Source: a virus
DNA length: 64,000 bases
Strand: one strand, 5' to 3'
IMG/VR virus record: IMGVR_UViG_3300035002_000022
Location: 6,192 to 70,191 of that record
A program made the translations under genes and the position numbers. Numbering within the stretch: the first letter of the stretch is position 1; every line of letters begins with the position of its first letter. This document shows positions 1-64,000 of the stretch, one piece after another. A model generated the notes under the pieces. That model saw only the letters and a list, made by a program, of their open reading frames with translations, did not search any database and was not told the DNA's origin.

Positions 1-4
1 ATCG

Positions 5-439
5 CTAAACCTCCAAAGCGCGATCGCTAATCTTCTGCCCCAACTCAGCCACCTTCAGCCGTGCTGCTGACTCTACCTGCTGAGCGGTCGCTTTTACTAA
101 CAGCGAGGCACGATCGCGCTGCTCCTTTAACACCCCTTTTACCGCCGCCACTGCTGCCTGAATCTTGTCAGTAGCAACCTTCTCAAAATCTTCATACTGC
201 CAATCGGCATGAGCTTGCGCCCATTGATGAATTGCTTTCGCTCCATCGATCAACAAGAGGATCGAGGCGATGCTGAGCAAGATTGTGGTGACTGCTGCAC
301 GTCTGATCGTGCGGTAGATGGACTGGGCGCGATCGCTTGTCACTGCTGCATAAACTTGTTCGCCGATTTCCCAAGTGCGGGAGACGAGTGCGATCGTCTT
401 GGCTGTGAATGGATGAGTGAGTTCTGGAAGTTGAATCAT
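5..439 (-). CDS. hypothetical protein with one hydrophobic segment and a helical C-terminus (early leftward operon)
   Basis: 144-aa ORF; hydrophobic stretch AAVTTILLSIASILLLI; GGAG upstream of ATG. Confidence 0.55.
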   Translation of the reverse strand: MIQLPELTHPFTAKTIALVSRTWEIGEQVYAAVTSDRAQSIYRTIRRAAVTTILLSIASILLLIDGAKAIHQWAQAHADWQYEDFEKVATDKIQAAVAAVKGVLKEQRDRASLLVKATAQQVESAARLKVAELGQKISDRALEV

Positions 440-469
440 GATGTTCTCCTTATGAAGTGGTTGGAGTGG

Positions 470-616
470 TTAGGCAGCGAGAAAAATTAGCGCTTCATCC
501 AGGTCGTCAGCCTCCCAGATTTCCATTCCGTCCCAAATGTCACGGATGGAAGCAAAGCCTGTCGCAACGTCGATAACGATGTAGCAGTAGTCGTGAGTGA
601 AAGCGGCGATAGACAT
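470..616 (-). CDS. small acidic hypothetical protein (48 aa, below the ORF-track cutoff)
   Basis: Read by hand: ATG 616 to TAA 470, MSIAAFTHDYCYIVIDVATG...IFLAA; GAGG upstream; first gene after the leftward promoter. Confidence 0.5.
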   Translation of the reverse strand: MSIAAFTHDYCYIVIDVATGFASIRDIWDGMEIWEADDLDEALIFLAA

Positions 617-619
617 GGC

Positions 620-745
620 GGAATCCTCGATCGTTTACAAAACGCCCATCATTCAGGGCTGCTGTAAACAGCGGTGTTTTTATTCCGGGTCGCCTCCGGT
701 CTTTCGCTGCCGCTTGAAGCGCCGGGGCGTTGGGTCGAACCCATG
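620..745 (-). ncRNA. structured 5' leader RNA (several hairpins)
   Basis: On - strand: TGGG-TTCGA-CCCA, CGCTT-c-AAGCG, CAGCG[CCGG..CCGG]CGCTG and GTTTACA[GCCC..GGGC]TGTAAAC stems, starting just after the -10 box. Confidence 0.4.
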
Positions 746-751
746 TCTCTA

Positions 752-781
752 ATAGTAATACCACCAATAGTAATACGTCAA
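752..781 (-). promoter_or_regulatory. sigma70-type leftward promoter overlapped by AATAGTAATAC operator-like repeats
   Basis: TTGACG (781-776), 18 bp, TACTAT (757-752); AATAGTAATAC occurs twice and related boxes extend to about 885, divergent from the XRE gene. Confidence 0.55.
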
Positions 782-898
782 TAAAAGTAGTATTACATTA
801 AGTGATACTATTGTGCTTGTTGTATAAGCTATATCTATTACGATAAGTAGCACAAAAGAAAGTAGTACCACTTATAATAGTAGGAGACGTTTACGGTA

Positions 899-1105
899 AT
901 GCCAGTGGAAATCAGATTGAAGCAAGTCAGGGAGGCAAAAGAGATCTCACAAAATGAGTTGGCTAGACGTATAAAGATGTCTCCGCAAAACATTCAAAAA
1001 TTAGAGCAAGGCAGAGCTAAAGGCGTTCAGCTAGATACGCTTGATATGCTTTGTGATGCGCTTGATTGTGAAATCCAAGATATTTTGGTGAGGATTAAAA
1101 AATGA
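899..1105 (+). CDS. XRE/Cro-family HTH regulator
   Basis: IRLKQVREAKEISQNELARRIKMSPQNIQKLEQG is a typical XRE HTH. Confidence 0.9.
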   Translation: MPVEIRLKQVREAKEISQNELARRIKMSPQNIQKLEQGRAKGVQLDTLDMLCDALDCEIQDILVRIKK

Positions 1106-1614
1106 TAGCTGCAGATGCATTGGCAAAGTATCCATACAATTCAACGCAATGGGAAGAGCTTGGTTTTAAGTCAAAACTAGACTTGGAGATGGTTTTGAAG
1201 CTTTCGCCTTCTAGCTATGGCTCTGACTACATGGAGGCGATACTTGTAACAGATGAAAAAGTGACAATGTTCAACGATTTTGCCAAGCAGTACCTTTTGC
1301 TATGGCATCAGTCTTGTCTCAAGGTGAAGCAAAAAGAATCAAGCACCAAACCTGGTACAAACGGGTTTGACTCAGTTTATTTTTTGTTTGATGACCTTAG
1401 ACAATCAATAAAAATTGGCACCACCATTTGCGTAAAACAAAGAGTTAAAGATTTGCAAGCGGGCACATCGGCAAATCTTCAGTGCCTAAAAGTAATAAAA
1501 GGTGGCAGGAGGAAAGAGCATCAATTGCATAAAAAATTTGCACATTTGCATATTAGGGGCGAGTGGTTCAAGGCGACTCCAGAACTACTGAGCTTTATTG
1601 AGGAATGCAAATGA
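1102..1614 (+). CDS. GIY-YIG (T5orf172/Mug113-like) nuclease-domain protein
   Basis: C-terminal IKIG..RVKDLQ..EHQLHKKFAHLHIRGEWF motif. Confidence 0.75.
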   Translation: MIAADALAKYPYNSTQWEELGFKSKLDLEMVLKLSPSSYGSDYMEAILVTDEKVTMFNDFAKQYLLLWHQSCLKVKQKESSTKPGTNGFDSVYFLFDDLRQSIKIGTTICVKQRVKDLQAGTSANLQCLKVIKGGRRKEHQLHKKFAHLHIRGEWFKATPELLSFIEECK

Positions 1615-1711
1615 CTGTCAGCACATTAGGACTGACAACATCAAAGAAATTAGACGGTTGTGGGGTCAGAAGAAGGGCAGTAGACAGAAGTTGTTAGGGG
1701 AGGGTTAAGCC

Positions 1712-1957
1712 ATGAGTAAATTGCAGGTATGCGTCAAACCGTGCAGCCAATGCCTGTTCAGCCGATCGCGCATCGTCTCAGCAGAGCGCAAGGCTGAAGT
1801 GCTGACAGAGTGCCGCAGTAGCGATTCACACTTTGTCTGCCACAAAACGGAAAGCGCTGTGTGTGCAGGGTTCTACAAGCGGTTCGATACCAACCTGATT
1901 CGTGTGATGGGTAGGTTAGGAGGATTGGAATTTATTGAAGGAGATCAAAAGCCATGA
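1712..1957 (+). CDS. Cys/His-rich putative Zn-binding hypothetical protein
   Basis: PCSQCLF...FVCHK...VCAGF; ATGA overlap with the next gene. Confidence 0.6.
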   Translation: MSKLQVCVKPCSQCLFSRSRIVSAERKAEVLTECRSSDSHFVCHKTESAVCAGFYKRFDTNLIRVMGRLGGLEFIEGDQKP

Positions 1958-2439
1958 GCAGTAAAACAACAGAGATTTTGGCAGTAGGCACGATCGCCAC
2001 TTGGACATCGCAAGCGGCTGGCACGGTTGGTCGTAGAGGGTTTGACATCCTCCCCGCTAAGGCTAACGAAAGTAAAAGTATTGGAGCAGCAGCCATGAGC
2101 AATCTAATAGAAGCCCTTAAGTCAAGCTGGCAACAGTATCCTCAATTGGCTGAGAAGCCTAAATGCCCTCTTTGTGGGATTCCAGCAATCATCCATTTAG
2201 CGTCGAGCAATGTTACAGATCAGATTGAGATCGAAAAATTGATTGAAAACAAAGGCGAAGTAGAAGCTACGGCTAAAGAAACGTGCGAGTATCGACTGAC
2301 CTTGATTAAAGCTGAATTACAAGACCTTCAGAGCAAGCTAGATAATTTCAACCCGGATAAAGCGGCGTGGGTTGACAGTGATTTACTAGGTGATATTTTG
2401 ACCTACTTAGCAAAAGCGAATGGGGTAAAACTGCCATAA
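1954..2439 (+). CDS. hypothetical protein (CPLC motif, coiled coil)
   Basis: 161-aa ORF coupled to the previous gene. Confidence 0.45.
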   Translation: MSSKTTEILAVGTIATWTSQAAGTVGRRGFDILPAKANESKSIGAAAMSNLIEALKSSWQQYPQLAEKPKCPLCGIPAIIHLASSNVTDQIEIEKLIENKGEVEATAKETCEYRLTLIKAELQDLQSKLDNFNPDKAAWVDSDLLGDILTYLAKANGVKLP

Positions 2440-2454
2440 GCCTGCTTTCCCAGG

Positions 2455-2754
2455 CTAAGCCGTCCACCGCTGCCGCTGCACCTCACTTAATCCTGCCAGC
2501 GGCATCATGGGTGCTTTTGGTTCATCCATCTGACGCAACTCCACAGCAGGCAATGGCTCATCCGATCGCAGTAGCTGATACCCACGCGCTGCACATTCAA
2601 CCTGGGTTTGCATCCCACCAAAGCTCATGCGATCGGGTTGGTAATGCTGCGATAGTCGGTAATGCCTCCAGGTGTGTCCTGGGTCTTGCACGTACAGTTC
2701 TTTTTTGGCATTGGATGATAGAGAGTTGCTGCGCCATTGCATTAAACCGGGCAT
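2455..2754 (-). CDS. hypothetical protein
   Basis: 99 aa; GGAG RBS 7 nt before ATG; TAAAAT -10 box at 2778-2783. Confidence 0.55.
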   Translation of the reverse strand: MPGLMQWRSNSLSSNAKKELYVQDPGHTWRHYRLSQHYQPDRMSFGGMQTQVECAARGYQLLRSDEPLPAVELRQMDEPKAPMMPLAGLSEVQRQRWTA

Positions 2755-2791
2755 AGGTCAAGCTCCAAGTTTTTGCCATTTTAGCGGATGA

Positions 2792-3020
2792 GTCGGCAAC
2801 CCCGCACTGAAGTGACGGGGCTTCAGGCGCAAGCCTAAGCCATGCTGACCAGATCACTCGCAAGAGTAGCCGTTAGTGGAGTCACGACACCCTGGGATGC
2901 GTGCTAGTCCCCTGCTCTGTCGCTGTCAGTTAAACAGTTCTAAGGTCACTGGAACAGTGCTTTCAGCCTAACAAGCTCCACTAACAAGATCGAAGCAAAC
3001 ATTACATTCCCATAGAAGAG
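2792..3020 (+). ncRNA. omegaRNA (HEARO-like) scaffold of IscB
   Basis: Upstream of iscB; ACACCCTGGGATGCGTGCTAGTCCCCTGCTCTGT and AACAAGATCGAAGCAAACATTAC segments resemble HEARO/omegaRNA. Confidence 0.75.
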
Positions 3021-3028
3021 ACGCTCCA

Positions 3029-4303
3029 ATGTCTAACTTTGTTTTTGTCCTCGACACCCACCACAAACCGCTCAACCCTTGCAAACCAGGAGTAGCGCGT
3101 TCACTCTTAACCAACGGGAAAGCTGCCGTTTTCAGGCGCTATCCGTTCACCATCATCCTGAAAAAGTCTGTAGCTGCTGACCCCTTACCCCTCACTCTGA
3201 AGCTCGACCCCGGTTCTAAAACGACTGGTATCGCTTTGCTGTCGGGTGATGCTGTAATCTGGGCGGGTGAACTTACTCATCGCGGGCAAGTCATCAAAGC
3301 GTCTCTAGATTCCCGTCGATCCATGAGACGTGGACGACGCAGCCGCCATACTCGCTACCGTCAAGCTCGTTTCTTGAACCGTACCCGTCCTGATGGTTGG
3401 TTAGCGCCTAGCCTTCGGCATCGGGTGTTGACGACGCTGACATGGGTAAAACGGATTAACCGTTTTACCCATGTCAAAGCACTCTCACAAGAGCTTGTGC
3501 GGTTTGACTTGCAAAAGCTTGAGAATCCAGAGATCAGCGGGGTTGAGTATCAGCAAGGTGAACTTGCTGGCTATGAAGTGCGTGAATACTTGCTCAATAA
3601 ATGGGATCGAAAGTGTACCTACTGCGGCAAAGAAAATGTGCCGCTCCAAGTGGAACACATCCAGCCCCGTGCCAAAGGTGGCAGTAACAGGATCAGTAAC
3701 CTGTGCTTGGCTTGCGAACCTTGTAATACGAAAAAAGGGACTCTAGACATCAAGGTGTTTCTAGCGAAAAAACCAGAAGCCCTTAAACGAGTCCTGGCAC
3801 AAGCAAAACGCCCATTGAAGGATGCAGCAGCGGTTAACTCTACCCGCTGGGCATTGTTCAACGCACTCAAGGCGACAGGGCTACCCGTGTCAGTGGGATC
3901 GGGAGGACTCACTAAGTTCAACCGCACACGTCTCAACCTGCCTAAGACTCACTGGCTGGATGCTGCTTGTGTGGGTGAAACGCTCACACTGACAGTGTTG
4001 ACTACGCAACCGCTGCTTATCAAAGCGACCGGGCAAGGTTCGCGGCAGATGTGCAGAACCGATAAATACGGATTCCCCAGTCGTTATGTCCCCCGGTTAA
4101 AGTTTGTGCAAGGCTTCCAGACTGGCGATATTGTGCAAGCGATTGTCACTACCGGGAAGAAGATTGGCACCTATGCAGGACGTGTGGCTGTGCGTTCTAG
4201 CGGTTCGTTCAACATCTCGGACAAATCTGGCTTGGTGCAAGGCATCAGTTACAAAGCCTGCAAAGTGACGCAACGCAAAGACGGCTATGGCTACGCACTC
4301 TGA
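3029..4303 (+). CDS. iscB: RNA-guided endonuclease IscB
   Basis: PLMP-like start (VFVLD..KPLNPC), RuvC-I DPGSKTTG, Arg-rich bridge helix RRSMRRGRR, RuvC-II ELVRFD, HNH CTYC..EHIQP..NLCLACEPCN, RuvC-III HWLDAAC. Confidence 0.95.
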   Translation: MSNFVFVLDTHHKPLNPCKPGVARSLLTNGKAAVFRRYPFTIILKKSVAADPLPLTLKLDPGSKTTGIALLSGDAVIWAGELTHRGQVIKASLDSRRSMRRGRRSRHTRYRQARFLNRTRPDGWLAPSLRHRVLTTLTWVKRINRFTHVKALSQELVRFDLQKLENPEISGVEYQQGELAGYEVREYLLNKWDRKCTYCGKENVPLQVEHIQPRAKGGSNRISNLCLACEPCNTKKGTLDIKVFLAKKPEALKRVLAQAKRPLKDAAAVNSTRWALFNALKATGLPVSVGSGGLTKFNRTRLNLPKTHWLDAACVGETLTLTVLTTQPLLIKATGQGSRQMCRTDKYGFPSRYVPRLKFVQGFQTGDIVQAIVTTGKKIGTYAGRVAVRSSGSFNISDKSGLVQGISYKACKVTQRKDGYGYAL

Positions 4304-4377
4304 CCGACTTTAATCAGTGTTTTTGTTCTTATTCCGCTTAAAAGACGAGGGTTTCCCAAAGGATTTTTTCACAACAA

Positions 4378-4416
4378 AACAGGGGCGATCGTGTTTAGTG
4401 CGATCGCCCCTGTTTT
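4378..4416. terminator. bidirectional intrinsic terminator between iscB and the RHH gene
   Basis: Perfect 14-bp stem AACAGGGGCGATCG/CGATCGCCCCTGTT with A/T tails. Confidence 0.7.
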
Positions 4417-4431
4417 CTATTGCGACAACCT

Positions 4432-4716
4432 CTAATTGTTTGATTTCAGGCTTTTCAGATAAGCGATTGCTTCATTCTGCTTATCAGATGGCAAAGAATC
4501 TAGCAGCGACTTGATTTCAGACCGGGCTATGGATTCATCCCACCAATTAATTTTGTTGTCTTCCTCAATCAAGATAGGCATTCCACGCTCAACCGCTTGA
4601 GCTAAAACTTCAGCGATCGCTACGTTGGTTTTAGCTGCCAACTTCCGAGCGGCATTGTTTAAGCTGTCGCTAATCCGAATCTTGACTTCGTTTTTTGCCA
4701 CTATCCTGTCTGCCAT
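4432..4716 (-). CDS. ribbon-helix-helix regulator divergent from parM
   Basis: EVKIRISDSLNNAARKLAAKTNVAIAEVLAQAVERG fits the RHH pattern. Confidence 0.7.
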   Translation of the reverse strand: MADRIVAKNEVKIRISDSLNNAARKLAAKTNVAIAEVLAQAVERGMPILIEEDNKINWWDESIARSEIKSLLDSLPSDKQNEAIAYLKSLKSNN

Positions 4717-4820
4717 CTTTAGGTTCCTATTATCTCATTTGAGATGATTTTAACCTGCATCCCCAAAAAGAACCCCTCAAACGGGGTTGACTGAGGGGCA
4801 GATTGTGCTATCTTCAATTT

Positions 4821-4860
4821 GTAACCACAGGTAGCCACTCGTCACCACCTGTCACCACCC
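4821..4860 (+). repeat. parC-like iteron array, 4 x 10 bp
   Basis: GTAACCACAG GTAGCCACTC GTCACCACCT GTCACCACCC in exact 10-bp phase upstream of parM. Confidence 0.75.
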
Positions 4861-4878
4861 GTTGAAATTAGGAGGATT

Positions 4879-5862
4879 ATGGGCGCGACTACGGCAATCA
4901 AGCCAAAGACTGAAAATTTGATCAGGGAGACGGTCGCTTTTGATGGCGGCAATCGCACGATTCAGTGGATTGACGCGCTAGGCATGGTGCATACAATCCC
5001 TTCGTTCATCAAATTCATTGATCCTACTTGGCAGGAGATTCAGCCATCGCACAACAGCGTGGTGATTGAGCACGAAGGACAGACCTTTGTACTTGGGCAG
5101 GCAGCGAAGGAAGAGGACGGCAAGCCTATTTTTGAGGCTGGCAAAATCAGCCTTGCACCGAAGCTTGTACTGGCAGCGTTACAACCGAATCCAGGGGAGG
5201 ACGTTGTACGGATTGAGCGACTATTGCTGGCACTACCAAGCTCTCGTGTCACTGAAGATTTGGAAGTCCTCAAGTCGATCGAGGGTACGCACGAATTTAC
5301 CCGCGATGGGCAGCGTATCGTTGCAACTGTCGGTCGTGTGGTTCCAGTTGATGAAACAAAAGCGGCTCATGCTCGTGCTGTTAAAGATCGGCTCTTCAAG
5401 TCTGATACCAAGCTCAACGGAGTTCTAGATCTAGGTGGGGGCACGGCTATCGCTCGTCTTTATAAAACAGATGGCTCCATCAAGCGCGATATGGATGTTA
5501 TTTTGCAGGGTACTGACGCTCTGGCAGAAGCAATTTCAGCACGAATCAACCACAAGTTAGGGCACACAGCGCAGGCGTGGGCTGTGATGGATGGTATTGA
5601 ACGTGGCGACTACGCAATTGGTGAAAATGGTCAGAGCTTCAAAGATGCATTTGATGACGCACATGCCGAATGGTTGACCAACATCCGGCAGAAGATTGGC
5701 AGTAAGTGGAAGCCGCTAAATCAATCGGGTCAGATTGGTGAAGTGCTCATCATCGGTGGTTCTGCCCCTTTAGCAAAACCACTGGAAGAGTTAACTAAAG
5801 GTCGATTTTTTGTTGCTGATATGCCTCAAGTGATCTCTATTCGTTCCATGCCTCTGCTATGA
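4879..5862 (+). CDS. parM: ParM/StbA-like actin-fold partition ATPase
   Basis: Phosphate-1 DGGNRTIQ, phosphate-2 DLGGGT and adenosine IIGGSA motifs; 327 aa. Confidence 0.85.
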   Translation: MGATTAIKPKTENLIRETVAFDGGNRTIQWIDALGMVHTIPSFIKFIDPTWQEIQPSHNSVVIEHEGQTFVLGQAAKEEDGKPIFEAGKISLAPKLVLAALQPNPGEDVVRIERLLLALPSSRVTEDLEVLKSIEGTHEFTRDGQRIVATVGRVVPVDETKAAHARAVKDRLFKSDTKLNGVLDLGGGTAIARLYKTDGSIKRDMDVILQGTDALAEAISARINHKLGHTAQAWAVMDGIERGDYAIGENGQSFKDAFDDAHAEWLTNIRQKIGSKWKPLNQSGQIGEVLIIGGSAPLAKPLEELTKGRFFVADMPQVISIRSMPLL

Positions 5863-6101
5863 CTTCCCCGCTGCGTGTTCAGTTCTCAGGCGATAAAGCT
5901 GAGTACGCTCGGCATTTGGCTAAAGTCGCTGGTCTTGATGATGATGTTCACCGCTTGTTTTGCCAAATGATGCACTTGTATGGATCTGACTGGGAGAGTC
6001 GATGGGCAGCGGATAGCAACCAGTTCCGACCACCAGCAGCAAGCTTTTCGCCACCGACTGTTGAAGTCGATCTTTCAGTTGATTCGATACCTGGCTTGTA
6101 A
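5859..6101 (+). CDS. ParR-like adaptor
   Basis: 80 aa; ATGA-coupled to parM; RHH-like N-terminus and disordered acidic tail. Confidence 0.55.
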   Translation: MTSPLRVQFSGDKAEYARHLAKVAGLDDDVHRLFCQMMHLYGSDWESRWAADSNQFRPPAASFSPPTVEVDLSVDSIPGL

Positions 6102-6104
6102 CAG

Positions 6105-6144
6105 GTGGCTATACGTCACCACAAGTCACCACTGATAGCCACCT
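6105..6144 (+). repeat. second parC-like iteron array, 4 x 10 bp
   Basis: GTGGCTATAC (inverted) GTCACCACAA GTCACCACTG ATAGCCACCT; same consensus and phase as 4821-4860. Confidence 0.7.
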
Positions 6145-6170
6145 GTTGTTTCGCGTCCTCACCATTAGCC

Positions 6171-6545
6171 ATGTCCAACCACTTAACTAAAGCTTTCCAC
6201 CGTCTGAGCCTGAAAACACTAAGCAGCGCGATCGTTAGTGGTGTTGCTGCTTTCCTTGCCACTGGCGCTGCCACCAATCACTACCTGGAGAACTATCCAG
6301 AAACCACAATTCAGGGGCGTGAGCGCTTTCTGGGTGTGGTGATGACGCACATTGCGCCTTTTGCGGGCTTGACTGCTGTAGCGGCAGTAATCGCCACAGC
6401 CTTAGCCATACCAGAGCGAGATGATGATGCAGTGGTAGCCAAATTCATTGCTCGACAGTTTAATCGAGGCACACTTACGGCTACTGAGCTAGAAGTACTC
6501 AGCAACCTGGTTTCGCTCCGAGAGGATCAAAAAACCAATCCGTAG
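6171..6545 (+). CDS. two-TM membrane protein
   Basis: Probable start ATG 6171 (MSNHL); two hydrophobic helices. Confidence 0.65.
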   Translation: MSNHLTKAFHRLSLKTLSSAIVSGVAAFLATGAATNHYLENYPETTIQGRERFLGVVMTHIAPFAGLTAVAAVIATALAIPERDDDAVVAKFIARQFNRGTLTATELEVLSNLVSLREDQKTNP

Positions 6546-6634
6546 AAAGCCCAGTTTCCCACCAACAACAAGCCTCAAAGACCGATTCTTGCGTTCATTT
6601 AGTGGGACAAATTCAAATCTAGTGGGACATTTTC

Positions 6635-7336
6635 ATGCTTTCAGACACACCAGATTTCGGCTCTCAAAATGGGCACACACCAACTCCACCAACGCCTCAG
6701 CCAAGCGCGATCGCCAAACCCACTTTTTTCAGCAAGCTACTGTTCTTTGGTGCTGTTGGTGGGGCGTTGATCTTACCTCTAGTCACACGTCCCCACCAAT
6801 CACCATCTGTTGCACCAACCCGCGACACGCCAGTAGTGAGGCAGCAACTGAAGGATGGACAGCCTGTAGCACCTGCAACTGATTCTCCTTCAATGGATGA
6901 GTTGATCAGTACGTTAGATAAGGCGGTAGTGACAGGCGATCGTGACTTTGGTTTACTGCTCAAGATTCGGGCTGACCAATTCCAGCGTCAGGCGCAAAAG
7001 AGTAGCAATGCTGAGTATTGGCTGGTGCAGACCTACGTTGCGCAGTACAACCAGTACATCAAAGCCTCCAAGCGCTACGGTTCTCTCTCTGGCGATGCCG
7101 AACAGTTTCAAGTGATCAAAGACTACTTCATCGATTCGCTTGCTTGTCTCTACGCCCTGAGAGCCGTCAAAAAAGGCGAGGCTGTGAGTGGCAAGGCGAT
7201 CGCGCCTAAAGAGTACCTGGACGCTGCCAACGAAGCGATCGCGCAATACTCTCTGATTCTCGGTACAAACTTTCTCAATCCTTCGGTGCCTCAAGATGAA
7301 CCCAAAAGCGATCGCAAGCCTGTTGCTGTTAAGTAG
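6635..7336 (+). CDS. single-TM membrane-anchored protein
   Basis: TM LLFFGAVGGALILPLV between Pro-rich linkers, then a helical domain. Confidence 0.65.
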   Translation: MLSDTPDFGSQNGHTPTPPTPQPSAIAKPTFFSKLLFFGAVGGALILPLVTRPHQSPSVAPTRDTPVVRQQLKDGQPVAPATDSPSMDELISTLDKAVVTGDRDFGLLLKIRADQFQRQAQKSSNAEYWLVQTYVAQYNQYIKASKRYGSLSGDAEQFQVIKDYFIDSLACLYALRAVKKGEAVSGKAIAPKEYLDAANEAIAQYSLILGTNFLNPSVPQDEPKSDRKPVAVK

Positions 7337-8588
7337 CGCTACTCTCACCATGTCTTTGCTGCGTAGTCCGGTAGGGATGTATGCAGGGTTGGCAATGGTG
7401 GGCGGTGCGTATGGCATCAACCGCAAGCACCAGCTCACAAACGGCGATTATGCTGCTGTTTTGCGTGAACCTGTCAATGGCTTTACCGAAGGCTGGCAGC
7501 ACTTATTCGAGACGTTTGCCTTCAGTCGCAAGGACATTGGTGAAGCTCGCAAGTTAATCCAAGTGCAGAACCTGCAAAAAGAACTCAAGACAAATGTGCA
7601 AGCTTGGGTAGAAGCAGAGTCCATCAAAGGCGAGTGGCTAGGCGATTGCATCCGACGATCGTTGTTGGTCTGCGGTGTGAGTGGCGATGGCAAGACTACC
7701 TTTCTGCTGTGGGTCTTAGCCAAGCACTTTGAGATTGTTGCTGATCTGCATGTCACTATCTGCGACTTGGATTATGGTTCGTCGCATGAGGGCAGTGAGC
7801 CGAATTGGTGGTTTAACCTGCCGCGAGGACGCTATATCCGTGCCAGCTACGAAGAAATCCGTGATTCGATTCTGGCTGAATCGGCAGAAGTCGATCGACG
7901 TGCCAAACTGAGCCAGGATCCAATGCAAGTGCGTAACTTCCAATCCAGGCTCTTAGTGATTGACGAGCTGATTGCAGTGATTGACATTGCGCGGTCAAAA
8001 GGTAAAGACGAGTTTGATCCGTTTATCTCTGCCTTTAAAAATATTCTTAACCGTGGACTCAAACAGCGGGTGAAGGTAATCTGCGGTGTGCAGAATTTGA
8101 CCGTGACCGACACCGGGTTATCACTGGCGGCACAAGACTCGTTTAATACGATCGTCCTTCACACATCAGCCTTGAAAAAAGACCCATTGAAGCGCATGGG
8201 TGTTGAAGATGTAGATGCAATGCTTGAACGCGCTAAGGGCATCACAAGGATCCCAGGCTGCGATCGCATTGGTGTTGTGCGGACTAATCAAGAGATCAAT
8301 ATTCGCATCATGCCGTATCTCAGCGTGGACAGCGTTGAGCTTAAGTTGCCAGAAGACGACACAGACCCGCTTGAAGTTTGGCATCAGCAAGTGTTTACAA
8401 CCGCAAAGTTGGCTGAAATTGAACAGCTGGCTGAGCAGTTTTTAGCAAAAGAGATCAAGAGTCCGTTAAGGCAGATTGCGATCGACTGTGGCTTGAAAGA
8501 ACTCCGCAACGCTGACCCGAAATACCAACGGGTGAAGCAGGTCTGGGAAAGTGCATTACAAAAAGTGGGGGTATTGGTTCATGGTTAG
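7296..8588 (+). CDS. membrane-anchored P-loop ATPase, FtsK/HerA/coupling-protein-like
   Basis: N-terminal hydrophobic hairpin, Walker A GVSGDGKT, Walker B LLVIDE, RGLKQRVKVICGVQ motif. Confidence 0.7.
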   Translation: MNPKAIASLLLLSSATLTMSLLRSPVGMYAGLAMVGGAYGINRKHQLTNGDYAAVLREPVNGFTEGWQHLFETFAFSRKDIGEARKLIQVQNLQKELKTNVQAWVEAESIKGEWLGDCIRRSLLVCGVSGDGKTTFLLWVLAKHFEIVADLHVTICDLDYGSSHEGSEPNWWFNLPRGRYIRASYEEIRDSILAESAEVDRRAKLSQDPMQVRNFQSRLLVIDELIAVIDIARSKGKDEFDPFISAFKNILNRGLKQRVKVICGVQNLTVTDTGLSLAAQDSFNTIVLHTSALKKDPLKRMGVEDVDAMLERAKGITRIPGCDRIGVVRTNQEINIRIMPYLSVDSVELKLPEDDTDPLEVWHQQVFTTAKLAEIEQLAEQFLAKEIKSPLRQIAIDCGLKELRNADPKYQRVKQVWESALQKVGVLVHG

Positions 8589-8778
8589 ATTGGTTGGCAC
8601 TTTGGTTATTGCTTCGCTGCTACTGAACCTTCTAGGCTCAGGCACCATCAAACTTTCAGTGGACGTAAGCGGCACGATCAAAGTGCTCTATAACGTCGCT
8701 ACGTTCATTCTGACTGGGCAAACCCGCACGCCCACACCAGAGCAGCGCAACCCAGTACCACCAAACGGGGTTGAGTGA
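8581..8778 (+). CDS. small membrane protein (holin/pilin-like size)
   Basis: MVRLVGTLVIASLLLNLLG; overlaps the ATPase stop. Confidence 0.55.
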   Translation: MVRLVGTLVIASLLLNLLGSGTIKLSVDVSGTIKVLYNVATFILTGQTRTPTPEQRNPVPPNGVE

Positions 8779-8954
8779 TGGTACGCACAGCGATCGCCAC
8801 TTACTACTTCGTCATGCTCTGGATTGCCATGCAGATTCTTACGCCTGGGTTGATTGCGCCTGCCAACCAGGAAATTCAACGGGCGACAGGGTGGGATCTG
8901 CCAAGCATGGGTAAAGACTCAAGTCAGATGCAGCCACCGACACCGAAGGAGTGA
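8778..8954 (+). CDS. small single-TM protein (58 aa, read by hand)
   Basis: TGATG coupling; MVRTAIATYYFVMLWIAMQILTPGLI...PKE. Confidence 0.55.
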   Translation: MVRTAIATYYFVMLWIAMQILTPGLIAPANQEIQRATGWDLPSMGKDSSQMQPPTPKE

Positions 8955-8957
8955 GCA

Positions 8958-10682
8958 ATGGCTGAGAACGCTGACTTAGTAAGAGCCCTTACAAAAATAA
9001 ATCAACGGCTGGATGGCATTGAGTCAGGACTAAAACGATCGCAGTCATCAACGAAGCGCGATCGCAAGAGCAAAGATCATGATGCTGAAAAGTTGGTCAA
9101 GTTTGTCAATCGCAAACTTAAAGCAGCTTCAGACGACATCCAGGAAGCGCTCTATCTCAATACGCTAGGCTTTCATCTGATTGCGCCGTGGGTTTGTATT
9201 GGAGTGCTGCTAGTGGGACAGCAAGCAAAAACGCTAGACCCGAAGGATTGGGTGCGCGTGGTCTTGACGATGATTAACCCTGTGGCTGGTCTAGTGCCGA
9301 TGGACAGCAAGACACCTGAACCGAGCGGCGATACTGTGATTGATCTTGCCAAAGTTACAGCAGGCGAGAAGATTGGCAGTTACGAAGTCACTAGTGGCTA
9401 CGGACCGCGTAACTCCCCCGGTGGTATCGGATCGACTTCCCATAAAGGTGTAGATGTGGCTTTGCCATCTGGCACACCCATTAAAATGCCTCTAGATGGC
9501 AACGTGAAATGCCATGACCAAAGTGAAGGCAATGCAGCAGGCACTTATGCAGTGATTGTGCCGACTGAAGGCACTTATGAGTTTATGGCAGCGCATCTGT
9601 CACAGTGCAACTCAGGCACCTATAAAGCAGGAGCTACGATCGCCCTTTCTGGTAACACAGGCAATTCAACTGGACCGCATTTGCATTGGGCGCAAAAGCC
9701 CAAAGGTGGTAGCTACATGCCGCCGATGCGGGGTTACTTAGAATTAGCTGTGGTGGGGCAAGCGTCGATCGTTGTGGCAAATCCAGTGATCAAGGCGATC
9801 GCCACCCAGGAATCAGGCGGCGACTATACTCAGGTCAACCGTGATTCTGGAGCGCTAGGCAAGTATCAGATCATGCCTGACAATGTGCCGTCCTGGTCGA
9901 AGGAGTGCTTAGGGCAATCGATTAGTGCTCAACAGTTTTTAGGTAGTTCCAGTCTCCAAGAAAAAATTGCGACTTGCAAACTAACACAAGAGTTTGAGCG
10001 ATCGCGTAAGGCTGGTGAGAGCAGTTTTGAAGCCTGTCGATCGACCGCTGCATTCTGGTACTCAGGCAATGCCAGTAATAAGAACAGCAGCAAGCCTCAA
10101 GGCGGTTATCCGTCTATTCAGGATTACACGATTCAGGTTTGCTCTAAGGTTGGCAAGCAGACTGAGGTTGCTGCTAGTCGTGGAGCACAGACGACCTTTG
10201 CAATATATGCAGGTTACGAAATCGGTAGCGCTGTGAGTCTTGGCAGAGGGAAGCTGCTCACGAATTACCACGTGGTCAAAGGCAGCAATACAGTTAACGT
10301 CAAATTATCAAACGGCTTTATTACTCGCGCCAAGTTAATCAAGCAATCCCCATCAGAAGATTTAGCGTTGTTGTCAGTCTCTACTGCGTTGCCTGGTGTG
10401 CCGCTGGCGGCAAATGTGCGTCAGGGTGAGCGAATTACAGCGATCGGTAATCAGCTTGGCAAGATGACACGCACAACGGGTAGTGTGAGCGCTATCAGTG
10501 CCATGGTGCAGCATTCAGCCCATCTCGATCGCGGCAACAGCGGTGGGGCATTGCTGAACGATCGAGGGCAGTTAGTCGGCATCAATGCTCAATGTGATGC
10601 TGATGAGCGTGGCAATTGCAAAGCTGGCGGCAATGGTTTTGCAATTCCAGTCAATAAAGTCAGGAGGTTCATCGATGGCTGA
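8958..10682 (+). CDS. multidomain cell-wall hydrolase: TM + M23 peptidase + lysozyme-like domain + trypsin-like (S1) protease
   Basis: HKGVD and HLH (M23); QESGG..GALGKYQ (lysozyme-like); TNYHVV, EDLALL, GNSGG (His-Asp-Ser triad). Confidence 0.85.
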   Translation: MAENADLVRALTKINQRLDGIESGLKRSQSSTKRDRKSKDHDAEKLVKFVNRKLKAASDDIQEALYLNTLGFHLIAPWVCIGVLLVGQQAKTLDPKDWVRVVLTMINPVAGLVPMDSKTPEPSGDTVIDLAKVTAGEKIGSYEVTSGYGPRNSPGGIGSTSHKGVDVALPSGTPIKMPLDGNVKCHDQSEGNAAGTYAVIVPTEGTYEFMAAHLSQCNSGTYKAGATIALSGNTGNSTGPHLHWAQKPKGGSYMPPMRGYLELAVVGQASIVVANPVIKAIATQESGGDYTQVNRDSGALGKYQIMPDNVPSWSKECLGQSISAQQFLGSSSLQEKIATCKLTQEFERSRKAGESSFEACRSTAAFWYSGNASNKNSSKPQGGYPSIQDYTIQVCSKVGKQTEVAASRGAQTTFAIYAGYEIGSAVSLGRGKLLTNYHVVKGSNTVNVKLSNGFITRAKLIKQSPSEDLALLSVSTALPGVPLAANVRQGERITAIGNQLGKMTRTTGSVSAISAMVQHSAHLDRGNSGGALLNDRGQLVGINAQCDADERGNCKAGGNGFAIPVNKVRRFIDG

Positions 10683-11103
10683 TTTAGGTTACTACGCACG
10701 GCTAGAAAGGATGAGGCGGCATCATAAGCGCTGGCTTTGGCTGGTTTGTGGGCGCTGCTGCATCACATTGCAAGCGATCGGGCAACAGCGCGGCGGCTAT
10801 ACAGGGTACGCCTGCCATCACCTGAACTATGGTAGCGATCGCTTATGGTGGTCTGTTTTACCAGTTTCTAAAAGCTTTCACGACAGCGTTTTGCACGGCG
10901 TTTTATCTGGTGGTCTTTCGGCAGGCGAACAACGACGCAAGCATGGGCGCTACCCAAATCTTTTGCAAACGCTGTTGCATTGGTGGGGGAGGTTTGTGCT
11001 GTTGTGCCTGCTGCTATGTCGTTTTGTGTTGACGGTATGGCGCTACAAGTTTGAGTTAGCAACTATGACAGCGATCGGTCTTGTTCTGCACCGTTTTCTT
11101 TGA
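10675..11103 (+). CDS. HNH-like domain protein with C-terminal hydrophobic helices
   Basis: GGAGG RBS before ATG 10675; CHHLNY...VSKSFHDSVLH; two hydrophobic C-terminal segments. Confidence 0.5.
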   Translation: MADLGYYARLERMRRHHKRWLWLVCGRCCITLQAIGQQRGGYTGYACHHLNYGSDRLWWSVLPVSKSFHDSVLHGVLSGGLSAGEQRRKHGRYPNLLQTLLHWWGRFVLLCLLLCRFVLTVWRYKFELATMTAIGLVLHRFL

Positions 11104-11121
11104 TTCAACTGGAGCAATAAA

Positions 11122-11427
11122 ATGTCGAAGATTCTTATAGTGATTTTTGGACTTACTTTTCTAGGCGCTTTGCCTGCTTCTGCTGCAACTAAAGTTTGTG
11201 TTAATGGAGGCAGCACAGGTTTATCTGTACGTGGTGCCGACCAAAAAGCTATTGCCAAGGTGCCAATCGGTTCTCGGTGGTGTGGCGTGACAAATTATAA
11301 GGTTAAGTACAGGATTGATTTTGGGCGTGATGGCTTGGTTGATTATGTTGATGTCGCTTTTCTTAATGGCACAAAAGGTTATGTAGCAAAAACTTTTTTA
11401 TTCCCTTTTAAGATTCAACGTCGTTGA
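11122..11427 (+). CDS. secreted SH3b-like protein
   Basis: Signal peptide ending ASA-A; GLSVRG...KGYVAKTFL pattern. Confidence 0.55.
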   Translation: MSKILIVIFGLTFLGALPASAATKVCVNGGSTGLSVRGADQKAIAKVPIGSRWCGVTNYKVKYRIDFGRDGLVDYVDVAFLNGTKGYVAKTFLFPFKIQRR

Positions 11428-11879
11428 CACTCCCACGGCTAAAGCACGATCGGTTTTGCGGGTTCTCAGCCTCTCCCTTTTCTATAAAATTGTTATGTGT
11501 TCCAGGTTGCCCCATGCAAAGTAGATCTAAGCCCGTTGTCGTCGGTGGCAGAGTTAAAGCAGAAGAAGTGAATGCGCCTGCTGAATGGCTAGAAGCGATC
11601 GCTGCTGCCATGTTTCATATCGGTGCTCAATGTCGGCGGGCGCATAAAGCGCTGGTCGATCGCTCTAGTGCTGATTCCGACTTCATGACGGATGAAGAGA
11701 TTAAGGATAAGCTCGACATGATGCATCAGAAGTATTTGGAAGCGCAGGGCGCATTGCGAAATCAGCTTTCGGAGCATCGCGCACTTCGGGCAATCCATTT
11801 CAATCGTAAAGCTGTGAAACGTCGCCTGCAAGAATTGAAAGAGGCAGAAGATAAGCACCTATACAGGAGGGAGGGCTGA
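11424..11879 (+). CDS. helical hypothetical protein (start uncertain)
   Basis: ORF; TGATG-coupled to the next gene. Confidence 0.45.
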   Translation: MTLPRLKHDRFCGFSASPFSIKLLCVPGCPMQSRSKPVVVGGRVKAEEVNAPAEWLEAIAAAMFHIGAQCRRAHKALVDRSSADSDFMTDEEIKDKLDMMHQKYLEAQGALRNQLSEHRALRAIHFNRKAVKRRLQELKEAEDKHLYRREG

Positions 11880-12277
11880 TGGACGCTAAGACACTAGCAG
11901 CATTGTTAGACGGTCGGCAGATGGGCGATGAGATTACTAAAGAGGAAGAAGCGATCGCCAAAGAGCATAGCTTGGTTGTAGCGTTTGGCTACTCCGACGA
12001 CAATGTTGAATTTAGAGGCGCGATCGATGATGAGGTAGGGGCTTACGATGGCGCTGAAGTAGCAATAGTAAACGGGGCGATCGTCACTTCTAAGGATGAG
12101 TTAGCTTTCTTGGCGAAGTATCCTACTGCATCCCTGACAGGCGTTCGCAAAGTTACAGCAACATGGGAACCAGAAGGGCTAGATGCTTCATGGCTGATTG
12201 ACACTGAAGGTGGCGAACCATTTGATATTTACGAGGACGAGAAATTGTTCTGTCGCGGCATGGTGTTCAAGCTATGA
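11879..12277 (+). CDS. phage hypothetical protein
   Basis: 132 aa; GGAGG RBS; VVAFGYSDDNVEFRGAIDDE motif; coupled on both sides. Confidence 0.65.
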   Translation: MDAKTLAALLDGRQMGDEITKEEEAIAKEHSLVVAFGYSDDNVEFRGAIDDEVGAYDGAEVAIVNGAIVTSKDELAFLAKYPTASLTGVRKVTATWEPEGLDASWLIDTEGGEPFDIYEDEKLFCRGMVFKL

Positions 12278-12480
12278 ACGACGATCGCAACCTAGACGCA
12301 ATTAAGGATAGGGCTACGACAGATGCGATCGCGCAGGCTCTGAGCACTATCGACAGCACTCTGGAGTATTGCGCTGTCTTTGTGGAAAGCAATATCGAGT
12401 ATTTTGTGGACCCGAAGGACAAGCGGTTGGCAGGTACGATCGCGCAAGCTTTGAGGAACAGGAAGGTGAGCAATGGATAG
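12274..12480 (+). CDS. hypothetical protein
   Basis: 68 aa; overlapping start/stop on both sides. Confidence 0.55.
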   Translation: MNDDRNLDAIKDRATTDAIAQALSTIDSTLEYCAVFVESNIEYFVDPKDKRLAGTIAQALRNRKVSNG

Positions 12481-12838
12481 TGATCGTTTTGTGATTGAGT
12501 CGATCGACCTTGCGCGTAATCTTTTTGGGCTATCAACTGAAGATGCAGTCGCAGCGCTAATCAGGCTTAAAATGATTCGTGGTTTGACATGGCAAGGGAT
12601 ACGCGATCGTCTTCGGGCTGATTTTATTTATTTGGATGCTGACGGGCAACTAGAAACCACACCCCACTTCACATCGATCGATTGGGATGATGTCATCCAA
12701 ACGCTCACACCACCACGCCGATCGACCTGTGTTGGCTGCCGTTTTTACCACGGGGAAGTGCATCGGGGCACGCAGTTGATCTGCGCGGTGCATCCGAAAG
12801 GCTGGCAAGGTGATGTTTGCCCTGATTGGGACAGCTAA
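12473..12838 (+). CDS. Cys-rich C-terminal (DUF6464-like) protein
   Basis: CVGCRFYHG..LICAVHPKG..CPDW. Confidence 0.6.
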   Translation: MDSDRFVIESIDLARNLFGLSTEDAVAALIRLKMIRGLTWQGIRDRLRADFIYLDADGQLETTPHFTSIDWDDVIQTLTPPRRSTCVGCRFYHGEVHRGTQLICAVHPKGWQGDVCPDWDS

Positions 12839-12847
12839 GGCTCCAAA

Positions 12848-13213
12848 ATGAATAAAACATTGAGACGATGGTTGATTTCTGGTTGCATGGTTGGCGCTTG
12901 CTCGATCGCGCTATTCTGGCAAGCCCCGCAAGTAGTTAACTCAAATTACTGGTACTTAGGTTTTGCGATGGATGGCGTAGCGATCGTGATGCCCGCTGCA
13001 TTAGGCATGAACATTTTCAGGCGTATGCGCCGAGCAACAAAAATGGCTGTGTTGATCTACAGCCAGACGAAGGTATGGGTTTCAAGCTGGGACTGCTTAA
13101 CCTTGCCGCAGATGACCGGGGATGAGTTGTTAGAGCGATTGGCAATATTCAAAGCCGATCGTGAGTTGTTTGAATCACCGTTGAATGTTCTTAGAGGCAA
13201 AAAAGTTAGCTAA
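12848..13213 (+). pseudogene. 5' part of a two-TM protein gene, probably interrupted by the RHH-tnpB element
   Basis: Joining GTTAG 13205-13209 to GTTAG 14630-14634 restores an open frame to TGA 14743. Confidence 0.55.
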
Positions 13214-13403
13214 GAGCGTGCTCTTCCCTCCTATTCGCCAACAATTGCTTGCTTTCGGGAGTGAGTGAATCTTCCAGTCCTCTCACCCACTCCCGAATCA
13301 ATTCCGTTTTTGACCGCGCCACCTGATCTGAGTAGACTTCCAAAATGTCCATCTCACCAACCAAAATATCTGCGTTCAACCTGACACCTTTTCGCTTTGT
13401 CAT
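13206..13403 (-). CDS. ribbon-helix-helix (CopG-like) protein
   Basis: VRLNADILVGEMDILEVYSDQVARSKTELIREWVRGL. Confidence 0.7.
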   Translation of the reverse strand: MTKRKGVRLNADILVGEMDILEVYSDQVARSKTELIREWVRGLEDSLTPESKQLLANRREEHALS

Positions 13404-13407
13404 TTGC

Positions 13408-13433
13408 TATAATGTGAGTAGTAGTTACTCACA
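13408..13433 (+). promoter_or_regulatory. tnpB -10 box plus palindromic operator
   Basis: TATAAT 13408-13413, then perfect inverted repeat TGTGAGTA-N5-TACTCACA (13413-13433). Confidence 0.65.
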
Positions 13434-13440
13434 GCTTATC

Positions 13441-14544
13441 ATGCTCCTAGGTTTCAAGACGGAACTCAGGTTAAACAACGAGCAGCGCATAGTGTTGGCG
13501 AAACATGCTGGCACTGCTCGTCACGCTTACAACCAGGGTCTTGCTTTAACCAAACAGGTGCTTGATTGGAATACTACACACCCAGAAGATAAGATCAAGT
13601 TCCCGACAGCAATTGACTTACACAAGTGGTACGTTGCATCTATCAAATCTGCCAATCCTTGGATATACGAAGTGTCTAAATGCGCTGGTCAATACGCGCT
13701 GAAAGCGTTGCGTGATGGGTGGGATCGGTGCTTTAAGAAAATCTCTAAGCCGCCAAAATTCAAGAAAAAAGGACAGCGTGATGCATTTAGATTAGATGGT
13801 ACGATCAAAATTTTAGGCGTTAATCATCTTCAACTGCCCGTAATTGGAGTGTTGCGGACGTTTGAAAACTTGCCGCAATCGTTCAAGCCAAAGAGTGTCA
13901 CGATTAGTCGTCAGTCCGATAAGTGGTTTGTTAGTTTCAATCTAGAAGTTGAGCCAACCCAGACAGAAAAAACCAATCTATCTGTAGGTGTTGACCTTGG
14001 CGTGAAGCATTTTGCTACCTTGTCTAACGGTCAAGTGTTCGACGTGCCTGCGTTGTACAAGCGGCTCAAAGTGAAGATTGCGAAGTTGCAATATGTCAAC
14101 CGTCATAAAGTCATTGGCTCTCAAGGTTATAAAGACTTTCAAGCTAAAGTCGCTCGACTTCACTACCGTTTGTTTTGCGCTCGCAAGGACTTCTTAAATA
14201 AGCTGACAACCTATCTAGCCAAAACTTTTCAGGTCGTCTGCATTGAAAATCTGAACGTATCGGGGATGCTGAAGTTTGGCAGGCTGGCGGGTGCTGTAGC
14301 CATGCTGGGCTTTTACGAGTTCCGTAGGCAACTGGCTTATAAGTGCAAGCTTTACGGTTCTCGACTGTCTGTAATCGGACGCTGGGAGCCTTCTAGTAAA
14401 CTACATCACAAGTGTGGTTGGAAGCATGAAACGCTCAAACTCTCAGACAGAATTTTCTACTGTCCTGAGTGTGATGAATCAATTGACCGTGATCTAAATG
14501 CGTCTCTGAATATAGAGCGCATCGGGCTGAGTCTCAGTTCGTGA
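13441..14544 (+). CDS. tnpB: RNA-guided endonuclease TnpB (IS607-like)
   Basis: Start MLLGFKTEL; RuvC-I GVDLG, RuvC-II IENL, Zn finger HxxC..CxxC, RuvC-III DRDLNA. Confidence 0.92.
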   Translation: MLLGFKTELRLNNEQRIVLAKHAGTARHAYNQGLALTKQVLDWNTTHPEDKIKFPTAIDLHKWYVASIKSANPWIYEVSKCAGQYALKALRDGWDRCFKKISKPPKFKKKGQRDAFRLDGTIKILGVNHLQLPVIGVLRTFENLPQSFKPKSVTISRQSDKWFVSFNLEVEPTQTEKTNLSVGVDLGVKHFATLSNGQVFDVPALYKRLKVKIAKLQYVNRHKVIGSQGYKDFQAKVARLHYRLFCARKDFLNKLTTYLAKTFQVVCIENLNVSGMLKFGRLAGAVAMLGFYEFRRQLAYKCKLYGSRLSVIGRWEPSSKLHHKCGWKHETLKLSDRIFYCPECDESIDRDLNASLNIERIGLSLSS

Positions 14545-14655
14545 AGGCTTGTGGACGTAGAAGTGCCGTCACCTACGGTTGAAGCAAGTAAATTTCAGTT
14601 TGTTCGCAAATGTAAGTAAACTATGGACGGTTAGAAGCTTTGTCGAAAGATTGCA
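14500..14655 (+). ncRNA. TnpB reRNA/omegaRNA with right-flank guide (limits approximate)
   Basis: GCTTGTGGACGTAGAAGTGCCGTCACCTACGGTTGAAGCAAG tail resembles IS607-type right ends. Confidence 0.55.
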
Positions 14656-14743
14656 TACGATCGCTGGTTTGGAAGTGCCAAATCTTGATCCCTACGATTA
14701 CGACAAAGACCCTGATAGCATTGAGAAGGTTATAGATGACTGA
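14630..14743 (+). pseudogene. 3' remnant of the gene split by the RHH-tnpB element
   Basis: 37 open codons VRSFVERLHT...KVIDD; stop overlaps the next start (ATGACTGA). Confidence 0.5.
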
Positions 14744-14966
14744 AACTATCGATCTAATTGCTAAATACCGTCTGACGATCGTGCCAGACGATGAAGATGA
14801 TGCCGTTTGGTACGCTGGTGTATTTTCATACGACTACTTTTCGACGTATGAGATATACGCTGCATTAGAAGGCGAGCTTGAGCGGCTAGGTACTGGCAGA
14901 ACGATCGACGAAGCCGTAACCGCAGCAGTAGCACTGATAGAAGCGGCTAATTCGGCATTACACTGA
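14736..14966 (+). CDS. small acidic hypothetical protein
   Basis: 76 aa; coupled start. Confidence 0.5.
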   Translation: MTETIDLIAKYRLTIVPDDEDDAVWYAGVFSYDYFSTYEIYAALEGELERLGTGRTIDEAVTAAVALIEAANSALH

Positions 14967-15228
14967 TCGTCGGCGTACCCTGATCAGTAGTATTTAGCGC
15001 TACAGGCTTCCCCTGCCCATTCGCATCGATTTCTATGGCACCAGTCGAGATGCTACGGCAGGTATATATTCTGCCACTGCCATCGTTTGCACGTACCTGA
15101 TATAGTTCGCCTGCCACGCCAACTACTGTACCTGTTGTGGGTGGCTGTGGGACGGCATTGGCGCGATCGTTGTAGCGACTGCGGGCAAGATCTAACTGAT
15201 TGCGTAGGTTAGCAGTAACGTCAGACAT
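14947..15228 (-). CDS. small putative tail/baseplate protein
   Basis: Last gene of the third tail block; N-terminus paralogous to that of 15235..16698. Confidence 0.5.
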   Translation of the reverse strand: MSDVTANLRNQLDLARSRYNDRANAVPQPPTTGTVVGVAGELYQVRANDGSGRIYTCRSISTGAIEIDANGQGKPVALNTTDQGTPTISVMPN

Positions 15229-15234
15229 TGTTAA

Positions 15235-16698
15235 TTAAATTTGCCCTGCGTTAAACGTCAAAATTTTAATCGTATTGTCAGCACTGCCTAACCCTTTGAC
15301 CTTCACTCGCTTAACCCGTTTAACTTTTTTCTCGATCAGTTTATAGGCAGGGTTGGTCGTGCAATTTTCAGCCGAACCAGTGTAGTTAGGATTAGTCTTG
15401 AGGTCAAAGTATCGCAAGTTTATTTGGATGTCTTCGAGGCTGACGAGGTTAGAGGCGATCGCGCCATAGGTGTAAACTGCTTCGCCAACCAAATCATCAA
15501 GCGGCGAATCTTCCCCTGTGATGGGGTCGATCAAGTACAGCCCTTTTGTGAGCTTCAAGTTAGTCAAATTGCGATGGGTGAAGCATTGGAGTTTAACGTT
15601 CAGCTTGCCTGCCATCACGAGGGCGGCAAGGTCAAGCTCCTCTGTTTTGGTTTTGGAGGCAGCGATCGCGTAAAACAGATTCTGCGTTTCTTGTAAAAAC
15701 GTCTCCAGTGAAACTGCCTGAGTCCAACTGTAGATAGTCTCACTACTTGTTAAGTCAGAAGTGCCAACGATTTCAAAGAGGCTCATTTTGCACCAATCGT
15801 CAGCAGACCCGCCATCATTGCCAGCGCCGCCGTATTTCAGCACCACGTAACTGAGGGAGGCTGATTTGTGAATGATGTAGGGCTTTGCATCAAGAGGCTG
15901 GTTAGAGGCAAACTTCTTCAGCCTGATCGGTACTGTTGCTTTACCGCCGTTGTACCAAAACTCAAAGCTGCTCGTAGGATTCGGCGTAGAGTCAGGCGGT
16001 GGCAAAACAACGTCGAAAGCACCAACTCTTTGCGACCAGTTATCCAGCTCAGGATGATCTGGATAAGTTCTGTCAAGACGCAGGTTTAACAAAAAAGAGC
16101 CGCCGCCATATTGCAAAGTTTGCTGATTTGTTACAGTAACTTGGCGTATAGACCCATAACCAGTAATGAACACAAATGTGTCTTCATTGAGACTTTGACT
16201 AGTTAAAAAAGGTTGAACACTTGCACCACCAAGAAACGATCGCGGACTAGTAAAGCTGAATCCTGCACTATTTGTCTCCGTATAAGATACATAGACTGAA
16301 CCGAAAGCGGTTCCGCCCACATTGCCGCCGCCTGACACTGGTGAAGCACAGACGATCGCCGTACTCCCTGTCACAGTCTTGCTAAACACGTACCCAATCT
16401 TTGTCTTAACTGCTGTCTTTTCTTCTGCCACCGCTTGCCGCCTTCTCACTGGCATCTCATTAGCAGTATTGCCGCGCACAGTCACCGGATCGCCCAGCCC
16501 GATCGCGCCATTGGTGATCGCATTTTTGGTTGTAACAGTGCCATTGTGACCGCGCACCACCACGCGATCGTCTGACCAGGCAGTGACAAAACTTTGCGAC
16601 TGAGTAGGGTCGTTATGCTTGGCTAAAACCTGCTTATTGTAATCGCCCCGCTTAGTATTTAGAAGGCTCCGCAGGTTGTCAGTAACATCATCAGGCAT
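15235..16698 (-). CDS. putative tail/receptor-binding structural protein
   Basis: 487 aa, Ser/Thr/Gly-rich, beta-rich; coupled to the upstream tail-fibre-like gene. Confidence 0.5.
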   Translation of the reverse strand: MPDDVTDNLRSLLNTKRGDYNKQVLAKHNDPTQSQSFVTAWSDDRVVVRGHNGTVTTKNAITNGAIGLGDPVTVRGNTANEMPVRRRQAVAEEKTAVKTKIGYVFSKTVTGSTAIVCASPVSGGGNVGGTAFGSVYVSYTETNSAGFSFTSPRSFLGGASVQPFLTSQSLNEDTFVFITGYGSIRQVTVTNQQTLQYGGGSFLLNLRLDRTYPDHPELDNWSQRVGAFDVVLPPPDSTPNPTSSFEFWYNGGKATVPIRLKKFASNQPLDAKPYIIHKSASLSYVVLKYGGAGNDGGSADDWCKMSLFEIVGTSDLTSSETIYSWTQAVSLETFLQETQNLFYAIAASKTKTEELDLAALVMAGKLNVKLQCFTHRNLTNLKLTKGLYLIDPITGEDSPLDDLVGEAVYTYGAIASNLVSLEDIQINLRYFDLKTNPNYTGSAENCTTNPAYKLIEKKVKRVKRVKVKGLGSADNTIKILTFNAGQI

Positions 16699-17348
16699 TA
16701 CAAATAATCGTCAATTTTTAGCAGGTAGGCAGGGAAAGTAAACGCGAAATCAGCACCACCGGAAGCGGTCGGTGGTGTGTAGGAATTAGGCGTTTTGACC
16801 GTGACCGTGACCGTACCTGAAGCCGTAGCCCGTTTAGAAAGCACGATCGTTGTACTGGTCGGAATCGCCAGAATCGTCGTCTCCGATGGGATGCCAGTAC
16901 CCGTGATGGTCTGCCCGACACTTAAAGCTGAGAAGCTATTGGTCGTGCTGATGTTGGGTGAGGCAGAGACGGTAGTGGTAGAGGCGATCGTTGTGTCAGT
17001 CGTAAGCTCGATCGCGTCAATGATGGGGTCAGATGACGCATAACTACCACCGATCCGCTTGGTAAACCCAATGTGAGTGATGGCAGTAGCAGCCCCTGCA
17101 TAAAGTCCCGTCCAGGTTAGAGACGTGACACTGGGGACTGTTTTGGCACCTGAACCATCGGCAGACGGTGAACTAAGTGTAAAGTTTTGACGGCTAACAT
17201 TACCACCACTGGCAACGGTAAGATCGGCTCCTGTGGTGGCAGATTCGGCAGGCGCTGCGGTCAACAGATGAGCGTCGATCGTGGTTGAGCCCGGTAGGTA
17301 GGCAGTCAGAAAGTCCAACGACAAGCGATTTGGGATAACAGAGGGCAT
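16698..17348 (-). CDS. tail-fibre-like structural protein
   Basis: AHLLTAAP...VSRQNFTL...LTWTG..AITHIG N-domain plus LSVGQTITGTGIP beta-sandwich insert. Confidence 0.6.
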   Translation of the reverse strand: MPSVIPNRLSLDFLTAYLPGSTTIDAHLLTAAPAESATTGADLTVASGGNVSRQNFTLSSPSADGSGAKTVPSVTSLTWTGLYAGAATAITHIGFTKRIGGSYASSDPIIDAIELTTDTTIASTTTVSASPNISTTNSFSALSVGQTITGTGIPSETTILAIPTSTTIVLSKRATASGTVTVTVKTPNSYTPPTASGGADFAFTFPAYLLKIDDYL

Positions 17349-17472
17349 GAGAAGAAGCAGTGACGATGCTTATATGATGCCACTTGTCAAGTGTTTCGCT
17401 TCATTGTTAGAGCGCTAGTACAGTTGATCCTTGCCGATCGCCTCTTGCAGTGGCTAGGCTAAAGCGAAAACA

Positions 17473-18279
17473 ATGACACTCCAAGAAGTTCTCGCTGGCA
17501 CGGTTGGACTGGTGCTTTTGGTTGGCTGCAAATCTATTCCACAGCCTCAGTCGTCAACACCTCAAGCCTTAAAAGGAGAGATTGCTGTACTTTTTGAATC
17601 AAAATCTGACTCAGCATGGCGACTTAGGCATGTTAAAGATGCACCAGCAGTTCAGCAGTGCGATGGTAGTTCAGCAAGCGTTTCCAACGGTGCCGCGATC
17701 GGGAAGCAAATAAGATTAAAAAATGGAGCTGGCAATTTAATTGCTGCCGGAGCATTAAGCAATGGCGAAGTCCAAAAAATTAGCAGTTCTGGGGCTTGCG
17801 TCTTCAGTTTCGCAATGCAACCAATACCCGCAGCCGACTTTTATACGATTGAAATAGATCCTTATGGCAGTCTAAGCTTTTCCAAGCTCGACCTTGTTGC
17901 TAAACAATGGACTCTAGGCATAACAGTTGATTTAACTGCTCAGACTCTTTCTGACAATCTTGCCGCAGTTCGTGAAGAGACAATAGCAAAAAGAAAAGAA
18001 TATGATGCTGCCGACAGGTTGATTGCTAGCCTGGAAAATGCGACCAGCAAAATTGCAGAAAACGAAGAAAAGACAAACCGAGAATATAAGGAAAGACTGT
18101 ATTGCATCAACGAACAGAAATTAGCAAACTTCAATGACGTTGACAAAGAAGTTTTATCAAATGAATGCCGCAAATTTCTGGCTAAAACTGGCGCGCTGAA
18201 TGAACTGGTGAAAGGCGCTTCCGGCGAACTGAAGTATAGAACAGAACTCGATCCTCCAAAGCCAAAAGTGAAACCTTAA
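17473..18279 (+). CDS. lipoprotein (accessory, moron-like)
   Basis: Lipobox LLVGC; opposite strand to the tail genes; own terminator. Confidence 0.7.
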   Translation: MTLQEVLAGTVGLVLLVGCKSIPQPQSSTPQALKGEIAVLFESKSDSAWRLRHVKDAPAVQQCDGSSASVSNGAAIGKQIRLKNGAGNLIAAGALSNGEVQKISSSGACVFSFAMQPIPAADFYTIEIDPYGSLSFSKLDLVAKQWTLGITVDLTAQTLSDNLAAVREETIAKRKEYDAADRLIASLENATSKIAENEEKTNREYKERLYCINEQKLANFNDVDKEVLSNECRKFLAKTGALNELVKGASGELKYRTELDPPKPKVKP

Positions 18280-18284
18280 CCCAC

Positions 18285-18322
18285 AAAAGGGGCGAGTGAT
18301 GGGTTGTCGCTCGCCCCTTTTT
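18285..18322. terminator. bidirectional intrinsic terminator
   Basis: AAAAGGGGCGAG..CTCGCCCCTTTT stem between convergent genes. Confidence 0.75.
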
Positions 18323-18341
18323 GCTGATTTTCGATCTCAAC

Positions 18342-19778
18342 TCAACCCATCACAGCCTTAATCGCCTCATCCAATATGTCTAAGTCGGCACTACTGTAGA
18401 CATTGACCTTGCTGGTCGTACCGTTTGTTGATTGAGTTACCTTGGCTGGATTGACCCCATGCCGAAGCGCATAATTCCTGGAAGCTTTACGGGCAATTTC
18501 CAGCAAAGTATAGGTATCGGGTTGATAGCCCAGTTCTACACACCGATCGCTGATGAAATAAACCGATTCCTCTACTCTTTCGCTTGGCGCTGCTGACTTA
18601 CTTTGTGTTGATGAGCGATCGGACATCAGCAAATGCATCACCTCGTTCTTGAGCAGCAGTCTGTCTTGGTCATCAGCAACACCAATCTGCTCCAATAGCT
18701 CAAAGCCTTCTTTCAGCAACGCTAGTTTCGCCTGAGACTCTGACTTGTGCCGCACTAACTTCGTCGGCTCTGTTTTTGCTTTGGTTGATTGCCTATGCGA
18801 AGCCTTAACTGGCTCTGCTTTGACCTCGATCGTCTCCTGTAGTTTTGATTTAGATGGCAAACCTAGCACTTGGCAAAACTTTGCGGCTGGTTCAGAGCCT
18901 CTCACCATCTGCACCAATTTTAAGAACGCTTGTGGTGTCCAAATGACAGCACTACTGGTTGGCACCGCCAGGTTTAACTTCTTCCGCAAGCCTACTTTAA
19001 CGGGACGTGTGATCACCCCATCCTTGATTAGCGCTTCACGGTGTCGATGCCGAAAACCTGCTACTTTGCTACTCGTCACTTCTAACCACTCAGCTACGCC
19101 TTCATTGGTTGCAATCAGATCGCCATGCCATTTGGTGAATGGGTGAGGCTTGATCGCAGACATCACTTCAAGAATGCGATCGTCTGAGATTTCAGGGGCA
19201 GAAGTAGAAATTGGTTCAGGCTGTGTTGAGACAACCTTATCCACTGGCAAACCCGATTCACGCCAGCCTGTTTTAGCTTGAATGTGCGTCCTCAGTCCAA
19301 TGCCTGTGCAAATCATCAAAGCAAGCTTGGCTGCTTGAGTTTGATCCTTGGGACTAGCAAAAGAAGCGTAGTAAACTATAACCGCTGCACAGAAATCATC
19401 GGGCAAGATTTCAGAGCCTTGTGGATCAGAGTTGTTTACAAGCTTCAAAGCCTTGCCTGCAAATGATTTGAAGACTTCTGGAAGGGAGTTGTTTACAGGG
19501 TCAGAAGTACTAATCTTGCGTTCCCAATAGATGATGGACGGATGAGCTACTCCTGCCATGCGTCCTAATCCACTGTGGCTCATACCCGATCGCCCGGTTG
19601 TCTGCTCTGTGTAATATTCAATACCATCTTCCACTTGCTTAATGAAGTCCCCTGCTTGGGGCTGTCGAAAGAAAGCGTCAAAAGTACTGGGGAGAGTAGC
19701 GCCGTTGTTAGAGCCGTTGTTTGTGGAGTTGTGCGAAAATGTCATGAGGTTACCTCTAGATAAGTGATTTGGGTGCAA
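18342..19778 (-). CDS. antirepressor-like multidomain DNA-binding protein (likely start ATG 19745)
   Basis: SHSGLGRMAGV HTH-like N-domain, ORF6N-like segment NEGVAEWLEV..FRHRHRE, C-terminal KVNVYS..DLDIL motif. Confidence 0.55.
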   Translation of the reverse strand: MHPNHLSRGNLMTFSHNSTNNGSNNGATLPSTFDAFFRQPQAGDFIKQVEDGIEYYTEQTTGRSGMSHSGLGRMAGVAHPSIIYWERKISTSDPVNNSLPEVFKSFAGKALKLVNNSDPQGSEILPDDFCAAVIVYYASFASPKDQTQAAKLALMICTGIGLRTHIQAKTGWRESGLPVDKVVSTQPEPISTSAPEISDDRILEVMSAIKPHPFTKWHGDLIATNEGVAEWLEVTSSKVAGFRHRHREALIKDGVITRPVKVGLRKKLNLAVPTSSAVIWTPQAFLKLVQMVRGSEPAAKFCQVLGLPSKSKLQETIEVKAEPVKASHRQSTKAKTEPTKLVRHKSESQAKLALLKEGFELLEQIGVADDQDRLLLKNEVMHLLMSDRSSTQSKSAAPSERVEESVYFISDRCVELGYQPDTYTLLEIARKASRNYALRHGVNPAKVTQSTNGTTSKVNVYSSADLDILDEAIKAVMG

Positions 19779-19838
19779 CTGAACAGGCGATCGCTACTTT
19801 GGAAGGTGGGCGATCGCTTCAAACTTGGAGCGAGAACA

Positions 19839-20078
19839 ATGACTGTCAACGGAAATAATGAGAAGTTAGACATCTTGACTGAGCAGATCGGGCACCTGAC
19901 CGAGACGATGACCCATCTCTCAAGCACTGTTGACCATTTGGCGCAGACCGTTGAAACGGGTTTTACGGAGCTGAAAACGCTTGTTCAAAAACAGTCGGAG
20001 ACAGCGGATAAACAAGCTGATACGATCCGGTCATTAGCTGATAGCGTTGCTGTGCTGGTAGCGCAGCTCAACAAATAA
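19839..20078 (+). CDS. coiled-coil hypothetical protein
   Basis: GGAG RBS; heptad pattern. Confidence 0.55.
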   Translation: MTVNGNNEKLDILTEQIGHLTETMTHLSSTVDHLAQTVETGFTELKTLVQKQSETADKQADTIRSLADSVAVLVAQLNK

Positions 20079-20096
20079 TGTTAGGGGTTTAAGGCT

Positions 20097-20315
20097 TTAA
20101 TCAACCTCTTCGACCGCCGCGCCATGAGTGTTATGCGGGCTGTTCTTTCCTTCCCAGGGGCTACCTTCCCAAGGATCAAGCCCTCGCTCTGCACACCATT
20201 GCTTAAGAAAGGCAAGGTCTGCCCGAACTTTTGCGTTCTTCGCCTGTTTTTCAGCAGTCATCTCACGAATACGATCGGATAACTTCTGAAGGCGCTCTAA
20301 AAGCTCATCAGTCAT
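20097..20315 (-). CDS. hypothetical protein
   Basis: 72 aa; GAGG RBS; downstream of the Bro-N gene. Confidence 0.55.
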   Translation of the reverse strand: MTDELLERLQKLSDRIREMTAEKQAKNAKVRADLAFLKQWCAERGLDPWEGSPWEGKNSPHNTHGAAVEEVD

Positions 20316-20318
20316 GGC

Positions 20319-21203
20319 TTAACCCTCTAATTGCCGTGCTTGTCTTACCTGCCCATTCAAGGCTTTTTGCTGCATTCCCCAAACAAACAGGTTGGCAGCA
20401 GCATTGTCTTGGGTCAAAATGCGACGAGCTTCAGCATACCTTGACTCTGCAATGACGTAGTGCTGACGCAAATAAGCAGCCTCTTCCAGCCCGTCTCCAG
20501 TCTCGTAGTCAATGCCGATCGCTTTGAGCCGCTCTTTAGCTTTGCTCATGTCTTTCTTTGAGCTTGGATTTAGACCAGCATCCTTTAAGAGAGATGTCAG
20601 CGATCGACCTTTAGCTGTCTTGCCAACTACTAAATCGGTACCCTGCTCAATGAAAACGGTTTCTGGAGCTGGTGGTGCTAACTGAATTAGCTGTTCGCCT
20701 CTAGCTTCTGCCATCACACGTCGCCCAGTTTCCTCCCCCATCGTCGCAGTGACAGCAAAAAACGTCGTCTCACGATCGCGTTTCAATTTTTCAAGCTCTA
20801 ACTCTAGTTCTAATTCTCTCAGTCTTTCATTTTGAGCGGGAACGACTACTTCTGCTTCCCTAGTTTTCACAGCGAAATACGACTGAGCGGAGGCAATTTC
20901 CGGCTTGCGTGGATCTCCGTTCATCGCAACTAAGTAAGCACCAAGTCGCGAAAGTTTGTAATCTTCCATCGGTCTACCCCCTAAAGGGTTTTTTCCGGTA
21001 TCGCGGCTAAAGTGCTCTATGACTGGGTTTCCAGTGTTTTCACAGGCAAGCTTTGCACGGCTAATCACAGGGCTGAAATGCTTCCATTCGGAATAGCCAA
21101 GCAACGGCATCAATTCACGACCAGACCAATACTCATTACCTGCTTCGTCAATACGGCAGATTGAGTCAAAGAGATTAGAGGCTGCACGAGAAAGGTTAGG
21201 CAT
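20319..21203 (-). CDS. Bro-N/DinD-like antirepressor
   Basis: EYWSGRELMPLLGYSEW..DYKLSRLGAYLVAMNGDPRKPEIASAQSYF. Confidence 0.85.
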   Translation of the reverse strand: MPNLSRAASNLFDSICRIDEAGNEYWSGRELMPLLGYSEWKHFSPVISRAKLACENTGNPVIEHFSRDTGKNPLGGRPMEDYKLSRLGAYLVAMNGDPRKPEIASAQSYFAVKTREAEVVVPAQNERLRELELELELEKLKRDRETTFFAVTATMGEETGRRVMAEARGEQLIQLAPPAPETVFIEQGTDLVVGKTAKGRSLTSLLKDAGLNPSSKKDMSKAKERLKAIGIDYETGDGLEEAAYLRQHYVIAESRYAEARRILTQDNAAANLFVWGMQQKALNGQVRQARQLEG

Positions 21204-21417
21204 TAGCCCGCCTCCCCTGTCTTTCTATTTCAGCCTGAACAAGCTCATCAAAAGTACACCCGTATACAGCCATTACCTGCTGCATATGCACAGGAGTCAT
21301 TCTAGGCACAGTCTTAAGCTGCTCCCAGTTTCGGACAGTAGACATCGCCACTCCTAGCTCTGCGGCGACCTCTTCAGCCCTTTTACCAGATCTGAGGCGT
21401 AGTTGCTTCATATTCAT
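21196..21417 (-). CDS. XRE/Cro HTH regulator
   Basis: LRLRSGKRAEEVAAELGVAMSTVRNWEQ. Confidence 0.9.
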   Translation of the reverse strand: MNMKQLRLRSGKRAEEVAAELGVAMSTVRNWEQLKTVPRMTPVHMQQVMAVYGCTFDELVQAEIERQGRRANA

Positions 21418-21480
21418 ACCAATAGATTACTACGGCTAGTGTATCACATGTAAATGGTACGTTGTTAAAGTACCAAGCAG

Positions 21481-21509
21481 TTGACAGGTACTAACTAATT
21501 AGTAATAAT
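21481..21509 (+). promoter_or_regulatory. rightward promoter of cassette A
   Basis: TTGACA at 21481, then an AT-rich but imperfect -10 (TAATAA). Confidence 0.45.
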
Positions 21510-21590
21510 AAGGCATAGAGAAACCGCTGCCCCTCCCGCGAAGAAAAAGCAACGGCTCTCTGAATCCATACACAAGGACTCCTGCTCATT

Positions 21591-21854
21591 ATGACACCCG
21601 CAACCGCTCAAGTCTCTCCTGCTAAGCGCTTTACCAGCCTTCCTTTGTCCGCTCCACGCCCGATCGCTACTCCTCCGCAAGTCCGTCACATTGTCACCCT
21701 TATCAACCGACGCACTGAGGATGAGCGCACCCTGACCATCACGACCAAGACCGATCGCTTCACCGATGTGATCCGCGAGATTGCTCATCAGAAAGTGATC
21801 AACGGCTTGATGGGTTACGAGATTTGGGAAACCCTCTCAGAACCTGGCTTCTAA
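21591..21854 (+). CDS. hypothetical protein, cassette A gene 1
   Basis: 87 aa; AGGA RBS. Confidence 0.6.
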   Translation: MTPATAQVSPAKRFTSLPLSAPRPIATPPQVRHIVTLINRRTEDERTLTITTKTDRFTDVIREIAHQKVINGLMGYEIWETLSEPGF

Positions 21855-21927
21855 CATCCTCTACTTGCTGCACGGGTGAGCCTCCTCACCCCTCCTTTAC
21901 TCACTGCACTTTTAGAGGAATAGAACC
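21855..21927 (+). ncRNA. structured intergenic RNA motif, copy A
   Basis: TCCTCTA/TAGAGGA outer stem covering the RBS, TGCA/TGCA, inner GGGTGAG/CTCACCC; homologous to 28743-28813. Confidence 0.6.
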
Positions 21928-22212
21928 ATGCACCTGACCTATAAAGATGTTTTGCCGATTACGCGCCGTGCCTTTAACTTCACTCAGCGACTGCTCTACG
22001 CTCATTCTCAACCATACAAGGATTGGCTGATCATACCGACAGCCACACCAGAAGGGCGTTTTGCCTTCCGTGTCTTTGACCCCGATGGCATGGATTGGAC
22101 TGATCCGTATGGCGAAAACTACGTTTCGCTTACTGCTGCCCTAGAGATGGGTGAGCACTACATCAACCTGCAACTGGCGGAGTTAGAGGAGTCGTTACGT
22201 GAATCAGACTAA
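21928..22212 (+). CDS. hypothetical protein, cassette A gene 2
   Basis: 58/94 identical to 28458..28742 by manual alignment. Confidence 0.8.
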   Translation: MHLTYKDVLPITRRAFNFTQRLLYAHSQPYKDWLIIPTATPEGRFAFRVFDPDGMDWTDPYGENYVSLTAALEMGEHYINLQLAELEESLRESD

Positions 22213-22963
22213 CCCCTACCAGTTTCCGCAACCGAAGTACAAAGCGGGTCAGCATATCCAGACTGAGTGGCGCACTGATGACACAAAAGAACTGGTGATC
22301 GAACAGGGCGTAATCATTGCGCTGACCTATACCGATTACGAAGCCGATCGGCATCATTACGAATCCGGCTTCACCTACCACGTGCAGTTTTACAAGCCGC
22401 GTGTCTTTGTTGATGACGTACCAGAGAACGATATTGAAATCATTGGAGACATTGCTATGAGCCAATCTACTGCTACATCGCGTCAGTACAAGTTTCCACA
22501 ACCTAAGTTTGAGGAAGGTCAACATGTCCAGACCCCAGGAGGCAATTGCGGCGTGGTGTCTGCCTTTACCTACACGACCGACACAGAAGATTGTCGCCTT
22601 GAGCCTGGTTTCAATTACCGCATTGATTTTTATAAGCCTATTCAGATGAGCGATGTGTCGCACGAAAGCAAGCTCTTTCCACTAGATGAGAGAGGCGCGA
22701 TGGAGCGTTTGATCATTGCCGTACCTGAATCTGTACCAGTGCCTAAGTTTCAACTCTTTGAGGAGGCTTTCTACGGCAAGCACAAAGGGGTGATTGTAGC
22801 GATGGCTTATGAAAATCCGTTTGAAGCGCTGCGGCATAACTCGGAACCCGGTTGGCGTTACGACTTAAGCTATTCGCTCAATCGGACTCCGCTAGAAGCT
22901 GTATCTGTCAGTGAAGATGACACTCTGATCTATGAAGACTCGCTAAGCCGTTGTAGCTGTTAG
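22199..22963 (+). CDS. three-repeat small beta-barrel (SH3/KOW-like) protein, cassette A gene 3
   Basis: Three PKY/PKF..G..I/V...GF/W.Y units; paralogue of 27977..28471. Confidence 0.75.
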   Translation: MNQTNPYQFPQPKYKAGQHIQTEWRTDDTKELVIEQGVIIALTYTDYEADRHHYESGFTYHVQFYKPRVFVDDVPENDIEIIGDIAMSQSTATSRQYKFPQPKFEEGQHVQTPGGNCGVVSAFTYTTDTEDCRLEPGFNYRIDFYKPIQMSDVSHESKLFPLDERGAMERLIIAVPESVPVPKFQLFEEAFYGKHKGVIVAMAYENPFEALRHNSEPGWRYDLSYSLNRTPLEAVSVSEDDTLIYEDSLSRCSC

Positions 22964-22987
22964 ATAGCGCCATCATTTGGCAAATAA

Positions 22988-23017
22988 AAGCCCGGTAGAT
23001 TCACGTCTACCGGGCTT
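22988..23017. terminator. bidirectional terminator shared by cassette A and the pilin
   Basis: AAGCCCGGTAGA/TCTACCGGGCTT 12-bp stem. Confidence 0.75.
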
Positions 23018-23041
23018 GCACCTTTTATGGAGATAGAAACC

Positions 23042-23575
23042 TTATTTACCCAAATCCGCAAAATCCGGCTCAGCGCAAGACGGACCAACATTAGCGACGA
23101 AAGTTACTGCTGCTGGGTTACCGCTAGCAGGTTTTACTGACTGACAGAGCACGGCTAGAGTGGTAGCTTCCCCTTCTGTCGTGCCAGTCGTGAAGCCGAT
23201 GCCGACACCACCTGTATACGCCCTTAGTGTAGTGGTGAAAAGGGGGTAGGCAACATTAGCGACAGCGGATTCAGAGGCATCTTGGATCGCGTAAGTGTAG
23301 TTAGTCGTCTCGGTTTTGATGCCTAAGCCCAATAACGAAACATCACTAGAGAAAGCGTTGTTTTCCAGAAAGTGAGCCTGTTGAGCACGGTTCATAGAAC
23401 CTGCATAAGTCTTAGCTTCAGACTCTTTCGCTTTGTTTGCCTGGTTCAGGAAAGATGGCAGGGCGATCGCGGAGAGAATGCCGATGATGATGATAACAAC
23501 TAGCAGTTCAATCAAAGTGAAGCCGTCGTCTGACTTTTTGATAGCGTTGATGAGCTTGAATTGAATTGGTTGCAC
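23042..23575 (-). CDS. pilA: type IVa major pilin (cyanobacterial PilA1-like)
   Basis: GTG 23575 after GGAG; leader ..IKKSDDG|FTLIELLVVIIIIGILSAIALPSFLNQANKAKESEAK; E5; two C-terminal Cys. Confidence 0.9.
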   Translation of the reverse strand: MQPIQFKLINAIKKSDDGFTLIELLVVIIIIGILSAIALPSFLNQANKAKESEAKTYAGSMNRAQQAHFLENNAFSSDVSLLGLGIKTETTNYTYAIQDASESAVANVAYPLFTTTLRAYTGGVGIGFTTGTTEGEATTLAVLCQSVKPASGNPAAVTFVANVGPSCAEPDFADLGK

Positions 23576-23606
23576 AAGGAACTCCAGATTGGATTGAGTA
23601 GAACAT

Positions 23607-26600
23607 TTACAAGGCACGACCTGCACCACTGTTGTAGTAGTACGAGAGGTCAACGTTGCCACCCTCAGAAGTTGGCAGGTCTTTGAAGAAACCCGTGTAG
23701 CGCATCCTGCCCCATAAGTTAGCGCCGTCTTCAGAGCGATACCCCAGCGTTAGATTCTGTGCCGTGTCGCCGTGCTGTATGGTGGTAGTTGCCTTATTGA
23801 ATGCGCCTGCATTCACGCTAATGCCAATTTCGTTTGGGGAACCAGGCTTGTAGTAAATGGTGAGAAAATAGAACGTGCTAGAGGTAGCTCCACTAAAATT
23901 ACTAGCCAAAACTGTTTGCGAAGTAGGCGCACCCGTTGCAATGTTATACAAAACATAAACAAACCGTGACCCGTCGAAGTACAAGACGTATTCAAAAATA
24001 GCATTTGAATAATTCGTACCCGGCACAAAACCCTTTTGAAGAATGAAGTAAGCAGTAGTTGAATTTAAATAAGCCCATGTACACCAAGTAAAAGCAGCAT
24101 TGCCTACGGATATGTCGGCAGTATCAGCCCCGGTCAAAGTAGAGTTAGAACCCCCGCTTAGAGTGACATAATCGCCACTTGTAAAAGTTGCGCCTGCACC
24201 AGCATCAAGGTTAGGTGTACCCACAACCGCATTGCCATTACTTGTGAGGTTCCAATAAGCAGAAGGAGAACCAGCAGAAGGAACACTAGCAGCTAGGGTT
24301 GCGGGGGTAGCATTTAACCTGAGCACAGGTGCCACACCCGATCGCGCTACAGATGCATTCCGGCTACCACTCAACGCACTCAACCTGAGTACAGGTGCCA
24401 CACCGGAACGAACCACGGGCAAAGCGTCAAAAGGATATTGAGGATTAGAGACTAGGCTAGTGATTTCGGCGCTACTCAGAACGCGGTTCCACATCGTTAC
24501 GCAGTCAATCCATGTGCCAGCGAAGAAACCTGAGTTGGGCTGATTCAGTAAGAAACGATTACTGCCACCTGTCCGTACAATCAGCGGCTTACCTGTTGCT
24601 GTAACGGTTGTGAAATTAACACTATCAGTTAAGTTTCGGACAGCTAACCCTGCGGTGCCTGTAGGATTATTCCAAATTACTACGAGGTAGGTTTTGTTGA
24701 TGCTGTACGATTCGCTTGTCTCTAGCCCCACATCTTGAGCCGAATCAAATAGCGCTACGTCTCCGTTGCCAGTCGTAGACGCATACTGGAAGGTGATTTT
24801 AGTGCCATTAAAGACAACCTGCATTTGAGTGGCACCAGAGCTTGTGTTGTAGTAGCACAACGGAATATAAGTGTAGCTAGAGCTTTGCGGTCTGAAAACA
24901 AAGGCTTGCGTAAACGATTTGTCGTCAATCCGCAGCGCTGTGCCAGTAGCAATGCTGATTTGCAGGAAAGAACCATAGACACCAGAACCAGCAGTGTCGC
25001 TACTGGTAAAGGCTTGACCGTTATAGCCAGTGACATAGGTAGGTGTTGCTGTTTGTAGGCTGCCAGCATTTTGATCAAAGTAGCGACAGATCCAATTATT
25101 CGTACTAATTGCATCATTGAGGCTGTTGTCAAGCTTCCAGGCACCGATCGCGCCTGTAGCCAGAGAGCTGCCGCCAATCACTCCGACACCTGAACCACTC
25201 AAGGCAGAAAGCCTGAGTACAGGAGCTACGCCCGATCGCGTAATTGTTGTAGCAGCTTTGCCACTAGGGGCAAACAAGCGAATGATCGGTGCCACACCAG
25301 AACGACTGATCAACGAACCGAACGAGCCAGAGATACTACTGAGTTGCAGGACTGGCGCTACACCTGATCGCATCACTGTAGGCACATAGGGCAGCACTGG
25401 CACAGTAGCGTTAGCGGGGATGGTTGCCAGCCAGATTAACTCACACCCCACAGTGGCGCGAGTGCGATCGTGCGAGAAGCTCAGCCCGTCAACTTGATAA
25501 ACAATCGTGTCATACACCTTTGACCAAACACCACTGCTAAACACAAAGCGCGGTTCTCTGACGTGGATGACCGGGTAAGGGTTTTCATTGGTCAACCATT
25601 CGTCAGTCAGCCCTAGCAGGATTTGCGCTCCTTGTCTGCGTCCGACGAGATCCTCACCTATTTCTTGAGCGATCGCGCTTGCTTGCTCATTGCTGATCAT
25701 CCAGGGGATTGAGATAAAGCGGCGACGGTCTTGCTGATTGGAACCTGCAAAGCTGCCAAATAACGCCACGCCGTCTAGCTGTCGTTCATTGCGTCCGTAG
25801 CGCTGTGGTCGCCGTTCAGCAGCAGGAGGGTTGTTTTGCCCACTGCCGCTCACCGTAGAAATTGGATTGGTTGTAGTGAGTCTGATTTTCTCGCTGACCG
25901 TTGCCGTATCAGGCACAGCATCAGGAAAGACATCAATCAGCGGTGCGGCTGGCGCTTGTGTGTACTCCCATTGCCCCGGTCTGATTTCGCGGTACGTCTG
26001 GATTTCACTCGCAGCAGGGACTTGGAAAATCACGCCTGCTGTCAATGGATTCACGTCAGGCAGAACGCTTGCCAGCATGCGGCTAGTGCGGCTTTCAATC
26101 TCGTCTACTACTTCTTTGGGCGTGTAGTGGTAGTAGGTGATCGTGCGAGTATCGATCGACGGACTAAAAGCCGCGTAATTTGCCTTCTGAGCAGTGCTTA
26201 AGCCACTCCAAAATTCGCTGGCTGCTACTCGAAACGGACGCACGATCGTTGTCTCGTCTTGCAGCAACTTCCCATTGCCGCAGACATTAACCTCGTAAGT
26301 CTTGATATTAGTCGTGCGGCGACTGAAGATGAGCGAATCATCACCTGGCGAATCGTCAGGTGCTAATAAGCCACGAGGCTCAAGTTCCTCGACTTCATGC
26401 AGGATTTGCGTTGCGTCCTGTGCGTCTCTAGTGCAGGTAATCCGAGTGACAAGATTAGAGCCAGGGGCATAAGTGATTTTGCAAACGGTTGTGTCTTGCC
26501 AGGTATCCGTGATGTCGTAGGTTGAGCCTTGCACGCGAATTTCTTCGCATGGCGTTTCTTGCCCAGCGACAGGCATATACTCAGCCTCGTCTTCTCCGAT

Positions 26601-27320
26601 CGTCACTGTTAGCAACGGCGTAGCATTGACATCAGCACGATAGTCTACAGCGGTGAGATTGCCAGCAGGCGATCGCTTCTGCACCAGCGAGTAAAACCGG
26701 GCATAGGCAACCTCTCCTGCAACCGCTAAATAGCTGCCACTGTCATTAGAAACAGGGTAATAGAAAGGATAGTTTTCGATTGAGCCTTCCCATGTGCCCT
26801 GTACGCCTGCTTTTACTAGTAGCTTACGGACTACTTCACCAGGGCTTTGCACAATGCCAACATTGCTGAGAGTTGGATCTTCAGGGTCACACGCTAGCAA
26901 AGGGTTAGGGTTGGGTGCTGCATAATCTTTTAGCTTCAACCAGCAACCAACTTCTAGCGTAATGCGTGCATCTTGGGGTTGCGGTGATTTTGGCGGTAAA
27001 GGCTCCTTAAGGATGAAGAGTTCACTGAAGCGATGGTCAATCCATGCCCCGCTGCTATTTAAGACCTGTACACGAAAAAACTGCCCGCGACTCCATAAAG
27101 CACGGGGAATGATGCCGCCCCCAATGTCATAGTTAAGCCTGGGGTTAAGCAGCGCTACATTGTTGTCTAATGCTGTCAATACTAATGTGCCGCTGATTTT
27201 GGCTAAGCCACCGCGATCGCGCTTGTCAAAGCCTGCTGCTAAGGTGACAAAGGCTTCATCAAACAGGATCTCATCCGGTCCTACTAAGATTCTAGTTTTA
27301 ACAGCAGTAGCGTTTACCAT
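23607..27320 (-). CDS. tail hub/receptor-binding protein with two C-terminal LamG (concanavalin-like) domains
   Basis: Follows a Dit-like gene; GAWKLDNSLND..IDCVTMWNRVLSSAEI and AYWNL..MRYTGFF LamG patterns. Confidence 0.7.
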   Translation of the reverse strand: MVNATAVKTRILVGPDEILFDEAFVTLAAGFDKRDRGGLAKISGTLVLTALDNNVALLNPRLNYDIGGGIIPRALWSRGQFFRVQVLNSSGAWIDHRFSELFILKEPLPPKSPQPQDARITLEVGCWLKLKDYAAPNPNPLLACDPEDPTLSNVGIVQSPGEVVRKLLVKAGVQGTWEGSIENYPFYYPVSNDSGSYLAVAGEVAYARFYSLVQKRSPAGNLTAVDYRADVNATPLLTVTIGEDEAEYMPVAGQETPCEEIRVQGSTYDITDTWQDTTVCKITYAPGSNLVTRITCTRDAQDATQILHEVEELEPRGLLAPDDSPGDDSLIFSRRTTNIKTYEVNVCGNGKLLQDETTIVRPFRVAASEFWSGLSTAQKANYAAFSPSIDTRTITYYHYTPKEVVDEIESRTSRMLASVLPDVNPLTAGVIFQVPAASEIQTYREIRPGQWEYTQAPAAPLIDVFPDAVPDTATVSEKIRLTTTNPISTVSGSGQNNPPAAERRPQRYGRNERQLDGVALFGSFAGSNQQDRRRFISIPWMISNEQASAIAQEIGEDLVGRRQGAQILLGLTDEWLTNENPYPVIHVREPRFVFSSGVWSKVYDTIVYQVDGLSFSHDRTRATVGCELIWLATIPANATVPVLPYVPTVMRSGVAPVLQLSSISGSFGSLISRSGVAPIIRLFAPSGKAATTITRSGVAPVLRLSALSGSGVGVIGGSSLATGAIGAWKLDNSLNDAISTNNWICRYFDQNAGSLQTATPTYVTGYNGQAFTSSDTAGSGVYGSFLQISIATGTALRIDDKSFTQAFVFRPQSSSYTYIPLCYYNTSSGATQMQVVFNGTKITFQYASTTGNGDVALFDSAQDVGLETSESYSINKTYLVVIWNNPTGTAGLAVRNLTDSVNFTTVTATGKPLIVRTGGSNRFLLNQPNSGFFAGTWIDCVTMWNRVLSSAEITSLVSNPQYPFDALPVVRSGVAPVLRLSALSGSRNASVARSGVAPVLRLNATPATLAASVPSAGSPSAYWNLTSNGNAVVGTPNLDAGAGATFTSGDYVTLSGGSNSTLTGADTADISVGNAAFTWCTWAYLNSTTAYFILQKGFVPGTNYSNAIFEYVLYFDGSRFVYVLYNIATGAPTSQTVLASNFSGATSSTFYFLTIYYKPGSPNEIGISVNAGAFNKATTTIQHGDTAQNLTLGYRSEDGANLWGRMRYTGFFKDLPTSEGGNVDLSYYYNSGAGRAL
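24318..25370 (-). repeat. five 27-bp RSGVAPVLR repeats (66-bp period) interrupted by a LamG domain
   Basis: Copies at 25344, 25278, 25212, 24384, 24318. Confidence 0.85.
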
Positions 27321-27826
27321 TACGCAGGCACGACCTTATACTCTTCAAACGCTAAGTCAATGATGACTTTCCCACCTTCCTGTGCAAAAGTAGGTTGCTT
27401 AGAGAACCACACATCAAACTGTGCGAAATACTCAGTTAGTCCATAAGTATTTGTGGTCACAGTATTAAAGGGAGACGGCGCTACAGCACGGGTACGGGTG
27501 CCCAGTTCATTAAAGCTTTGATACGCATCAATGAGCCTGATTTGTGCTGCCTGTTTTTTCACAAACAAATCGTTGTGAATGTCATACATTGCTTGCACAA
27601 CGGGCTGAAGCGCGATCGGTGCTAATACTTTCAACGTCCACACATGAGGTTCTGGCAGGAAACCGCCATATTTCACAGGGGTATTGTAGGCACTGCGTTC
27701 AATCCCCGGCGCTTCTGCCCTCACCCGTGGGAAGCTGTCCTGTTTCGCAAAAATAACTTCCCCAGATCCGGCGTAAATTGGCATGGTGATGCCTGCAATA
27801 CTAAATGATATGTAATTGATCGCCAT
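27320..27826 (-). CDS. distal tail (Dit/gpM-like) protein
   Basis: 168 aa; ERSAYNTPVKYG..PHVWTL; lies between the tape measure region and the hub; TAATG coupling. Confidence 0.55.
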   Translation of the reverse strand: MAINYISFSIAGITMPIYAGSGEVIFAKQDSFPRVRAEAPGIERSAYNTPVKYGGFLPEPHVWTLKVLAPIALQPVVQAMYDIHNDLFVKKQAAQIRLIDAYQSFNELGTRTRAVAPSPFNTVTTNTYGLTEYFAQFDVWFSKQPTFAQEGGKVIIDLAFEEYKVVPA

Positions 27827-27926
27827 TAGATATTCGCGTTAACAGGCAGTTTGGAACAAAACTCAGTATGAGTCTATTATGCCCTTCGATCCTGAAACTG
27901 CTTGCTCTGCTTACGATTAGCAAAAT

Positions 27927-27951
27927 GCCCGTAGATCATTGATCTACGGGC
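27927..27951. terminator. hairpin terminator of cassette B
   Basis: GCCCGTAGATC-att-GATCTACGGGC; similar stem to 22988-23017. Confidence 0.65.
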
Positions 27952-27976
27952 TAAAGGCTTCTCAACAAAACCAATC

Positions 27977-28471
27977 CTAGCAGCCGCACCGACTCAGCGA
28001 ATCCTCAAAAATCAGCGTGTCATCTTCACTGACAGAAACAGCTTCCAACGGTGTGCATCCGAAGGAAAAGCTTAAGTCATAGCGCCATCCGGTCTGTGAG
28101 TCCTGCCGTAGTGATTCATAGGGATTTTCATACGCCATCCCCACGATCGTACCCTTGTACTTGCCATAATATGCCTCCTCAAACAATTGGAATTTAGGGG
28201 TAGGCACAGAAGTAGGGATGGCAATAATCAAGCGCTCCATGACACCTCCTTTATCCAATGGGAAAACTCTGCTCTCGTGCAGCACATCGCTGATCTGATG
28301 CGGCTTGTAGAAATCAATGTGGTAATTGAAGCCTGGATCAAGCCGACAATCATCCGTTTTAGTTGTGTAGGTGAAAGCGGCAATGATGCCACACTCACCC
28401 GATGATGATTGGATGTGCTGCCCTTCTTCGTATTTGGGTTGTGGGAATTGGTAAAGGTTAGTCTGATTCAC
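27977..28471 (-). CDS. two-repeat beta-barrel protein, cassette B gene 3
   Basis: Aligns to repeats 2-3 of 22199..22963. Confidence 0.75.
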   Translation of the reverse strand: MNQTNLYQFPQPKYEEGQHIQSSSGECGIIAAFTYTTKTDDCRLDPGFNYHIDFYKPHQISDVLHESRVFPLDKGGVMERLIIAIPTSVPTPKFQLFEEAYYGKYKGTIVGMAYENPYESLRQDSQTGWRYDLSFSFGCTPLEAVSVSEDDTLIFEDSLSRCGC

Positions 28472-28742
28472 GTACCATCTCCTCTAAATCAGCCAAATGG
28501 ACGTTGACCCAGTGTTGCGCCATTACTAAGGCAGCTTCAGCAGAGCAGTACGTTTCGCCGTACATATCCTCGTGCCGATCGCCATCGGGATCGAACACCA
28601 CAAAAGCGAAACGACCATCAGGCGTGACGGTAGGGACGATTAGCCAATCCTGATAAGTCTCAGCGTGGCTATAGAGCAGGCGTTGCGTCAGGTTGAAACC
28701 AAAGCGGGTGATTTCGGATAAGTCTTCGTAAAGTAAGTGCAT
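28458..28742 (-). CDS. hypothetical protein, cassette B gene 2
   Basis: Paralogue of 21928..22212; same 14-bp overlap with the next gene. Confidence 0.8.
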   Translation of the reverse strand: MHLLYEDLSEITRFGFNLTQRLLYSHAETYQDWLIVPTVTPDGRFAFVVFDPDGDRHEDMYGETYCSAEAALVMAQHWVNVHLADLEEMVRESD

Positions 28743-28813
28743 CGTTCTAAGTCCTTCTAAAAGTGCAGTGGGTAAGGAAGGGGCTAGGTGCCCCTGTTGC
28801 AGCAGGTAGAGGA
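28743..28813 (-). ncRNA. structured intergenic RNA motif, copy B
   Basis: TCCTCTA/TAGAAGGA, TGCA/TGCA, inner AGGGGC/GCCCCT. Confidence 0.6.
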
Positions 28814-29044
28814 TTAGAACCGTGCAGCGTGACCTCTGCGCCAGCCATTCATGTAGTCAGCGTTGCTGTAAAGCGAACCACGTAAACCCAGGTTGTTAAA
28901 CCCATCGCGAAAGCCAGCACTTTCCATTTCATCAGGCGATATCTGACGGGCACGGACAAGAGCAAGATTAAGACTCGGATCAGAGGAGCCGTAGAGAATG
29001 GTTGCGGTTTCTACGGTCTTGGAAGGGGTGATTGCTTGAGGCAT
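28814..29044 (-). CDS. hypothetical protein, cassette B gene 1
   Basis: 76 aa; not visibly similar to cassette A gene 1. Confidence 0.55.
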   Translation of the reverse strand: MPQAITPSKTVETATILYGSSDPSLNLALVRARQISPDEMESAGFRDGFNNLGLRGSLYSNADYMNGWRRGHAARF

Positions 29045-29121
29045 AATAATGAAGTCTGCTAATAAGTGGACTGAGTGGGAGGGCGGTTAACTTTGGTCGG
29101 TGAGCCGCCTTTCCTTTGTCC

Positions 29122-29150
29122 ACTATATCTATTTCTATGCAGATAGTCAA
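29122..29150 (-). promoter_or_regulatory. sigma70-type promoter of cassette B
   Basis: TTGACT-17 bp-TATAGT. Confidence 0.65.
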
Positions 29151-29247
29151 CTATTTATAAATGGGTATATGCTTAATTACATAAGGGTTCAAAACCTTTG
29201 TATCAACCTGTTAACTGGAGGTGTGTAGAAAGATGAGAGTCATTTTC

Positions 29248-29520
29248 ATGCGAAAAGAGATCCTTCAGGATCGACTAAAGCAATTAGGGTGGACGCGGTA
29301 TCGTCTCACTCAAGAATATTGCCGTGTCCGTGGTGAGCCTACTACGGCAGACTCTGTAAAGCGCTATGAGGGGACTGTTAAAAGAGCGCTAGAAAATCCT
29401 AACCGCTCAAGCACTGAAGTTATTGAGGCGTTGGTTAAAGCGCTCGACGGTGAGCAAGTAATTAAGTGGAACAATCGGGAAGAGATTGTCACTGGTCAGG
29501 AAGAGGTCAAAGTTGGCTAA
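29248..29520 (+). CDS. HTH-like regulator divergent from cassette B
   Basis: LQDRLKQLGWTRYRLTQEY...STEVIEALVKALDG resembles XRE. Confidence 0.6.
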   Translation: MRKEILQDRLKQLGWTRYRLTQEYCRVRGEPTTADSVKRYEGTVKRALENPNRSSTEVIEALVKALDGEQVIKWNNREEIVTGQEEVKVG

Positions 29521-29594
29521 TAAACACCCTAGTATTTAGGGTGTTAAACCAAAAATAAAGACTAATAGATTAATAAAATTCAACCAGCGGTAAA

Positions 29595-30548
29595 ATGACT
29601 GACTTTGACACGGCTAAATTCTTTGTGGGAGATCTATGCCCTCACAATCATTTTTGGCAAGGTGAACCGCGATCGTTGCGTTACACAAAAGATCGTGGCT
29701 GCGTTGAGTGCAAGAAAGCTTATCACCAGCGCAACAAAGAACGCATCCTAGCCAAAAAGTCTGAATACCACAGAGAAAACATTGATAGCAGGAAGGCTTA
29801 CAATAAGCAATACATTGACAAGAACCTAGAGAGGATAAAGGCTCAACAAAAAGAGTATCGTTTAGCGAACAAAGATAAAATTACAGCTAGAAGCATTGAA
29901 TACAGGAGAAAAAATAGAGAAAGAAAGCTTGAATACATGCGTCGATATTACGCATTGAACAAAGACAGAATAAATGAATACAGCAGAGCGTATCATCATC
30001 GAAACGCTGACAGAAACAACGCCTATAAAAAAGCTTGGCATAGAGCAAATAGGCAGCATGTTTTAGATCAGAAAAAACTGGATCGAAAGCTGAATCCACA
30101 GAAGTATAAAGAAAAAGACCGGGAAAGGTATTCCAAGCACAGAGAGACTTGTCTAGCTAGAAATAAAGCTTATCGGCAGACAGAAAGGGGAAGACTGGTA
30201 CGAAGGCAACTTGAAAGAAAGAGAGAGGCGGTCAAGAAGGGCAACCATAGCGCCAAATACATCCCTGAACAACTATTGTCGCTTCGTCAAGAGTTCGGCA
30301 ATTTATGCGCTTATTGTCAATCGGGCGGAGCCAAAACTATGGATCACTTCATACCAGTCAGCAAGGGCGGATCTGATGTTTTAAGCAATTTACTCCCTTG
30401 TTGCTGGTCGTGCAACAGCAGCAAGCAGGATAAAGACCCAAAAGAATGGTATTTTAGTCAGTCGTTTTCTCAGAAAAAGCGGTGGGCTAAAATTCTAAAA
30501 GTGCTAGGAAAGACGGATAGCAACTACTTGGTACTGCCTTTGTTGTGA
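29595..30548 (+). CDS. HNH endonuclease with a basic repetitive helical region
   Basis: CAYC..TMDHFIPVSKGGSDVLSNLLPCCWSCNSSK. Confidence 0.9.
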   Translation: MTDFDTAKFFVGDLCPHNHFWQGEPRSLRYTKDRGCVECKKAYHQRNKERILAKKSEYHRENIDSRKAYNKQYIDKNLERIKAQQKEYRLANKDKITARSIEYRRKNRERKLEYMRRYYALNKDRINEYSRAYHHRNADRNNAYKKAWHRANRQHVLDQKKLDRKLNPQKYKEKDRERYSKHRETCLARNKAYRQTERGRLVRRQLERKREAVKKGNHSAKYIPEQLLSLRQEFGNLCAYCQSGGAKTMDHFIPVSKGGSDVLSNLLPCCWSCNSSKQDKDPKEWYFSQSFSQKKRWAKILKVLGKTDSNYLVLPLL

Positions 30549-30582
30549 CTTGTAAATAGCATGGTAGATGATTTCTCTAGCG

Positions 30583-31230
30583 CTATTTCTTGGTGTAGTA
30601 CATTGCCGCAAAGACAACCCCTAAAATGATTAGAATTATTCCTGCTGGAGGGAACACAAGAAGCATTAAAACGCCAAGCCCACCAAAGATAAATCCCATC
30701 CGGTTGTACTGATCTGCCTGTTGGGTGGATCCCTGTTTTTTGAGGTCTGAACTAAGTTCTGCCAAGTCTTTGACATACATCCATTGATCAAGGGTTGGGT
30801 TATAAATATAGTCGCTTGGCTTAACACTGCCATCCCTAAGCCATTGTCGCAGCGTTTCAATGTCAGGCACTTCTATTTCTTTATCGCTCTGCTTGACCCT
30901 GAAAACCTTTAGCTGGCTCACTTCTGAGACTTGTATCCGCGCTAACTCCACCCGATCGCTCCACGCTGGCACATCCTCACCCGTTAGCTTGCCGTAGACA
31001 ACAAGACTACTTACGTTTGCTACTCCTAACCCTTGCACTCCTTTGACAATAAAAGGGACGATCGCTCTCTGCTCAGGCACCGTCGCTCCTTCAACCATGA
31101 CGTGCAAATAGCCATCGGCAAGTCTAACTTTAGCGACGAGTTGTTGGGGCTTGAGCGATCGGTTAATCAATGCTGCTATAGCTTGCGGGTTGCCTTGTCT
31201 GGCAGCAGTTAGCACTTCCTGTGGGGTCAT
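30583..31230 (-). CDS. membrane protein: cyanobacterial N-domain + GYF_2-like domain + C-terminal TMs
   Basis: ARQGNPQAIAALINRSL..; LRQWLRDGSVKPSDYIY..QW; hydrophobic end. Confidence 0.65.
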   Translation of the reverse strand: MTPQEVLTAARQGNPQAIAALINRSLKPQQLVAKVRLADGYLHVMVEGATVPEQRAIVPFIVKGVQGLGVANVSSLVVYGKLTGEDVPAWSDRVELARIQVSEVSQLKVFRVKQSDKEIEVPDIETLRQWLRDGSVKPSDYIYNPTLDQWMYVKDLAELSSDLKKQGSTQQADQYNRMGFIFGGLGVLMLLVFPPAGIILIILGVVFAAMYYTKK

Positions 31231-31356
31231 AACTAAGTTTGTGGAGGATGTTTAAACCATTCCTCTACCTTAGAGAAAATCCGCACGAGGACAATAAAGA
31301 TTTTGCAAAGGTAGCATTAGAGGTTAACAACAATGCCGCTAACCTCTGGAAGTACG

Positions 31357-34300
31357 TCAAATGTTGGCATTGGAAACTTGTTGGGCAGAAATGTCTGAGT
31401 AAATCTTGGCTGCATCATTCACGGGTGACGGACTAGAAACTGTGAGATTCGGTCTACCCATTGCTGAACTGATGACATTAATTAACTGATCGAGCTTGCT
31501 AGAGACATCACCGCCTCCAGAACCACCCACAGCACCGCCGCCGAGTGATGGTATAGGTTTGTCTGCCAGTCCGCTGCTACCCAGTGGTGGCGCGTTGTTC
31601 ATGCCTGCACCAATGACAGTTGGACGGAATGATGTATCAGCGATCCCATTGCCAGCGATCGCGGGTCTAATAGCCGTATCAAGTTGACCGTTGCCTGCGA
31701 TCGTCGGTCTGATCGCGGTGTCTGCCATGCCGTTACCGGAAATCGTCGGTCTAATGGCAGTATCGATCGCGGCGTTGCTCATCTCTTGAGCAGGTTTCTT
31801 GATGCCCGACGCTGTGACTCCAATCAGCGTGATGAGAGCGCCTAGCCCTGCCAGTAACTGACCAATCCCGTCCGCTGAGCCACTACCGGACGGTGCAAAC
31901 GCTTCAGCCCCACGTTCGCCCACTAAGTACGGCTGCCCAGCGTTGACGGGTCCACCTGTGGCGCGGGCTTGAATTGCCTGCTTTGCCCCTTGCATATTCT
32001 GTCCGCTCAGTATCGTGGCAGTCTTAGAAGCGTCGATAATCTCGCCTGACACTTTTGGAATAAAGAGTTCCTGACCTTTTTCACCAACGACATAGGGTTT
32101 GCCTGCCTGAACGTCGCCGCCTTTGGCGCGACCGGGAATACTACCTTGCATTCCTGATTTGATAAGCTGCTCAATGAATGAAACGTCATTATTAGCGCGT
32201 CGATTCTGATCTTGCCCTTCAAATTGTTCTCTTGCCGTCTCTTGGTTTAACGCCAGAACTTGACGGCTATTTTGCGCCATTTCTTTTTGATTTGCCAAGC
32301 CTTCCAGCGCTGTCTGAATTTGAATGTCAGCCACCTTAGACATATTGTTGGCGATCGCAAGCGACATTTGAGCGATCGCCATCCCCTCTTTATCACCTGA
32401 CTTGATCGCTGTGGAATAGTCTTTAACTGCTTGGAGCTTGGCACGATCGGCATCGAGTTTATATCGCTGCCCCTCAATCACCAGTAACTTTGCTGCTATT
32501 TCTTGCTTGCGGATATCAAACTCAAGCGATTTTTTAGAAAGCTCAGCCTCTTTCTCGCGGGCACCTCTTTGCTTATCAGCAATGCTGTCTTCAATCTTCT
32601 GCCGAGCCAGTAGAATTTCGTAGGATTTTGAGTTGGCATTAACGCCACTAGCGCCAGACTCGTTTAACTGCTTGCCGATCAGTGCTTTTAGGCGCGGATC
32701 CATCTTCGGATCGCTTTCCACTCGATCTTGCAAACCGACGAGTCGATCGATTTTGTTTAGCTGCGTCGTGTCACGGGCGATCGCTAAGTCAGATTGAGCC
32801 TTTGCTAACGCCCCCTGACTCTCAAGTAATTGCTTGGAGCGATCGAGCTGATCCGTCTCTAATTTGGCAACAGCTTCCAGTGACTTGATACGTGAGTCTC
32901 GTAACTGCTGCTGCATCTGCACCTGACGCTGTGCTTGAGCCAGTTGAATATCGGCTGTTTCTTTATTTAGCCTTTGCTCTTCTAGAATGCCTTCTTTCCG
33001 TGACCTGCTACCCTCTGCCACTAACGCTTTGTTGTCCTCTATGGCTTTGCGGTTGAGCGCTAGAGTCGCTACAGAAGTGCCCTGCTCAATCAGTGTTTGC
33101 GATCGCCCTGCTTGAGCTTGAGAGAATTCGCCAGCGTCGGGGCTGTTAAGGAGATTACCTTGTAAAGCCGTAGTTTGCTGAGTTTGAGCGAGGGCGATCG
33201 CGGCGGCAGCGCTTTGATTGAGAAAATTAATCTGCTCAATCTTTTGCCTGGTCGTTGCTTCAATTTTCTTCGCGTATGATTCCTCAAGCGATGCCGCTGC
33301 CTCTGTCCCTCTTGCTCTTGCTTCAGTAAGCTTGTCCCCTAGTGCTAGTTCATCATCATGAAACTTTTTAGCGTTGATGCGGCGCTCCTGGTAAAGCTGC
33401 TTATTGCGCTGCATCTCTCGCTCAACGTTGACAATGGCTTGACCCGCAAGGTCTTTTTGAGTTTTAGCTTGACTGATGCCCAAATCTGCATCGGCTACAC
33501 CCGCTTCGGCATCGCTAAAGAAAACATTCTTCGCCTTCTGCATAGTCAGCTTTGCCCTTTGGGTGGCAAAATCCGCATTAGCCAGCGCTTGCCGTCTACT
33601 CAATGCGCTAGCTTCAGCCGCAGTGACTTTCTGAATCTGCTCAATGCGCTTGCGGTTAATGGCTTCAATACGTTTGCCCTTGGCTTCCTCGATTTGGGCT
33701 TCGGCTTCAGCACTTTTCGCCCTCGCCTGTGCCACCTGAGTAATTAAGTCACGCTCCTGATTCTTGAAGTCAATCTGATCAATTTTCCCTGCCTTGTAGT
33801 CTTCACGTAGTCGGCTCAAGGCAGCGCCAGAGTTAGCCAGCCCAGCCCCTGCACTTTGTTGTTGTGATTGGGCTTGGCTCAGTCCTAAATCTGCTTCTGC
33901 TACGCCTGCATCAGCGTCAGAGTAATATTGATTGCGCGATTTTTTAACGTTGATTGCTGACTGGTCTTTTCTCAGTTGAGTATTCCGGGTTAACTCAACC
34001 CGCGTAGCATAGGCAGCATCATTTGCATCTGATCTCTGTCTGAGATTAGCGGCTAACTGTCGTTCGGTTTGCTGCTGCTGTAGTTTGGACTGGTCAACCT
34101 GTAGTTGCTGTGCTGGTAACTGGTCTTGTAGATCTTTGAACTCTGCTGTAGACTCGATAGCTTTTTTAAGCTGTGGATTAGACGCTTGCCCTGCTTTCAG
34201 CTTTAATTCTGCTGCGCCCGCATTCGGATCAATACCAGCAGCTTTGAGCGTACTTGTAGCATCGATCGATTGCAAATACTGTTGTTTCTTCGCAAGCTCA

Positions 34301-37300
34301 TCTTGGCTAGCGCCAAGCTTTTGCTCTACCCCTTGCGTGTCAAGTTGCGCTGTTTTTTGCTGCGCCTGTTCTGAATTCAAACCACCAGTTAATTGTTGTT
34401 TTAGTACATCCGATTTACTGCCTGACACTGATGCATCGATCGCTTTTTGTGCGTCTTGGGCTTTAGCGGTGGCAAGATTCCATTTATCAGCAAAATTAGC
34501 GGCTAAAACTGCCGCCTCAGACAGTTTGCGGTTGTACTGTGTTTGGACGCTTTGAGCCTTTTCCAGTAGTTTGATCGTAGCTTCGTATTCTTCTGTGGGT
34601 AAGCCTAGTTCTTTAGCTTGTTTGACAGACTCTCTAAAATTCTTCAGCGCCGAGTCAATTTGGGCTGATTGCTCCAAAATGGGTGAAGCTTGCTTGTCTC
34701 GCTGCTCTGATAATGCTTGCCGCTGCTGGCGCAACACTTCTAGCTGATTCTTGTCAGCATTGGGCTGCATCTGTAATTTTTGGCGTTGCATGTCGATCGC
34801 TTTCATTTGATCGTCAAGCGCTTTTACTTTGGCGATTTGAGCATTCATGCCACTAGCGTCAAAGGCTTTAGCAGCCACGTCCTGAGCAGCTAACGCTTGA
34901 TCACCTAAAGATACTTGCTGATCGAACTGTTTTGATTCTGCCAGCGTGGTCATTCGCCCTAGACCAGTAAGCCCCATCTTTTCAACTAAGTTGTTGCGAA
35001 TTTTAATCGCATCATCTGTTTTGAACGACTTACCGAACATCCCACCCAATCCAAGCGTTAAGTCAAAGCCTTGCGAAGGCAAATCTTTTTTGTCGTTACC
35101 GATCCCAGCGACTTCACCTCTAGCGGCTTTTGCCGCTTCCTCTATGCGCTTCAGCCCGCTAACTGCCTCGTCTGTAAACTTGTTAAACTGTTTGGTGTTT
35201 TCATCAGGGGTGAACTGCCGCATCAGAGACTGCACAGACTCGATCGCGGCTGAAAAAAGCAGAAATTTAGCCGCGATCATGACTGATTGTTCAATCATTC
35301 GGGCTGTTGTGGCATTAAAGATTACGCCAAGTGACGCAACAGCCGTGCTACCAGTGATCGCCGCTGTTGCCATTCCAGTCAGTCGGACAATCAGATTGCC
35401 GCCAATATAAGCAGCAGTTATAGCAATGATTGATCCCAACTTTTCCATCGCTCCTGCCAGTAAATCGACAGCAATCGTAGCAGTATCTAATCCCGCTTTT
35501 TGAGCTGGCTGAATAACCAAACCAAAAGCTTCCTGAGCACGTTGATTGGCAGCATTGAAGCGATTTTCGGAAGATTGGACATTTTGAGAAGCTGTTTTTG
35601 CAGAAGCACCATAAGCAATCTGTAGCTGTCGCCCAAATTTAGGGATAAATTCTTCTGCTGATAACTGACCTGATTCAGTAAGTTTTGCTAATTCTTTTTC
35701 AGTGATCCCCATAGCGTCAGCAGCCGTTTTCATCACGCCTGTCAAGCCTGCGTCTCCTAGCTGTCCTTTTAATTCCTCCATCTGGACGGAACCCTTAGAA
35801 GCCATGTCACTTAGCGCTTTCATGACTTGCGCCGTTTGTTCGCTAGTTAGCCCTAAAACTGTTGCAGCTTGAGAAACACCCGTAATTGTTTCTTTGACAG
35901 CAAAACCTTCTGCCGCTGTGCCCTTGGTTGAAGCTGCCAGATTCTTGAAACCCTGCCTAGTTGATTCAAGTGGGATGCCTAAATCATCAACAGTCTTGTC
36001 GACAAACTTAAAGTCTACTCCTGCCTGTGCAGCGCTACCACTGGCAAAATCTAGCGCTGTCTTGAAATTATTCAAATTACGGGCGGCAACCAAAGATTGA
36101 TCAACGATTGGCTTGAAAATATTGACAGCGGCTATGGTTAGACCAATTGCTCCTACGCCTTTCACAATCAATCCAAAATTACCAAGAATGCCTTTGACAG
36201 CCCTATCAGCAAACCCTGGCAACTTGGACAAAATACCTGGAATCGTATCGATTGCAGACTCAACAATCTTTGGTATAAAAATACCTAGTTGCTGCAACCC
36301 TTGTTTAAATGATTCAACGTAGCTAACGGCATTCTCTAAAGCCTCAGCCTTCAGGCTGCCTGTTGCTTGAGGCGATCGCGCTACTGACACCTGACTACCA
36401 AGACCGCCGAGTGCTGATTCTTTGAGCGCTCCAAACGCATTACCGATCGCGCCTAGTGGATTACCAATGGCGTTACCAACCGACTGTTTCGCCTGAAGTG
36501 CTTTGACAAAGAAGTCAACCATCCGCTGATTCGGCTGCGCTTCCTGGATAGGCTGTGGCAGCGCTTCACCACTACGCACGCGAGTCGCAACATTGCTGAA
36601 GACTTTCGGTGCTTGCGTCTCAAACGCATAAGCGTCAGCTTCGGTCCGGGCGATCGTGCGTTGGAAATTCTGAGGCAGCAATCCGCCTGCCTGCTGATTG
36701 GCTACTTGAGCCGATCGCATGGCGTTGTACTGCATCGATCGCGGTAGCTCCTGGATCGGTGCCAAGGCTACGCCAGGTTGAGCAAAGCCTAGCGATTGCT
36801 TAGCAATGCTGGAACGCCCAAAGTCAAACTGGAAGGCATGACGGGATTCGTGGACAACATCCTTAATTGCTTCTTGCTGTTTCTCAATCTGATCCACCGT
36901 GCCGCTGAGCATCGCAGCGACTTCTTTGGTGATGATGATCTGATTATTTTTGATGTTGTACAGTGCCCTAGCACCAATGGCTTGCAGCTTGGCATCATCG
37001 ACTACCAGTTTAGGCAAATCACCGGGCTTGATTGTGACCTTAGAAAGTTTTGCCGCTTCCTGTACTAGCAATTGATAGGTTTGATCAGTCGTTAACTTAA
37101 GCTGTTGAGGCAGACGTTCTACTTGCTTCTGCGCTTCTCTTGCTGCTGCCTGCACCTTGGCAGCCATTGAAGGTGGTTGTGCAACGGGCGTAGGCTCTTT
37201 GATATAACGTTCTTCTAGAGCATCCATTGTCTTATTCAGACCTGACGCGATCGCTGCTTTAGCTTTCTCAGTGTCAGCTTTCGCTCGGTTGATCAAACCG

Positions 37301-40300
37301 CCTAACAACCCTTGCTTGGGCTGATCGCCAACTCGTGCTAATTCTGCAACGTCAGGTTCTAAAACTCGCTCTCTAGCATTCACAATACGAGGCACCGTAG
37401 CCATTGCCACAGCAGCACCTTTGAGCGGTATTTTGCCTAGCAGTCCTGCACCGGGCACAACACCATTCAGCGCTGATAGCCCAGCATTAGCCGCCATTGC
37501 TGAAACATTGCCAATGGCAAAACCAGTCAAGTCGCCTGTGAGGTTTGCGCCCATTTCTTTCTGGAACGCCGCACCACGCATCCCGTTTAGCGCTGCTCGT
37601 GCAATCTCCTTAAACTGCCTACCAGTACTAGACTGATAAGCCTTGAACACTTCAGCCGATGCTGCGATCGCCTGACGCGCTACCAATGCCCCGACCAAAT
37701 CGCCTGCAAGACCAGGGACAACGCCAAAGTTATTGCCTAGCTGAGAAGCGGCAAACCCAGCCGTATTCACTGCTAAATCAGTAGCGATCGCTTTTGCTTT
37801 GGGTGTACGCGCCGTCTGCGCCAAATTGCCACGAATGGAACCAACAGGTTCAGCATTAAAGGATTTTGCTAAAGCGCCTGTAGCGTCTCTCAGTGTTTCT
37901 CTAGGCGATCTTGCTAGCCCTTCAACATCGGCTGCGTTAAAGTTGGTTCGCAGTGACTCTAAGCGTCCGCGCGTCCTGCCTGCTTGCAAGCGAGTATCAG
38001 GAGACTGCGAAGCGCGTAGCTTTTCAAGCTCTGCTAAGGTGGCATTGATTTCATTGTTTGCTGCTGCGGCAATCTCTTCACGACGCTTGCCTTGGGCATC
38101 AACAAAAATACGTAGCGAATCATTGATGCGTTTCTCGGCGTCTTTAGTAGCCGCGATCGCCTTTTTCTCTTCAGCCGACTGCGGCAATTTTTTGATCGAC
38201 TGCCCACCCTTCGGACCCGTTTGCACCAAAGGCGCGATCGCATCAAACGCTTCACGCACGGACCGGGCATCGGCTTCTAGTAATTCTTTGACTAGCCTGT
38301 CTTTTGTACCTTTGCCAGCACCACCAGAAAGACTGGAGACTTCCTTGAGTATTTCGGTGTTATAGCCACTAATGATCGAGCGATCGAGCGGTTTCGTTTG
38401 CAGTGGTTGCGCCATCTGTGGGGGAGGGATGGCAGCCGCTTCTACGATCGCCTGCTCACGCTGTCTTGCTTTGAGTGCGGGTGCCGCTTGCTGCTGCGTG
38501 CCGAACGCCTGATACAGCATTGTTTCAGCTTCAGCCAGTTGCTCATCATAGCCAGCAAGTGTCTGATCAAGATTGCCCGTGGCTTGCTCCATCAGCAATT
38601 GCAGCTTTTCACGGTTGATCTTAATTTTGGCAATGACCGTTTTATAGAGTCCTGTTTTCAGGTAAAAGTCAGAACCTTGCATTGCTGCCATGAAATCATT
38701 GGCTGCCGCCTCCATGTCCTGCTCAACCGACTTCATCTCAAACGCCACAGCCGATTTTAATTCGGCAGGAATCTGGCGCTTGATATTGAGTTGCTTGAGG
38801 ATTGCCCCTTGCGTGTCATCAGCACTGAGGTAGCTCGATAGTTTATGCCCCTTACCACCCTCAGCATGAATCTGAGCATCCTTTGCGCCTGACAACCTAG
38901 CGATCTTAGATAATGGGTCACCTTCACCTAAAACCGTTTGAAACTGTTCTTTCGTAGTGCTGGCAGTGCTGCTAAAGCGCGGTGTACCAATACCAACGGC
39001 GCGAACATTATCAACGTTTGCCGCATTGAGTACTTCAGAGGATTCTCTAGCAGTAAAGCCACCTGCTGAATAACCCGCAATGCCGATCGGTAAGTCTGGA
39101 TTTTCCCGACGCACCGCGATCGCCTGCGCTGCTGCCTCAATAGCATCTTTGCTAACTACGAGGTTTTGCATGACGATCTTGTTGATCGCTTCAGCAAAGA
39201 ATCTGAGCTTACCTTCACCCAAATTCACTGATAAATCAGTAGCCTGGTTTTCAACAGGGATAACGGGATTCCGCTCACCCGTCAGCAGTTGCAAGCGTTC
39301 AGCGACAGGAATACTGCTTTTACCTCGTTGCGCCTTATCTTCATTGCCAGCAAAGCCACCAATCCCAAACACTACAGAATCAGCATTGTCGTATTTTGGT
39401 GCTTCAATTTGTTCTGATCTTGCCTGCGCTGTTTTGGCTGCTTCCTTAACTAAGCGCTGCCGCCTGTCTTCAATACCTTCCAGCGGTGTAGCAGCAATAT
39501 CGGCAACCGCTCCAGCAATACCCTGGAGATTGCCGACCTGGACACCCACCCCTTTAAGCCGCAGCAGGTCGTCAATGAGTTTGCCGATCTGGGTTTCAAG
39601 AACACTGAATTTGCGATCGAGCGTTTTGGTATCAATGATTTCATTGAGGAACTCAGTGGCTTGCGCTACTTTAGGCTTTAGCCCTGCCAGACCTTCTTCA
39701 ATGCCTAACCGTTTGACAAAGCGATCGCCTGCAAACTTGCCAGCCTTGCCAAACCCAGCACTAAATTTCTCGCCTAGTTTATCTAGTGATGTGCCTAGCT
39801 CAGCTTCGATATTCTTGATAGAGCCTTCTGTAAACTTGCGGGCATAGGTAGCACCTACGCCTTCCTGAAAGCCTCGAATCGTGTTTTGTAGCCCACCTGT
39901 AATCGGTGCAAACAAACCCGATCGTGCCTGTGCTTTCTTCGTGCCTTCAGTAACTGCCTTAGTTAAATCCTCTTCTAATCCTTTAGTGTCTAGCTCAACC
40001 TTGCGGCTAGTATTTGATGGCGTGTCAGCACTGACTGTGACCTGTAGTGATCGCTCTAGCCGTGCCCTGACTTGCTCAACATTGCTACTGTTGATTGTTA
40101 GCGTAGCTCTCAGGTCAAGCGTGGTAGAAGTAGTCTGACTGATTTCGTGGGCTACCTGTAAGCGATCGACCTTGACACCGATGGCAATTGTAGGCTTTTG
40201 ACTTTCAGTTTGTCTGATCTGATTTTGTAAAACCTTGGCATCAAAAGTAGGAGCAACTTTTAGCGATCGCTCCAAGTCTTTACCCATTGCCGCAGTCTGG

Positions 40301-40380
40301 TTTTTGATACTGGCAAGAGAGCGATCGAAGTTATCTGTCTGTAGCCCCAACTCAAGATAGAGAGATCCAAGTGAGGTCAA
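31357..40380 (-). CDS. tape measure protein with embedded enzyme domains
   Basis: 3007 aa; TTG start after GGAGGTG; tape-measure motif MASKGSVQMEELKGQLGD; long Ala/Gln/Lys helices; position after the chaperone. Confidence 0.9.
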   Translation of the reverse strand: MTSLGSLYLELGLQTDNFDRSLASIKNQTAAMGKDLERSLKVAPTFDAKVLQNQIRQTESQKPTIAIGVKVDRLQVAHEISQTTSTTLDLRATLTINSSNVEQVRARLERSLQVTVSADTPSNTSRKVELDTKGLEEDLTKAVTEGTKKAQARSGLFAPITGGLQNTIRGFQEGVGATYARKFTEGSIKNIEAELGTSLDKLGEKFSAGFGKAGKFAGDRFVKRLGIEEGLAGLKPKVAQATEFLNEIIDTKTLDRKFSVLETQIGKLIDDLLRLKGVGVQVGNLQGIAGAVADIAATPLEGIEDRRQRLVKEAAKTAQARSEQIEAPKYDNADSVVFGIGGFAGNEDKAQRGKSSIPVAERLQLLTGERNPVIPVENQATDLSVNLGEGKLRFFAEAINKIVMQNLVVSKDAIEAAAQAIAVRRENPDLPIGIAGYSAGGFTARESSEVLNAANVDNVRAVGIGTPRFSSTASTTKEQFQTVLGEGDPLSKIARLSGAKDAQIHAEGGKGHKLSSYLSADDTQGAILKQLNIKRQIPAELKSAVAFEMKSVEQDMEAAANDFMAAMQGSDFYLKTGLYKTVIAKIKINREKLQLLMEQATGNLDQTLAGYDEQLAEAETMLYQAFGTQQQAAPALKARQREQAIVEAAAIPPPQMAQPLQTKPLDRSIISGYNTEILKEVSSLSGGAGKGTKDRLVKELLEADARSVREAFDAIAPLVQTGPKGGQSIKKLPQSAEEKKAIAATKDAEKRINDSLRIFVDAQGKRREEIAAAANNEINATLAELEKLRASQSPDTRLQAGRTRGRLESLRTNFNAADVEGLARSPRETLRDATGALAKSFNAEPVGSIRGNLAQTARTPKAKAIATDLAVNTAGFAASQLGNNFGVVPGLAGDLVGALVARQAIAASAEVFKAYQSSTGRQFKEIARAALNGMRGAAFQKEMGANLTGDLTGFAIGNVSAMAANAGLSALNGVVPGAGLLGKIPLKGAAVAMATVPRIVNARERVLEPDVAELARVGDQPKQGLLGGLINRAKADTEKAKAAIASGLNKTMDALEERYIKEPTPVAQPPSMAAKVQAAAREAQKQVERLPQQLKLTTDQTYQLLVQEAAKLSKVTIKPGDLPKLVVDDAKLQAIGARALYNIKNNQIIITKEVAAMLSGTVDQIEKQQEAIKDVVHESRHAFQFDFGRSSIAKQSLGFAQPGVALAPIQELPRSMQYNAMRSAQVANQQAGGLLPQNFQRTIARTEADAYAFETQAPKVFSNVATRVRSGEALPQPIQEAQPNQRMVDFFVKALQAKQSVGNAIGNPLGAIGNAFGALKESALGGLGSQVSVARSPQATGSLKAEALENAVSYVESFKQGLQQLGIFIPKIVESAIDTIPGILSKLPGFADRAVKGILGNFGLIVKGVGAIGLTIAAVNIFKPIVDQSLVAARNLNNFKTALDFASGSAAQAGVDFKFVDKTVDDLGIPLESTRQGFKNLAASTKGTAAEGFAVKETITGVSQAATVLGLTSEQTAQVMKALSDMASKGSVQMEELKGQLGDAGLTGVMKTAADAMGITEKELAKLTESGQLSAEEFIPKFGRQLQIAYGASAKTASQNVQSSENRFNAANQRAQEAFGLVIQPAQKAGLDTATIAVDLLAGAMEKLGSIIAITAAYIGGNLIVRLTGMATAAITGSTAVASLGVIFNATTARMIEQSVMIAAKFLLFSAAIESVQSLMRQFTPDENTKQFNKFTDEAVSGLKRIEEAAKAARGEVAGIGNDKKDLPSQGFDLTLGLGGMFGKSFKTDDAIKIRNNLVEKMGLTGLGRMTTLAESKQFDQQVSLGDQALAAQDVAAKAFDASGMNAQIAKVKALDDQMKAIDMQRQKLQMQPNADKNQLEVLRQQRQALSEQRDKQASPILEQSAQIDSALKNFRESVKQAKELGLPTEEYEATIKLLEKAQSVQTQYNRKLSEAAVLAANFADKWNLATAKAQDAQKAIDASVSGSKSDVLKQQLTGGLNSEQAQQKTAQLDTQGVEQKLGASQDELAKKQQYLQSIDATSTLKAAGIDPNAGAAELKLKAGQASNPQLKKAIESTAEFKDLQDQLPAQQLQVDQSKLQQQQTERQLAANLRQRSDANDAAYATRVELTRNTQLRKDQSAINVKKSRNQYYSDADAGVAEADLGLSQAQSQQQSAGAGLANSGAALSRLREDYKAGKIDQIDFKNQERDLITQVAQARAKSAEAEAQIEEAKGKRIEAINRKRIEQIQKVTAAEASALSRRQALANADFATQRAKLTMQKAKNVFFSDAEAGVADADLGISQAKTQKDLAGQAIVNVEREMQRNKQLYQERRINAKKFHDDELALGDKLTEARARGTEAAASLEESYAKKIEATTRQKIEQINFLNQSAAAAIALAQTQQTTALQGNLLNSPDAGEFSQAQAGRSQTLIEQGTSVATLALNRKAIEDNKALVAEGSRSRKEGILEEQRLNKETADIQLAQAQRQVQMQQQLRDSRIKSLEAVAKLETDQLDRSKQLLESQGALAKAQSDLAIARDTTQLNKIDRLVGLQDRVESDPKMDPRLKALIGKQLNESGASGVNANSKSYEILLARQKIEDSIADKQRGAREKEAELSKKSLEFDIRKQEIAAKLLVIEGQRYKLDADRAKLQAVKDYSTAIKSGDKEGMAIAQMSLAIANNMSKVADIQIQTALEGLANQKEMAQNSRQVLALNQETAREQFEGQDQNRRANNDVSFIEQLIKSGMQGSIPGRAKGGDVQAGKPYVVGEKGQELFIPKVSGEIIDASKTATILSGQNMQGAKQAIQARATGGPVNAGQPYLVGERGAEAFAPSGSGSADGIGQLLAGLGALITLIGVTASGIKKPAQEMSNAAIDTAIRPTISGNGMADTAIRPTIAGNGQLDTAIRPAIAGNGIADTSFRPTVIGAGMNNAPPLGSSGLADKPIPSLGGGAVGGSGGGDVSSKLDQLINVISSAMGRPNLTVSSPSPVNDAAKIYSDISAQQVSNANI

Positions 40381-40399
40381 CTGTCACCTCCGATCAGCT

Positions 40400-41758
40400 A
40401 AAACAACAGGACTCCTGCACTCTAATGAGGTCGAGAGTCGGGAGGAATGCGGATCTGGCGGAGACACGGAGCCGGACAATAATTCACCGGGCATACAGTT
40501 GTACTCCTGTTTCTGATGAGGTAGAATAGGGCTATGAATCAAGTCCTGACTGTCTCCTGCAAGCTCAAGGTATCCGAATCGCAAGCTATAAAACTTGCTG
40601 CGACACTGAACGCTTTTGGGCAGGCGTTGAACTGGGTGAACCAGAACACACCTGAGAAGATAGCCAATGCGGTCAAACTGCAGTCCCTTTGTTATTACGA
40701 AGTCCGCGCTCGTTTTGGTCTGTCGAGTAATTTGGCTCAACAGGTCTGTAGGCGGGTAGCAGGTTCTCGCAAGGTCGCCAAACAAAAGCACCGTCCGGTC
40801 AAGGCGTTCAAGCATAGCTTTGCGACCTACGACGCTCGGATCTTCTCGTTTCGAGAAAAGGACTGGACGGTTTCGCTCACTACTGTTGATGGTCGTGAGC
40901 GGTTTGAGTTGGCAATTGGTAACTACCAACGGGGAATGCTGGCAGACGCTAACCCCAAGTCCGCCACACTGATCAAGCGACAGGATGGTTCTTACTACAT
41001 CCAAATTTGTCTGGAGTCGGAGCCGCCAGAGCCGCAAGACGGTGGCGATATTTTGGGTGTGGATTTGGGGCGCACTGACATTGCTCATACTTCTGAGGGT
41101 CAAACCTGGGAAGGTCAGAGTATCAACAAGGTGCGTGACCACTACACCAACTTGAGAGCGAATCTCCAGCATAAAGCCAGTAAAGGCACACGCAGTACAC
41201 GCCGCCGAGTGCGTGAACTGTTGCAACGGTTGTCTGGTCGTGAGCGTCGTTTTCAAAGCTGGTTGAATCACAACATCTCGAAAAGTCTTGTTCAAACCGC
41301 CAAGTCCAAACAAGCCAGCATCGCGCTGGAAGATTTGACAGGCATTCGTGAGTGCACGAACCAACAACCCCGCAACAAAACCGAGCGCAGACGGTCGAAC
41401 AGTTGGGCATTCAACCAACTGAGACTGTTTATTGACTACAAAGCTTTGGGAGCAGGGGTAAAGGTCATCATGATCAAGCCTGCCTATACCAGCCAAACCT
41501 GCCACCAATGCCTGCACATTCACCCCGTCAAAAGGGAGTCGTACAGGCACGGTAAGCGGTTTAAGTGTGGTCATTGCGGTTGGCATGGTGATGCGGATTT
41601 GAACGGGGCGAAAAACATTCAAAGAATCGGGTTGTCGGTAATACAGCCTGGAGGCTCCTGGTTATCTTGCGAGATCGCTGGCGGGCTACTGAAACTTCCT
41701 GGGCTTTTGGAAAGCCCGCGATGCACTGCCTAAGCGGTCAGCATTGGGAAGACGTTAC
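40400..41758 (+). mobile_element. IS200/IS605-family tnpB-only element (left end uncertain, 40381-40410)
   Basis: Left hairpin CTCCTG..CGGGAG; right end AAAG + hairpin + AGACG-TTAC (ends 41758), matching IS608-type guide/cleavage pairing. Confidence 0.75.
40534..41733 (+). CDS. tnpB: RNA-guided endonuclease TnpB (IS605/IS1341-type)
   Basis: GVDLG, ALEDL, CHQC..CGHC, DADLNGAKNI; TAGAAT -10 upstream. Confidence 0.93.
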   Translation: MNQVLTVSCKLKVSESQAIKLAATLNAFGQALNWVNQNTPEKIANAVKLQSLCYYEVRARFGLSSNLAQQVCRRVAGSRKVAKQKHRPVKAFKHSFATYDARIFSFREKDWTVSLTTVDGRERFELAIGNYQRGMLADANPKSATLIKRQDGSYYIQICLESEPPEPQDGGDILGVDLGRTDIAHTSEGQTWEGQSINKVRDHYTNLRANLQHKASKGTRSTRRRVRELLQRLSGRERRFQSWLNHNISKSLVQTAKSKQASIALEDLTGIRECTNQQPRNKTERRRSNSWAFNQLRLFIDYKALGAGVKVIMIKPAYTSQTCHQCLHIHPVKRESYRHGKRFKCGHCGWHGDADLNGAKNIQRIGLSVIQPGGSWLSCEIAGGLLKLPGLLESPRCTA

Positions 41759-42226
41759 CGATTCCATCTCGCCTAGCAACTCACTAGCAGCACCAATTAC
41801 TTGCACAGGTATCAGCCCTTGAGCCTCTAACCCTAAAAAAATCCGCGCCGTTTCCTTGGACACGCGGCGACGATCGCGTGTCTCGCCAACAGCATCAGGG
41901 AAAGGTAGATATTGAATCCAGGTTGTTTGCACTTCTCTACCTTTACCACCGTTCGCTTTTTTCCAGGCATCCACTAATTGATCAACGCCTGCCCACCCGA
42001 TCGCGTTAGTCTTCGCTGCGATATTCGCGTCTAACTGTCGCTGCTTTTCGTAACGCTCTAGGAACCAAAAGATCAGCCAATCGGGGCAGTTTCCAAAGTT
42101 CTCGTAATTGGCAAGCCGTTCGTCTCTGATTCCGTAGGTGTGGACTCTACCGAAGATGTCATCCCAGTCAATGCAGGCTGATCTGTAGTAGGTTTCAAGA
42201 TTTTGCTTTTGCTCTGAGACTTTCCC
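41738..42226 (-). CDS. -1 frameshift extension (gpGT-like) of the tail assembly chaperone
   Basis: -1 frame read by hand is open from GGGAAAG (42226) through ORF 41738..41974. Confidence 0.8.
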   Translation of the reverse strand, partial: GKVSEQKQNLETYYRSACIDWDDIFGRVHTYGIRDERLANYENFGNCPDWLIFWFLERYEKQRQLDANIAAKTNAIGWAGVDQLVDAWKKANGGKGREVQTTWIQYLPFPDAVGETRDRRRVSKETARIFLGLEAQGLIPVQVIGAASELLGEMESVTSSQC

Positions 42227-43038
42227 TCACGCTTTGGCTCCTCTTCGCTACCTTCTAGCTGTGGCTTATCAGTCAGCGTCTCTAGCTTTGGCTCCACAAA
42301 CTGACCGGACTCACGCAGATAGAAGTTATAGATTGATTGAATCTGTGAGTCGCTACCATCGGCATTCTCTAGCGATAGTTCCTTGGTATGTTCGATCGTC
42401 CAAAATGGATCGCCCATTGCATAGGTCTTGCGATCGCTGTTGAGAAGAAAGCCAGCCGCGCCGACTGGCAAGACTGTATCAATCTGAGCAATGCCGATCG
42501 AACCATCCTCAGCATCGTAAGGTTCAGTGATGGATACCTTTAATTGGTCAAACTTAAACACAGCACCGACGCTGATTTCATACCACGGCTCACGCACGTA
42601 GAGTTTACGGGCTTTACCTTCTACTGGTTCAAGTAGTGTCAAGTCATAGGCAACCCTGAAGCGCATCATCAGTGTGGCTGCTAGCAGTGGCAATTCAGCC
42701 GCTTCAGCCGTCAGCCCAAAATACTCGGTTTTTTGTTCCAGGTTTAGGTAGGAAAGTGGATTGACTTCGATCGCAGTGCCCTTTTCTTTGTCATCAGGAA
42801 AGATGAGCGATCGTGCTTGCTCTGAAGTGATGCCTTGGCGTACCGCTAGGGTTTCGATCGCTTCTAGAATTAACGCATTAATCCGGGCTTGTTTGCGTTG
42901 TTTTTCCTGAATGGAAACAGGTGATGTGTTTGGGTCAATGCTGCCAGTGCTGACAAAGTAGACGATCGCGCCATCGGGCATCGTCACAACAGGTCGGATT
43001 TCTTGTTTGAGTGAGGCAAAGGGTGAACGGCTACGCAT
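42073..43038 (-). CDS. tail assembly chaperone (gpG-like)
   Basis: Between tail tube and tape measure; contains the slippery site. Confidence 0.75.
   Translation of the reverse strand: MRSRSPFASLKQEIRPVVTMPDGAIVYFVSTGSIDPNTSPVSIQEKQRKQARINALILEAIETLAVRQGITSEQARSLIFPDDKEKGTAIEVNPLSYLNLEQKTEYFGLTAEAAELPLLAATLMMRFRVAYDLTLLEPVEGKARKLYVREPWYEISVGAVFKFDQLKVSITEPYDAEDGSIGIAQIDTVLPVGAAGFLLNSDRKTYAMGDPFWTIEHTKELSLENADGSDSQIQSIYNFYLRESGQFVEPKLETLTDKPQLEGSEEEPKREGKSQSKSKILKPTTDQPALTGMTSSVESTPTESETNGLPITRTLETAPIG
42220..42226 (-). other. programmed -1 ribosomal frameshift site G GGA AAG
   Basis: Same heptamer and Gly-Lys codons as the lambda G/GT site. Confidence 0.8.
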
Positions 43039-43099
43039 GGTTTATTCTCAGGAATCAAGAAAGGGCGCGGATTTTAGGGAGACAGCGTGAAGCAGGAAA

Positions 43100-43324
43100 C
43101 TATTTGGTAGCGGGCTTAGCAGGTTCCACGGTTGGCAATACAGGCTCTTCGCCAAACTGTGAGACACCGACTAGCGGAGTGACAGCAGGAACATCACCGG
43201 GCTTGGCTGCCGCTTTGATTTCAATCAAGGACTTTGCCATCGCATCAGGTAGTTCAAACTCGGCACCGGGCTGATGCACAATGCCTTTGTCGTCAGAGCA
43301 AGCGGTAATCGCAACGAGTTTCAT
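43100..43324 (-). CDS. small virion-associated protein
   Basis: PGAEFELPDAMAKSLIEIKAA motif; in the tail operon. Confidence 0.55.
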   Translation of the reverse strand: MKLVAITACSDDKGIVHQPGAEFELPDAMAKSLIEIKAAAKPGDVPAVTPLVGVSQFGEEPVLPTVEPAKPATK

Positions 43325-43572
43325 AGGAGTTTCTCCACGTCGATTTGTAGGTTGTCGTTAGGGCTGCTGAGCAGCGTTGGCGTTTGATTGCGTTGAATCT
43401 GAGGCGCGATTTTGATGATGCAAGTTTTTTGGAACTGTGGGTTGTAGAGCGCGATCGTGGGTGGCAGATTCCCAGCGAAATAAAGCAAACCCGCCAACAC
43501 GCGACGCGCTGATACCTCGCAATTGCAAGCGAAGACCTCGCCATTCTCGGAAGTGAGGTAGTCGTAAACCAT
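43321..43572 (-). CDS. hypothetical protein
   Basis: 83 aa; coupled within the tail operon. Confidence 0.55.
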   Translation of the reverse strand: MVYDYLTSENGEVFACNCEVSARRVLAGLLYFAGNLPPTIALYNPQFQKTCIIKIAPQIQRNQTPTLLSSPNDNLQIDVEKLL

Positions 43573-43574
43573 CG

Positions 43575-44501
43575 TTAGTAGAAGGCGTAGGTAGACTTCG
43601 TGTAAACGTAGGTCTGACCCTGAACTTGCAACTTACATTGGATTTTCCGCAAATCTTGGACTGAACCTGTTTCAGGACCAGCGGTAATGATGGCAACACC
43701 CTCATGCCGTTCGCCGTCATCCATCGTCACTTGGAAGTAAATTTCCTTGTTGTACTTGTCTTTGTCGCGCAGGATTTCTACCAGCAGCCCACCACCCAAG
43801 TCACCGCGCACGATGTTGAAGTCAACACTCATTTCTTGCGAAATGGCAGTGATGACCTTCTCCATCCCGATACCGGATAGCAGGTTGGTGGTATCGACCA
43901 CCTTGGGAGTCGGACTAGGCACCGGGCTAACAGTACAACCAACGACTGCATAGAGCGCTTTAGTTGAGGCAGAGTTGCCAGCGGTTAGGGCTGATGTAAT
44001 TGCATTAACCCGTAGCTGTGTGGCACCAGCAGGCGATCGCCCAGTCACAGTTAACGTTTGAGGAATGGTGCTGTTGAATAGCAGCGTATCGCCCACGTCA
44101 ATCAGTGCGGGTAGAGCAGTGACAGGGATGACCCTAGAACCGATGGTGAGCGTGCCTGGGTTGTAGACAAAGGTTGTGCCGTTGAGGATCGTGAAGTTGG
44201 CAGGGTAGATCGTGAGCGATGTAGCAGACGAAGCAGCCGCAGCGGATGTGACGACAACTTGACCGCCGATCGATAGGATTGAGTTAGCAGGAACTGCAGC
44301 AGTCAGCGCACCGACCGTTAAAGTCGTAGCACCGATCGCAGCATCAGCAGCCACAATCACGTTGACAGATGATCCACCCGTACCAACAGTGACGGTATAG
44401 GTAGCAGGGGTACGCACACCGAGCGGTAGTTCACCAACTCGGAGCGCAATACCCGTAGTGACTTTGGCACCACCGGGATAATTGAGAACAGCAGTAGACA
44501 T
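43575..44501 (-). CDS. major tail (tube) protein with inserted beta-rich decoration domains
   Basis: C-terminal VDTTNL..EKVITAISQEMSVDFN..IYFQVTM..HEGVAIIT tube-like core. Confidence 0.7.
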   Translation of the reverse strand: MSTAVLNYPGGAKVTTGIALRVGELPLGVRTPATYTVTVGTGGSSVNVIVAADAAIGATTLTVGALTAAVPANSILSIGGQVVVTSAAAASSATSLTIYPANFTILNGTTFVYNPGTLTIGSRVIPVTALPALIDVGDTLLFNSTIPQTLTVTGRSPAGATQLRVNAITSALTAGNSASTKALYAVVGCTVSPVPSPTPKVVDTTNLLSGIGMEKVITAISQEMSVDFNIVRGDLGGGLLVEILRDKDKYNKEIYFQVTMDDGERHEGVAIITAGPETGSVQDLRKIQCKLQVQGQTYVYTKSTYAFY

Positions 44502-44525
44502 TCAGGAACTCCAGTAAGTAAACAG

Positions 44526-44957
44526 TCAGCGAGACACCAAAACTTGCTGCCCAGACACGAATTGCCGAACAGTGATTTGGAAGATTGCCTGTGGTGGTAG
44601 ATCCTCTCTGTATGAAGGGATGGACTCACGACGCACAGGGAACGCCGATCGCATTAGCGCGATCGCGCGGTCAAACTTTTGTAAATTGGCTTCGTAAATT
44701 GCGTATTCTGCTGGTGTCTTACCGGGTGAACCATGCAGTACTAAATCCACACGCCATTGATAGGTGTCATTGGTTAATTGTGTGAAATGCCGCTGGACAA
44801 TGGCATGTACACCTTTACCAACTGGCGTTACTTGGGGAGGCTCCGCACGAACTGCTTGCTTCCCATCGGCAAGGGTGCCTAGTTGGGCAGAGAGCAGCGA
44901 TCGGAGTTTGGCAACTAAATCAGCAACGACTGGATTGTGAATTTCTACAGCGCTCAT
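44526..44957 (-). CDS. tail terminator/completion protein
   Basis: Position and size just before the tube gene. Confidence 0.5.
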   Translation of the reverse strand: MSAVEIHNPVVADLVAKLRSLLSAQLGTLADGKQAVRAEPPQVTPVGKGVHAIVQRHFTQLTNDTYQWRVDLVLHGSPGKTPAEYAIYEANLQKFDRAIALMRSAFPVRRESIPSYREDLPPQAIFQITVRQFVSGQQVLVSR

Positions 44958-45337
44958 GCGTCTCTGACCTCCATTTGCAGGGAGTCACGCAACGCGCCAC
45001 TGTCAGTTATTTTTTGCCAAGTCGGAACGCCTGGACGGTATTGTTTTGGGTTGTCGCTGGCAATACTCCAATTGTGGTTGTCGATCGTGTCGCTGAATCT
45101 GCCTGCCATATCGTGAGCAAAAGCAGCAAAGGCAACGCGAATATCACCTCTATAGTGATCAGCAAATACTTTGGGGCAATTAGTCTCAGAAATTGCTACC
45201 GTTGTCCAGGGGCGAGCAACGCCACGACCGCCGATGTAATGCAACCCCATATGCACCTCATCTGCGTATGGGGCGCTCCATTCGTAGGAAGCAACTAAGC
45301 TAGGGGCTTCAAAGTCTTCATTCCACTTGAGTTCCAT
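44954..45337 (-). CDS. tail completion (HK97 gp10-like) protein
   Basis: Probable start ATG 45337; YADEVH.G..RPW and ITDSGALRDSL motifs. Confidence 0.55.
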   Translation of the reverse strand: MELKWNEDFEAPSLVASYEWSAPYADEVHMGLHYIGGRGVARPWTTVAISETNCPKVFADHYRGDIRVAFAAFAHDMAGRFSDTIDNHNWSIASDNPKQYRPGVPTWQKITDSGALRDSLQMEVRDA

Positions 45338-45789
45338 TAGGCAGCCCCCGTTAAAATGAGACTGCCTGATATTTTTTGACCAAACTTCTGAGTGATACCG
45401 CTGATTCTTGCTTGAGTTGTTGGGAGAAACACCCACTCGCCTTCGTAGGCTGCCTTGGAAATAGAATCGCTATAGACAGCAAAAGCTTTGAGTTGATTGT
45501 TGATACTGGCTGGCAAGAACTTAGGTTTAACAAGCCGTCCTTCTAGCTCTAGCTCCTGCCTGCCTGCGCCAGCGATCGGCGTGTTCGTTGCTTGCTTTGT
45601 CGGTCGTCTCACTGATGCCTGAACAACGATCGCCTGAGTATTGGAAACCTCATTGCCCGCACTGTCAAACGCTACGCCACCTGCTAAAGGCACCAAAAAA
45701 GTCAAGACCAAATTAGGTCTTTGATAATCAGGTGTAGGAAGTGAAGCTACAGCGGCGTCAAGGGCAGCGTTGACCACAGCAAAAGGCAA
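45337..45789 (-). CDS. head closure/head-tail adaptor
   Basis: First gene of the tail arm; beta-rich 150 aa. Confidence 0.5.
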   Translation of the reverse strand: MPFAVVNAALDAAVASLPTPDYQRPNLVLTFLVPLAGGVAFDSAGNEVSNTQAIVVQASVRRPTKQATNTPIAGAGRQELELEGRLVKPKFLPASINNQLKAFAVYSDSISKAAYEGEWVFLPTTQARISGITQKFGQKISGSLILTGAA

Positions 45790-45821
45790 ACTCTACGCCT
45801 TCAATCTGCCCTGCTCATCCC

Positions 45822-46127
45822 TTGAAACACGGGCTATACTTGGGAATCGGACATCATGTTTGCAAATTGAACACAACCGTGATATGCAAGAAACAGCGTG
45901 ATCGCAAATTGCCCAATCAATTGGGTGGCAACATTGCCGCATTGCGTCGGTACTGGTGCATCACGCAGTCTGATTTGGCTGATTCAGTTGGACTCAGCAG
46001 ACAGCAGTTAGGCAGGGTTGAGCGTGGTGAAGCGCAATTGAAAGCTGAGTACTTGCCTAAACTGGCGATCGAGCTTCGGTGCTTACCGGAAGAGTTGACA
46101 GATCAGGACTATACGGAGAAAAACTAA
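45822..46127 (+). CDS. XRE HTH regulator
   Basis: IAALRRYWCITQSDLADSVGLSRQQLGRVERG. Confidence 0.85.
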   Translation: MKHGLYLGIGHHVCKLNTTVICKKQRDRKLPNQLGGNIAALRRYWCITQSDLADSVGLSRQQLGRVERGEAQLKAEYLPKLAIELRCLPEELTDQDYTEKN

Positions 46128-46405
46128 TGGGTGAGTTTAAGGCTGTCGCTAAAAGATACGGTTCGTTTGAAATACACGAGTACTCATCGATGGATGAAGC
46201 TATTAGCGATATAGAAGGAGGCAACGACTTAGGTGAGCATTACGGCATCGGTATCTACAACGAGCAAAGCAATTCAGTTTGGCTCCCAGAAACTACCGCT
46301 GTACAGATTGATCATGATGGTCATTCGGGAGTCATAAAGAAAGCACTTAATTTACCCCAGGCTCTAGAGTTTGACTCTATTAGCAAGTTTGGAGAGGCAG
46401 GATGA
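46127..46405 (+). CDS. hypothetical protein
   Basis: TAATG coupling; in an operon of small genes. Confidence 0.5.
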   Translation: MGEFKAVAKRYGSFEIHEYSSMDEAISDIEGGNDLGEHYGIGIYNEQSNSVWLPETTAVQIDHDGHSGVIKKALNLPQALEFDSISKFGEAG

Positions 46406-46662
46406 AAGTTGAAATAGTATGTCCTGAAGGTCTTGCCCGTGGTACACGTGTTTTTGTCGATGGCAAAGAGATGACGTGCTTAACAGGGCTAACACTAACA
46501 ATCGACGTTGATGAAATAGCACGACTAGAGTTAAGAACGATCATGGTAGGGCACGGTGATCAGCCTATGCTTAGAACGCTTGAAAATGGCGATCGAGAAA
46601 TTAGGAAAGAATGCCTAGTCTTTACTGGCGAATTCGCCAATCTGGAGCGTGAAGAACTATGA
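46402..46662 (+). CDS. hypothetical protein
   Basis: ATGA coupling. Confidence 0.55.
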   Translation: MKVEIVCPEGLARGTRVFVDGKEMTCLTGLTLTIDVDEIARLELRTIMVGHGDQPMLRTLENGDREIRKECLVFTGEFANLEREEL

Positions 46663-46862
46663 AAAACTTATTTCTTTGGTTCAAATACATTGTTGTCAAG
46701 CATGAATCTACTTTGAACTTTGGCTGGTTGCGGCAATACGAAGTTGCCGCTACGAGTAATGGCGATGTTTTGGGTTATAGAGGCACAGTTTTAACGTTTC
46801 CATCTGGTACGGCTGTTGTTTTGAATGCTACGTCAACAACTTTAACGATCGCTAAATTATGA
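46659..46862 (+). CDS. hypothetical protein
   Basis: ATGA coupling. Confidence 0.45.
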   Translation: MKNLFLWFKYIVVKHESTLNFGWLRQYEVAATSNGDVLGYRGTVLTFPSGTAVVLNATSTTLTIAKL

Positions 46863-47278
46863 AGTGGGCGTACCTCAAGAAAAACGCGCTTTACCTCACT
46901 GAGTCAGACCTAAATAAACTCGGTGAGGAGCATTGGGAGTTAGTAGGTTTCGATGCCGGCAGCGCTTACTTTAAGCGTCCTCTGTCAGCTTCGCAGCAGT
47001 TACCTAAAAAGCCTAAATCAGTGCCACAGCTAGATACGGTATTGACTTATGAGGGAAGGGCGATCGAGATTTTCTCTAAGCCATATTACGAACCTAGTAG
47101 CACCATTGAGAAGGTTTATCGCTATCAGGTAGAAGGATTGCCAGAAGGGTTTTGGTTGTCAAGCGTTGAAACGGCAATCGCTGCTGCGAAGAGCGCGATC
47201 GATGAATACATTGCATACACAGGGCATACACAGGCGCGATCGATGCTTTACAGCAAACAAATGCGGCAATGGGATTAA
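46859..47278 (+). CDS. hypothetical protein (DUF4177-like start LNKLGEEHWELV)
   Basis: ATGA coupling; motif. Confidence 0.5.
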   Translation: MKWAYLKKNALYLTESDLNKLGEEHWELVGFDAGSAYFKRPLSASQQLPKKPKSVPQLDTVLTYEGRAIEIFSKPYYEPSSTIEKVYRYQVEGLPEGFWLSSVETAIAAAKSAIDEYIAYTGHTQARSMLYSKQMRQWD

Positions 47279-47293
47279 GCACTGAGGTTTCTG

Positions 47294-47662
47294 ATGGATA
47301 AGAGCGCTATCTATAAAGGCTTTCGGATCTCATATAGCAACGAAAGAGACTTAGCTAACGCAAAGACTGATATTGACCTTTACTTTGAAAACATTGAAGG
47401 TGGCTACCCTAGAGTCGCTACAAATCTACTTCGCACTGAAACATACAAAGGCATAGACGTTAGGGTAATGGAAAGGTACAAAGGGCTTAACCCAATCGAA
47501 TATCAATGCATTTTTTCAGGTGAAAAGCTGCCATTAGCAAAGGCTGGCAATGTAATGTATGTAAGTACTAATAACAATGAAACTGTTGCTATAGAAAACG
47601 CTAAGAGCGCGATTGATAAAGCAATGGCAACAGCAACCAAAATTGTAGACAGCAATGATTAG
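47294..47662 (+). CDS. hypothetical protein
   Basis: GAGG RBS. Confidence 0.5.
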   Translation: MDKSAIYKGFRISYSNERDLANAKTDIDLYFENIEGGYPRVATNLLRTETYKGIDVRVMERYKGLNPIEYQCIFSGEKLPLAKAGNVMYVSTNNNETVAIENAKSAIDKAMATATKIVDSND

Positions 47663-48170
47663 CACAAGACAAGAAGAGTTTATTTTTGCTTGCTTTAAGC
47701 ACAAGAACTTGACGTGTGGGGAGGTTCAACATGGTTTTGTTAAAGTACAAAGCGGCATGTTTGTTGAGCATGTTTCTACGGGCGTGCAAACAGTTAAGCT
47801 TTCATATATTTGCAATAAAGGTGAATCTGTTGCTTTAGAACTACGGCAACAATTAAATGCCTATCTCGAAGTAAGAAACAAAACGGCAGCACAAGAGCTT
47901 GAAAACTGGTTCCAACGTTGGGAGTCGCCACAGCGTACCCCAGTCGGGATTTTTGCCATTCCTAGACCCAACGGTGTGATGCCTGTACCGATCGGAGACG
48001 ACAAACCCCACCTACTACGATTGTCTTGTGATGTCTGGTATGTGCAGGAGCGAAGCCTGTTTGATATATGCAAAGGTGAAATAGTTTGCAGGGTTGTATC
48101 TCAATCTATAAGTGCAGGCATTCCAGAAGCAGAGACAATAGAGCTAGATACCGACGAGTACGACTACTGA
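47655..48170 (+). CDS. hypothetical protein
   Basis: Overlapping start; 171 aa. Confidence 0.5.
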   Translation: MISTRQEEFIFACFKHKNLTCGEVQHGFVKVQSGMFVEHVSTGVQTVKLSYICNKGESVALELRQQLNAYLEVRNKTAAQELENWFQRWESPQRTPVGIFAIPRPNGVMPVPIGDDKPHLLRLSCDVWYVQERSLFDICKGEIVCRVVSQSISAGIPEAETIELDTDEYDY

Positions 48171-48173
48171 ACC

Positions 48174-48419
48174 ATGAACAATCTCTCTGAGTTAGCAGCC
48201 TCTAATCTGGTTGCCACAATGGGGCAAATCGCTGCCTGTATGAACCGCTACACGGAGTCACCAGATTGCCGCAATTTGGAAGATGCTTTGCTATTGTCTG
48301 AGACGCTAGGAAACTTGAGTGAAGCGATCGCGCAGCTCAAGGCATCGGGCTTGGTCGAGGAAGAAGCTTTTGCTGTGTGGGTGGCACGAGTGGGTCTGAT
48401 GGTGAGTGAGGGACAATGA
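48174..48419 (+). CDS. hypothetical protein
   Basis: 81 aa; in operon. Confidence 0.5.
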   Translation: MNNLSELAASNLVATMGQIAACMNRYTESPDCRNLEDALLLSETLGNLSEAIAQLKASGLVEEEAFAVWVARVGLMVSEGQ

Positions 48420-48598
48420 AAGTAGAGTTAAAACCCGGCGTTAGAATATTCGCTAAAGATCTCAAAACTGGTGAAGTAACAGAGATCACTGATTGGTTGT
48501 ACTTCTTTGAAGAAGAGGGCATTCGAGACTTGAGTGGCGAAGGTCATGGAGCAAGTTATACGTTTTGGATAGAAACGCCAGATGAGGCAAATAAGTGA
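48416..48598 (+). CDS. hypothetical protein
   Basis: ATGA coupling. Confidence 0.5.
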   Translation: MKVELKPGVRIFAKDLKTGEVTEITDWLYFFEEEGIRDLSGEGHGASYTFWIETPDEANK

Positions 48599-48831
48599 AT
48601 AAATTAACGAAAGCTGATATAGCCAAGATTACGCCCGTCCATAAGGCATTGGTCAATAACCTGGTGTTTTGCCTTGCTCCTGGAGATCTTGTGCTGAAAC
48701 ATGACGGACTGACGGCGATCGTCTATATGCCATCATGCAATACTGTGATGCAGTGGGAAGCAGAAGAAGTCAGTGGCGGTGAGGACAAATGTCTGTCTTG
48801 GCGCGTTGCAGGAAACTATCAGCCAGATTAA
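48595..48831 (+). CDS. hypothetical protein
   Basis: GTGA coupling. Confidence 0.45.
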   Translation: MNKLTKADIAKITPVHKALVNNLVFCLAPGDLVLKHDGLTAIVYMPSCNTVMQWEAEEVSGGEDKCLSWRVAGNYQPD

Positions 48832-48844
48832 GCCAAAAGAAAAA

Positions 48845-48885
48845 GCGATCGCAGTAGTCCTAAAACCACACGCGATCGCCCCAAT
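48845..48885. terminator. HIP1-based hairpin between convergent genes
   Basis: GCGATCGC-19 nt-GCGATCGC with a T-tail on the - strand. Confidence 0.5.
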
Positions 48886-48910
48886 CTACAACAGAGAGCA
48901 TTAGAACAGT

Positions 48911-49234
48911 CTAAGCAACAGGCTCAGCAGGCTCAACAGGTGCCACTTCATCAGGTGCAATATTCTTGACACCAGCGATCGCAGCATCAACAGCAGCAAT
49001 TTCTGCCGATAGGTCAACTTCTACTTCAGCTTCAGCCAAAGCAGCTTTCAATTGCTCGATCGTGGTGATCAAGGTGCCAACCTGAGTACGCTCGTCAGCG
49101 ATCGTGGTTTGCAGTTCGTTTAGTTTGGTGTTCAGTTCAGCGACAGAAGCCATGATGAATTTCTCCAGATTAGTAAGCGTTTTCAGGATACGAGGCAACA
49201 AGGCAAGGTAGCCCAGCGATTGAAATGGATTCAT
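48911..49234 (-). CDS. acidic coiled-coil hypothetical protein
   Basis: 107 aa; heptads; Pro/Glu tail. Confidence 0.6.
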   Translation of the reverse strand: MNPFQSLGYLALLPRILKTLTNLEKFIMASVAELNTKLNELQTTIADERTQVGTLITTIEQLKAALAEAEVEVDLSAEIAAVDAAIAGVKNIAPDEVAPVEPAEPVA

Positions 49235-49323
49235 CAGTTTGTCCAGAGTGGACAGTTCTATTTTAGCCGCGACTCTTGACTGCGATTACAATTTGTGTAT
49301 TGGGATAGATAGGTTCCTTTTTA

Positions 49324-49962
49324 GTGGCAAAGTCTAAATACACTCCAGACCGAGTGCAAACCATCATCGACGCGATCGCTCAGACTGGGGCAGACCGTGC
49401 AGGTTGGCAAGCGGGTAAGATCAGCGAAGATACTTTTTATGACTGGGTAAAGCGATATTCCGAGTTTTCCGAGTCGGTATCTAGGGCTAAGGATGAATAC
49501 CGTGACACGTGTCCAGGAACGTTGGTAAGGCAAGCTAGAAAGGCGTTTGCCGACTATCTGTTTGGTCGGATGGAACGTGTCACATACACGAAAGAAACGG
49601 GCATCAATGCACGCACTGGTGAGCCTTACGAAAAAGAGATCACGCAAAGGGTGCCAGTAGGAGTTCCTAAATGGGCGATCGAACGAGTTTTAGGCAAGCC
49701 GTTAGACATTCTAGAAGCGGTTAGCACCCTTTCTGAAGCAGGAGTTTTACCACGCTGGTTAGTGCAGGCTGTAAGCGATGAAGTGGGCAACGCTAGAGAA
49801 GGGATTACAGAAGTATTTGCAGGAGTCATCCCCGATCGCGACAATCGACGGGTTAGACCTGGACTCTCTGAAGAAACAGCAGCAGCGATTAGAGCACACC
49901 TTTTGGGCATCCAGCCCACCGATGCTACTGCCTTACCAACAACGGTGGATCTCAGACAATAG
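49324..49962 (+). CDS. terS: terminase small subunit
   Basis: SKYTPDRVQTIIDAI..AGKISEDTFYDW HTH; directly before terL. Confidence 0.7.
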   Translation: MAKSKYTPDRVQTIIDAIAQTGADRAGWQAGKISEDTFYDWVKRYSEFSESVSRAKDEYRDTCPGTLVRQARKAFADYLFGRMERVTYTKETGINARTGEPYEKEITQRVPVGVPKWAIERVLGKPLDILEAVSTLSEAGVLPRWLVQAVSDEVGNAREGITEVFAGVIPDRDNRRVRPGLSEETAAAIRAHLLGIQPTDATALPTTVDLRQ

Positions 49963-51259
49963 TCCCATCAAGATAGCGGAGAAATCGCGGCGGATCGGGT
50001 TTAGTTGGGCAGATGCAGCAGACTCAGCTTTGGAAGCAGCGCAAGCAGGCGGACAAGACACTTACTACATTGGCTACAATATTGAAATGGCTCAACAGTA
50101 CATCAAGGATGTAGCGTATTGGGCTAAAGCTTATCAATTAAGCGTTAGTGATTTTGAAGAGTCAGTCATCGAAGAAAACGGAAGAAGTATTTTTACTTAC
50201 ACAATTCACTTTCTGAGTGGCTACAAAGTTTCCGCCTTGTCGTCTAGACCAGCTAACCTGAGATCAAAAAAAGGACGTTTACGTATCGATGAAGCTGCTT
50301 TCCACGAAGATTTAAAAGAATTGATCAAAGCAGCTTTAGCGGTTGTGATGTGGGGCGGGTCTGTCGGTATCTGGAGCACTCATGATGGAGAGGATAATCC
50401 TTTCAACCAATTGATTAAAGCAGTCAAAGCAGGCGATCTCGATTATGGTTATCATCGTGTTTCGTTAGATGATGCCTTGTCTGAAGGTTTTTACCAGCGT
50501 ATCTGCTTGACTCAAAATCAGGTATGGACACCAGAAGCTGAATTTGCATGGCGATCGCAGCTATACAAAGACTACGGTGATGCCGCAGACGAGGAGCTAG
50601 GCTGCATACCTAAAAAACGGCAAAACGGCGATCCTGTTTACCCCAAATTCGATCGCGCCTTAAACAACTGCACAGATACGGTGCAACTTGGTGATCGCTT
50701 ACATATTGGCATGGACTTTAACGTCACTAACATGAATGCTGTGGTGCATGTTGTCAGGAATGGGATACCAAGAGCGGTCAGTGTGTTGTCAGGCATTGCA
50801 GATACACCTGCCATAATTGCAGCAATCAAAAACCGCTACCCTAACCACACCTCTTTAATTTCTGTTTACCCTGACGCATCAGGGCAAAGCCGTAAATCTA
50901 CTAATGCATCAACTTCAGACGTGGCATTGCTGCGGCAGGCTGGCTTCACGGTAATAGTTGATGGTTCAAACCCCGCTGTCAAAGATCGCATCAACGCAAT
51001 GAATACAGCTTTTTGCAATCCATTAGGAGATCGCTGTTATCTGGTAAACGCCAGCGAGTGTACGCCTTACGTAGAAGCGCTAGAAAAGCAGGGTTGGAAA
51101 AATGGGGAGCCTGACAAATCACAGGGTTTTGACCACTTACCGGACAGCGCAGGCTACTTCATCTGTAAATTTATGCCGATCTCGGCAGCATCAGAAACCA
51201 CCTTCGCGGCATCAGTACGATCGCACTCTGCCTCTAGTCGCTTCACTGGCAGGCGTTAG
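49778..51259 (+). CDS. terL: terminase large subunit (probable start ATG 49922)
   Basis: LLPYQ, Walker A AEKSRRIGFS, Walker B RIDEAAF, nuclease GMDFN..PDASG..DHLPDSAGY. Confidence 0.92.
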   Translation: MKWATLEKGLQKYLQESSPIATIDGLDLDSLKKQQQRLEHTFWASSPPMLLPYQQRWISDNSPIKIAEKSRRIGFSWADAADSALEAAQAGGQDTYYIGYNIEMAQQYIKDVAYWAKAYQLSVSDFEESVIEENGRSIFTYTIHFLSGYKVSALSSRPANLRSKKGRLRIDEAAFHEDLKELIKAALAVVMWGGSVGIWSTHDGEDNPFNQLIKAVKAGDLDYGYHRVSLDDALSEGFYQRICLTQNQVWTPEAEFAWRSQLYKDYGDAADEELGCIPKKRQNGDPVYPKFDRALNNCTDTVQLGDRLHIGMDFNVTNMNAVVHVVRNGIPRAVSVLSGIADTPAIIAAIKNRYPNHTSLISVYPDASGQSRKSTNASTSDVALLRQAGFTVIVDGSNPAVKDRINAMNTAFCNPLGDRCYLVNASECTPYVEALEKQGWKNGEPDKSQGFDHLPDSAGYFICKFMPISAASETTFAASVRSHSASSRFTGRR

Positions 51260-51318
51260 CACAAAAACGGCAACTTAGCATGTGTAGGGCATCATAGAAG
51301 AAAGATTGATTGTGAGTT

Positions 51319-52614
51319 ATGCGATCGCCCATCCCTACACCTGGCAGAAATCGGCGTTTAGAAAACCTTTGGCAGACGATCACAGGTTTTGTCCGCTCAA
51401 TCTTTGGTGGCAGTCAGCGCCCAGTCGCCTTCCAGCAATTTTACGGTTCAGATCAGACATCAACACGGGCACGTAACTACGATTTAGAGATTGGCGAGTA
51501 TCCGATCAGGGATTACGATCGCGCTGTCGAGTTAATCGAGATGGCGGAATGGTGCCCTGAAGTTGCAGCAGCTACTGACATTCTCAAAGGGGCAGCATTG
51601 TCCTCTGAAGATGGGGACGACCAGGGGTTTACCATTGCCACCGAATTGAATGATGGCAGCGCGATCGACAAGCAAGTCTATACCGTTTGCCTCAATACTC
51701 TAGAGCGCCTATTCCCGCACTCTACTTCTCAAGTGGTGTTAGAGCGGATGCTGAACTGGGGTGATGCGTTCGCTGAGTTGGCGATCGACCTTTCTAAGAA
51801 TCAAGTCAATTCTCTAATGTTTCTGCCCACGTGGGAAATGTTCAGGGTAGAAGCACAAGGCGAGTTATTAGGCTTTCAGCAACGACGCAGACTCTATGAA
51901 GAGGAACCAGCGAAAGTCTTTGTACCAGGGAAGGTAGTACATTGGCGCTATCGTCGCAAGAACCTATACGGTCGATCGCTGTTCCATGAATCGCCGCAGG
52001 ACTGGGCACGGCTGAAGCGGGCAACAGATGCACTGGCGATCGCGGCTGACACGGTAGGCTATAACCCAAATCTACACGCAATGCAGGAGGGTACGACCCG
52101 CGAACAGTTGCAGGATTATCAACAACGGTTAGAGCAGCGACAAGCGGACGGCATCATTACTGACTATTATTTGATGCCGGGGCAAGACATTAAAAAGCTA
52201 AGCAACATAAACCCAGACATTGAGGCTTTAGCGGCTAATGTCTTGCAGTGGCGTAGTCGCATTGTGATGCGATCGCGTGTCCCTCCCTATTTGTTGGGAT
52301 TGCCCGCGATCGGTGCTCAAGAGATTGCAGGACAGCCTGCATTGGAAAATGCCCGTCATGTGAACGAGATCAGAATGTGTTTGACTGAAGGCGTGATGCA
52401 AGTCTTGCACACTGAGCTATATCTGAAGGGGATTAATACTGGGCTGTGGTTGAATAAGCTGAAGCTGGTATTCCCCAAAATCATTACTAATGCGATGGCA
52501 CCGGGTCAAGGGGCAAGTAGCGAGGGTGATCCCGGTGAGTTGGATGAACCGGGGATTACTGATTTAGATTCAACGCGAGTACCAATTTTTAGCACCAATG
52601 GGAGGCACCATTAA
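51319..52614 (+). CDS. portal protein
   Basis: After terL; GKVVHWRY..YGRSLF..; VPPYLLG motif. Confidence 0.85.
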   Translation: MRSPIPTPGRNRRLENLWQTITGFVRSIFGGSQRPVAFQQFYGSDQTSTRARNYDLEIGEYPIRDYDRAVELIEMAEWCPEVAAATDILKGAALSSEDGDDQGFTIATELNDGSAIDKQVYTVCLNTLERLFPHSTSQVVLERMLNWGDAFAELAIDLSKNQVNSLMFLPTWEMFRVEAQGELLGFQQRRRLYEEEPAKVFVPGKVVHWRYRRKNLYGRSLFHESPQDWARLKRATDALAIAADTVGYNPNLHAMQEGTTREQLQDYQQRLEQRQADGIITDYYLMPGQDIKKLSNINPDIEALAANVLQWRSRIVMRSRVPPYLLGLPAIGAQEIAGQPALENARHVNEIRMCLTEGVMQVLHTELYLKGINTGLWLNKLKLVFPKIITNAMAPGQGASSEGDPGELDEPGITDLDSTRVPIFSTNGRHH

Positions 52615-52769
52615 TGAAACCTACAGAGCGGCAGGTAGTAGTACATACAAAGACTATTGACGGCTATGAGTACATCTCTCATTTTGAGTGGAAGCCTGAA
52701 GGTTTCTTTGATCCAACCATTCCTAGATATACGATTTGGGATATATCAGTAAAACCTAAAGATGCTTAA
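52614..52769 (+). CDS. small hypothetical protein (51 aa, read by hand)
   Basis: TAATG coupling after the portal. Confidence 0.4.
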   Translation: MKPTERQVVVHTKTIDGYEYISHFEWKPEGFFDPTIPRYTIWDISVKPKDA

Positions 52770-52772
52770 CCA

Positions 52773-52964
52773 ATGGACATCATCGCTAAAGACGATGCAT
52801 TCAAGCCACCATCTGAGACTCTGCCACCTATGAAAGAATTAGAGGCGATCGCTGAAATTGACGATGCAGCAGTGAGTAACGCAATCGACCAGTGGAAAGC
52901 TAACCCACCTGATGCAGAGTTCAAGTTGATTCTAGAGGCGACTGACGATGCAGAAACGAATTAA
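52773..52964 (+). CDS. small acidic head-associated protein
   Basis: 63 aa in the head operon. Confidence 0.5.
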   Translation: MDIIAKDDAFKPPSETLPPMKELEAIAEIDDAAVSNAIDQWKANPPDAEFKLILEATDDAETN

Positions 52965-53199
52965 GCTTTTGAACAGCAGCGATCGTGATTTTCATTACGG
53001 TGCAGACCGCGATCGGATTGTGCGAATCTTTCAGGAACGAGGCTACAGCATCAGTGCCTACGAAGCGCGATCGCTCTGGGAACAGTTTTCAGAAATGATG
53101 GCGGCGGGCTGGATGTCCCCACCTGAAGATGATGAAGAGGTTTTCAACAGTGTCAAAACCTTCTTTGAAGTAGAAGAGGCGACTGATGGCGAGTCGTGA
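52948..53199 (+). CDS. hypothetical protein
   Basis: 83 aa; overlaps both neighbours. Confidence 0.5.
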   Translation: MQKRIKLLNSSDRDFHYGADRDRIVRIFQERGYSISAYEARSLWEQFSEMMAAGWMSPPEDDEEVFNSVKTFFEVEEATDGES

Positions 53200-53908
53200 G
53201 TTTGCCTACGATGCCTCATCCGGTCGTTACCGTGCCACCAGTGGTGCGGGCAAGGGGCAGTACATCAGCAGTAAGGCTATAACCGCTCTCACTGAGTCCT
53301 ACATTGACCAGTCAAAAGAGAAGGCGCGATCGCTCACCTCTGATCTGTTAGCGGGAAATCTGCGAGTAGGTGAATGGGAGAAGGCGATCGCGCTTGAATT
53401 GAAGTCTGCCCACATCAACGCTTTCACTTTAGGCAGAGGTGGTCAAGCACGGTTAGAAACGGCAAAAGAGCGATCGTATGGGCTGATTGGTGCCGAACTG
53501 AAGAAAGAATACGGCTATCTCAGGGGCTTCAGCAAAGATATTTTGGCAGGCTACCTGAGTGAGTTGCAAATACAAAACCGCGTCTCTATGTACCTGGATG
53601 CCCTACACGGCAGTTTTGAGCTAGGAAGGTTAGAAGCACATAAAGCAGACGGCTTCATCAGAGAACGGCGCATTAGAGACTCTAGAGAATCGTGTGATGA
53701 CTGCGTTGGGTACGCCGCTCAAGGGTGGGTAGACATTGGCTCACTACCGAATCCTGGCGACAAGTCGAGTTGCCGATCGATGTGCCGCTGTAGCAAGCAG
53801 TTCGACAAAGGCGATAGTGGTCAGGATAGTTTGTTAGCGCGATCGTGGGGATGGACAGGTGCTGCAATCTCTAGACCGCTGAGTATGATGGCTTTAAGTA
53901 AGAGTTAG
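53186..53908 (+). CDS. minor head (Mu F/SPP1 gp7-like) protein
   Basis: ESCDDCVGYAAQGWVDIGSLPNPG..CRSMCRC C-terminal motif. Confidence 0.75.
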   Translation: MASREFAYDASSGRYRATSGAGKGQYISSKAITALTESYIDQSKEKARSLTSDLLAGNLRVGEWEKAIALELKSAHINAFTLGRGGQARLETAKERSYGLIGAELKKEYGYLRGFSKDILAGYLSELQIQNRVSMYLDALHGSFELGRLEAHKADGFIRERRIRDSRESCDDCVGYAAQGWVDIGSLPNPGDKSSCRSMCRCSKQFDKGDSGQDSLLARSWGWTGAAISRPLSMMALSKS

Positions 53909-53912
53909 AACA

Positions 53913-54683
53913 ATGCTGCAATTCCCATCGTTTGATAGCGCGATCGCGTCCGTCCCTGGCATGGGGCAACCTGAACCCTGGCAACTAGACCAGATGAACA
54001 AATTCAGACCCAAAGGCATGAAGCCCTACACAGCCGATCAGATGGTATCGGTGCCCATGCTGGCATCCCACAACCTGATGAGCTTCAGTAATGGCGTGTG
54101 GGATGACCAATCGATTGAAAGCATGGCGGCATTCTTCCCCGGCAAGCCCATGAACCTTAACCACTCGTGGGAGGACGTGCAGCAAAATGTCGGGTTTGTA
54201 TACTCTGCCTATGCCATCCAGACACCAGACGCACCCGTTAACATTCTGAATGCGGCTGATTATTTTGACATCAACCGAAGCATCGTCGCTAACCACGGCT
54301 TTCAATTCTTGCTGACCTATGCTGCGTTCCCTGCTGATAGTCCAGCGGTCAATGCAATCGGCTACGGCATGGCAAAAGATGTAAGTACAGGTGGCATCAC
54401 TGACAGCACGATGATTTGCCCCTTGTGCGATGGGGAGTTCTTCACTGATGAATGTGACGGGCACATGCCACCCCACCCCATGCTGCTATTCTTTTTGGGC
54501 GATGAGGAAGGGATTGATTGGGCACCTTATTACATTCGTGCTGGTTTCCACACCGCTGTAGAGCTGACCCTATGCGTCAGTGGCAATTTACCCGGCGCTG
54601 AAGTGCTGACAGAACCTGAAGAAGCAGGTGATCCAGTAGAGGAAGAAGCAGGGCAGGCGATCGGGCTTCAGGTGATTCGTTAG
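53913..54683 (+). CDS. prohead protease-like protein
   Basis: LNHSW and DVSTGG motifs, CPLC Zn insert; position before the capsid gene. Confidence 0.55.
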   Translation: MLQFPSFDSAIASVPGMGQPEPWQLDQMNKFRPKGMKPYTADQMVSVPMLASHNLMSFSNGVWDDQSIESMAAFFPGKPMNLNHSWEDVQQNVGFVYSAYAIQTPDAPVNILNAADYFDINRSIVANHGFQFLLTYAAFPADSPAVNAIGYGMAKDVSTGGITDSTMICPLCDGEFFTDECDGHMPPHPMLLFFLGDEEGIDWAPYYIRAGFHTAVELTLCVSGNLPGAEVLTEPEEAGDPVEEEAGQAIGLQVIR

Positions 54684-54907
54684 TAATTGATGAAGTAAGC
54701 TCGCTCTACGAAGGCGCTGTTGATTGCATTAATCATTCTGCGGTTTGGATGAAGATTGCCAGATTCAATTATTTCTAATTGCGAAAGATCTATATCAATA
54801 TCTTTAGCAAGATGCTCTTGCGCCATCCCTAACCGCTGACGCATTTCTCGTATTGCCTGACCACCCACACTCTCGCTTAATGTTAATTCTCTATATCTAG
54901 TCATCAT
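54680..54907 (-). CDS. XRE HTH regulator
   Basis: AIREMRQRLGMAQEHLAKDIDIDLSQLEIIESG. Confidence 0.8.
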   Translation of the reverse strand: MMTRYRELTLSESVGGQAIREMRQRLGMAQEHLAKDIDIDLSQLEIIESGNLHPNRRMINAINSAFVERAYFINY

Positions 54908-55134
54908 CCCTCCAAATCTGGTAACGGTTTTTCTACTAACAGTCGGGCATCAATCTTCAAGGCATGGGCGATCGGAAATAAACAGGTGGCAGGCAGAGTG
55001 CGTCCACGCTCAATACTGCTAACCCATCGCTGCGATCGACCCAGTACAGATCCAAGCTTTGCTTGAGAAAGTTCTAAAGACAATCTTCTGATTCTGATAT
55101 TACGAGCAAGGATTCTATCAGGATCGTGCAACAC
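54904..55134 (-). CDS. XRE HTH regulator
   Basis: NIRIRRLSLELSQAKLGSVLGRSQRWVSSIERG. Confidence 0.85.
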   Translation of the reverse strand: MLHDPDRILARNIRIRRLSLELSQAKLGSVLGRSQRWVSSIERGRTLPATCLFPIAHALKIDARLLVEKPLPDLEG

Positions 55135-55240
55135 TTTTTAGTCTCAATCCCGCTAACTTAGCCAAATACTGGTTACAACCAATTATACCCGCAGAGATAG
55201 AGGGCAGCATGTAATTAAAGTTTCTGAAAACTGCTGCCCA

Positions 55241-57097
55241 ATGCGTACCCGTAAACAATCTGTGTTCGTAAAAGACGAACTGAACCAGGATGCAGCCATG
55301 AGCGAGACGGATCGCATTGTGGCTGCTGCTAAAGCTTCAATCGCCTCCAAGTCTGCCAACAGTGGTAAAGGCTTCACCAAAGATTCTACAGCGGCAACTG
55401 TCGCGGTGACACCTGAACCAGAAAAAGAGCCAACCGAAGAGCCTGAACCCGTAGCGCCTAAAGTTGAGCCAGTTACAGAAGTAGCTGCTGAATCTGTAGC
55501 TGTGACCGCTTCTATTACGGCTGATCAATTGGCTGATGTTGTTAGCAGTGCCGTGCAAGCTGCGATCGCACAGCACAAAACGGAAACTGATAGCGCGATC
55601 GCGTCAATCAAAGAACAATCGCAAACACAAATTGACGCTGCCAAAGCCGCTGAACAGGAAGCCAGAGACAAGGCTGAAGCATCTGAAGCGTCACGCCTGA
55701 ACCTAGTGAAAGCTTTCAACCTTGACAAACTCTCTGGAGAACAAACACCCGTGACCAGCAAAGAGGCAGGGATGCCGATGGTAAACCGTCTCACTTCTAC
55801 CAAGTCGGACGTGCCGATCGGTTCGGTTAAAGAGTTTCTAGAACTGGCTCAGTCATTGCCTAAAGTCGTTCGCAACTCGCAACGCGCTGGGCAAATGGTT
55901 TCTTACGACTGGCGTGAGCTTGACGCTTACACCCGCGACAACAAGAAGCAGATGATCAAGGATATGGAATCCTGGGGTAAGGGCATTGGCTTGTTCCGAG
56001 GTTCCAACCAAATTACTACTGATTCGGCGACCATCATCAACAACATCCCCGGCGGTTTCCTGGAAACGTTATCAAGCATGATGCGTTCCAATAACCGCCC
56101 TGCCTACGTGTTCTGGCAATTCATTGATTATCAATTCGATTTTGCCGCTCGTATGGGTAGCACAATTGACATCCCTCGCGCTGCTTACATCACCGGACCA
56201 CAGCAAGCTAGCGATCGTCTACTGTCTGGCGGCGGCGTTTACTACCCAATCGATGCAGCCCGTCAGCCTGTACAAACAGGGATTGTGCCTGTCACGATCA
56301 AGGAATGGGGTTTAGGCAAGGATTCGACCGCAGCGCCGATCGGTATACCTACGTTTGTCGAAGCCTATTCAATGATCAACCTGCTCGACATCGTGAATCG
56401 CAACCTGATGCACGATTTTTACGCTTGGGAAGATCAAAGCGTGATTGAAGCGTGGGACGATACCAGCCGAGTCGTCTACAACAATGGTGGCGAGGTCACA
56501 ACGCTAGCATCGGATGTTGTTGCCACTAAAGATGGCACGATGACTGAAGATTACCTGCTGTCAATGTTTGGCTACATGCAAGATTTGCAGATTCCTACTC
56601 TGACCGATGGTTGCTATATCGGCTGGCTCAATTCTCGCTCTGTCACTCAGCTTAAAAAGTCTTTCCAAACCGTCTGGCAAGCCTCCACGCCTGAAGAATT
56701 AAGCGATCTGACCAACATCCTTAATCCTGGCGTCTTGAATGACACAGGCAAGATCAACGGCTATGTTGGCAACTACGGCGGCTTCCACCTGTTTACTTCA
56801 AACAACTGGGGGAATGTTTCTGGTCGTGGTTTGCAAACAGAGACGATCGGCGTGACAGCTGGCACCGAAACCCGCAAAAATTACTTTGCAGGGGTGAACA
56901 CGATCGCTAAAGGCGTAGGGATGCCAGTAGAAATTCGTCAGGACAGCTTGACTAACTTCGATCGTATACATAGTTTTACGTGGCTAGAACACTCATCGGG
57001 GTGTATCGGCATCGATGTTGACGGCGCAGGTGATACGTCGCTCGTGCCCCAGCAATTACGTGTGATTGAATCGCGCAACACGACAATCAAGCAATAG
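55241..57097 (+). CDS. major capsid protein with fused N-terminal scaffold domain
   Basis: About 170-aa acidic Ala-rich N-terminus, then a capsid-like body (MGSTIDIPR, DGCYIGWLNSRSVTQL). Confidence 0.8.
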   Translation: MRTRKQSVFVKDELNQDAAMSETDRIVAAAKASIASKSANSGKGFTKDSTAATVAVTPEPEKEPTEEPEPVAPKVEPVTEVAAESVAVTASITADQLADVVSSAVQAAIAQHKTETDSAIASIKEQSQTQIDAAKAAEQEARDKAEASEASRLNLVKAFNLDKLSGEQTPVTSKEAGMPMVNRLTSTKSDVPIGSVKEFLELAQSLPKVVRNSQRAGQMVSYDWRELDAYTRDNKKQMIKDMESWGKGIGLFRGSNQITTDSATIINNIPGGFLETLSSMMRSNNRPAYVFWQFIDYQFDFAARMGSTIDIPRAAYITGPQQASDRLLSGGGVYYPIDAARQPVQTGIVPVTIKEWGLGKDSTAAPIGIPTFVEAYSMINLLDIVNRNLMHDFYAWEDQSVIEAWDDTSRVVYNNGGEVTTLASDVVATKDGTMTEDYLLSMFGYMQDLQIPTLTDGCYIGWLNSRSVTQLKKSFQTVWQASTPEELSDLTNILNPGVLNDTGKINGYVGNYGGFHLFTSNNWGNVSGRGLQTETIGVTAGTETRKNYFAGVNTIAKGVGMPVEIRQDSLTNFDRIHSFTWLEHSSGCIGIDVDGAGDTSLVPQQLRVIESRNTTIKQ

Positions 57098-57120
57098 ATC
57101 AGCACTGAGGAATATTCACC

Positions 57121-57510
57121 ATGCCTGATCTAACTGCCCGCGCCAATGAAATCAGATCGCTGCATTGGAAGCGCCAAAAGCAAATGGCTGACGCGCTTGG
57201 CTTAGTTAAACCTGACTCTGTGAGTTGGGATGAGCTTGCCGAAACGATCGCAGAAGCTGAAGCGACCAACCCTGACGCAGCGGCGATCGAATCACAATTA
57301 CCTGCCGAAAATTCTGAAGACGATCCGGCAGTGATGCCAGGTGCTGTCACAGAACTTGGAGAGGATGTATTAATTGCGCCTCTCGCGCTGAGTTTTGCGC
57401 TGCGTGGCAACGTTTGCCCTGCCTGCAATGAAAAGCTACGCTCCGACAATAACGGGGTTTTCTGCCCTGTCTTTAATGCTGATTGCCCACGTAACCGAAA
57501 GGTAAGCTAA
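57121..57510 (+). CDS. head accessory protein with Zn ribbon
   Basis: CPAC..FCPV..DCP; GAGG RBS. Confidence 0.55.
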   Translation: MPDLTARANEIRSLHWKRQKQMADALGLVKPDSVSWDELAETIAEAEATNPDAAAIESQLPAENSEDDPAVMPGAVTELGEDVLIAPLALSFALRGNVCPACNEKLRSDNNGVFCPVFNADCPRNRKVS

Positions 57511-57918
57511 ATGGCTGTTTCTATCCCTGTTAAAGCCACCCGACTGCATCAAGACGACCTAGGTGGCTTGGTCAAAGTGCAATACGATTTTGCTGTCCAC
57601 GGTGGCGCGATCGGTGCTATCGCCATCCCGCTGCTGCTGCCAAATAAAGCTGTCATCTTTGACGGTTTTATGGATGTTGTCACTGCTCCAACGTCATCAG
57701 GCTCTGCCACGATCGCAGCTGGCTTCAATACAACTACCGACATTAAAGCAGCTACGGCGATCGCCTCTTACACAGGCATTGTTGCGGTTGTTCCTGTTGG
57801 CACGGCTGCGGCTGCTCTGAAATTAACCGCAGATCGACAGTTGACGCTCACTGTTGCAGTGGCAGCTTTGACTGCTGGCAAGATTAACTTCTTCTTCAAG
57901 TATTTCATCAGCGAATAG
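57511..57918 (+). CDS. capsid decoration-like protein
   Basis: 135 aa beta-rich; LTAGKINFFFKY end. Confidence 0.55.
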   Translation: MAVSIPVKATRLHQDDLGGLVKVQYDFAVHGGAIGAIAIPLLLPNKAVIFDGFMDVVTAPTSSGSATIAAGFNTTTDIKAATAIASYTGIVAVVPVGTAAAALKLTADRQLTLTVAVAALTAGKINFFFKYFISE

Positions 57919-57920
57919 CG

Positions 57921-58571
57921 ATGACCGCAATCTTCACTGAAGACGACAAGGATATTTACGCGCCTTCTGTGACTTTGACTGATGATGCTTTGACAGGTGC
58001 GATCTCGTTCTTACAAGCATTAGTTGAAGGAACAGAAGGCGCTAATCGTCCATTGGCGCTCACTCAGTTTGAAGAGATCTTAGAAGTCAATCGCAACCTA
58101 CAAACAGTCAGACTGTCTTATTTGCCGATCGCTGTCAGCCCAGTCATAGCCTTGCAATACCGCTCTGGCAACTATCTTAACCACCACTATCGCCCGGTAG
58201 GAACAAGCGCTTGGCAGTCAATGACAGGCAATAACTACATCCTGGATCGATCGACTGGACAAATCAACCTGAACGCTGAATGGTTGGATTCTTGGGGTCG
58301 GCGTGGTGCATCGCCTGCTACCGAAGTGACAGCAGTCTATACGGCGGGCTATGACTTCACAACCGACTCTTATGATGTGCAGCAGATTAAAGCTCTATTT
58401 GGGCAATTGCTAACTTACCAGCAAAGTGCTCGATTCTTTGGCTTTGAATCTGTAGACGTTGATCAGGAAGTGGCTGTAAAGATGGCACCGACCGCAACAG
58501 TGCCAGTAATCGCTCAAATCCCTAAATCATTACTGCTGCCTTTTAAGAAATACCGACCTAGAGGCACTTAA
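57921..58571 (+). CDS. head-tail connector/adaptor
   Basis: AVYTAGY..VQQIKAL..LLLPFKKYR pattern. Confidence 0.7.
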   Translation: MTAIFTEDDKDIYAPSVTLTDDALTGAISFLQALVEGTEGANRPLALTQFEEILEVNRNLQTVRLSYLPIAVSPVIALQYRSGNYLNHHYRPVGTSAWQSMTGNNYILDRSTGQINLNAEWLDSWGRRGASPATEVTAVYTAGYDFTTDSYDVQQIKALFGQLLTYQQSARFFGFESVDVDQEVAVKMAPTATVPVIAQIPKSLLLPFKKYRPRGT

Positions 58572-58705
58572 TTTGAAACCCGATCGCGCCTCCCTGTCTC
58601 CGCCTTCCTCACCTAACCATGACCACACTGATGAAAAGTAAGAGCAAAGGCAAGGGCGATCGGGCTGTGGTTGTGCTCTGCACAGTTGACTGGAGGTTTT
58701 AGGCG

Positions 58706-61700
58706 ATGGCGCTACAACTTGCTGCTAATGGCTTTGATATTGAGACACTAACAGGTGACGCGGGTACTTATACATGGGCTGATGTTGTCGCACTTGGAAG
58801 CACGAATCTAACTAGCAATACCGATACCAATGGAGTAACCTACTACCGTTGGAAAGGAACGATCACGGTCGGCTCTACAGCCACACTCAATATCCTGGGT
58901 ATCAACCTTGAATTGTTAGGTGTTTCAACTTCTCAGCCAGGATGCATTCGAGCGACAGGCAGTGGTACAGTGAATTTTGGGGAGTCTGTCACAGTTGGCA
59001 GCAACATAGTCTATAAAAACGGTTGTCAACTAACAATTTCTCGTCTTTTTTATAACAGTGCCAACAACGGGGTGCTTTACGCGGCGTTGAGCTACGACAC
59101 TTCCAGCCGTAGCTCAACTGGGGCAAAAATTAACCTTTACGCCACGCAAATTAGAGCGCGTCCTGATTTAGTAGCAGCAGGTATAAAACGCTTAGACCTA
59201 TTTGTATCGAGGATTATAAATACGACAATTGAAAGTGTTGATCCGGCAATCTTGACAGGTGCAGCCGACGCAAAAGGAACGTTTGCCTACTTGCAACCCT
59301 CTGGCACAATGGCAGATTCAACCATAATTTATGCTGCTACAGAGTTTGTCACTACTGCCACGCTAAGCGGTGTAAACCGCATCTATCAGCCGTATACAGG
59401 GATTGTTGCTTTTAGCGCACTTGATATTACAGCCGCAATTATTGACTCTACTTACGATTACTTTAGTGCCAAAAATTCGGGTATAAAAGTTGTTAACTCC
59501 CCGCTAGTAGACCTCACAAAAGGTTTGATTTATTGGGTCAACGCTGCAACCGTTGAAGCCACAAAAATTTATACGCATGACCTTAAAATTACAGACGGCG
59601 GTGGCAATGTCAACAACGCTTTTGTAGTGTATACAGGCTATTCCAACCTGAACAATACGAGTGCCCCAGATGGCTCTGTAGGTCGATTTCGTCTTGTCTC
59701 CGAGCGCACTAATCTCGGTAGTGGTTATTATACAGGTGGAGGGGATTACCTCAGCTTCTTCCCAACTCCGATTCCAACCGTTTCTACCTCTAGTTACACG
59801 CGGCAAATTCGCAGCTATTTGCATCAAGAGGAAGCAGAAACACTTACTATTGATTCTCAAATTGGATCGACAACATTACCTTCTACGATCAAACTTGCTG
59901 TTGATGCAGGTATCACGCAAACCAACACCACAACAGTTGGAGCTTATACGGGAATTACAAACGCTTCCGCCTTAATAACTCTTTCTGGCAGCCTGTCTCT
60001 AGCTCAAGTTTACGATTCACGCAAATTGTACTGGCGTAACACAGACAGCATCACAGCACCTTTTCGCAGTGGGCAGTTAGCTGATTTTGGGAACACTAAT
60101 TTGACAATCGCCTCTGGTGGCGTTCTCAATGCTTCTACCGCTAAATTTTCAGATGGCTTCAAATCAAACGGCACAATCACGCTACTTTCTCCCTCCAGTC
60201 TCACAACCACATTTCAAACGGATAGCGGCACAGTAGCGCTTCAAGCGGGCGGAGACTATCGACCAATTGCAGCAACAGTTGGAGCGACAGCCACAATCAC
60301 GGTAGCGGCTGACACCGACATCTCAACTTGGGAGCTAGCGGCAGGCGCTACAATCAATCGTTCCGGTACTGGCACTCGTTTGGTCACGGTTAAAACATTA
60401 ACTGGCATCGCAGCGGGTACTGACGTAACGCTACAAACGCCTGTGACAACAATCACTATCTCAGGTATTCCAACAGGTGCTAATGCTATTTTAGGTGTCA
60501 TTGATCTAACGACAATGGCTCAGACGTTCCCCACGATCACAGGGGGCACTGCAACAATCCCTGTTAATCCAGCACGTAGTTATTTTATCGCTTGCGATGC
60601 TAGAGGCTATCTCAGAGAAACGGTAACGCTAGCTGGTAACGTGCCTAGCTACACATTTAACCTAACTAACTTCAGGTCACTCTACGATGCTGGTGTTAGC
60701 CGCTCAAGTGATATTAGTTTCAATACAAGCACGTTTGAGGTGATGATTGGTAGTGGCACGGCTAATCTGTCATTGGCTGATGTTTTCCATACAATCGAGG
60801 ATTACCTAGCAACTCCTGAAGCTGTCTTTTTTAGTACTCCTCCCTATCCACAAATCGTTTCTACTGGATCTGGTACTGCAAGACAATATTTAATTTTCCC
60901 ATATGATGCTGTTGCAGGAACACCAAACCCAGTACGCATTAAACCCAAAACAACAAACACATCAGATCCAACGCTGACCGACTTTGTGATTGTTCATGAA
61001 GGTTCGACAGCACCACTATTTACTATTTTCGATTTTACTGGTGCTAGTGGTAGAACGATTCGCTTTCAAACCGAAGCAGTAGCAGCGAGTGTAACAGTGA
61101 GTGGTAGTGGCGCTTTAACAACTGAGCAGTCAGCTCAGTTAACGGCTCTCAGCGCTACGCTATCAGATTCAGGCGTATTCAGTACAGGCGCTTTAGTCAA
61201 CACAAAAGGCGTAATTGGGCTTGCTACTGCAAACTTGGACACACAGCTAACAGGAATCAATACAAATATCGATCAAATTCCGTTAACAGATTATAGCGAG
61301 GATATTACAACTATCAAGGACAAAGTTAATCCGTTAACCTATACAGTCACAAATCAAGTTGATTCCAATCCAATCAATCGTACCGGCTTCAATCTTTCTA
61401 GTGCTGGAATACAAGCCATCTGGAACGCCCTGGTATCTAGTTTCACTGCTGATGGTACTATCGGCAAATACATTGTCGATTATTTAGACGGTATTGTCGG
61501 TTTAGCAGCAGGTAGCAACTTAATCGTCACAGCGATTCAAGAAAGAACAAATCAATTGTCTTTCACAGATGGTAAAGTTGATGCTCAAATTAACAATTTG
61601 CCTGCCATTCCAAACAATTGGATTACCGCAGCAGGCATCGCCACTGACGCTATTGATGCTGATGCTTTAGCTACAAGTGCTGTCACTGAGATTCAATCAG

Positions 61701-62374
61701 GGCTATCGACCTACAGCGGTGGCGATACAGCAGGTACTACAACGCTACTCAGTCGCCTCTCGGTGGCAAGGTCGGGATACCTAGACAACCTAACTAACCT
61801 TGATGCGTCAGTGTCAGCGCGTCCAACGCTAACGCAGATAGAAGACTCTACAGTACTGTTCAAAACCTCTCAATATACCGCACCCGCGAATAGTGTTATT
61901 TTGAGCGCGATCGGCAATATCCCCACTGTTGTTTACACGTCTACGCTAAGCAGCATCTTGTCGAGCGTGAACGGTATCCCCAACACTCCATTGCTGGTTG
62001 GTGATAGCCGCTTGAATTTCCTGGATGCGTCGATCGCAGCTATCCCCACGACAAAAACGGGCTACTCGCTAACAGGTGGCGAAAGAACAGCGATCGCTAC
62101 AGCCGTTGAAACACAACTGACGAGCGAATTTGAAGCACTCCCCACCGCCACAGAAATCAGAGAAGAGATGGACGCGAATAGCAAACTGGTAGCGATCGAC
62201 ACTAACGCCCAGATTGCAAGACAGGGAGTCACCAACCGTTACAAAATCGATGAGGATGCCAATACAGGCACACTGTACGCTGATGATGGCACTACACCGA
62301 TTGCAGTGCAAAACCTGCTAGACAAAGATGGTAATCCTGCCAGTACGCAAACTTACGAGAGGGTACCGCAATAG
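58706..62374 (+). CDS. large fibre/appendage structural protein
   Basis: 1222 aa, Thr/Ser/Gly-rich beta domains; TDAIDADALATSAVTEIQSGL motif; GGAGG RBS. Confidence 0.65.
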   Translation: MALQLAANGFDIETLTGDAGTYTWADVVALGSTNLTSNTDTNGVTYYRWKGTITVGSTATLNILGINLELLGVSTSQPGCIRATGSGTVNFGESVTVGSNIVYKNGCQLTISRLFYNSANNGVLYAALSYDTSSRSSTGAKINLYATQIRARPDLVAAGIKRLDLFVSRIINTTIESVDPAILTGAADAKGTFAYLQPSGTMADSTIIYAATEFVTTATLSGVNRIYQPYTGIVAFSALDITAAIIDSTYDYFSAKNSGIKVVNSPLVDLTKGLIYWVNAATVEATKIYTHDLKITDGGGNVNNAFVVYTGYSNLNNTSAPDGSVGRFRLVSERTNLGSGYYTGGGDYLSFFPTPIPTVSTSSYTRQIRSYLHQEEAETLTIDSQIGSTTLPSTIKLAVDAGITQTNTTTVGAYTGITNASALITLSGSLSLAQVYDSRKLYWRNTDSITAPFRSGQLADFGNTNLTIASGGVLNASTAKFSDGFKSNGTITLLSPSSLTTTFQTDSGTVALQAGGDYRPIAATVGATATITVAADTDISTWELAAGATINRSGTGTRLVTVKTLTGIAAGTDVTLQTPVTTITISGIPTGANAILGVIDLTTMAQTFPTITGGTATIPVNPARSYFIACDARGYLRETVTLAGNVPSYTFNLTNFRSLYDAGVSRSSDISFNTSTFEVMIGSGTANLSLADVFHTIEDYLATPEAVFFSTPPYPQIVSTGSGTARQYLIFPYDAVAGTPNPVRIKPKTTNTSDPTLTDFVIVHEGSTAPLFTIFDFTGASGRTIRFQTEAVAASVTVSGSGALTTEQSAQLTALSATLSDSGVFSTGALVNTKGVIGLATANLDTQLTGINTNIDQIPLTDYSEDITTIKDKVNPLTYTVTNQVDSNPINRTGFNLSSAGIQAIWNALVSSFTADGTIGKYIVDYLDGIVGLAAGSNLIVTAIQERTNQLSFTDGKVDAQINNLPAIPNNWITAAGIATDAIDADALATSAVTEIQSGLSTYSGGDTAGTTTLLSRLSVARSGYLDNLTNLDASVSARPTLTQIEDSTVLFKTSQYTAPANSVILSAIGNIPTVVYTSTLSSILSSVNGIPNTPLLVGDSRLNFLDASIAAIPTTKTGYSLTGGERTAIATAVETQLTSEFEALPTATEIREEMDANSKLVAIDTNAQIARQGVTNRYKIDEDANTGTLYADDGTTPIAVQNLLDKDGNPASTQTYERVPQ

Positions 62375-62602
62375 TGTTGTTCCCTTCAGGCGTGAACCCA
62401 GACAGCACAAATCCGGGCTTCCCGTTGGGCATCGACCCAGCAACACTGCTCGTCCTAATCCTGATTACTTGCCTCACATTCACCCCGGCACCAGCATCTA
62501 TTGTCACCTTCACTTTTATCAGTCCTTCAGCAACACTCGCATGGTTCTCAGTGCTGAGCGACCTTACCTTTACCGATCGCCCTACCGTTGAGGTCGTCTT
62601 CA

Positions 62603-63040
62603 ATGCCAATCACACAGCTTGCCCTTAAACCAGATTTGACGATCGGGAATGACCCGGCAGTCTACGCCTTTGACTTGGTGATCAATGGAGAAGTCGTCGC
62701 CACAGCGCAGCCAACCACCGTGATTAAAGTGGGCGTAAAGGCGATCGGACAAACCGCCCTACTGGTTCCTGCTACTACAGCTACGCTGACTCCTGGCAAC
62801 CCTACGATCGGCAAATGGACGGTCAGTTTTAGCAACACCACTACGCTGCTGCAAGACCCTGCCAACCTTGGTAGCGCCATGCTCAAAGAATTGCTGAAAT
62901 ATCCAGACGATCGCGCGGACGATGTGACTGGGCTGCCCACTGGCTTTTGTAAGGCTTTAGTGGAACTTCAGATTGGTGCACCCTATAACAAACGCACGGA
63001 GCAGGCGTTAATTTATATCGGCAAGGGGTTGATCGCTTAA
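62603..63040 (+). CDS. BppU-like beta-sandwich structural protein
   Basis: MPITQLALKPDLTIGNDP..GKWTVSFS..VELQI. Confidence 0.5.
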   Translation: MPITQLALKPDLTIGNDPAVYAFDLVINGEVVATAQPTTVIKVGVKAIGQTALLVPATTATLTPGNPTIGKWTVSFSNTTTLLQDPANLGSAMLKELLKYPDDRADDVTGLPTGFCKALVELQIGAPYNKRTEQALIYIGKGLIA

Positions 63041-63043
63041 ACC

Positions 63044-63199
63044 ATGCCTGAACTAACTTGGCTTGAAAGCCGCGAGACTCTACTCAAATACGCTATGGTG
63101 CAAGCGCTTAACACAATGCCCTGGTGGATGCCTGCAAGCTGGGCGATCGCGCTGGCTGAGCGTAGGGCTAAGGCAGTGTGCGATCGGCTTGCCCAATGA
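63044..63199 (+). CDS. small hypothetical protein (51 aa, read by hand)
   Basis: Stop overlaps the acyltransferase ATG (ATGA). Confidence 0.45.
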   Translation: MPELTWLESRETLLKYAMVQALNTMPWWMPASWAIALAERRAKAVCDRLAQ

Positions 63200-63726
63200 A
63201 CCGCTTGATCCTTCCCACGCTCCAAGGCGACCAACAGCGGCAAGTGCTGAACGAATTGGCATCAGCAGACCGTATTAATAACGTCGATCGCCTGAACATT
63301 TACCGTCTTTTCGGGTTAGGTGCTGGCGATAAAGTATCGATCGCCTCACTCTGTTTCTTTACTCATCTGGACCTGAGCGCTGTCACTCTAGGCAGCGAAG
63401 TCTATATCAACCACGCCGTTTACTTTGACAACGGGGCAAGCATTACGGTGGGCGATCGCGTAGACATCGGCGATCATTGCCGTTTGCTCACTGGTACCCA
63501 TGCGATCGGTTCTGCCCATGAACGCGCTGGGTATGGCTGTGTACGCAAACCCATCAGTATCGGCGCTGGCTCGTGGCTAGGATCTGGAGTGACGGTGTTG
63601 CCAGGGGTAGAGATCGGGCTTGGATGCGTGATTGGTGCCGGGGCTGTGGTCAACCGCGATTGTGAGGATGGGTGGCTCTATGCTGGGGTGCCTGCCAGGA
63701 AGGTGCGGCTGTTGCCAACACTCTAG
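63196..63726 (+). CDS. hexapeptide-repeat O-acyltransferase (maltose/galactoside acetyltransferase-like)
   Basis: ITVGDRVDIG..LLTGTH..PISIGAGSWLGSGVTVLPGVEIG..VIGAGAVV..AGVPAR. Confidence 0.9.
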   Translation: MNRLILPTLQGDQQRQVLNELASADRINNVDRLNIYRLFGLGAGDKVSIASLCFFTHLDLSAVTLGSEVYINHAVYFDNGASITVGDRVDIGDHCRLLTGTHAIGSAHERAGYGCVRKPISIGAGSWLGSGVTVLPGVEIGLGCVIGAGAVVNRDCEDGWLYAGVPARKVRLLPTL

Positions 63727-63756
63727 AATGCCGCGACTTGGCAACAGCCGATCGCT

Positions 63757-63957
63757 TCAGGGCACAAATTTGACGTTGTACCGCTCACAGCAATCAATAA
63801 ATTCAGCCTCGGTTTCAGCCCATATGTAGCCGATACCTCTCGCTGAAACCTGATAATTATTTGGGGCGTACAAAGTGTGCGCGACATCACGAGCAATCAA
63901 AGAGCCGTCTCTGAGTTGGTTGAAATCAATCAAACAGATGAGCGATCGTACCTGCAT
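63757..63957 (-). CDS. hypothetical protein
   Basis: 66 aa; convergent with the acyltransferase. Confidence 0.45.
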   Translation of the reverse strand: MQVRSLICLIDFNQLRDGSLIARDVAHTLYAPNNYQVSARGIGYIWAETEAEFIDCCERYNVKFVP

Positions 63958-64000
63958 CTGCTCTACAAAATAAGCATAATCGTTTGAGAAATTCGACTCG

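Follow-up and report, generated by a model that had tools for sequence, protein, structure and literature searches.

Results

Gene content of the locus

The window, a 64,000 nt stretch of DNA, carries on its plus strand (6171-11103) a translationally coupled operon, which lies downstream of a ParM-like gene (Table 1). The element, possibly a phage-plasmid as proposed beforehand, is prophage-like and belongs to a filamentous cyanobacterium; its contig continues into chromosome-like genes, and no tyrosine integrase was found on that contig. All ORFs named in the preliminary description were present on the plus strand, and its span (6171-10682) was extended by one further conserved gene, g7. Neighbouring genes overlap by 41 nt (g2/ATPase), 8 nt (ATPase/g4), 4 nt (g4/g5) and 8 nt (hydrolase/g7), and g5 is separated from the hydrolase gene by 3 nt (ORF list). 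The module comprises eight genes in the window and six to eight at the other loci, which are denoted here by L numbers. Transmembrane (TM) segments were predicted with a hydropathy script.

Table 1. Features of the module and of the adjoining DNA (window coordinates).
Feature	Position	Strand	Evidence and remarks
ParM-like actin-fold partition ATPase	4879..5862	+	phrog_691 'partition protein', 8.4e-14; adjoins module upstream, same orientation
80-aa ParR-like gene (by position only)	5859..6101	+	ORF list; overlaps parM stop
Two GTCACCAC units, 10 bp apart	6115..6132	+	Repeat search, family D1; between 80-aa adaptor gene and g1
g1, 2 TM	6171..6545	+	Hydropathy; ATG at 6171 gives 124 aa
g2, bitopic, 1 TM	6635..7336	+	Hydropathy, alignment; short cytoplasmic N-terminus, Pro-rich linker, helical periplasmic domain
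FtsK-like ATPase (P0001), 430 aa	7296..8588	+	Motifs, profile vs PDB, AlphaFold, Foldseek
g4, small, 1 TM	8581..8778	+	Hydropathy; alternative GTG start 8551
g5, small, 1 TM	8775..8954	+	ORF list, hydropathy, homologue search
TM-anchored three-domain envelope hydrolase	8958..10682	+	Pfam, PHROG, NCBIfam; TM 69-87
g7, Cys/His-rich, C-terminal TM	10675..11103	+	Overlaps hydrolase stop by 8 nt
101-aa protein, N-terminal signal-like helix	11122..11427	+	Hydropathy; module membership uncertain

Membrane-anchored ATPase

The ATPase consists of an N-terminal helical hairpin (residues 3-45), a flexible linker (~77-98), a RecA-like core (~110-345) and a helical C-terminal domain (358-429). Walker A (GVSGDGKT, G127-T134), Walker B (LLVIDE, D223-E224) and an RG.K...Q motif are present. 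No Pfam match was obtained; a profile of 82 family members matched EccC (2e-10), EssC, HerA, TcpA and FtsK in the PDB, with alignments spanning Walker A, the D-x-K/Y-G strand, the E..RR helix and Walker B. With the AlphaFold model (pLDDT 89.6), Foldseek retrieved TcpA of pCW3 (6o1w) as the top structure (5.7e-7), followed by EccC, the FtsK motor on DNA, STIV2 B204 and HerA; matches among Swiss-Prot models were FtsK, ConQ/YdcQ of ICEBs1 (rmsd 4.0, 242 residues) and pIJ101 Tra, which aligned along the entire model. Sequence and model mark the protein as a P-loop ATPase of FtsK type that has diverged far, predicted to be held in the cytoplasmic membrane by its hairpin. Since profile and predicted structure both place it among FtsK-type translocases and coupling proteins, membership of a non-translocase family, named earlier as a result that would speak against a transfer role, was not observed. 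The conserved C-terminal domain gave no FtsK gamma or winged-helix (wHTH) match, and its acidic residues (13 D/E) outnumber the basic ones (10 K/R).

The order of the profile matches, headed by the protein-secretion ATPases EccC and EssC of type VII systems, argues against DNA movement and raises the improbable alternative of a protein export or envelope-conflict device, in which an EssC-like ATPase would energise secretion of the hydrolase or small proteins, or their insertion, for superinfection exclusion or for attack on neighbouring cells. EccC and EssC likewise possess a pair of N-terminal TM helices and partners that are small and bitopic, and the absence of a DNA-binding fold from the C-terminal domain would suit such a role. 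However, EccC and EssC contain three tandem ATPase domains, whereas the module protein has one, joined to a small helical domain, and lacks an FHA domain; TcpA, FtsK and ConQ match the model equally well or better; the hydrolase is itself equipped with a signal-anchor; short of a dedicated search, no gene resembling WXG100 came to light; and the defence families of PADLOC matched nothing in the module but a generic protease domain.

Small membrane proteins

At all loci the ATPase is accompanied by three kinds of membrane protein: one with 2 TM segments, one that is bitopic and has a helical domain in the periplasm, and one to three small proteins with 1 TM each. The genes for the last lie 3' of the ATPase at every locus inspected. 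The length of g1 equals that of the Lyngbya orthologue; homologues are found at the corresponding place in L001, L003, L004 and L008, and 2-TM proteins in L005, L006 (ORF129 of phage PaV-LD) and L026. An iterated HMM of g2 matched proteins in L001, L008, L003, L027, L026 and PaV-LD (ORF128, 8e-5), and homologues of g4 were found in L001 and L004. The gene g7, for which no Pfam family was found, has homologues directly 3' of the hydrolase in L001 and nearby in L004, and is probably the last conserved gene of the module. The 101-aa protein that follows it had no homologue at the other module loci and no family match.

Wall hydrolase

The protein described beforehand as a TM-anchored peptidoglycan hydrolase proved to be anchored and a hydrolase, with three catalytic domains rather than one. 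A 68-aa cytoplasmic head and the TM segment are followed by an M23 peptidase (~140-255), an SLT-like transglycosylase (~274-345) and an HtrA/trypsin-like protease (~405-574). Pfam matches were Peptidase_M23 (1.7e-14), Trypsin_2 (1.4e-22) and a weak SLT/transglycosylase hit, and the catalytic motifs HKGVD, HLH, QES, NYH, DLAL and GNSGG are unbroken. Most of the loci inspected have a hydrolase here, as M23, M23 plus trypsin, or GH108; none was recognised there in L040. Because no second wall hydrolase was recognised among the window ORFs scanned, the module hydrolase may be the endolysin of the element. The cytoplasmic head ahead of its TM is unlike a released endolysin (ORF list, hydropathy).

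ParM-like gene and upstream region

The ParM-like protein gave weak ALP_N and NCBIfam ParM matches and a phmmer match (1e-17) to a gene annotated ParM/StbA on the Oscillatoria plasmid pOSCIL6304.01. ParM homologues lie upstream of the module on that plasmid and in L003, where conservation (1e-99) is far above that of module proteins like g1 and g2. The 80-aa gene gave no family match; a small gene also follows ParM in L003, L005, L032 and L026. Of the "parMR" reported previously, the first gene is borne out by profile matches and the second is ParR-like by position. A second GTCACCAC pair was found ahead of parM, at 4841-4858. Synteny with parM holds in five loci (the window, L003, L005, L032 and L026), where parM and its small partner immediately precede the module, but most carriers lack the gene (L001, L004, L008, L027, L028, PaV-LD, L035 and L038).

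This linkage and the strong conservation of ParM speak for a ParMR-allied segregation aid, in which the pump would clear or pull copies of the element through the closing septum while the hydrolase remodels the septal wall, so that the element is reliably inherited along the filament with no need of horizontal transfer. FtsK and SpoIIIE clear chromosomes through the closing septum, a chromosomal counterpart of this task, and the host genome holds no Pfam FtsK_SpoIIIE match above the cut-off. Against it stand the many carriers devoid of parM, the little gain for PaV-LD and the other phage-like carriers among them, and the wall hydrolase, which is foreign to known FtsK segregation systems. We regard this explanation as quite unlikely.

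Recurrence of the module

The gene order is kept in 14 loci besides the window, several of them phage-like metagenome contigs. Since it persists down to 23% ATPase identity, the arrangement is not due to chance: the module is real, conserved, and carried on mobile elements of filamentous cyanobacteria. Between the window and the Lyngbya orthologue, a synonymous excess was found in g1, g2, the ATPase, g4 and g5, and none in the hydrolase or g7.

Two closed plasmids of Oscillatoria acuminata PCC 6304, pOSCIL6304.01 and pOSCIL6304.02 (NC_019700, NC_019694), carry the whole module behind ParM, sharing the order with the window, including the small partner of ParM; their ATPases are 28-29% identical to that of the window. 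They differ from it in being plasmids and in that GH108 replaces the M23/SLT/protease enzyme; the module genes are annotated as hypothetical, and one of the two plasmids additionally carries a MOBP relaxase. No capsid, portal, terminase or tail genes are annotated on either. The two copies encode proteins that are 53-93% identical, with all eight genes intact, and synonymous exceed non-synonymous codon differences in seven of the eight, the exception being GH108.

Full-length ATPase genes were found in 4 of 401 sampled cyanobacterial genomes, and hetR in all four, compared with 101 of the 401 (25%) overall, a comparison made on few carriers with interrelated genomes. Those carriers that have a genus or family name comprise Lyngbya, Pantanalinema, Oscillatoria, Thermoleptolyngbya, an Elainellaceae genome and a Planktothrix phage. 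The proposed link to filamentous hosts agrees with this distribution: the full-length copies found all come from hetR-positive genomes, and the genus-named carriers are filamentous or phages of filamentous hosts.

Planktothrix phage PaV-LD and lysis

PaV-LD (NC_016564), whose host is likewise a filamentous cyanobacterium, has a homologous module with unchanged gene order (ORF122-ORF129): the 2-TM protein, the g2 homologue, the ATPase (23% identity, 9e-13), small 1-TM proteins and a TM-anchored M23 peptidase. It differs in having its wall enzymes in two genes (peptidase and endolysin), an extra small gene and no parM upstream. ORF127 is annotated "FtsK/SpoIIIE protein" and ORF122 endolysin; the M23 part of the window hydrolase has a homologue in ORF123 (2.8e-13). 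Just two distal genes have been studied, as lysis genes: expressed heterologously, ORF123 acted as an M23 endopeptidase and ORF124 as a holin, as which they were published, and cells of E. coli and Synechocystis were lysed or poisoned by the distal genes, evidence that consists of over-expression toxicity and includes no phage mutant (PMC9096620). The literature search found no paper treating the PaV-LD ATPase and its partners as one unit. The earlier statement that such a module is undescribed in tailed cyanophages is therefore to be narrowed, given the annotation of ORF127 and the publication on ORF123 and ORF124, and stands for the rest.

These data speak for an alternative, an elaborate lysis system, with the small TM proteins as holin or antiholin, g2 as an inner-membrane-spanin-like protein, the hydrolase as endolysin and the ATPase timing or energising release; the copies on plasmids would then be what is left of phage-plasmids. 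The homology of ORF123, the lack of another wall hydrolase in the scanned window ORFs and the many phage-like carriers (with NblA, portal, thymidylate synthase or SSB) are consistent with it. An FtsK-like ATPase is not known to us from any lysis cassette, however; the long cytoplasmic head and strongly hydrophobic TM of the hydrolase are unlike SAR endolysins, and the operon starts at parM, a maintenance gene. Because a pair of coexisting plasmids, neither with annotated phage structural genes, has all eight genes intact, seven of them with a synonymous excess, the module is more than a lysis cassette, and lysis as its whole function is unlikely, if less so than export or segregation.

Comparison with known transfer systems

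The TraB/Spd systems of Streptomyces (pSVH1, pIJ101) serve conjugation and intramycelial spreading (PMC4447253). The module resembles them in its single membrane-anchored FtsK-like ATPase, several small membrane proteins, association with peptidoglycan, lack of a relaxase or VirB4 and multicellular filamentous host. In contrast, it lacks a recognisable C-terminal wHTH and a demonstrated clt site, and is unlike them in its dedicated multi-domain hydrolase, diderm host and occurrence in phages. The suggested likeness of the small membrane proteins to Spd did not extend to sequence, where no homology was detected.

TcpA of pCW3 and ConQ/YdcQ of ICEBs1, the best structural matches, share the N-terminal TM anchor. 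TcpG and CwlT, membrane-anchored multi-domain wall hydrolases, are linked genetically to them. Both systems depend on a relaxase, a VirB4-type ATPase and a VirB6-like channel protein; the window holds none of the three. Family profile searches of the window confirmed the reported lack of a relaxase and VirB set (no VirB4, VirD4 or relaxase), and the module holds no Spd, VirB4, VirB6, VirB8 or relaxase homologue. PF03135, searched across the whole genome, and PF03389 gave no match; PF03432 and PF02534 exceeded the cut-off on contig C2 alone, with one sub-threshold PF02534 match on C11.

Proposed function

Transfer of the element's DNA, or its spread through septa, is the best reading of the module, although we hold it tentatively and at somewhat less than even confidence. 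The ATPase would form a ring at the membrane, the small proteins would form or gate a channel, and the anchored hydrolase would open the wall locally; together they could move the DNA of the element across the cytoplasmic membrane and the peptidoglycan, much as in Streptomyces TraB/Spd and with Firmicutes FtsK-like coupling proteins that have dedicated hydrolases. According to the literature, the septum is not entered by the outer membrane. As no outer-membrane component is evident in the module, the septum between neighbouring cells would be the route that requires no further parts. The presence of the module in PaV-LD, isolated on Planktothrix, speaks against transfer, in that such a phage would have no evident need of a conjugation-like process. 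Where phages carry the module, the hydrolase end probably has a part in lysis as well.

Operon organisation and neighbouring repeats

In the ORF list of the window, the plus strand reads as a single tightly packed operon from 4879 to 11103 (Table), with module gene junctions formed by overlaps of 41, 8, 4 and 8 nt or by 3-nt spacing. Scanning 4300-13400 for promoters and terminators yielded no more hits than shuffled sequences and nothing firm on the limits of the operon. The preliminary description of a module consisting of a membrane ATPase, small membrane proteins and a wall hydrolase behind parM was correct: the named genes are present and the catalytic motifs of the hydrolase are all intact. 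Its extent was enlarged by one more conserved gene (g7) and by the assignment of three catalytic domains to the wall enzyme.

Table. Genes and paired repeats of the operon region. Transmembrane (TM) helices were predicted by using a hydropathy script.
Feature	Position	Strand	Remarks
GTCACCAC pair (same units)	4841-4858		before parM; repeat search
ParM-like gene	4879-5862	+	overlaps 80-aa gene
80-aa adaptor gene	5859-6101	+	then 69 bp to g1
Paired GTCACCAC units, 10 bp apart	6115-6132		between adaptor gene and g1; repeat search
g1	6171-6545	+	two TM helices (hydropathy)
g2	6635-7336	+	one TM (hydropathy)
FtsK-like ATPase	7296-8588	+	
g4	8581 (or 8551)-8778	+	one TM (hydropathy)
g5	8775-8954	+	one TM (hydropathy)
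Hydrolase, 574 aa	8958-10682	+	TM at residues 69-87 (hydropathy)
g7, Cys/His-rich	10675-11103	+	C-terminal TM; last gene of operon

The ParM-like gene matched phrog_691 (8.4e-14), with Pfam ALP_N and NCBIfam ParM matches under cut-off; the adaptor gene behind it gave no family match. The GTCACCAC pairs adjoin the module and could be a candidate split centromere or translocase site. The operon has a single gap of any size, and there two 19-nt direct repeats (ATTTAGTGGGACAAATTCA and ATCTAGTGGGACATTTTCA), separated by 20 bp, were found at 6597-6635, ending exactly at the g2 start codon; these may be a putative internal regulatory site.

Family and predicted fold of the ATPase

The ATPase (P0001, 430 aa) carries Walker A (GVSGDGKT, 127-134) and Walker B (LLVIDE, 219-224) motifs in an ASCE RecA-like core, and G132, K133 and E224 are invariant among 82 family sequences. 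Past Walker B, R253-G254-L-K256 and Q266 are kept in the family alignments and represent, by position only, a putative arginine-finger and sensor region. The family is small (97 representatives at 50% clustering among 1.8 billion proteins); a word-based search returned 11 clusters.

Single-sequence searches of Pfam, NCBIfam, PHROGs and the PDB gave nothing above threshold, and the sub-threshold hints of TniB (Pfam), clamp loader (PHROGs) and TnsC (PDB), with none from NCBIfam, were dropped for the profile and fold results. No match of P0001 to Pfam FtsK_SpoIIIE (PF01580) was obtained at the gathering score, nor at the locus in a six-frame genome search; seven of the 82 family members matched weakly (best 8.7e-5). 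By the family's own threshold, the ATPase is not a member of FtsK_SpoIIIE.

Comparison of the 82-member profile with the PDB returned EccC/EssC (2.1e-10), HerA (6.9e-9), the pCW3 coupling protein TcpA (2e-4) and FtsK (7e-4), with an alignment spanning Walker A, a D-L-D-Y-G strand, a helix ending in R-R, and Walker B; D-L-D-Y-G aligns with the strand bearing D-x-K-G-G in FtsK-type proteins. An AlphaFold model built on the 82-member alignment was confident (pLDDT 89.6); in it, a disordered linker joins an N-terminal helical hairpin (3-45) to a compact RecA-like core (~110-345), which is followed by a four-helix C-terminal domain. TcpA was the best Foldseek match in the PDB (5.7e-7), followed by EccC, the FtsK motor on DNA (FtsK 2e-5, probability 1.00), STIV2 B204 and HerA. 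Among Swiss-Prot models, FtsK proteins, ICEBs1 ConQ/YdcQ (rmsd 4.0 over 242 residues) and Tra of the Streptomyces plasmid pIJ101 were matched, the structural alignment with the last covering ATPase residues 2 to 423. On these profile and AlphaFold/Foldseek matches, the ATPase is assigned to the FtsK-type translocases and coupling proteins, which bears out the FtsK-like ATPase of the preliminary description. A virion packaging ATPase, as the STIV2 B204-like match might imply, was rejected, since the window carries a large terminase of the element's own and plasmids also bear the module.

A winged helix of the FtsK/TraB type was sought in the C-terminal domain and only generic helical matches were returned. 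Modelled alone (pLDDT 78), the domain gave no Foldseek match below E 1, generic helical bundles only by VIA (Z up to 6.4), nothing below E 0.5 in a profile comparison with the PDB, and nothing usable in a feature-based search, the structure matches being generic. With these searches blank, DNA is a putative substrate, suggested by the motor family.

The module in other loci

The recurring order is a 2-TM protein, a bitopic protein, the ATPase and one to three small 1-TM proteins, followed in most loci by an anchored wall hydrolase. The module is carried by a Lyngbya MAG (ATPase 71% identity; same as a 72-kb viral contig in IMG/VR), a Pantanalinema MAG, three further cyanobacterial genomes, metagenome contigs L003, L004, L035, L038, L039 and L040, two closed plasmids of Oscillatoria acuminata PCC 6304 and the Planktothrix phage PaV-LD; a related-locus search from the ATPase family alignment returned two genome loci and two viral loci only. 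Homologues of g1, g2, g4, g5 and g7 were found across several loci by phmmer and iterated HMM. A word-based search for g2, which appears all-helical, yielded just two close relatives; its homology was instead traced through positional orthologues and iterated HMM, and reaches PaV-LD ORF128. Its nearest homologous counterparts are PaV-LD ORF122-129 and the Oscillatoria plasmid operons, which are unnamed.

In the window, the hydrolase matched Pfam Peptidase_M23 (1.7e-14) and Trypsin_2 (1.4e-22); a third, weak match, to SLT/transglycosylase, falls between them. The hydrolase type differs by locus (M23 alone, M23 plus protease, GH108, M23 plus separate endolysin), and the enzyme is membrane-anchored where inspected (window, the Oscillatoria plasmid locus L005, PaV-LD ORF123 and others). 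It is present at this position in most loci inspected and was not recognised in L040.

Several carriers are plainly phage-like: PaV-LD was isolated as a phage, the window contains a large terminase, NblA and a portal gene occur in L035, and L040 encodes SSB, thymidylate synthase and a large serine recombinase. Others, L003 and L039, look plasmid-like, with ParA and a DUF3854 primase. The Oscillatoria plasmids (64 and 51 kb) have all eight module genes intact and no annotated capsid, portal, terminase or tail genes; pOSCIL6304.02 has a MOBP relaxase elsewhere on the plasmid. Their two module copies share 53-93% protein identity, and synonymous codon differences exceed non-synonymous ones in seven of the eight genes, the exception being GH108. 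Between the window and its Lyngbya orthologue, a synonymous excess was seen in g1, g2, the ATPase, g4 and g5, and was absent in the hydrolase and g7.

These loci bear on whether the module is a lysis system with an accessory ATPase, which we consider somewhat unlikely. Features resembling a lysis cassette are present, namely wall-degrading M23 and SLT-like domains with two 1-TM genes upstream, and the PaV-LD homologues ORF124/ORF123 were published as holin and M23 endopeptidase after their expression in E. coli and Synechocystis had inhibited growth and caused leakage, no phage mutant having been made (PMC9096620). A pure lysis role is opposed by the whole module on the two Oscillatoria plasmids and on plasmid-like L003, and by the synonymous excess between the intact plasmid copies; unlike a phage lysis cassette, the module is not confined to lytic phage functions. 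The PaV-LD pair may form the distal part of a larger machine; this would bear on the published claim and on proposals to use these proteins against blooms. In phage carriers the hydrolase end may have a double role, in transfer and in lysis. PaV-LD ORF127 is annotated as FtsK/SpoIIIE in the database record; with this annotation and the ORF124/ORF123 publication, the earlier statement, which knew of no such module in a tailed cyanophage, holds only in part. In the library searched, PaV-LD together with FtsK gave nothing relevant.

ParM and a small partner lie upstream of the module in the window, in L003, on both Oscillatoria plasmids and in L026. A ParM-linked segregation pump, by which the motor would serve partition, is an improbable reading. 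Equally slim is the chance of a device for protein export or envelope conflict; PADLOC assigned no defence family to any module protein, a generic protease domain excepted.

Host range

Among 401 sampled cyanobacterial genomes, a profile search gave full-length ATPase matches in four. All four have hetR, which marks filamentous cyanobacteria and occurs in 101 of the sampled genomes. A simple count puts the chance of all four falling among hetR carriers at ~0.004 (~0.015 without the window's own genome); as the genomes are interrelated and small unicellular genomes are poor in mobile elements, the statistic is no more than suggestive. Carriers named to genus or family (Lyngbya, Pantanalinema, Oscillatoria, Thermoleptolyngbya, Elainellaceae and, for the phage, Planktothrix) are all filamentous or infect a filamentous host. 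An equal frequency in unicellular hosts, which would have spoken against the proposed spreading function, was not seen in this sample, and a tie of the module to filamentous hosts is suggested.

Proposed function and comparison with known systems

We tentatively favour the reading that the module pumps the element's DNA through membrane and wall, with septa as a fitting route. The core evidence is a membrane-anchored FtsK-type motor, conserved membrane partners and an anchored hydrolase with a cytoplasmic head, together with carriage by plasmids and phages of filamentous cyanobacteria; the cytoplasmic head is 68 aa long. The ATPase would act as a ring-shaped pump, the small proteins would form or gate a channel and the hydrolase would open the peptidoglycan locally, so that the element's DNA would pass the cytoplasmic membrane and peptidoglycan. 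Only two cytoplasmic membranes and the septal wall lie between the cells of a filament, and the module has no evident outer-membrane part, which fits passage through septa. A more specific and rather unlikely version is a septal DNA conduit, in which ParM filaments would push phage or plasmid genomes to the poles and the FtsK-like ring, small membrane partners and anchored hydrolase would pump dsDNA across the septal wall to the next cell. In this way plasmids, prophages and also the genomes of infecting phages could travel from cell to cell within a filament without virions, and the outer-membrane parts of ordinary diderm conjugation would not be needed.

For the proposed mechanism, the closest analogues are Streptomyces TraB/Spd (PMC4447253) and two FtsK-like coupling proteins, TcpA and ConQ, taken with their hydrolases. 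As with Streptomyces TraB, the only motor of the module is a single membrane-anchored FtsK-like ATPase, without relaxase or VirB4. TraB-type conjugation moves dsDNA that then spreads in the recipient, and the C-terminal winged helix of TraB reads short repeats (clt); the C-terminal domain here gave generic helical matches only. Unlike type IV systems with an FtsK-like coupling protein (TcpA, ConQ), the module has neither VirB4 nor a relaxase in cis (PF03432 and PF03389 searched), and unlike type VII EssC/EccC, with tandem ATPase domains, its ATPase has one RecA-like core. In one published survey, VirB4-based MPF-C is the only conjugation type given for cyanobacteria, and nothing was then known of it from experiments (PMC3548315).

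Should the module prove to move DNA, it would be the first transfer system outside actinomycetes that is FtsK-driven and needs no relaxase, and the first such system carried by tailed phages. It would account for the travel of cyanobacterial plasmids typed as non-mobilisable, and the ecology of filamentous bloom-formers and their phages would then include spread without virions. Whatever its function, the module is a widespread membrane machine that has had no study at all; its motor is clear, and a culture-collection strain carries the module on two closed plasmids.

The element and its host genome

In the 96%-complete host genome, no match was found to the VirB4 family (PF03135) or to MobA_MobL (PF03389), and Relaxase (PF03432) and VirD4 families were above cut-off on contig C2 only. 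On this contig (156 kb, GC 0.47 vs ~0.51 elsewhere), a VirD4-type coupling protein and a relaxase lie at C2:6657-7787 and C2:37594-37959, which suggests a separate mobilisable or conjugative plasmid of the same strain. Pfam FtsK_SpoIIIE was likewise without any match above cut-off in the genome, and the element's ATPase may be the sole FtsK-type pump in the host cell.

No tyrosine integrase was found anywhere on contig C34, which carries the window. Alpha-amylase-family and other ordinary-looking genes lie ~2.5 kb past the window's right end (C34:72658-77321; L030 2465-7128), and the left end of the element is <6 kb from the contig end; the element may be a free phage-plasmid or an integrated prophage. 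Among sequencing runs, the window's sequence was found in its probable source DNA run alone, with no RNA run listed.

Several further genes were recorded. The tail region contains a 3007-aa ORF (31357-40380, minus strand) without Pfam match at E 0.001. The region 13206-14544 holds a TnpB/Cas12f-like gene with OrfB_IS605, TNB domain and HTH and, at 13206-13403, a small divergent gene; no transposase was seen beside them. The window has a pilin at 23042-23662, as in the related phage-like carriers L001 and L040, in which a type IV pilin-like gene and a sigma-70-family gene lie near the module (L001 14350-14790 and 19827-20342; L040 12-935 and 1421-1903). A T5orf172/MUG113 (GIY-YIG-related) domain protein and a hexapeptide-repeat transferase are encoded on the plus strand at 1102-1614 and 63178-63726, respectively. 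Directly upstream of the partition locus, a 424-aa ORF (3029-4303, plus strand) combines a complete RRXRR domain (9.8e-73) with an HNH nuclease behind it (1.5e-12), an IscB-like architecture.

Follow-up and report, generated by a model that had tools for sequence, protein, structure and literature searches.

What is the RNA that lies between genes 1 and 2 in a pair of small prophage cassettes, and how might it act on them? The question arises from the window (the whole stretch of DNA analyzed here, 64,000 nucleotides of IMG/VR record IMGVR_UViG_3300035002_000022). A first-pass annotation had described two copies of an undescribed-looking cis-regulatory RNA that hides a ribosome-binding site (RBS), and suggested that it works as a riboswitch, as a thermosensor, in response to a protein, or by being opened by ribosomes that end on the upstream gene. 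We find that the element, about 75 bases between genes 1 and 2 of both cassettes, is a real, selected and uncatalogued intercistronic RNA structure. The explanation that fits best, in which we have about even confidence, is that a leaky terminator-like hairpin is nested inside a helix that would occlude the RBS of gene 2, and that ribosomes terminating on gene 1 would open this helix (translational coupling by RNA unfolding).

Each cassette consists of a promoter, a small gene 1, the element, gene 2, gene 3 and a terminator, and cassette 1 has a divergent HTH gene (Table 1). A predicted promoter with a strong sigma-70-like match is located ~80 nt upstream of the first ORF in each cassette. In both, the stop codon of gene 2 overlaps the GTG start of gene 3 (a GTG...TAA overlap). 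A Pfam scan of the cassette proteins gave zero matches.

Table 1. Positions in the window of the cassette features and of the parts of the element; helices are listed as 5′ strand / 3′ strand.
Feature	Position	Strand	Sequence or description	Basis
Divergent regulator gene, 73 aa	21196..21417	-	HTH_3 / Cro-C1-type	Pfam HTH_3, E 8.6e-07
Sigma-70-like promoter, cassette 1	21481..21509	+	TTGACA, 17-nt spacer, AATAAT	consensus match only, 11/12 matches
Gene 1, cassette 1, 87 aa	21591..21854	+	ends ...PF-stop (TTCTAA)	small-family profile, predicted fold
Element, copy 1	21849..21930	+		fold, covariance model
Copy 1 P1	21849-21853 / 21921-21925	+	UUCUA / UAGAA	fold
Copy 1 P2	21857-21863 / 21913-21919	+	UCCUCUA (anti-SD) / UAGAGGA (SD)	fold
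Copy 1 P3	21869-21872 / 21905-21908	+	UGCA / UGCA	fold
Copy 1 P4	21874-21891	+	GGGUGAG / CUCACCC, loop CCUC	fold
Copy 1 3′ bulge	21892-21904	+	13 nt, C/U-rich	fold
Copy 1 gene-2 start	21928	+	AUG	
Gene 2, cassette 1, 94 aa	21928..22212	+	without Pfam or fold match	
Gene 3, cassette 1, 254 aa	22199..22963	+	three repeats of ~80-aa domain (YxFPQPKY...GQH...)	
Canonical hairpin terminator, end of cassette 1	22988..23017	called on -	same hairpin directly 3′ of gene 3	terminator scan
Canonical intrinsic terminator, end of cassette 2	27927..27951	-		terminator scan
Gene 3, cassette 2, 164 aa	27977..28471	-	repeat-domain protein, two repeats	
Gene 2, cassette 2, 94 aa	28458..28742	-	paralogue of gene 2, cassette 1	
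Copy 2 gene-2 start	28742	-	AUG	
Element, copy 2	28740..28819	-		fold, covariance model
Copy 2 P1	28819-28814 / 28750-28745	-		fold
Copy 2 P2	28813-28807 / 28759-28752	-	SD strand UAGAAGGA	fold
Copy 2 P3	28801-28798 / 28767-28764	-		fold
Copy 2 P4	28795-28779	-	AGGGGC / GCCCCU, loop ACCUA	fold
Gene 1, cassette 2, 76-aa ORF	28814..29044	-	ends RF-stop (TTCTAA)	
Sigma-70-like promoter, cassette 2	29122..29150	-	TTGACT, 17-nt spacer, TATAGT	consensus match only, 10/12 matches

Both copies are present where the annotation placed them and adopt the same fold, an extended hairpin that also dominates the suboptimal structures. The predicted minimum free energy is −24.4 kcal/mol for copy 1 (21849–21935, plus strand; z −4.7, 0 of 200 shuffles as good) and −22.6 kcal/mol for copy 2 (28819–28735, minus strand; z −3.3, 1 of 200 as good). 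The 5′ strand of P1 (UUCUA) comprises the last sense codon of gene 1 and the first two bases of its stop codon (TAA, 21852–21854 in copy 1), and the 3′ strand (UAGAA) sits just before the AUG of gene 2. The outer stem that had been proposed to pair with the Shine-Dalgarno (SD) strand is seen in the folds of both copies, as P2. Helices P1 to P3 are the same in both, and the sequence of P4 is unrelated between them; the inner hairpin was thus correctly described as replaced yet still pairing. It has 6–7 bp in each copy, 5–6 of which are G-C pairs. Read-through or frameshifting of gene 1 was also considered and was rejected, as the in-frame extensions differ (22 versus 9 codons).

The paralogy of the two cassettes is old. 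Identity between the 94-aa proteins is 62%, and synonymous sites in their genes are saturated (third-codon identity of 44%, four-fold sites 46% identical, NG86 dS undefined). The adjacent spacer of 71–73 nt, which holds the element, is 75% identical. Thus, the element is under purifying selection in this lineage. Best conserved between the saturated paralogues is the 3′ strand of the lower helix, and 21895–21918 is one of seven stretches of the 1.4-kb cassette alignment that contain 20-nt windows with at least 90% identity. Detectable similarity starts at TTCTAA, as had been noted, and the upstream ORFs are at noise level (~55% DNA and 28% protein identity).

The boundary of the 94-aa and repeat-protein genes (22193–22221; 28477–28449, minus strand) is a second coupling junction under strong constraint, and may have a signal of its own. 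Here, a 19-base run from 22196 is identical between the saturated paralogues, and nearly the same run occurs in L008 (~605–625).

The claim that the element is uncatalogued was borne out by Rfam searches. At the gathering score, the only match in the whole window was HEARO (2792–3005), with none at the element, and at E ≤ 10 the two element loci gave noise matches only, none passing. MAFFT misaligns the inner hairpins of the two copies, and therefore a covariance model (CM) was seeded from copy 1 alone and then iterated (R1 to R3). Four full-length copies were identified beyond the two in the window, one in a genome of the same genus (G411) and three on metagenome contigs (L037, L010 and L011). 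The model series recovered copy 2, L010 and L011; R2 found L037 at E 1.7e-11 before L037 joined the model, and R3 found G411 at E 3.4e-15. The two matches in G411 occur in identical 3-kb stretches and were counted as one copy. These stretches (L040 and L041; G411:C70:29665-32744 and 131866-134945) are 100% identical and 102 kb apart on one contig, and represent either a recent large-scale duplication or repeated assembly of one circular element.

In the six-copy alignment, 94.5% of cells pair, compared to 45–56% with slid partners. Covariation had been claimed from the two window copies, and across all six copies 9 of 23 pairs have changed on both sides (5/7 in P4, 4/7 in P2, none in P1 and P3). 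The counts are suggestive and fall short of statistical proof, given six sequences from about five lineages in an alignment fitted to the model. Covariation in P2 is limited by the need to keep the SD, and the Phe-stop codons of gene 1 also dictate the 5′ strand of P1. Six G-U wobble cells favor a sense-strand RNA over a DNA palindrome. Two features originally described as conserved hold over a shorter range. The UGCA stem (P3) is kept in the closest copies, weakened in L037 and absent in L010 and L011. The C-rich single strand (the 3′ bulge) is also conserved in the closest copies, and is merely a U/C tract in wider relatives (CCUUUACUCAC in copy 1, UUGUUUUGUCAUC in L037, UUAGUUCACUU in L010).

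The element occurs twice in its own 6.1-Mb genome (by BLAST and CM). A CM search of 150 related genomes and 150 genomes sampled from the phylum found it, beyond its own genome, only in G411. A pattern scan of IMG/VR for the conserved 3′ strand yielded 33 matches, none of them full-length; the sole partial match was weak (L070, 15 bits, E 0.9). Upstream of the element is a member of the 87-aa family in copy 1, L037, L010 and G411, and the 76-aa ORF in copy 2. Downstream is the 94-aa gene, in the window only, or a repeat-domain protein (L037, G411 and L010). The element behaves like a portable junction and is apparently transferred as a unit from one gene pair to another.

Control by the 94-aa protein, one of the mechanisms first suggested, is not supported. 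The element precedes other genes, and is present in G411, a 99% complete genome in which a search with the 94-aa profile found no homologue. These observations argue against this protein as a required trans-factor. The 94-aa family is very rare, and a scan of genome contigs gave weak partial matches only (L006 and L007). Comparison of the AlphaFold model (pLDDT 88) with the PDB yielded no fold match at E ≤ 0.001, and no RNA-binding fold was recognized. Distant relatives include long proteins (P0005, with 565 aa, P0012 and P0015) with 5–9 repeated matches to the core (WLIVP...FDPDG).

Some 25 small proteins with a ...LDCNxPF-stop ending make up the family of the 87-aa ORF. Profile scans of metagenomes found no relatives with a two-sequence profile and 14 loci with a 13-sequence profile. 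Genes of this family adjoin divergent HTH genes, and genes for KilA-N, Bro-N and Rad52 are nearby; one member is on an IMG/VR viral contig. The 87-aa protein has a predicted beta-beta-alpha-beta fold (AlphaFold pLDDT 81); the model has no PDB fold match at E ≤ 0.001, and an RNA-binding fold was not recognized. In about 16 of 19 family lineages, a GC-rich hairpin of unrelated sequence starts 7–26 nt after the gene-1 stop. In 12 of 19 lineages, the 55 nt that follow the stop give a better fold than 95% of their dinucleotide shuffles (~1 lineage expected by chance; mean z −2.2). Therefore, the replaced-yet-pairing inner hairpin is a general positional feature of the gene-1 family. This was overlooked by the first-pass annotation, as was its resemblance to a terminator in some relatives. 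Other arrangements also occur: the anti-SD is behind the hairpin in L013, and L014 and L015 lack an adjacent hairpin.

The 76-aa ORF of cassette 2 was not detected with the 87-aa family profile and has one known homologue (P0030); it appears to be either unrelated to this family or very diverged from it. In the family alignment (A7), 12 of 13 members end in Phe-stop (TTCTAA, TTCTAG or TTTTAA), and the remaining one (L021/P0026) is two residues longer after the Phe. The unrelated-looking 76-aa ORF also ends in Phe-stop (28816–28814). Either coding dictates the 5′ strand of P1, or the RNA is the reason why the C-terminal Phe is retained.

The computed cost of opening the SD-to-AUG region is 12.0 kcal/mol for copy 1 and 12.6 kcal/mol for copy 2, above 98–99% of shuffles, as predicted for a hidden RBS. 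It falls to 6.7 and 4.4 kcal/mol, respectively, with a ribosome footprint on the upstream stop. Opening energy replaced the probability of SD pairing, which is a weak test against shuffles because C/U-rich spacers pair with any SD. In L010, L011, L012, L019 and L021, opening costs are no higher than those of shuffles because the C/U-rich spacer pairs readily with any purine SD, and strong SD occlusion is specific to the window copies. The anti-SD strand starts 0–3 nt after the gene-1 stop and lies 0–9 nt behind it. Where the element is absent, the junction is tight. In L008, which carries the nearest relative of the 94-aa protein (P0003), the stop codon of the upstream ORF falls within the SD, 11 nt ahead of the ATG; L035, which carries the closest relative of the 76-aa ORF, has TTCTAGccATG in place of the element. 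Elsewhere in the cassette, junctions overlap (GTG...TAA), in keeping with coupling.

On transcripts that read through the inner hairpin, the lower helix would pair the stop-codon region and the CCUCU anti-SD with the SD strand and the bases before the AUG, and the buried SD would prevent free 30S subunits from starting on gene 2. A ribosome terminating on gene 1 would cover and melt the 5′ strand of this helix. The SD, 60 nt downstream, would then be free for a second ribosome, so that coupling would occur by RNA unfolding across the 71–73-nt spacer. Opening by ribosomes that end on the upstream gene is the best fit of the four mechanisms first suggested, given the location of the stop in P1 and the modelled effect of the footprint. 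An RNA-unfolding model has been described for rpmI-rplT (+52 nt spacing, the textbook case), MS2 and f1, in which the spacer gives a second ribosome room to bind during the time that the first keeps the helix open (PMC12548453). As in E. coli rpmI-rplT, MS2 coat-lysis and f1 genes VII-IX, the downstream RBS is in a helix whose partner strand is at the end of the upstream ORF, and the spacer is sufficiently long (+52 nt in rpmI-rplT, +71 to +73 nt here). Unlike those systems, the anti-SD is just after the stop and not within the ORF, a distinct terminator-like hairpin is enclosed by the helix, the element recurs as a portable unit with different gene pairs, and the coupling is a prediction. Conservation of the CCUY loop, and of a 3′ strand that is almost unchanged among close copies, goes beyond the needs of the coupling model. 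Also counting against it are the lack of compensatory change in P1 and the restriction of strong SD occlusion to the window copies.

The second component of the preferred reading is the inner hairpin. Immediately 3′ of gene 1, its GC-rich stem and U/C tail would form a hairpin like that of a terminator. In L037 (UUGUUUUGU), G411 (UUCUUUUCC) and L017 (UUCCUUUUGUUG), P4 is followed by a tail that is a canonical U-tract. The tails in the window (CUCCUUUA and UCCUUACC) have 3–4 U in 8 nt, below the U-tract criterion of at least 5 of 8, and a terminator scan of the window called the cassette-end terminators and not the inner hairpin of either copy. Both points count against this component. The hairpin is probably leaky in the window copies, and probably results in more gene-1 than downstream message or protects the 3′ end of the gene-1 transcript. 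In cyanobacteria, which lack Rho, just one in five or so transcription units ends at a canonical terminator (PMC12642595). Thus, a weak or non-canonical termination signal at the element is plausible.

As with the intrinsic terminators or attenuators that follow the first gene of phage early operons (lambda cro-nutR-tR1 region), a GC-rich hairpin with a pyrimidine- or U-rich tail is located directly behind the first small gene, beside a divergent HTH repressor gene, and its stem changes freely in sequence but continues to pair. Unlike the lambda region, the window copies lack a proper U-tract, and neither a boxA/boxB-like consensus nor an N-like protein was identified. A Rho-dependent mechanism of the tR1 type cannot apply because cyanobacteria lack Rho (PMC12642595).

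The hairpin could also be a terminator or 3′-end stabilizer and nothing else, so that it sets the ratio of gene-1 to downstream message or guards the end of the gene-1 mRNA. The overlap with the SD would then have no regulatory role, and the lower helix would merely lengthen the hairpin. The hairpin after the stop is the sole feature common to ~16 of 19 lineages, three relatives have the canonical U-tracts listed above, and SD occlusion is within compositional expectation in most relatives. This simpler account is nonetheless unlikely, as the 3′ strand of the lower helix is the part best conserved between saturated paralogues, P2 pairing survives changes on both sides in 4 of 7 pairs, and the window tails are U-poor.

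The loop sequence raises the possibility of a protein-responsive site. A CCUC, CCUU or CCUUC loop occurs in seven lineages (copy 1, or Wc1, G411, L037, L010/L011, L039 and L030) and is kept despite changes in the stem. Unpaired bases in the close copies are conserved beyond the needs of pairing, and the element follows the first gene of an operon under HTH control. The hairpin with its CCUY loop and the pyrimidine tract might be bound by a phage or host factor that controls read-through or translation; candidates include the small protein of gene 1 and an antiterminator that would work as one does at lambda nutR/boxB, behind cro. We consider this improbable. An RNA-binding fold was not recognized in the 87-aa or 94-aa proteins, copy 2 has another gene 1 and another loop (ACCUA), and a pyrimidine loop arises simply from a G-rich 5′ arm and a C-rich 3′ arm. 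It is equally doubtful that the CCUY-loop hairpin and the G-free pyrimidine tract form the recognition site of a dedicated factor (the beta-beta-alpha-beta protein of gene 1 or an antiterminator). If they did, the factor would control read-through in cyanobacteria, which lack Rho, making the system a cyanophage equivalent of lambda nut or HK022 put, and the SD-hiding helix would be a second lock.

RNase III cuts irregular hairpins with an asymmetric internal loop in the lambda N leader and between the early genes of T7, and processing of the lambda N leader relieves RBS occlusion. The element calls these sites to mind: P1 to P4 are coaxial, the 13-nt internal loop is one-sided, and the location is between cistrons of a phage-type operon. 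Cleavage of the ~23-bp irregular helix, hypothetical here, would give the gene-1 RNA a protective hairpin and release the RBS of gene 2. Unlike in the T7 and lambda sites, the length of double-stranded RNA is not conserved among relatives (the helix is much shorter in L010 and L011), and such processing is very improbable.

There is only a slender chance that the element is a mobile or DNA-level palindrome (a MITE- or REP-like insertion, or a recombination linker at a module boundary) with the RNA fold as a by-product. It has inverted repeats at its ends, is missing at the corresponding junctions in the nearest relatives (L008 and L035), has different flanking genes among copies and, in copy 2, gives a weak model score on the antisense strand. 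These features are offset by the scarcity of copies in the genomes searched and by location, which is always the same (behind the same gene family or at homologous positions). Neither a target duplication nor a flanking direct repeat was seen at either copy, and the six wobble cells would be mismatches on the other strand.

A ligand-sensing riboswitch or RNA thermometer merits almost no credence: the SD is sequestered by an anti-SD strand, as in SD-sequestering riboswitches and thermometers (Rfam families, ROSE, fourU), and the window copies share a conserved unpaired strand, but the element is a single extended hairpin without a junction, ligand-pocket architecture or Rfam match, the unpaired strand varies beyond the close copies, the downstream genes differ and have no metabolic link or consistent function, and the structure is too stable for thermal melting (−23 to −24 kcal/mol in total), with a flat in silico probability of SD pairing from 15 to 65 °C (0.94–1.00 in copy 1, 0.65–0.71 in copy 2).

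With the preferred reading of a terminator-like hairpin within an RBS-occluding helix, the element would be a compact natural case of two stacked inter-cistron controls. The source is cyanobacterial prophages, where termination and operon-internal control are poorly understood (PMC12642595). Given its apparent movement as a unit, it is a candidate portable part for coupled two-gene expression in cyanobacteria. The distribution is narrow (a single genus and a handful of metagenome contigs), and translational coupling by RNA unfolding, the probable mode of action, is already known; the general importance of the element is therefore modest.

Mobile-element and nuclease genes occur around the cassettes and their relatives. 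In several relatives, a TnpB-looking gene (IS605 OrfB-like N-terminus, MRLTHQYRL...) starts 50–76 nt after the hairpin (L018:2121-3347; L030, ~2757 onward; L022:1497-3356, a 619-aa protein with a TnpB-like start). A Pfam-annotated OrfB_IS605/Cas12f-like gene is located ~1.3 kb downstream of the element at L012:4528-5694. The spot behind the gene-1 hairpin may be a favored IS200/IS605 insertion site; the window tail contains TTAC. HNH-type endonuclease genes recur beside cassettes (353 aa after the L010 cassette, 4252–5313; 317 aa beside cassette 2, 29595–30548), and a 158-aa ORF after the G411 cassette (L040:530-1006) is nuclease-looking by eye only. Elsewhere in the window, a full-length HEARO RNA (Rfam RF02033, 134.9 bits; 2792–3005, plus strand) was identified directly upstream of a 424-aa ORF (3029–4303). 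IscB-type HNH nucleases and their guide RNAs are usually arranged in this way.

What the first reader, a model, noticed from the sequence alone, without database searches (positions are those of the whole stretch)
23042..23606. A complete type IV major pilin is the last gene of the phage tail-tip operon
Seen: 31 bp after the stop of the LamG-bearing hub gene there is a GGAG-GTG start, an 18-aa class III leader with G|FTLIE, a 159-aa mature pilin with a C-terminal Cys pair, then a terminator. No other pilus genes are in the window. Known: host PilD would process it; type IV pili are phage receptors and drive cyanobacterial motility and competence; prophage pilus-interference proteins are known in Pseudomonas. 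Inference: the phage swaps or dopes the host pilus subunit (receptor masking or superinfection exclusion, or altered motility), and linkage to the receptor-binding gene suggests a co-inherited key-and-lock pair.
Basis: partly seen in the sequence, partly recalled or inferred. Interest (0 to 1): 0.87.

Follow-up and report, generated by a model that had tools for sequence, protein, structure and literature searches.

The report
Prophage-borne major pilin beside receptor-binding domain
A prophage of a filamentous cyanobacterium carries its own intact copy of the host's main pilus subunit directly behind the lectin-like tip of its tail gene, most likely to alter the host pilus so that pilus-binding phages cannot attach; this extends a mechanism recently shown in Pseudomonas.

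Summary
Window 23042-23575 (-) encodes a 177-aa prepilin: GGAG, a 6-nt spacer, a GTG start, an 18-aa leader, G|FTLIE, a 159-aa mature PilA1-type pilin with the invariant Cys pair, then a strong terminator. It lies 31 bp after a 1237-aa tail-tip gene ending in two LamG domains, inside a siphovirus-type prophage.

It is not a chance capture.
- Three other phage contigs (G077 prophage/IMG-VR UViG, ENA contig L016, JGI contig L151) carry a pilin with the same phage-type leader and ribosome-binding context, each directly behind a LamG C-terminus.
- The nearest relative is the host's own Ogt-linked pilA (79% identity in the mature part, first 35 residues identical). Synonymous sites are saturated (dS about 2, dN/dS 0.07).
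- The differences fall in the segments that also vary among host pilins.

Best reading (about 50%): an assembly-competent variant subunit that enters the host pilus and masks the receptor. This is the major-pilin, cyanobacterial counterpart of Pseudomonas prophage P-FimU (Sztanko et al. 2026), which also noted untested phage PilA genes.

Expression, incorporation and pilus dependence are untested; no RNA data exist. One unchecked scan note (e1-4049635) reports a different prepilin-type gene in another phage's tail module.

The parts
23042..23575 (-). Phage prepilin gene (177 aa; mature 159 aa), PilA1-type type IVa pilin
   Evidence: Translation. Pfam Pilin_GH at E 9e-27 and N_methyl at E 5e-9. 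AF2 model with pLDDT 86.7 shows a long N-terminal helix plus a 4-stranded sheet. The top fold matches are all type IV pilins.
23522..23575 (-). 18-codon phage-type class III leader ending in Gly-1, followed by F+1 and E+5
   Evidence: The leader and its coding DNA are homologous in the four phage copies and unlike the host pilA leader.
23582..23585 (-). GGAG ribosome-binding site, 6 nt before the GTG start
   Evidence: Sequence. The same GGAGTTC(C/T)T context occurs before the start codon in L015, L016 and L151.
22988..23017 (-). Intrinsic terminator closing the Dit-hub-pilin unit
   Evidence: A 12-bp stem followed by a T run. Fold z-score -3.4.
23607..27320 (-). 1237-aa tail-tip (hub/Tal-position) protein; N-terminal 650 aa conserved in related prophages, C-terminal half with RSGVAPVLR repeats and two LamG domains
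   Evidence: Translation. Laminin_G_3 at E 7e-7. 34% identity to the 789-aa protein that follows the tape measure and Dit in G077. Homologues occur in 7 of 89 genomes of the same family.
24462..24935 (-). LamG-1 domain (aa 796-953)
   Evidence: Pfam PF13385 at E 7e-7.
23610..24293 (-). LamG-2 domain (aa 1010-1237), the domain directly upstream of the pilin; candidate receptor-binding domain
   Evidence: Weak PF13385 match (E 0.0014, below the cut-off). 64% identical to the C-terminus of the gene preceding the pilin in L016. This is its only homologue among 5.8 billion proteins.
27320..27826 (-). 168-aa Dit-position protein, first gene of the unit
   Evidence: 33% identity to the 167-aa protein between tape measure and hub in G077. 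The protein-atlas neighbours are viral or tail-tube-like; this is a lead only.
27927..27951 (-). Terminator-like hairpin upstream of the Dit gene
   Evidence: An 11-bp stem with 7 GC pairs.
31357..40380 (-). 3007-aa tape measure protein of the same tail module
   Evidence: phrog_2335 at E 5e-27.

Best explanation
The gene encodes a fully assembly-competent variant of the host's major type IV pilin (PilA1 type), carried by the phage as a unit with its lectin-like (LamG) tail-tip domain.

Proposed mechanism, with each step marked:
1. The prepilin is made from the prophage or late in infection (inferred).
2. It is inserted into the inner membrane and cleaved by the host's single PilD (inferred from intact G-1/F+1/E+5 and the presence of PilD).
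3. The host machinery polymerises it into pili together with, or instead of, host PilA1. This is inferred from the first 35 mature residues being identical to host PilA1 and all family-invariant positions being kept.
4. Because its differences sit in the hypervariable segments, the pilus surface changes (the placement of the differences is shown; that these segments are surface-exposed is inferred from other type IVa pilins).
5. Phages whose tail tips bind the pilus then adsorb poorly. These probably include this phage's own LamG domain and its relatives. The result is superinfection exclusion and/or protection of progeny from dead-end adsorption (inferred by analogy with P-FimU and T5 Llp).

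Linkage to the LamG domain keeps the binding specificity and the matching altered receptor together when tail tips are exchanged between phages. The linkage is shown; its meaning is inferred.
For: Identity as a pilin:
- Pfam, sequence motifs and model identify a type IVa pilin.

Host machinery and host counterpart:
- The host has one PilD and several PilB/PilT ATPases elsewhere.
- The closest homologue is the host's own pilin on contig C5 (78% overall). It sits beside a TPR-GT41 Ogt-like gene, which is the hallmark of the cyanobacterial major pilin locus (PMC12288463).

Constraint:
- The first 35 mature residues are identical to the host copy.
- Only one substitution falls in a column at least 85% conserved among host pilins. 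Differences cluster at mature residues 81-90 and 131-159, where host pilins also vary.
- dN/dS is 0.07 with dS about 2.1 against the host copy. Host orthologues between species have dS 0.65-1.06. This indicates an old, separately evolving gene under purifying selection.

Recurrence and linkage:
- Four phage contigs share a phage-type leader, ribosome-binding site and position directly behind a LamG C-terminus, although the tail modules are only 33-34% identical or unrelated.
- LamG type A is followed by the pilin in 2 of 2 known members. LamG type B is followed by it in 2 of 3.

Precedent:
- Prophage FimU lies in the tail gene cluster, is incorporated into the pilus, blocks adsorption of tip-binding phages and varies with a tail-tip protein. 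The same paper notes untested phage PilA genes (PMC12952977).
- Cyanophages do bind cyanobacterial pili (bioRxiv 10.1101/2025.09.20.677514).
Against: - There is no evidence of expression. No RNA run exists.
- No sigma-70-like promoter lies between the hub gene and the pilin, here or in L015/L016. The gene may therefore be made only with the late tail genes.
- Nothing shows that this phage uses pili as its receptor.
- The complex prediction of LamG-2 with the host pilin head gave no verdict.
- Most related tail modules lack a pilin (L027-L033). One close LamG type B homologue is followed by a second LamG gene instead.
- Mature-domain phylogeny does not make the phage pilins one clade. The L016 copy is sister to a host-type pilin (100/99 support).
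- The host already has at least four PilA1-like paralogues, so one more variant may change little.
Confidence: 0.5

Rival explanations
1. Lysogenic-conversion fitness factor. The extra PilA1-type subunit gives the lysogen an alternative pilus fibre, with changed motility, aggregation, biofilm formation or DNA uptake. It sits in the usual accessory-gene slot at the distal end of the tail module. The linkage to LamG reflects only that both lie in the exchangeable end of the operon.
For: - Intact, assembly-competent pilin under purifying selection.
- The host keeps several PilA1-like paralogues, which suggests functional diversification of fibres.
- Other viral contigs carry PilA1-type pilins away from tail tips, after an endolysin plus HNH gene or near a PAPS reductase gene.
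- In Synechocystis the PilA1 homologue PilA2 affects transformation but not motility (PMC12288463).
Against: - No own promoter was detected.
- A terminator follows the gene only in the window.
- The exact junction behind a LamG C-terminus recurs in four contigs with otherwise different tail genes, which mere co-location does not easily explain.
Confidence: 0.2
2. Pilus shut-down during lytic growth. The pilin is made late with the tail genes and floods the assembly machinery or membrane, stopping normal pilus dynamics (motility, retraction, DNA uptake) in the infected cell. It would act by interference rather than by changing the pilus surface.
For: - Co-orientation with the hub gene, a 31-bp gap and no promoter-like site favour late co-transcription.
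- Sztanko et al. consider assembly inhibition for truncated phage PilA proteins and note that lytic phages also carry PilA-like genes.
- Unprocessed prepilin is toxic to cyanobacterial translocons (PMC12288463).
Against: - The protein keeps the whole globular domain, the disulfide pair and the C-terminal Lys under strong purifying selection. Simple jamming would not need these.
- Its cleavage site is intact.
Confidence: 0.1
3. Virion-associated pilin-like protein. As the gene directly after the receptor-binding domain (the position of tail-fibre adhesins and chaperones such as T-even gp38 or Tfa), it binds the LamG tip and helps the tail engage or mimic the pilus machinery.
For: - Position immediately downstream of the distal tail domain in four contigs.
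- Apparent co-transcription with tail genes.
Against: - A class III signal peptide and a 35-residue hydrophobic helix identical to the host pilin's direct the protein to the inner membrane and the pilus machinery, not to cytoplasmic tail assembly.
- The complex prediction gave no support, though this is not evidence against.
- No precedent was found in the literature searches.
Confidence: 0.07
4. A passenger without function: a host pilin gene picked up by illegitimate recombination at the end of the tail operon.
For: - The prophage carries TnpB-type insertions and may be decaying.
- The closest homologue is the host's own gene.
Against: - Synonymous sites are saturated against the host copy with dN/dS 0.07.
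- There are no frame defects, and all invariant family positions are kept.
- The same gene, with its own leader type and ribosome-binding context, occurs in three other phage contigs.
Confidence: 0.04

Closest known systems
P-FimU of Pseudomonas aeruginosa F10-like prophages (JBD68, LES3 and others); Sztanko et al., Cell Rep 2026, PMC12952977
   Same: - A prophage-encoded homologue of a host type IV pilus structural subunit.
- Located in the tail gene cluster.
- Predicted to have the same fold as the host protein.
- Its sequence diversity is tied to a tail-tip protein.
- Shown there to be incorporated into the pilus and to block adsorption without impairing pilus function. That is the mechanism proposed here.
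   Different: - P-FimU copies a minor, tip-located pilin and is only 28% identical to host FimU. The gene here copies the major fibre subunit and is 79% identical.
- P-FimU lies between the tail tube and chaperone genes, not directly behind the binding domain.
- The host phylum differs.
- Function is demonstrated for P-FimU and untested here.
P-PilA genes noted in Xylella fastidiosa prophages and in four groups of (non-temperate) phages in the same paper (section 17)
   Same: - Phage-borne homologues of the major pilin PilA.
- Proposed there, without tests, to enter the pilus and inhibit adsorption.
   Different: - About 50% identity to host PilA, in proteobacterial hosts.
- No linkage to a receptor-binding domain is reported.
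- The tblastn search of the phage collection with this pilin found no relative.
- The paper does not mention cyanobacteria.
Receptor-blocking exclusion genes linked to the receptor-binding gene: T5 Llp next to pb5/oad, and Cor of phi80/N15 (from my own knowledge of the literature, not checked here)
   Same: A phage gene placed beside the receptor-binding gene that inactivates the phage's own receptor, so that key and lock modifier are inherited together.
   Different: - Those are small lipoproteins that bind an outer-membrane receptor (FhuA).
- Here the product is a replacement subunit of the receptor filament itself.
Host PilA1 with its adjacent Ogt (cyanobacterial major pilin locus; PMC12288463, PMC9306852)
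   Same: - Same Pfam family, and the first 35 mature residues are identical.
- Same Cys pair and C-terminal Lys.
   Different: - The phage copy has an unrelated, shorter leader and a different ribosome-binding context.
- It has no Ogt neighbour.
- It has different hypervariable segments.

Membership tests
Type IVa pilin, cyanobacterial PilA1 type (Pfam Pilin_GH PF16734 + N_methyl PF07963) | Profile match above the curated cut-offs | tested here: met
   PF16734 scores 94.2 bits against a cut-off of 28.9. PF07963 scores 35.8 bits against a cut-off of 21.2.
Type IVa pilin, cyanobacterial PilA1 type (Pfam Pilin_GH PF16734 + N_methyl PF07963) | Class III signal peptide: short basic leader, Gly-1, Phe+1, Glu+5, then a hydrophobic helix | tested here: met
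   An 18-aa leader ending in G, then FTLIE and a helix identical to the host pilin for 35 residues.
Type IVa pilin, cyanobacterial PilA1 type (Pfam Pilin_GH PF16734 + N_methyl PF07963) | Pilin fold: long N-terminal helix packed on a 4-stranded antiparallel sheet, C-terminal disulfide-bounded D-region | tested here: met
   - AF2 model with pLDDT 86.7: helix 21-72 and strands between residues 93 and 146.
- Cys144 and Cys167 are invariant.
- The eight best PDB fold matches are all type IV pilins (probability 0.80-1.00), but their E-values of 1.7e-3 and above miss the 1e-3 line.
- By sequence, Thermus PilA4 (6xxd) matches at E 1.6e-12.
Type IVa pilin, cyanobacterial PilA1 type (Pfam Pilin_GH PF16734 + N_methyl PF07963) | Processed by prepilin peptidase and polymerised into pili | not testable with these tools
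   The host encodes one Peptidase_A24 protein and PilB/PilT ATPases. This shows opportunity only.
Type IVa pilin, cyanobacterial PilA1 type (Pfam Pilin_GH PF16734 + N_methyl PF07963) | Canonical conserved PilA1 leader (MKxEFxAKFLQHL...) and adjacent Ogt gene, as at major-pilin loci | tested here: not met
   The phage copies have their own leader type and no Ogt neighbour. The host C5 copy has both. The gene is therefore a PilA1 homologue, not the orthologous major pilin locus.
Prophage-encoded pilus-subunit mimics that exclude phages (P-FimU / P-PilA, PMC12952977) | Encoded in a phage or prophage, in or next to the tail genes | tested here: met
Prophage-encoded pilus-subunit mimics that exclude phages (P-FimU / P-PilA, PMC12952977) | Homologue of a host pilus structural subunit with the same predicted fold | tested here: met
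   79% identity to the host's Ogt-linked pilin in the mature part. Model.
Prophage-encoded pilus-subunit mimics that exclude phages (P-FimU / P-PilA, PMC12952977) | Expressed from the prophage | not testable with these tools
   No RNA runs hold this DNA. No promoter-like site was found.
Prophage-encoded pilus-subunit mimics that exclude phages (P-FimU / P-PilA, PMC12952977) | Incorporated into the pilus and blocks adsorption of pilus-binding phages | not testable with these tools
   Needs pilus proteomics and adsorption assays.
Prophage-encoded pilus-subunit mimics that exclude phages (P-FimU / P-PilA, PMC12952977) | Variation coupled to a tail-tip protein | tested here: inconclusive
   - Physical linkage to a LamG C-terminus holds in 4 of 4 phage pilin loci.
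- The type B LamG pair has pilins 85% identical to each other, but the type A pair only 68%.
- There are too few cases for a statistical test.
Moron (autonomous transcription unit inserted in a phage operon) | Own promoter and terminator, often with deviant composition | tested here: not met
   - A terminator is present in the window only.
- No promoter-like site lies upstream in any of the three loci scanned.
- GC content is 0.48, like the neighbouring sequence.
- The simple scan cannot exclude a promoter with only a -10 element.

The most novel reading that the evidence does not exclude
The LamG tail-tip domain and the pilin form a mobile two-part cassette. The LamG domain is the adhesin for the PilA1 fibre, perhaps its Ogt-added glycan. 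The downstream gene is a matched PilA1 allele that the adhesin cannot bind. Phages would then exchange 'key plus altered lock' as one unit. This would be the first receptor-replacement immunity based on a major pilin, the first of its kind in cyanobacteria, and it would imply that type IV pili are primary receptors of siphoviruses of filamentous cyanobacteria.
Probability: 0.3. Interest if true: 0.75.

Novelty: new variant of a known kind. Interest (0 to 1): 0.58.

Why it matters
Replacement of a pilus component by a phage-made copy was shown experimentally only in 2026, for a minor pilin of Pseudomonas. For major pilins it is only a suggestion.

This locus gives a clean, conserved case for the major subunit in cyanobacteria. 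A 2025 review of cyanobacterial pili does not mention phages at all. In these organisms pili drive motility, aggregation and DNA uptake.

The tight pairing with a lectin-like tail-tip domain names a candidate adhesin-receptor pair that can be tested directly. It also offers a way to read receptor use from phage genomes. If confirmed, prophages would be a source of pilin diversity and of phage-versus-phage competition in mat- and crust-forming cyanobacteria.

Tried and rejected
- Phage collection: a megablast search with 12 kb of the locus and a tblastn search with the pilin both found no match.
- IMG/VR scan with the hub protein alone: no confirmed relative.
- RNA evidence: only the source DNA run holds this stretch, and there is no RNA run, so no reads were laid.
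- Promoter scans in the window, L015 and L016: no sigma-70-like site ahead of the pilin. The scan is simple and not decisive.
- Complex prediction with hub residues 1000-1237 and the host PilA1 head: score 0.00, verdict 'no answer'. This is neither support nor evidence against binding.
- AF2 model of LamG-2 from a 2-sequence alignment: pLDDT 36.8, unusable, so no fold search was run on it.
- Protein-atlas look-ups for the Dit-position protein and the hub N-terminus: only weak viral or tail-like leads.
- Recent capture or gene conversion from the host: rejected. Synonymous differences run along the whole gene and dS is saturated in every phage-host and phage-phage pair, including L016 against its sister P0035.
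- A single clade of phage pilins in the mature-domain tree: not recovered. The 15-row clade is a polytomy and L016 groups with a host-type pilin. Common origin is supported only for the 5' end, meaning the leader and ribosome-binding site.
- Genome-collection and metagenome scans with the pilin: apart from G077, only host-type loci were found.
- Distant LamG homologues (31-32% identity) lie elsewhere in phage genomes and have no pilin beside them.

Full report
OBSERVATION

The minus strand of window 23042-23575 carries a 177-codon open frame.
- It starts with GTG, 6 nt after GGAG, and 31 bp after the stop of the 1237-aa gene at 23607-27320.
- The product has an 18-residue leader ending in Gly, then FTLIE and a long hydrophobic helix.
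- The mature chain is 159 residues with two Cys at precursor positions 144 and 167.
- Pfam gives Pilin_GH at E 9e-27 and N_methyl at E 5e-9, both far above their cut-offs.
- A 12-bp GC-rich hairpin with a T run follows at 23017-22988 (fold z-score -3.4).
- A six-frame motif scan finds no other prepilin in the 64 kb.
- The genome's only prepilin peptidase and its PilB/PilT ATPases lie on other contigs.

CONTEXT

The window is G000:C34:6194-70193, from a 6.08-Mb, 38-contig cyanobacterial assembly. Record names and homologues place it among Leptolyngbyaceae such as Stenomitos and 'Lyngbya sp. HA4199'.

Phage genes lie on both sides of the pilin:
- a 3007-aa tape measure (phrog_2335);
- a large terminase;
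- a Bro-N antirepressor;
- an HNH endonuclease and a ParB-like protein.

Host genes (RadC, then trehalose-synthesis amylases) begin near C34:70.7-72.7 kb. This is therefore a prophage of at least about 64 kb. No tyrosine integrase lies on this contig.

The Dit-position gene (27320-27826), the hub gene and the pilin form a co-oriented unit between two terminator-like hairpins. No sigma-70-like promoter lies ahead of the pilin.

The hub protein's first 650 residues are 34% identical to the 789-aa protein that follows the tape measure and Dit in a prophage of genome G077. Homologues occur in 7 of 89 genomes of the family. Its C-terminal half holds two LamG domains separated by short repeats.

NOT A CHANCE CAPTURE

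Four independent contigs carry the same arrangement.
1. The window: LamG-2 is the C-terminus of the hub protein, and the pilin follows.
2. G077 ('Lyngbya sp. HA4199-MV5', also IMG/VR UViG_3300034630_000009). The order is tape measure, 167 aa, 789 aa, 111 aa, a separate 244-aa LamG protein (PF13385, E 6e-13), then the pilin at 69% identity.
3. ENA contig L016. A 372-aa protein with an Ig-like N-terminus has a C-terminal 230 residues that are 64% identical to the window's LamG-2. The pilin follows at 68% identity.
4. JGI contig L151. The upstream gene's C-terminus is a homologue of the G077 LamG protein (35 of 49 visible residues identical), and the pilin follows.

All four pilins share a short leader unlike the strongly conserved host PilA1 leader. 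They also share the same ribosome-binding context, and the 5' DNA aligns among them but not with the host gene.

LamG-2 has only one homologue among 5.8 billion proteins, the L016 one. The G077-type LamG has one further close relative, in G082, and that one is followed by a second LamG gene instead of a pilin. So 4 of the 5 known members of these two LamG types are followed by the phage pilin.

Other hub homologues in the family have no pilin nearby. Genome and metagenome scans found no further phage-type copies.

RELATION TO THE HOST PILIN

The host has at least four PilA1-like paralogues. The closest, on contig C5, has these properties:
- 78% identity overall and 79% in the mature part;
- the canonical leader;
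- a position next to a TPR-GT41-methyltransferase gene. This Ogt pairing marks the major pilin locus in many cyanobacteria (PMC12288463; PMC9306852).

The first 35 mature residues are identical in the phage and host proteins. Synonymous differences nevertheless run through the whole gene. dS is about 2.1 and dN/dS is 0.07, whereas host orthologues from different species have dS of 0.65-1.06. The phage gene has therefore evolved apart from the host gene for a long time under strong constraint. Codon-usage differences may inflate dS.

Against 46 host-type homologues, the window's pilin has a single change (Tyr50 to His) in a column conserved at 85% or more. Its differences from the host copy pile up at mature residues 81-90 and 131-159, which are also the least conserved segments among host pilins.

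In the AF2 model (pLDDT 86.7) these segments are the loop and strand after the first beta strand and the region after the first Cys. By general knowledge of type IVa pilins, these are surface-exposed. Fold search returns type IV pilins as its best matches.

In a maximum-likelihood tree of mature domains, all four phage pilins fall in a well-supported clade (99/86) with the genus-level PilA1 orthologues. They do not form one group. The L016 copy is sister to a host-type pilin (100/99), although that pair also has saturated dS. Common ancestry is thus clear for the 5' end. The history of the mature part is unresolved; an old exchange with a host allele is possible.

MECHANISM

The protein has everything needed to be cleaved by PilD and built into the host fibre, and nothing suggests a cytoplasmic or virion role.

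The best-supported explanation is that it enters the host's pili and changes their surface. Phages that bind the pilus, likely including carriers of the linked LamG domain, then adsorb poorly.

This is what Sztanko et al. showed for prophage FimU in Pseudomonas:
- the gene lies in the tail cluster;
- the protein is incorporated into the pilus;
- adsorption of tip-binding phages is blocked;
- specificity is set by a tail-tip protein (PMC12952977).

The same paper lists phage PilA homologues in Xylella prophages and some lytic phages and proposes, without tests, the same role. Cyanophages bind pili of marine Synechococcus.

Steps shown here:
- the identity and integrity of the pilin;
- conservation and purifying selection;
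- linkage to the LamG domain;
- presence of the host machinery.

Steps inferred:
- expression;
- processing and incorporation;
- pilus as the receptor;
- exclusion.

Timing is open. The lack of a visible promoter and the 31-bp gap favour co-transcription with late tail genes. That would make it a T5 Llp-like protection of infected cells and progeny rather than a classical lysogenic function. P-FimU, however, is also embedded among tail genes and yet is expressed from the prophage.

RIVALS

- A fitness-conferring alternative fibre subunit. Other viral contigs carry PilA1-type pilins in non-tail contexts.
- Late interference with pilus dynamics.
- A virion-associated pilin-like protein at the tail tip. 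This is unlikely given the class III signal and the membrane-targeting helix.
- A functionless passenger. This is largely excluded.

The complex prediction for LamG-2 with the host pilin head gave no verdict. The LamG-2 model was too poor to use.

NOVELTY AND VERDICT

The finding is real and more than a curiosity, but the kind of system is now known. What is new:
- the mimicked component is the major pilin, at high identity;
- the host is a cyanobacterium. The paper does not mention cyanobacteria, and the tblastn search of the phage collection with this pilin found no relative;
- the gene travels as a unit with a lectin-like receptor-binding domain across otherwise different tail modules;
- the phage copies have their own leader lineage.

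I class it as a new variant of a known kind, with interest 0.58. The scan holds one unchecked note of a different prepilin-type gene in another phage's tail module (e1-4049635).

Noticed in passing
window 21928-22963 (+) and 27977-28742 (-): Paralogous gene pairs point towards each other across the Dit-hub-pilin block. The larger gene of each pair (22199-22963 and 27977-28471) matches the same 168-aa gene, which lies convergent just downstream of the pilin in L016 (53-54% identity). The flanking cassette therefore travels with the LamG-2/pilin module. Its function is unknown.
   Followed up: partly
window 27977-31230: About 3.4 kb of small genes on both strands, including a GYF_2-domain protein, separates the tape measure from the Dit-hub genes. 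In the G077 prophage, tape measure, Dit and hub are contiguous.
   Followed up: no
window 31357-40380: The tape measure protein is exceptionally long at 3007 aa, which implies a very long tail. The PHROG tape-measure profile matches only residues 1032-1723.
   Followed up: no
window 13345-14544 and 40384-41733: An IS605 OrfB/TnpB-type gene (Pfam OrfB_IS605 and Cas12f1-like_TNB) lies inside the prophage. A second TnpB-like ORF, overlapped by a long antisense ORF, lies next to the tape measure start. The prophage may be partly disrupted.
   Followed up: no
window 8958-10682: A 574-aa protein fuses a Peptidase_M23 domain with a trypsin-like protease domain. It may be a lysis or ejection enzyme.
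   Followed up: no
L010:10065-14824 (G000:C5): The host's closest pilin (canonical PilA1 leader) is the divergent neighbour of a 1182-aa TPR-GT41-methyltransferase protein. This is the known pilA-ogt pairing, here with a fused methyltransferase.
   Followed up: partly
L157, L158, L159, L160 (IMG/VR contigs): Four further viral contigs encode PilA1-type pilins at 42-65% identity; the three leaders I could read (L157, L158, L160) are non-canonical. In L157 the pilin is convergent with a collagen-like tail-fibre operon. In L159 it follows an endolysin and an HNH gene. In L160 it lies near a PAPS-reductase gene. Phage-borne major pilins may be widespread among cyanophages.
   Followed up: partly
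L030:13254-14939 (G082, Leptolyngbya sp. BL-A-14 chromosome): A 78% homologue of the G077 LamG gene is followed by a second LamG-like gene in the slot where the pilin sits in G077. The nearby hub homologue is truncated to 235 aa, so this is probably a prophage remnant.
   Followed up: partly
C34, whole contig: The density of the HIP1 octamer GCGATCGC in the prophage (5-15 per 10 kb) is close to that of the rest of the contig. This suggests long association of the phage lineage with HIP1-rich hosts.
   Followed up: no
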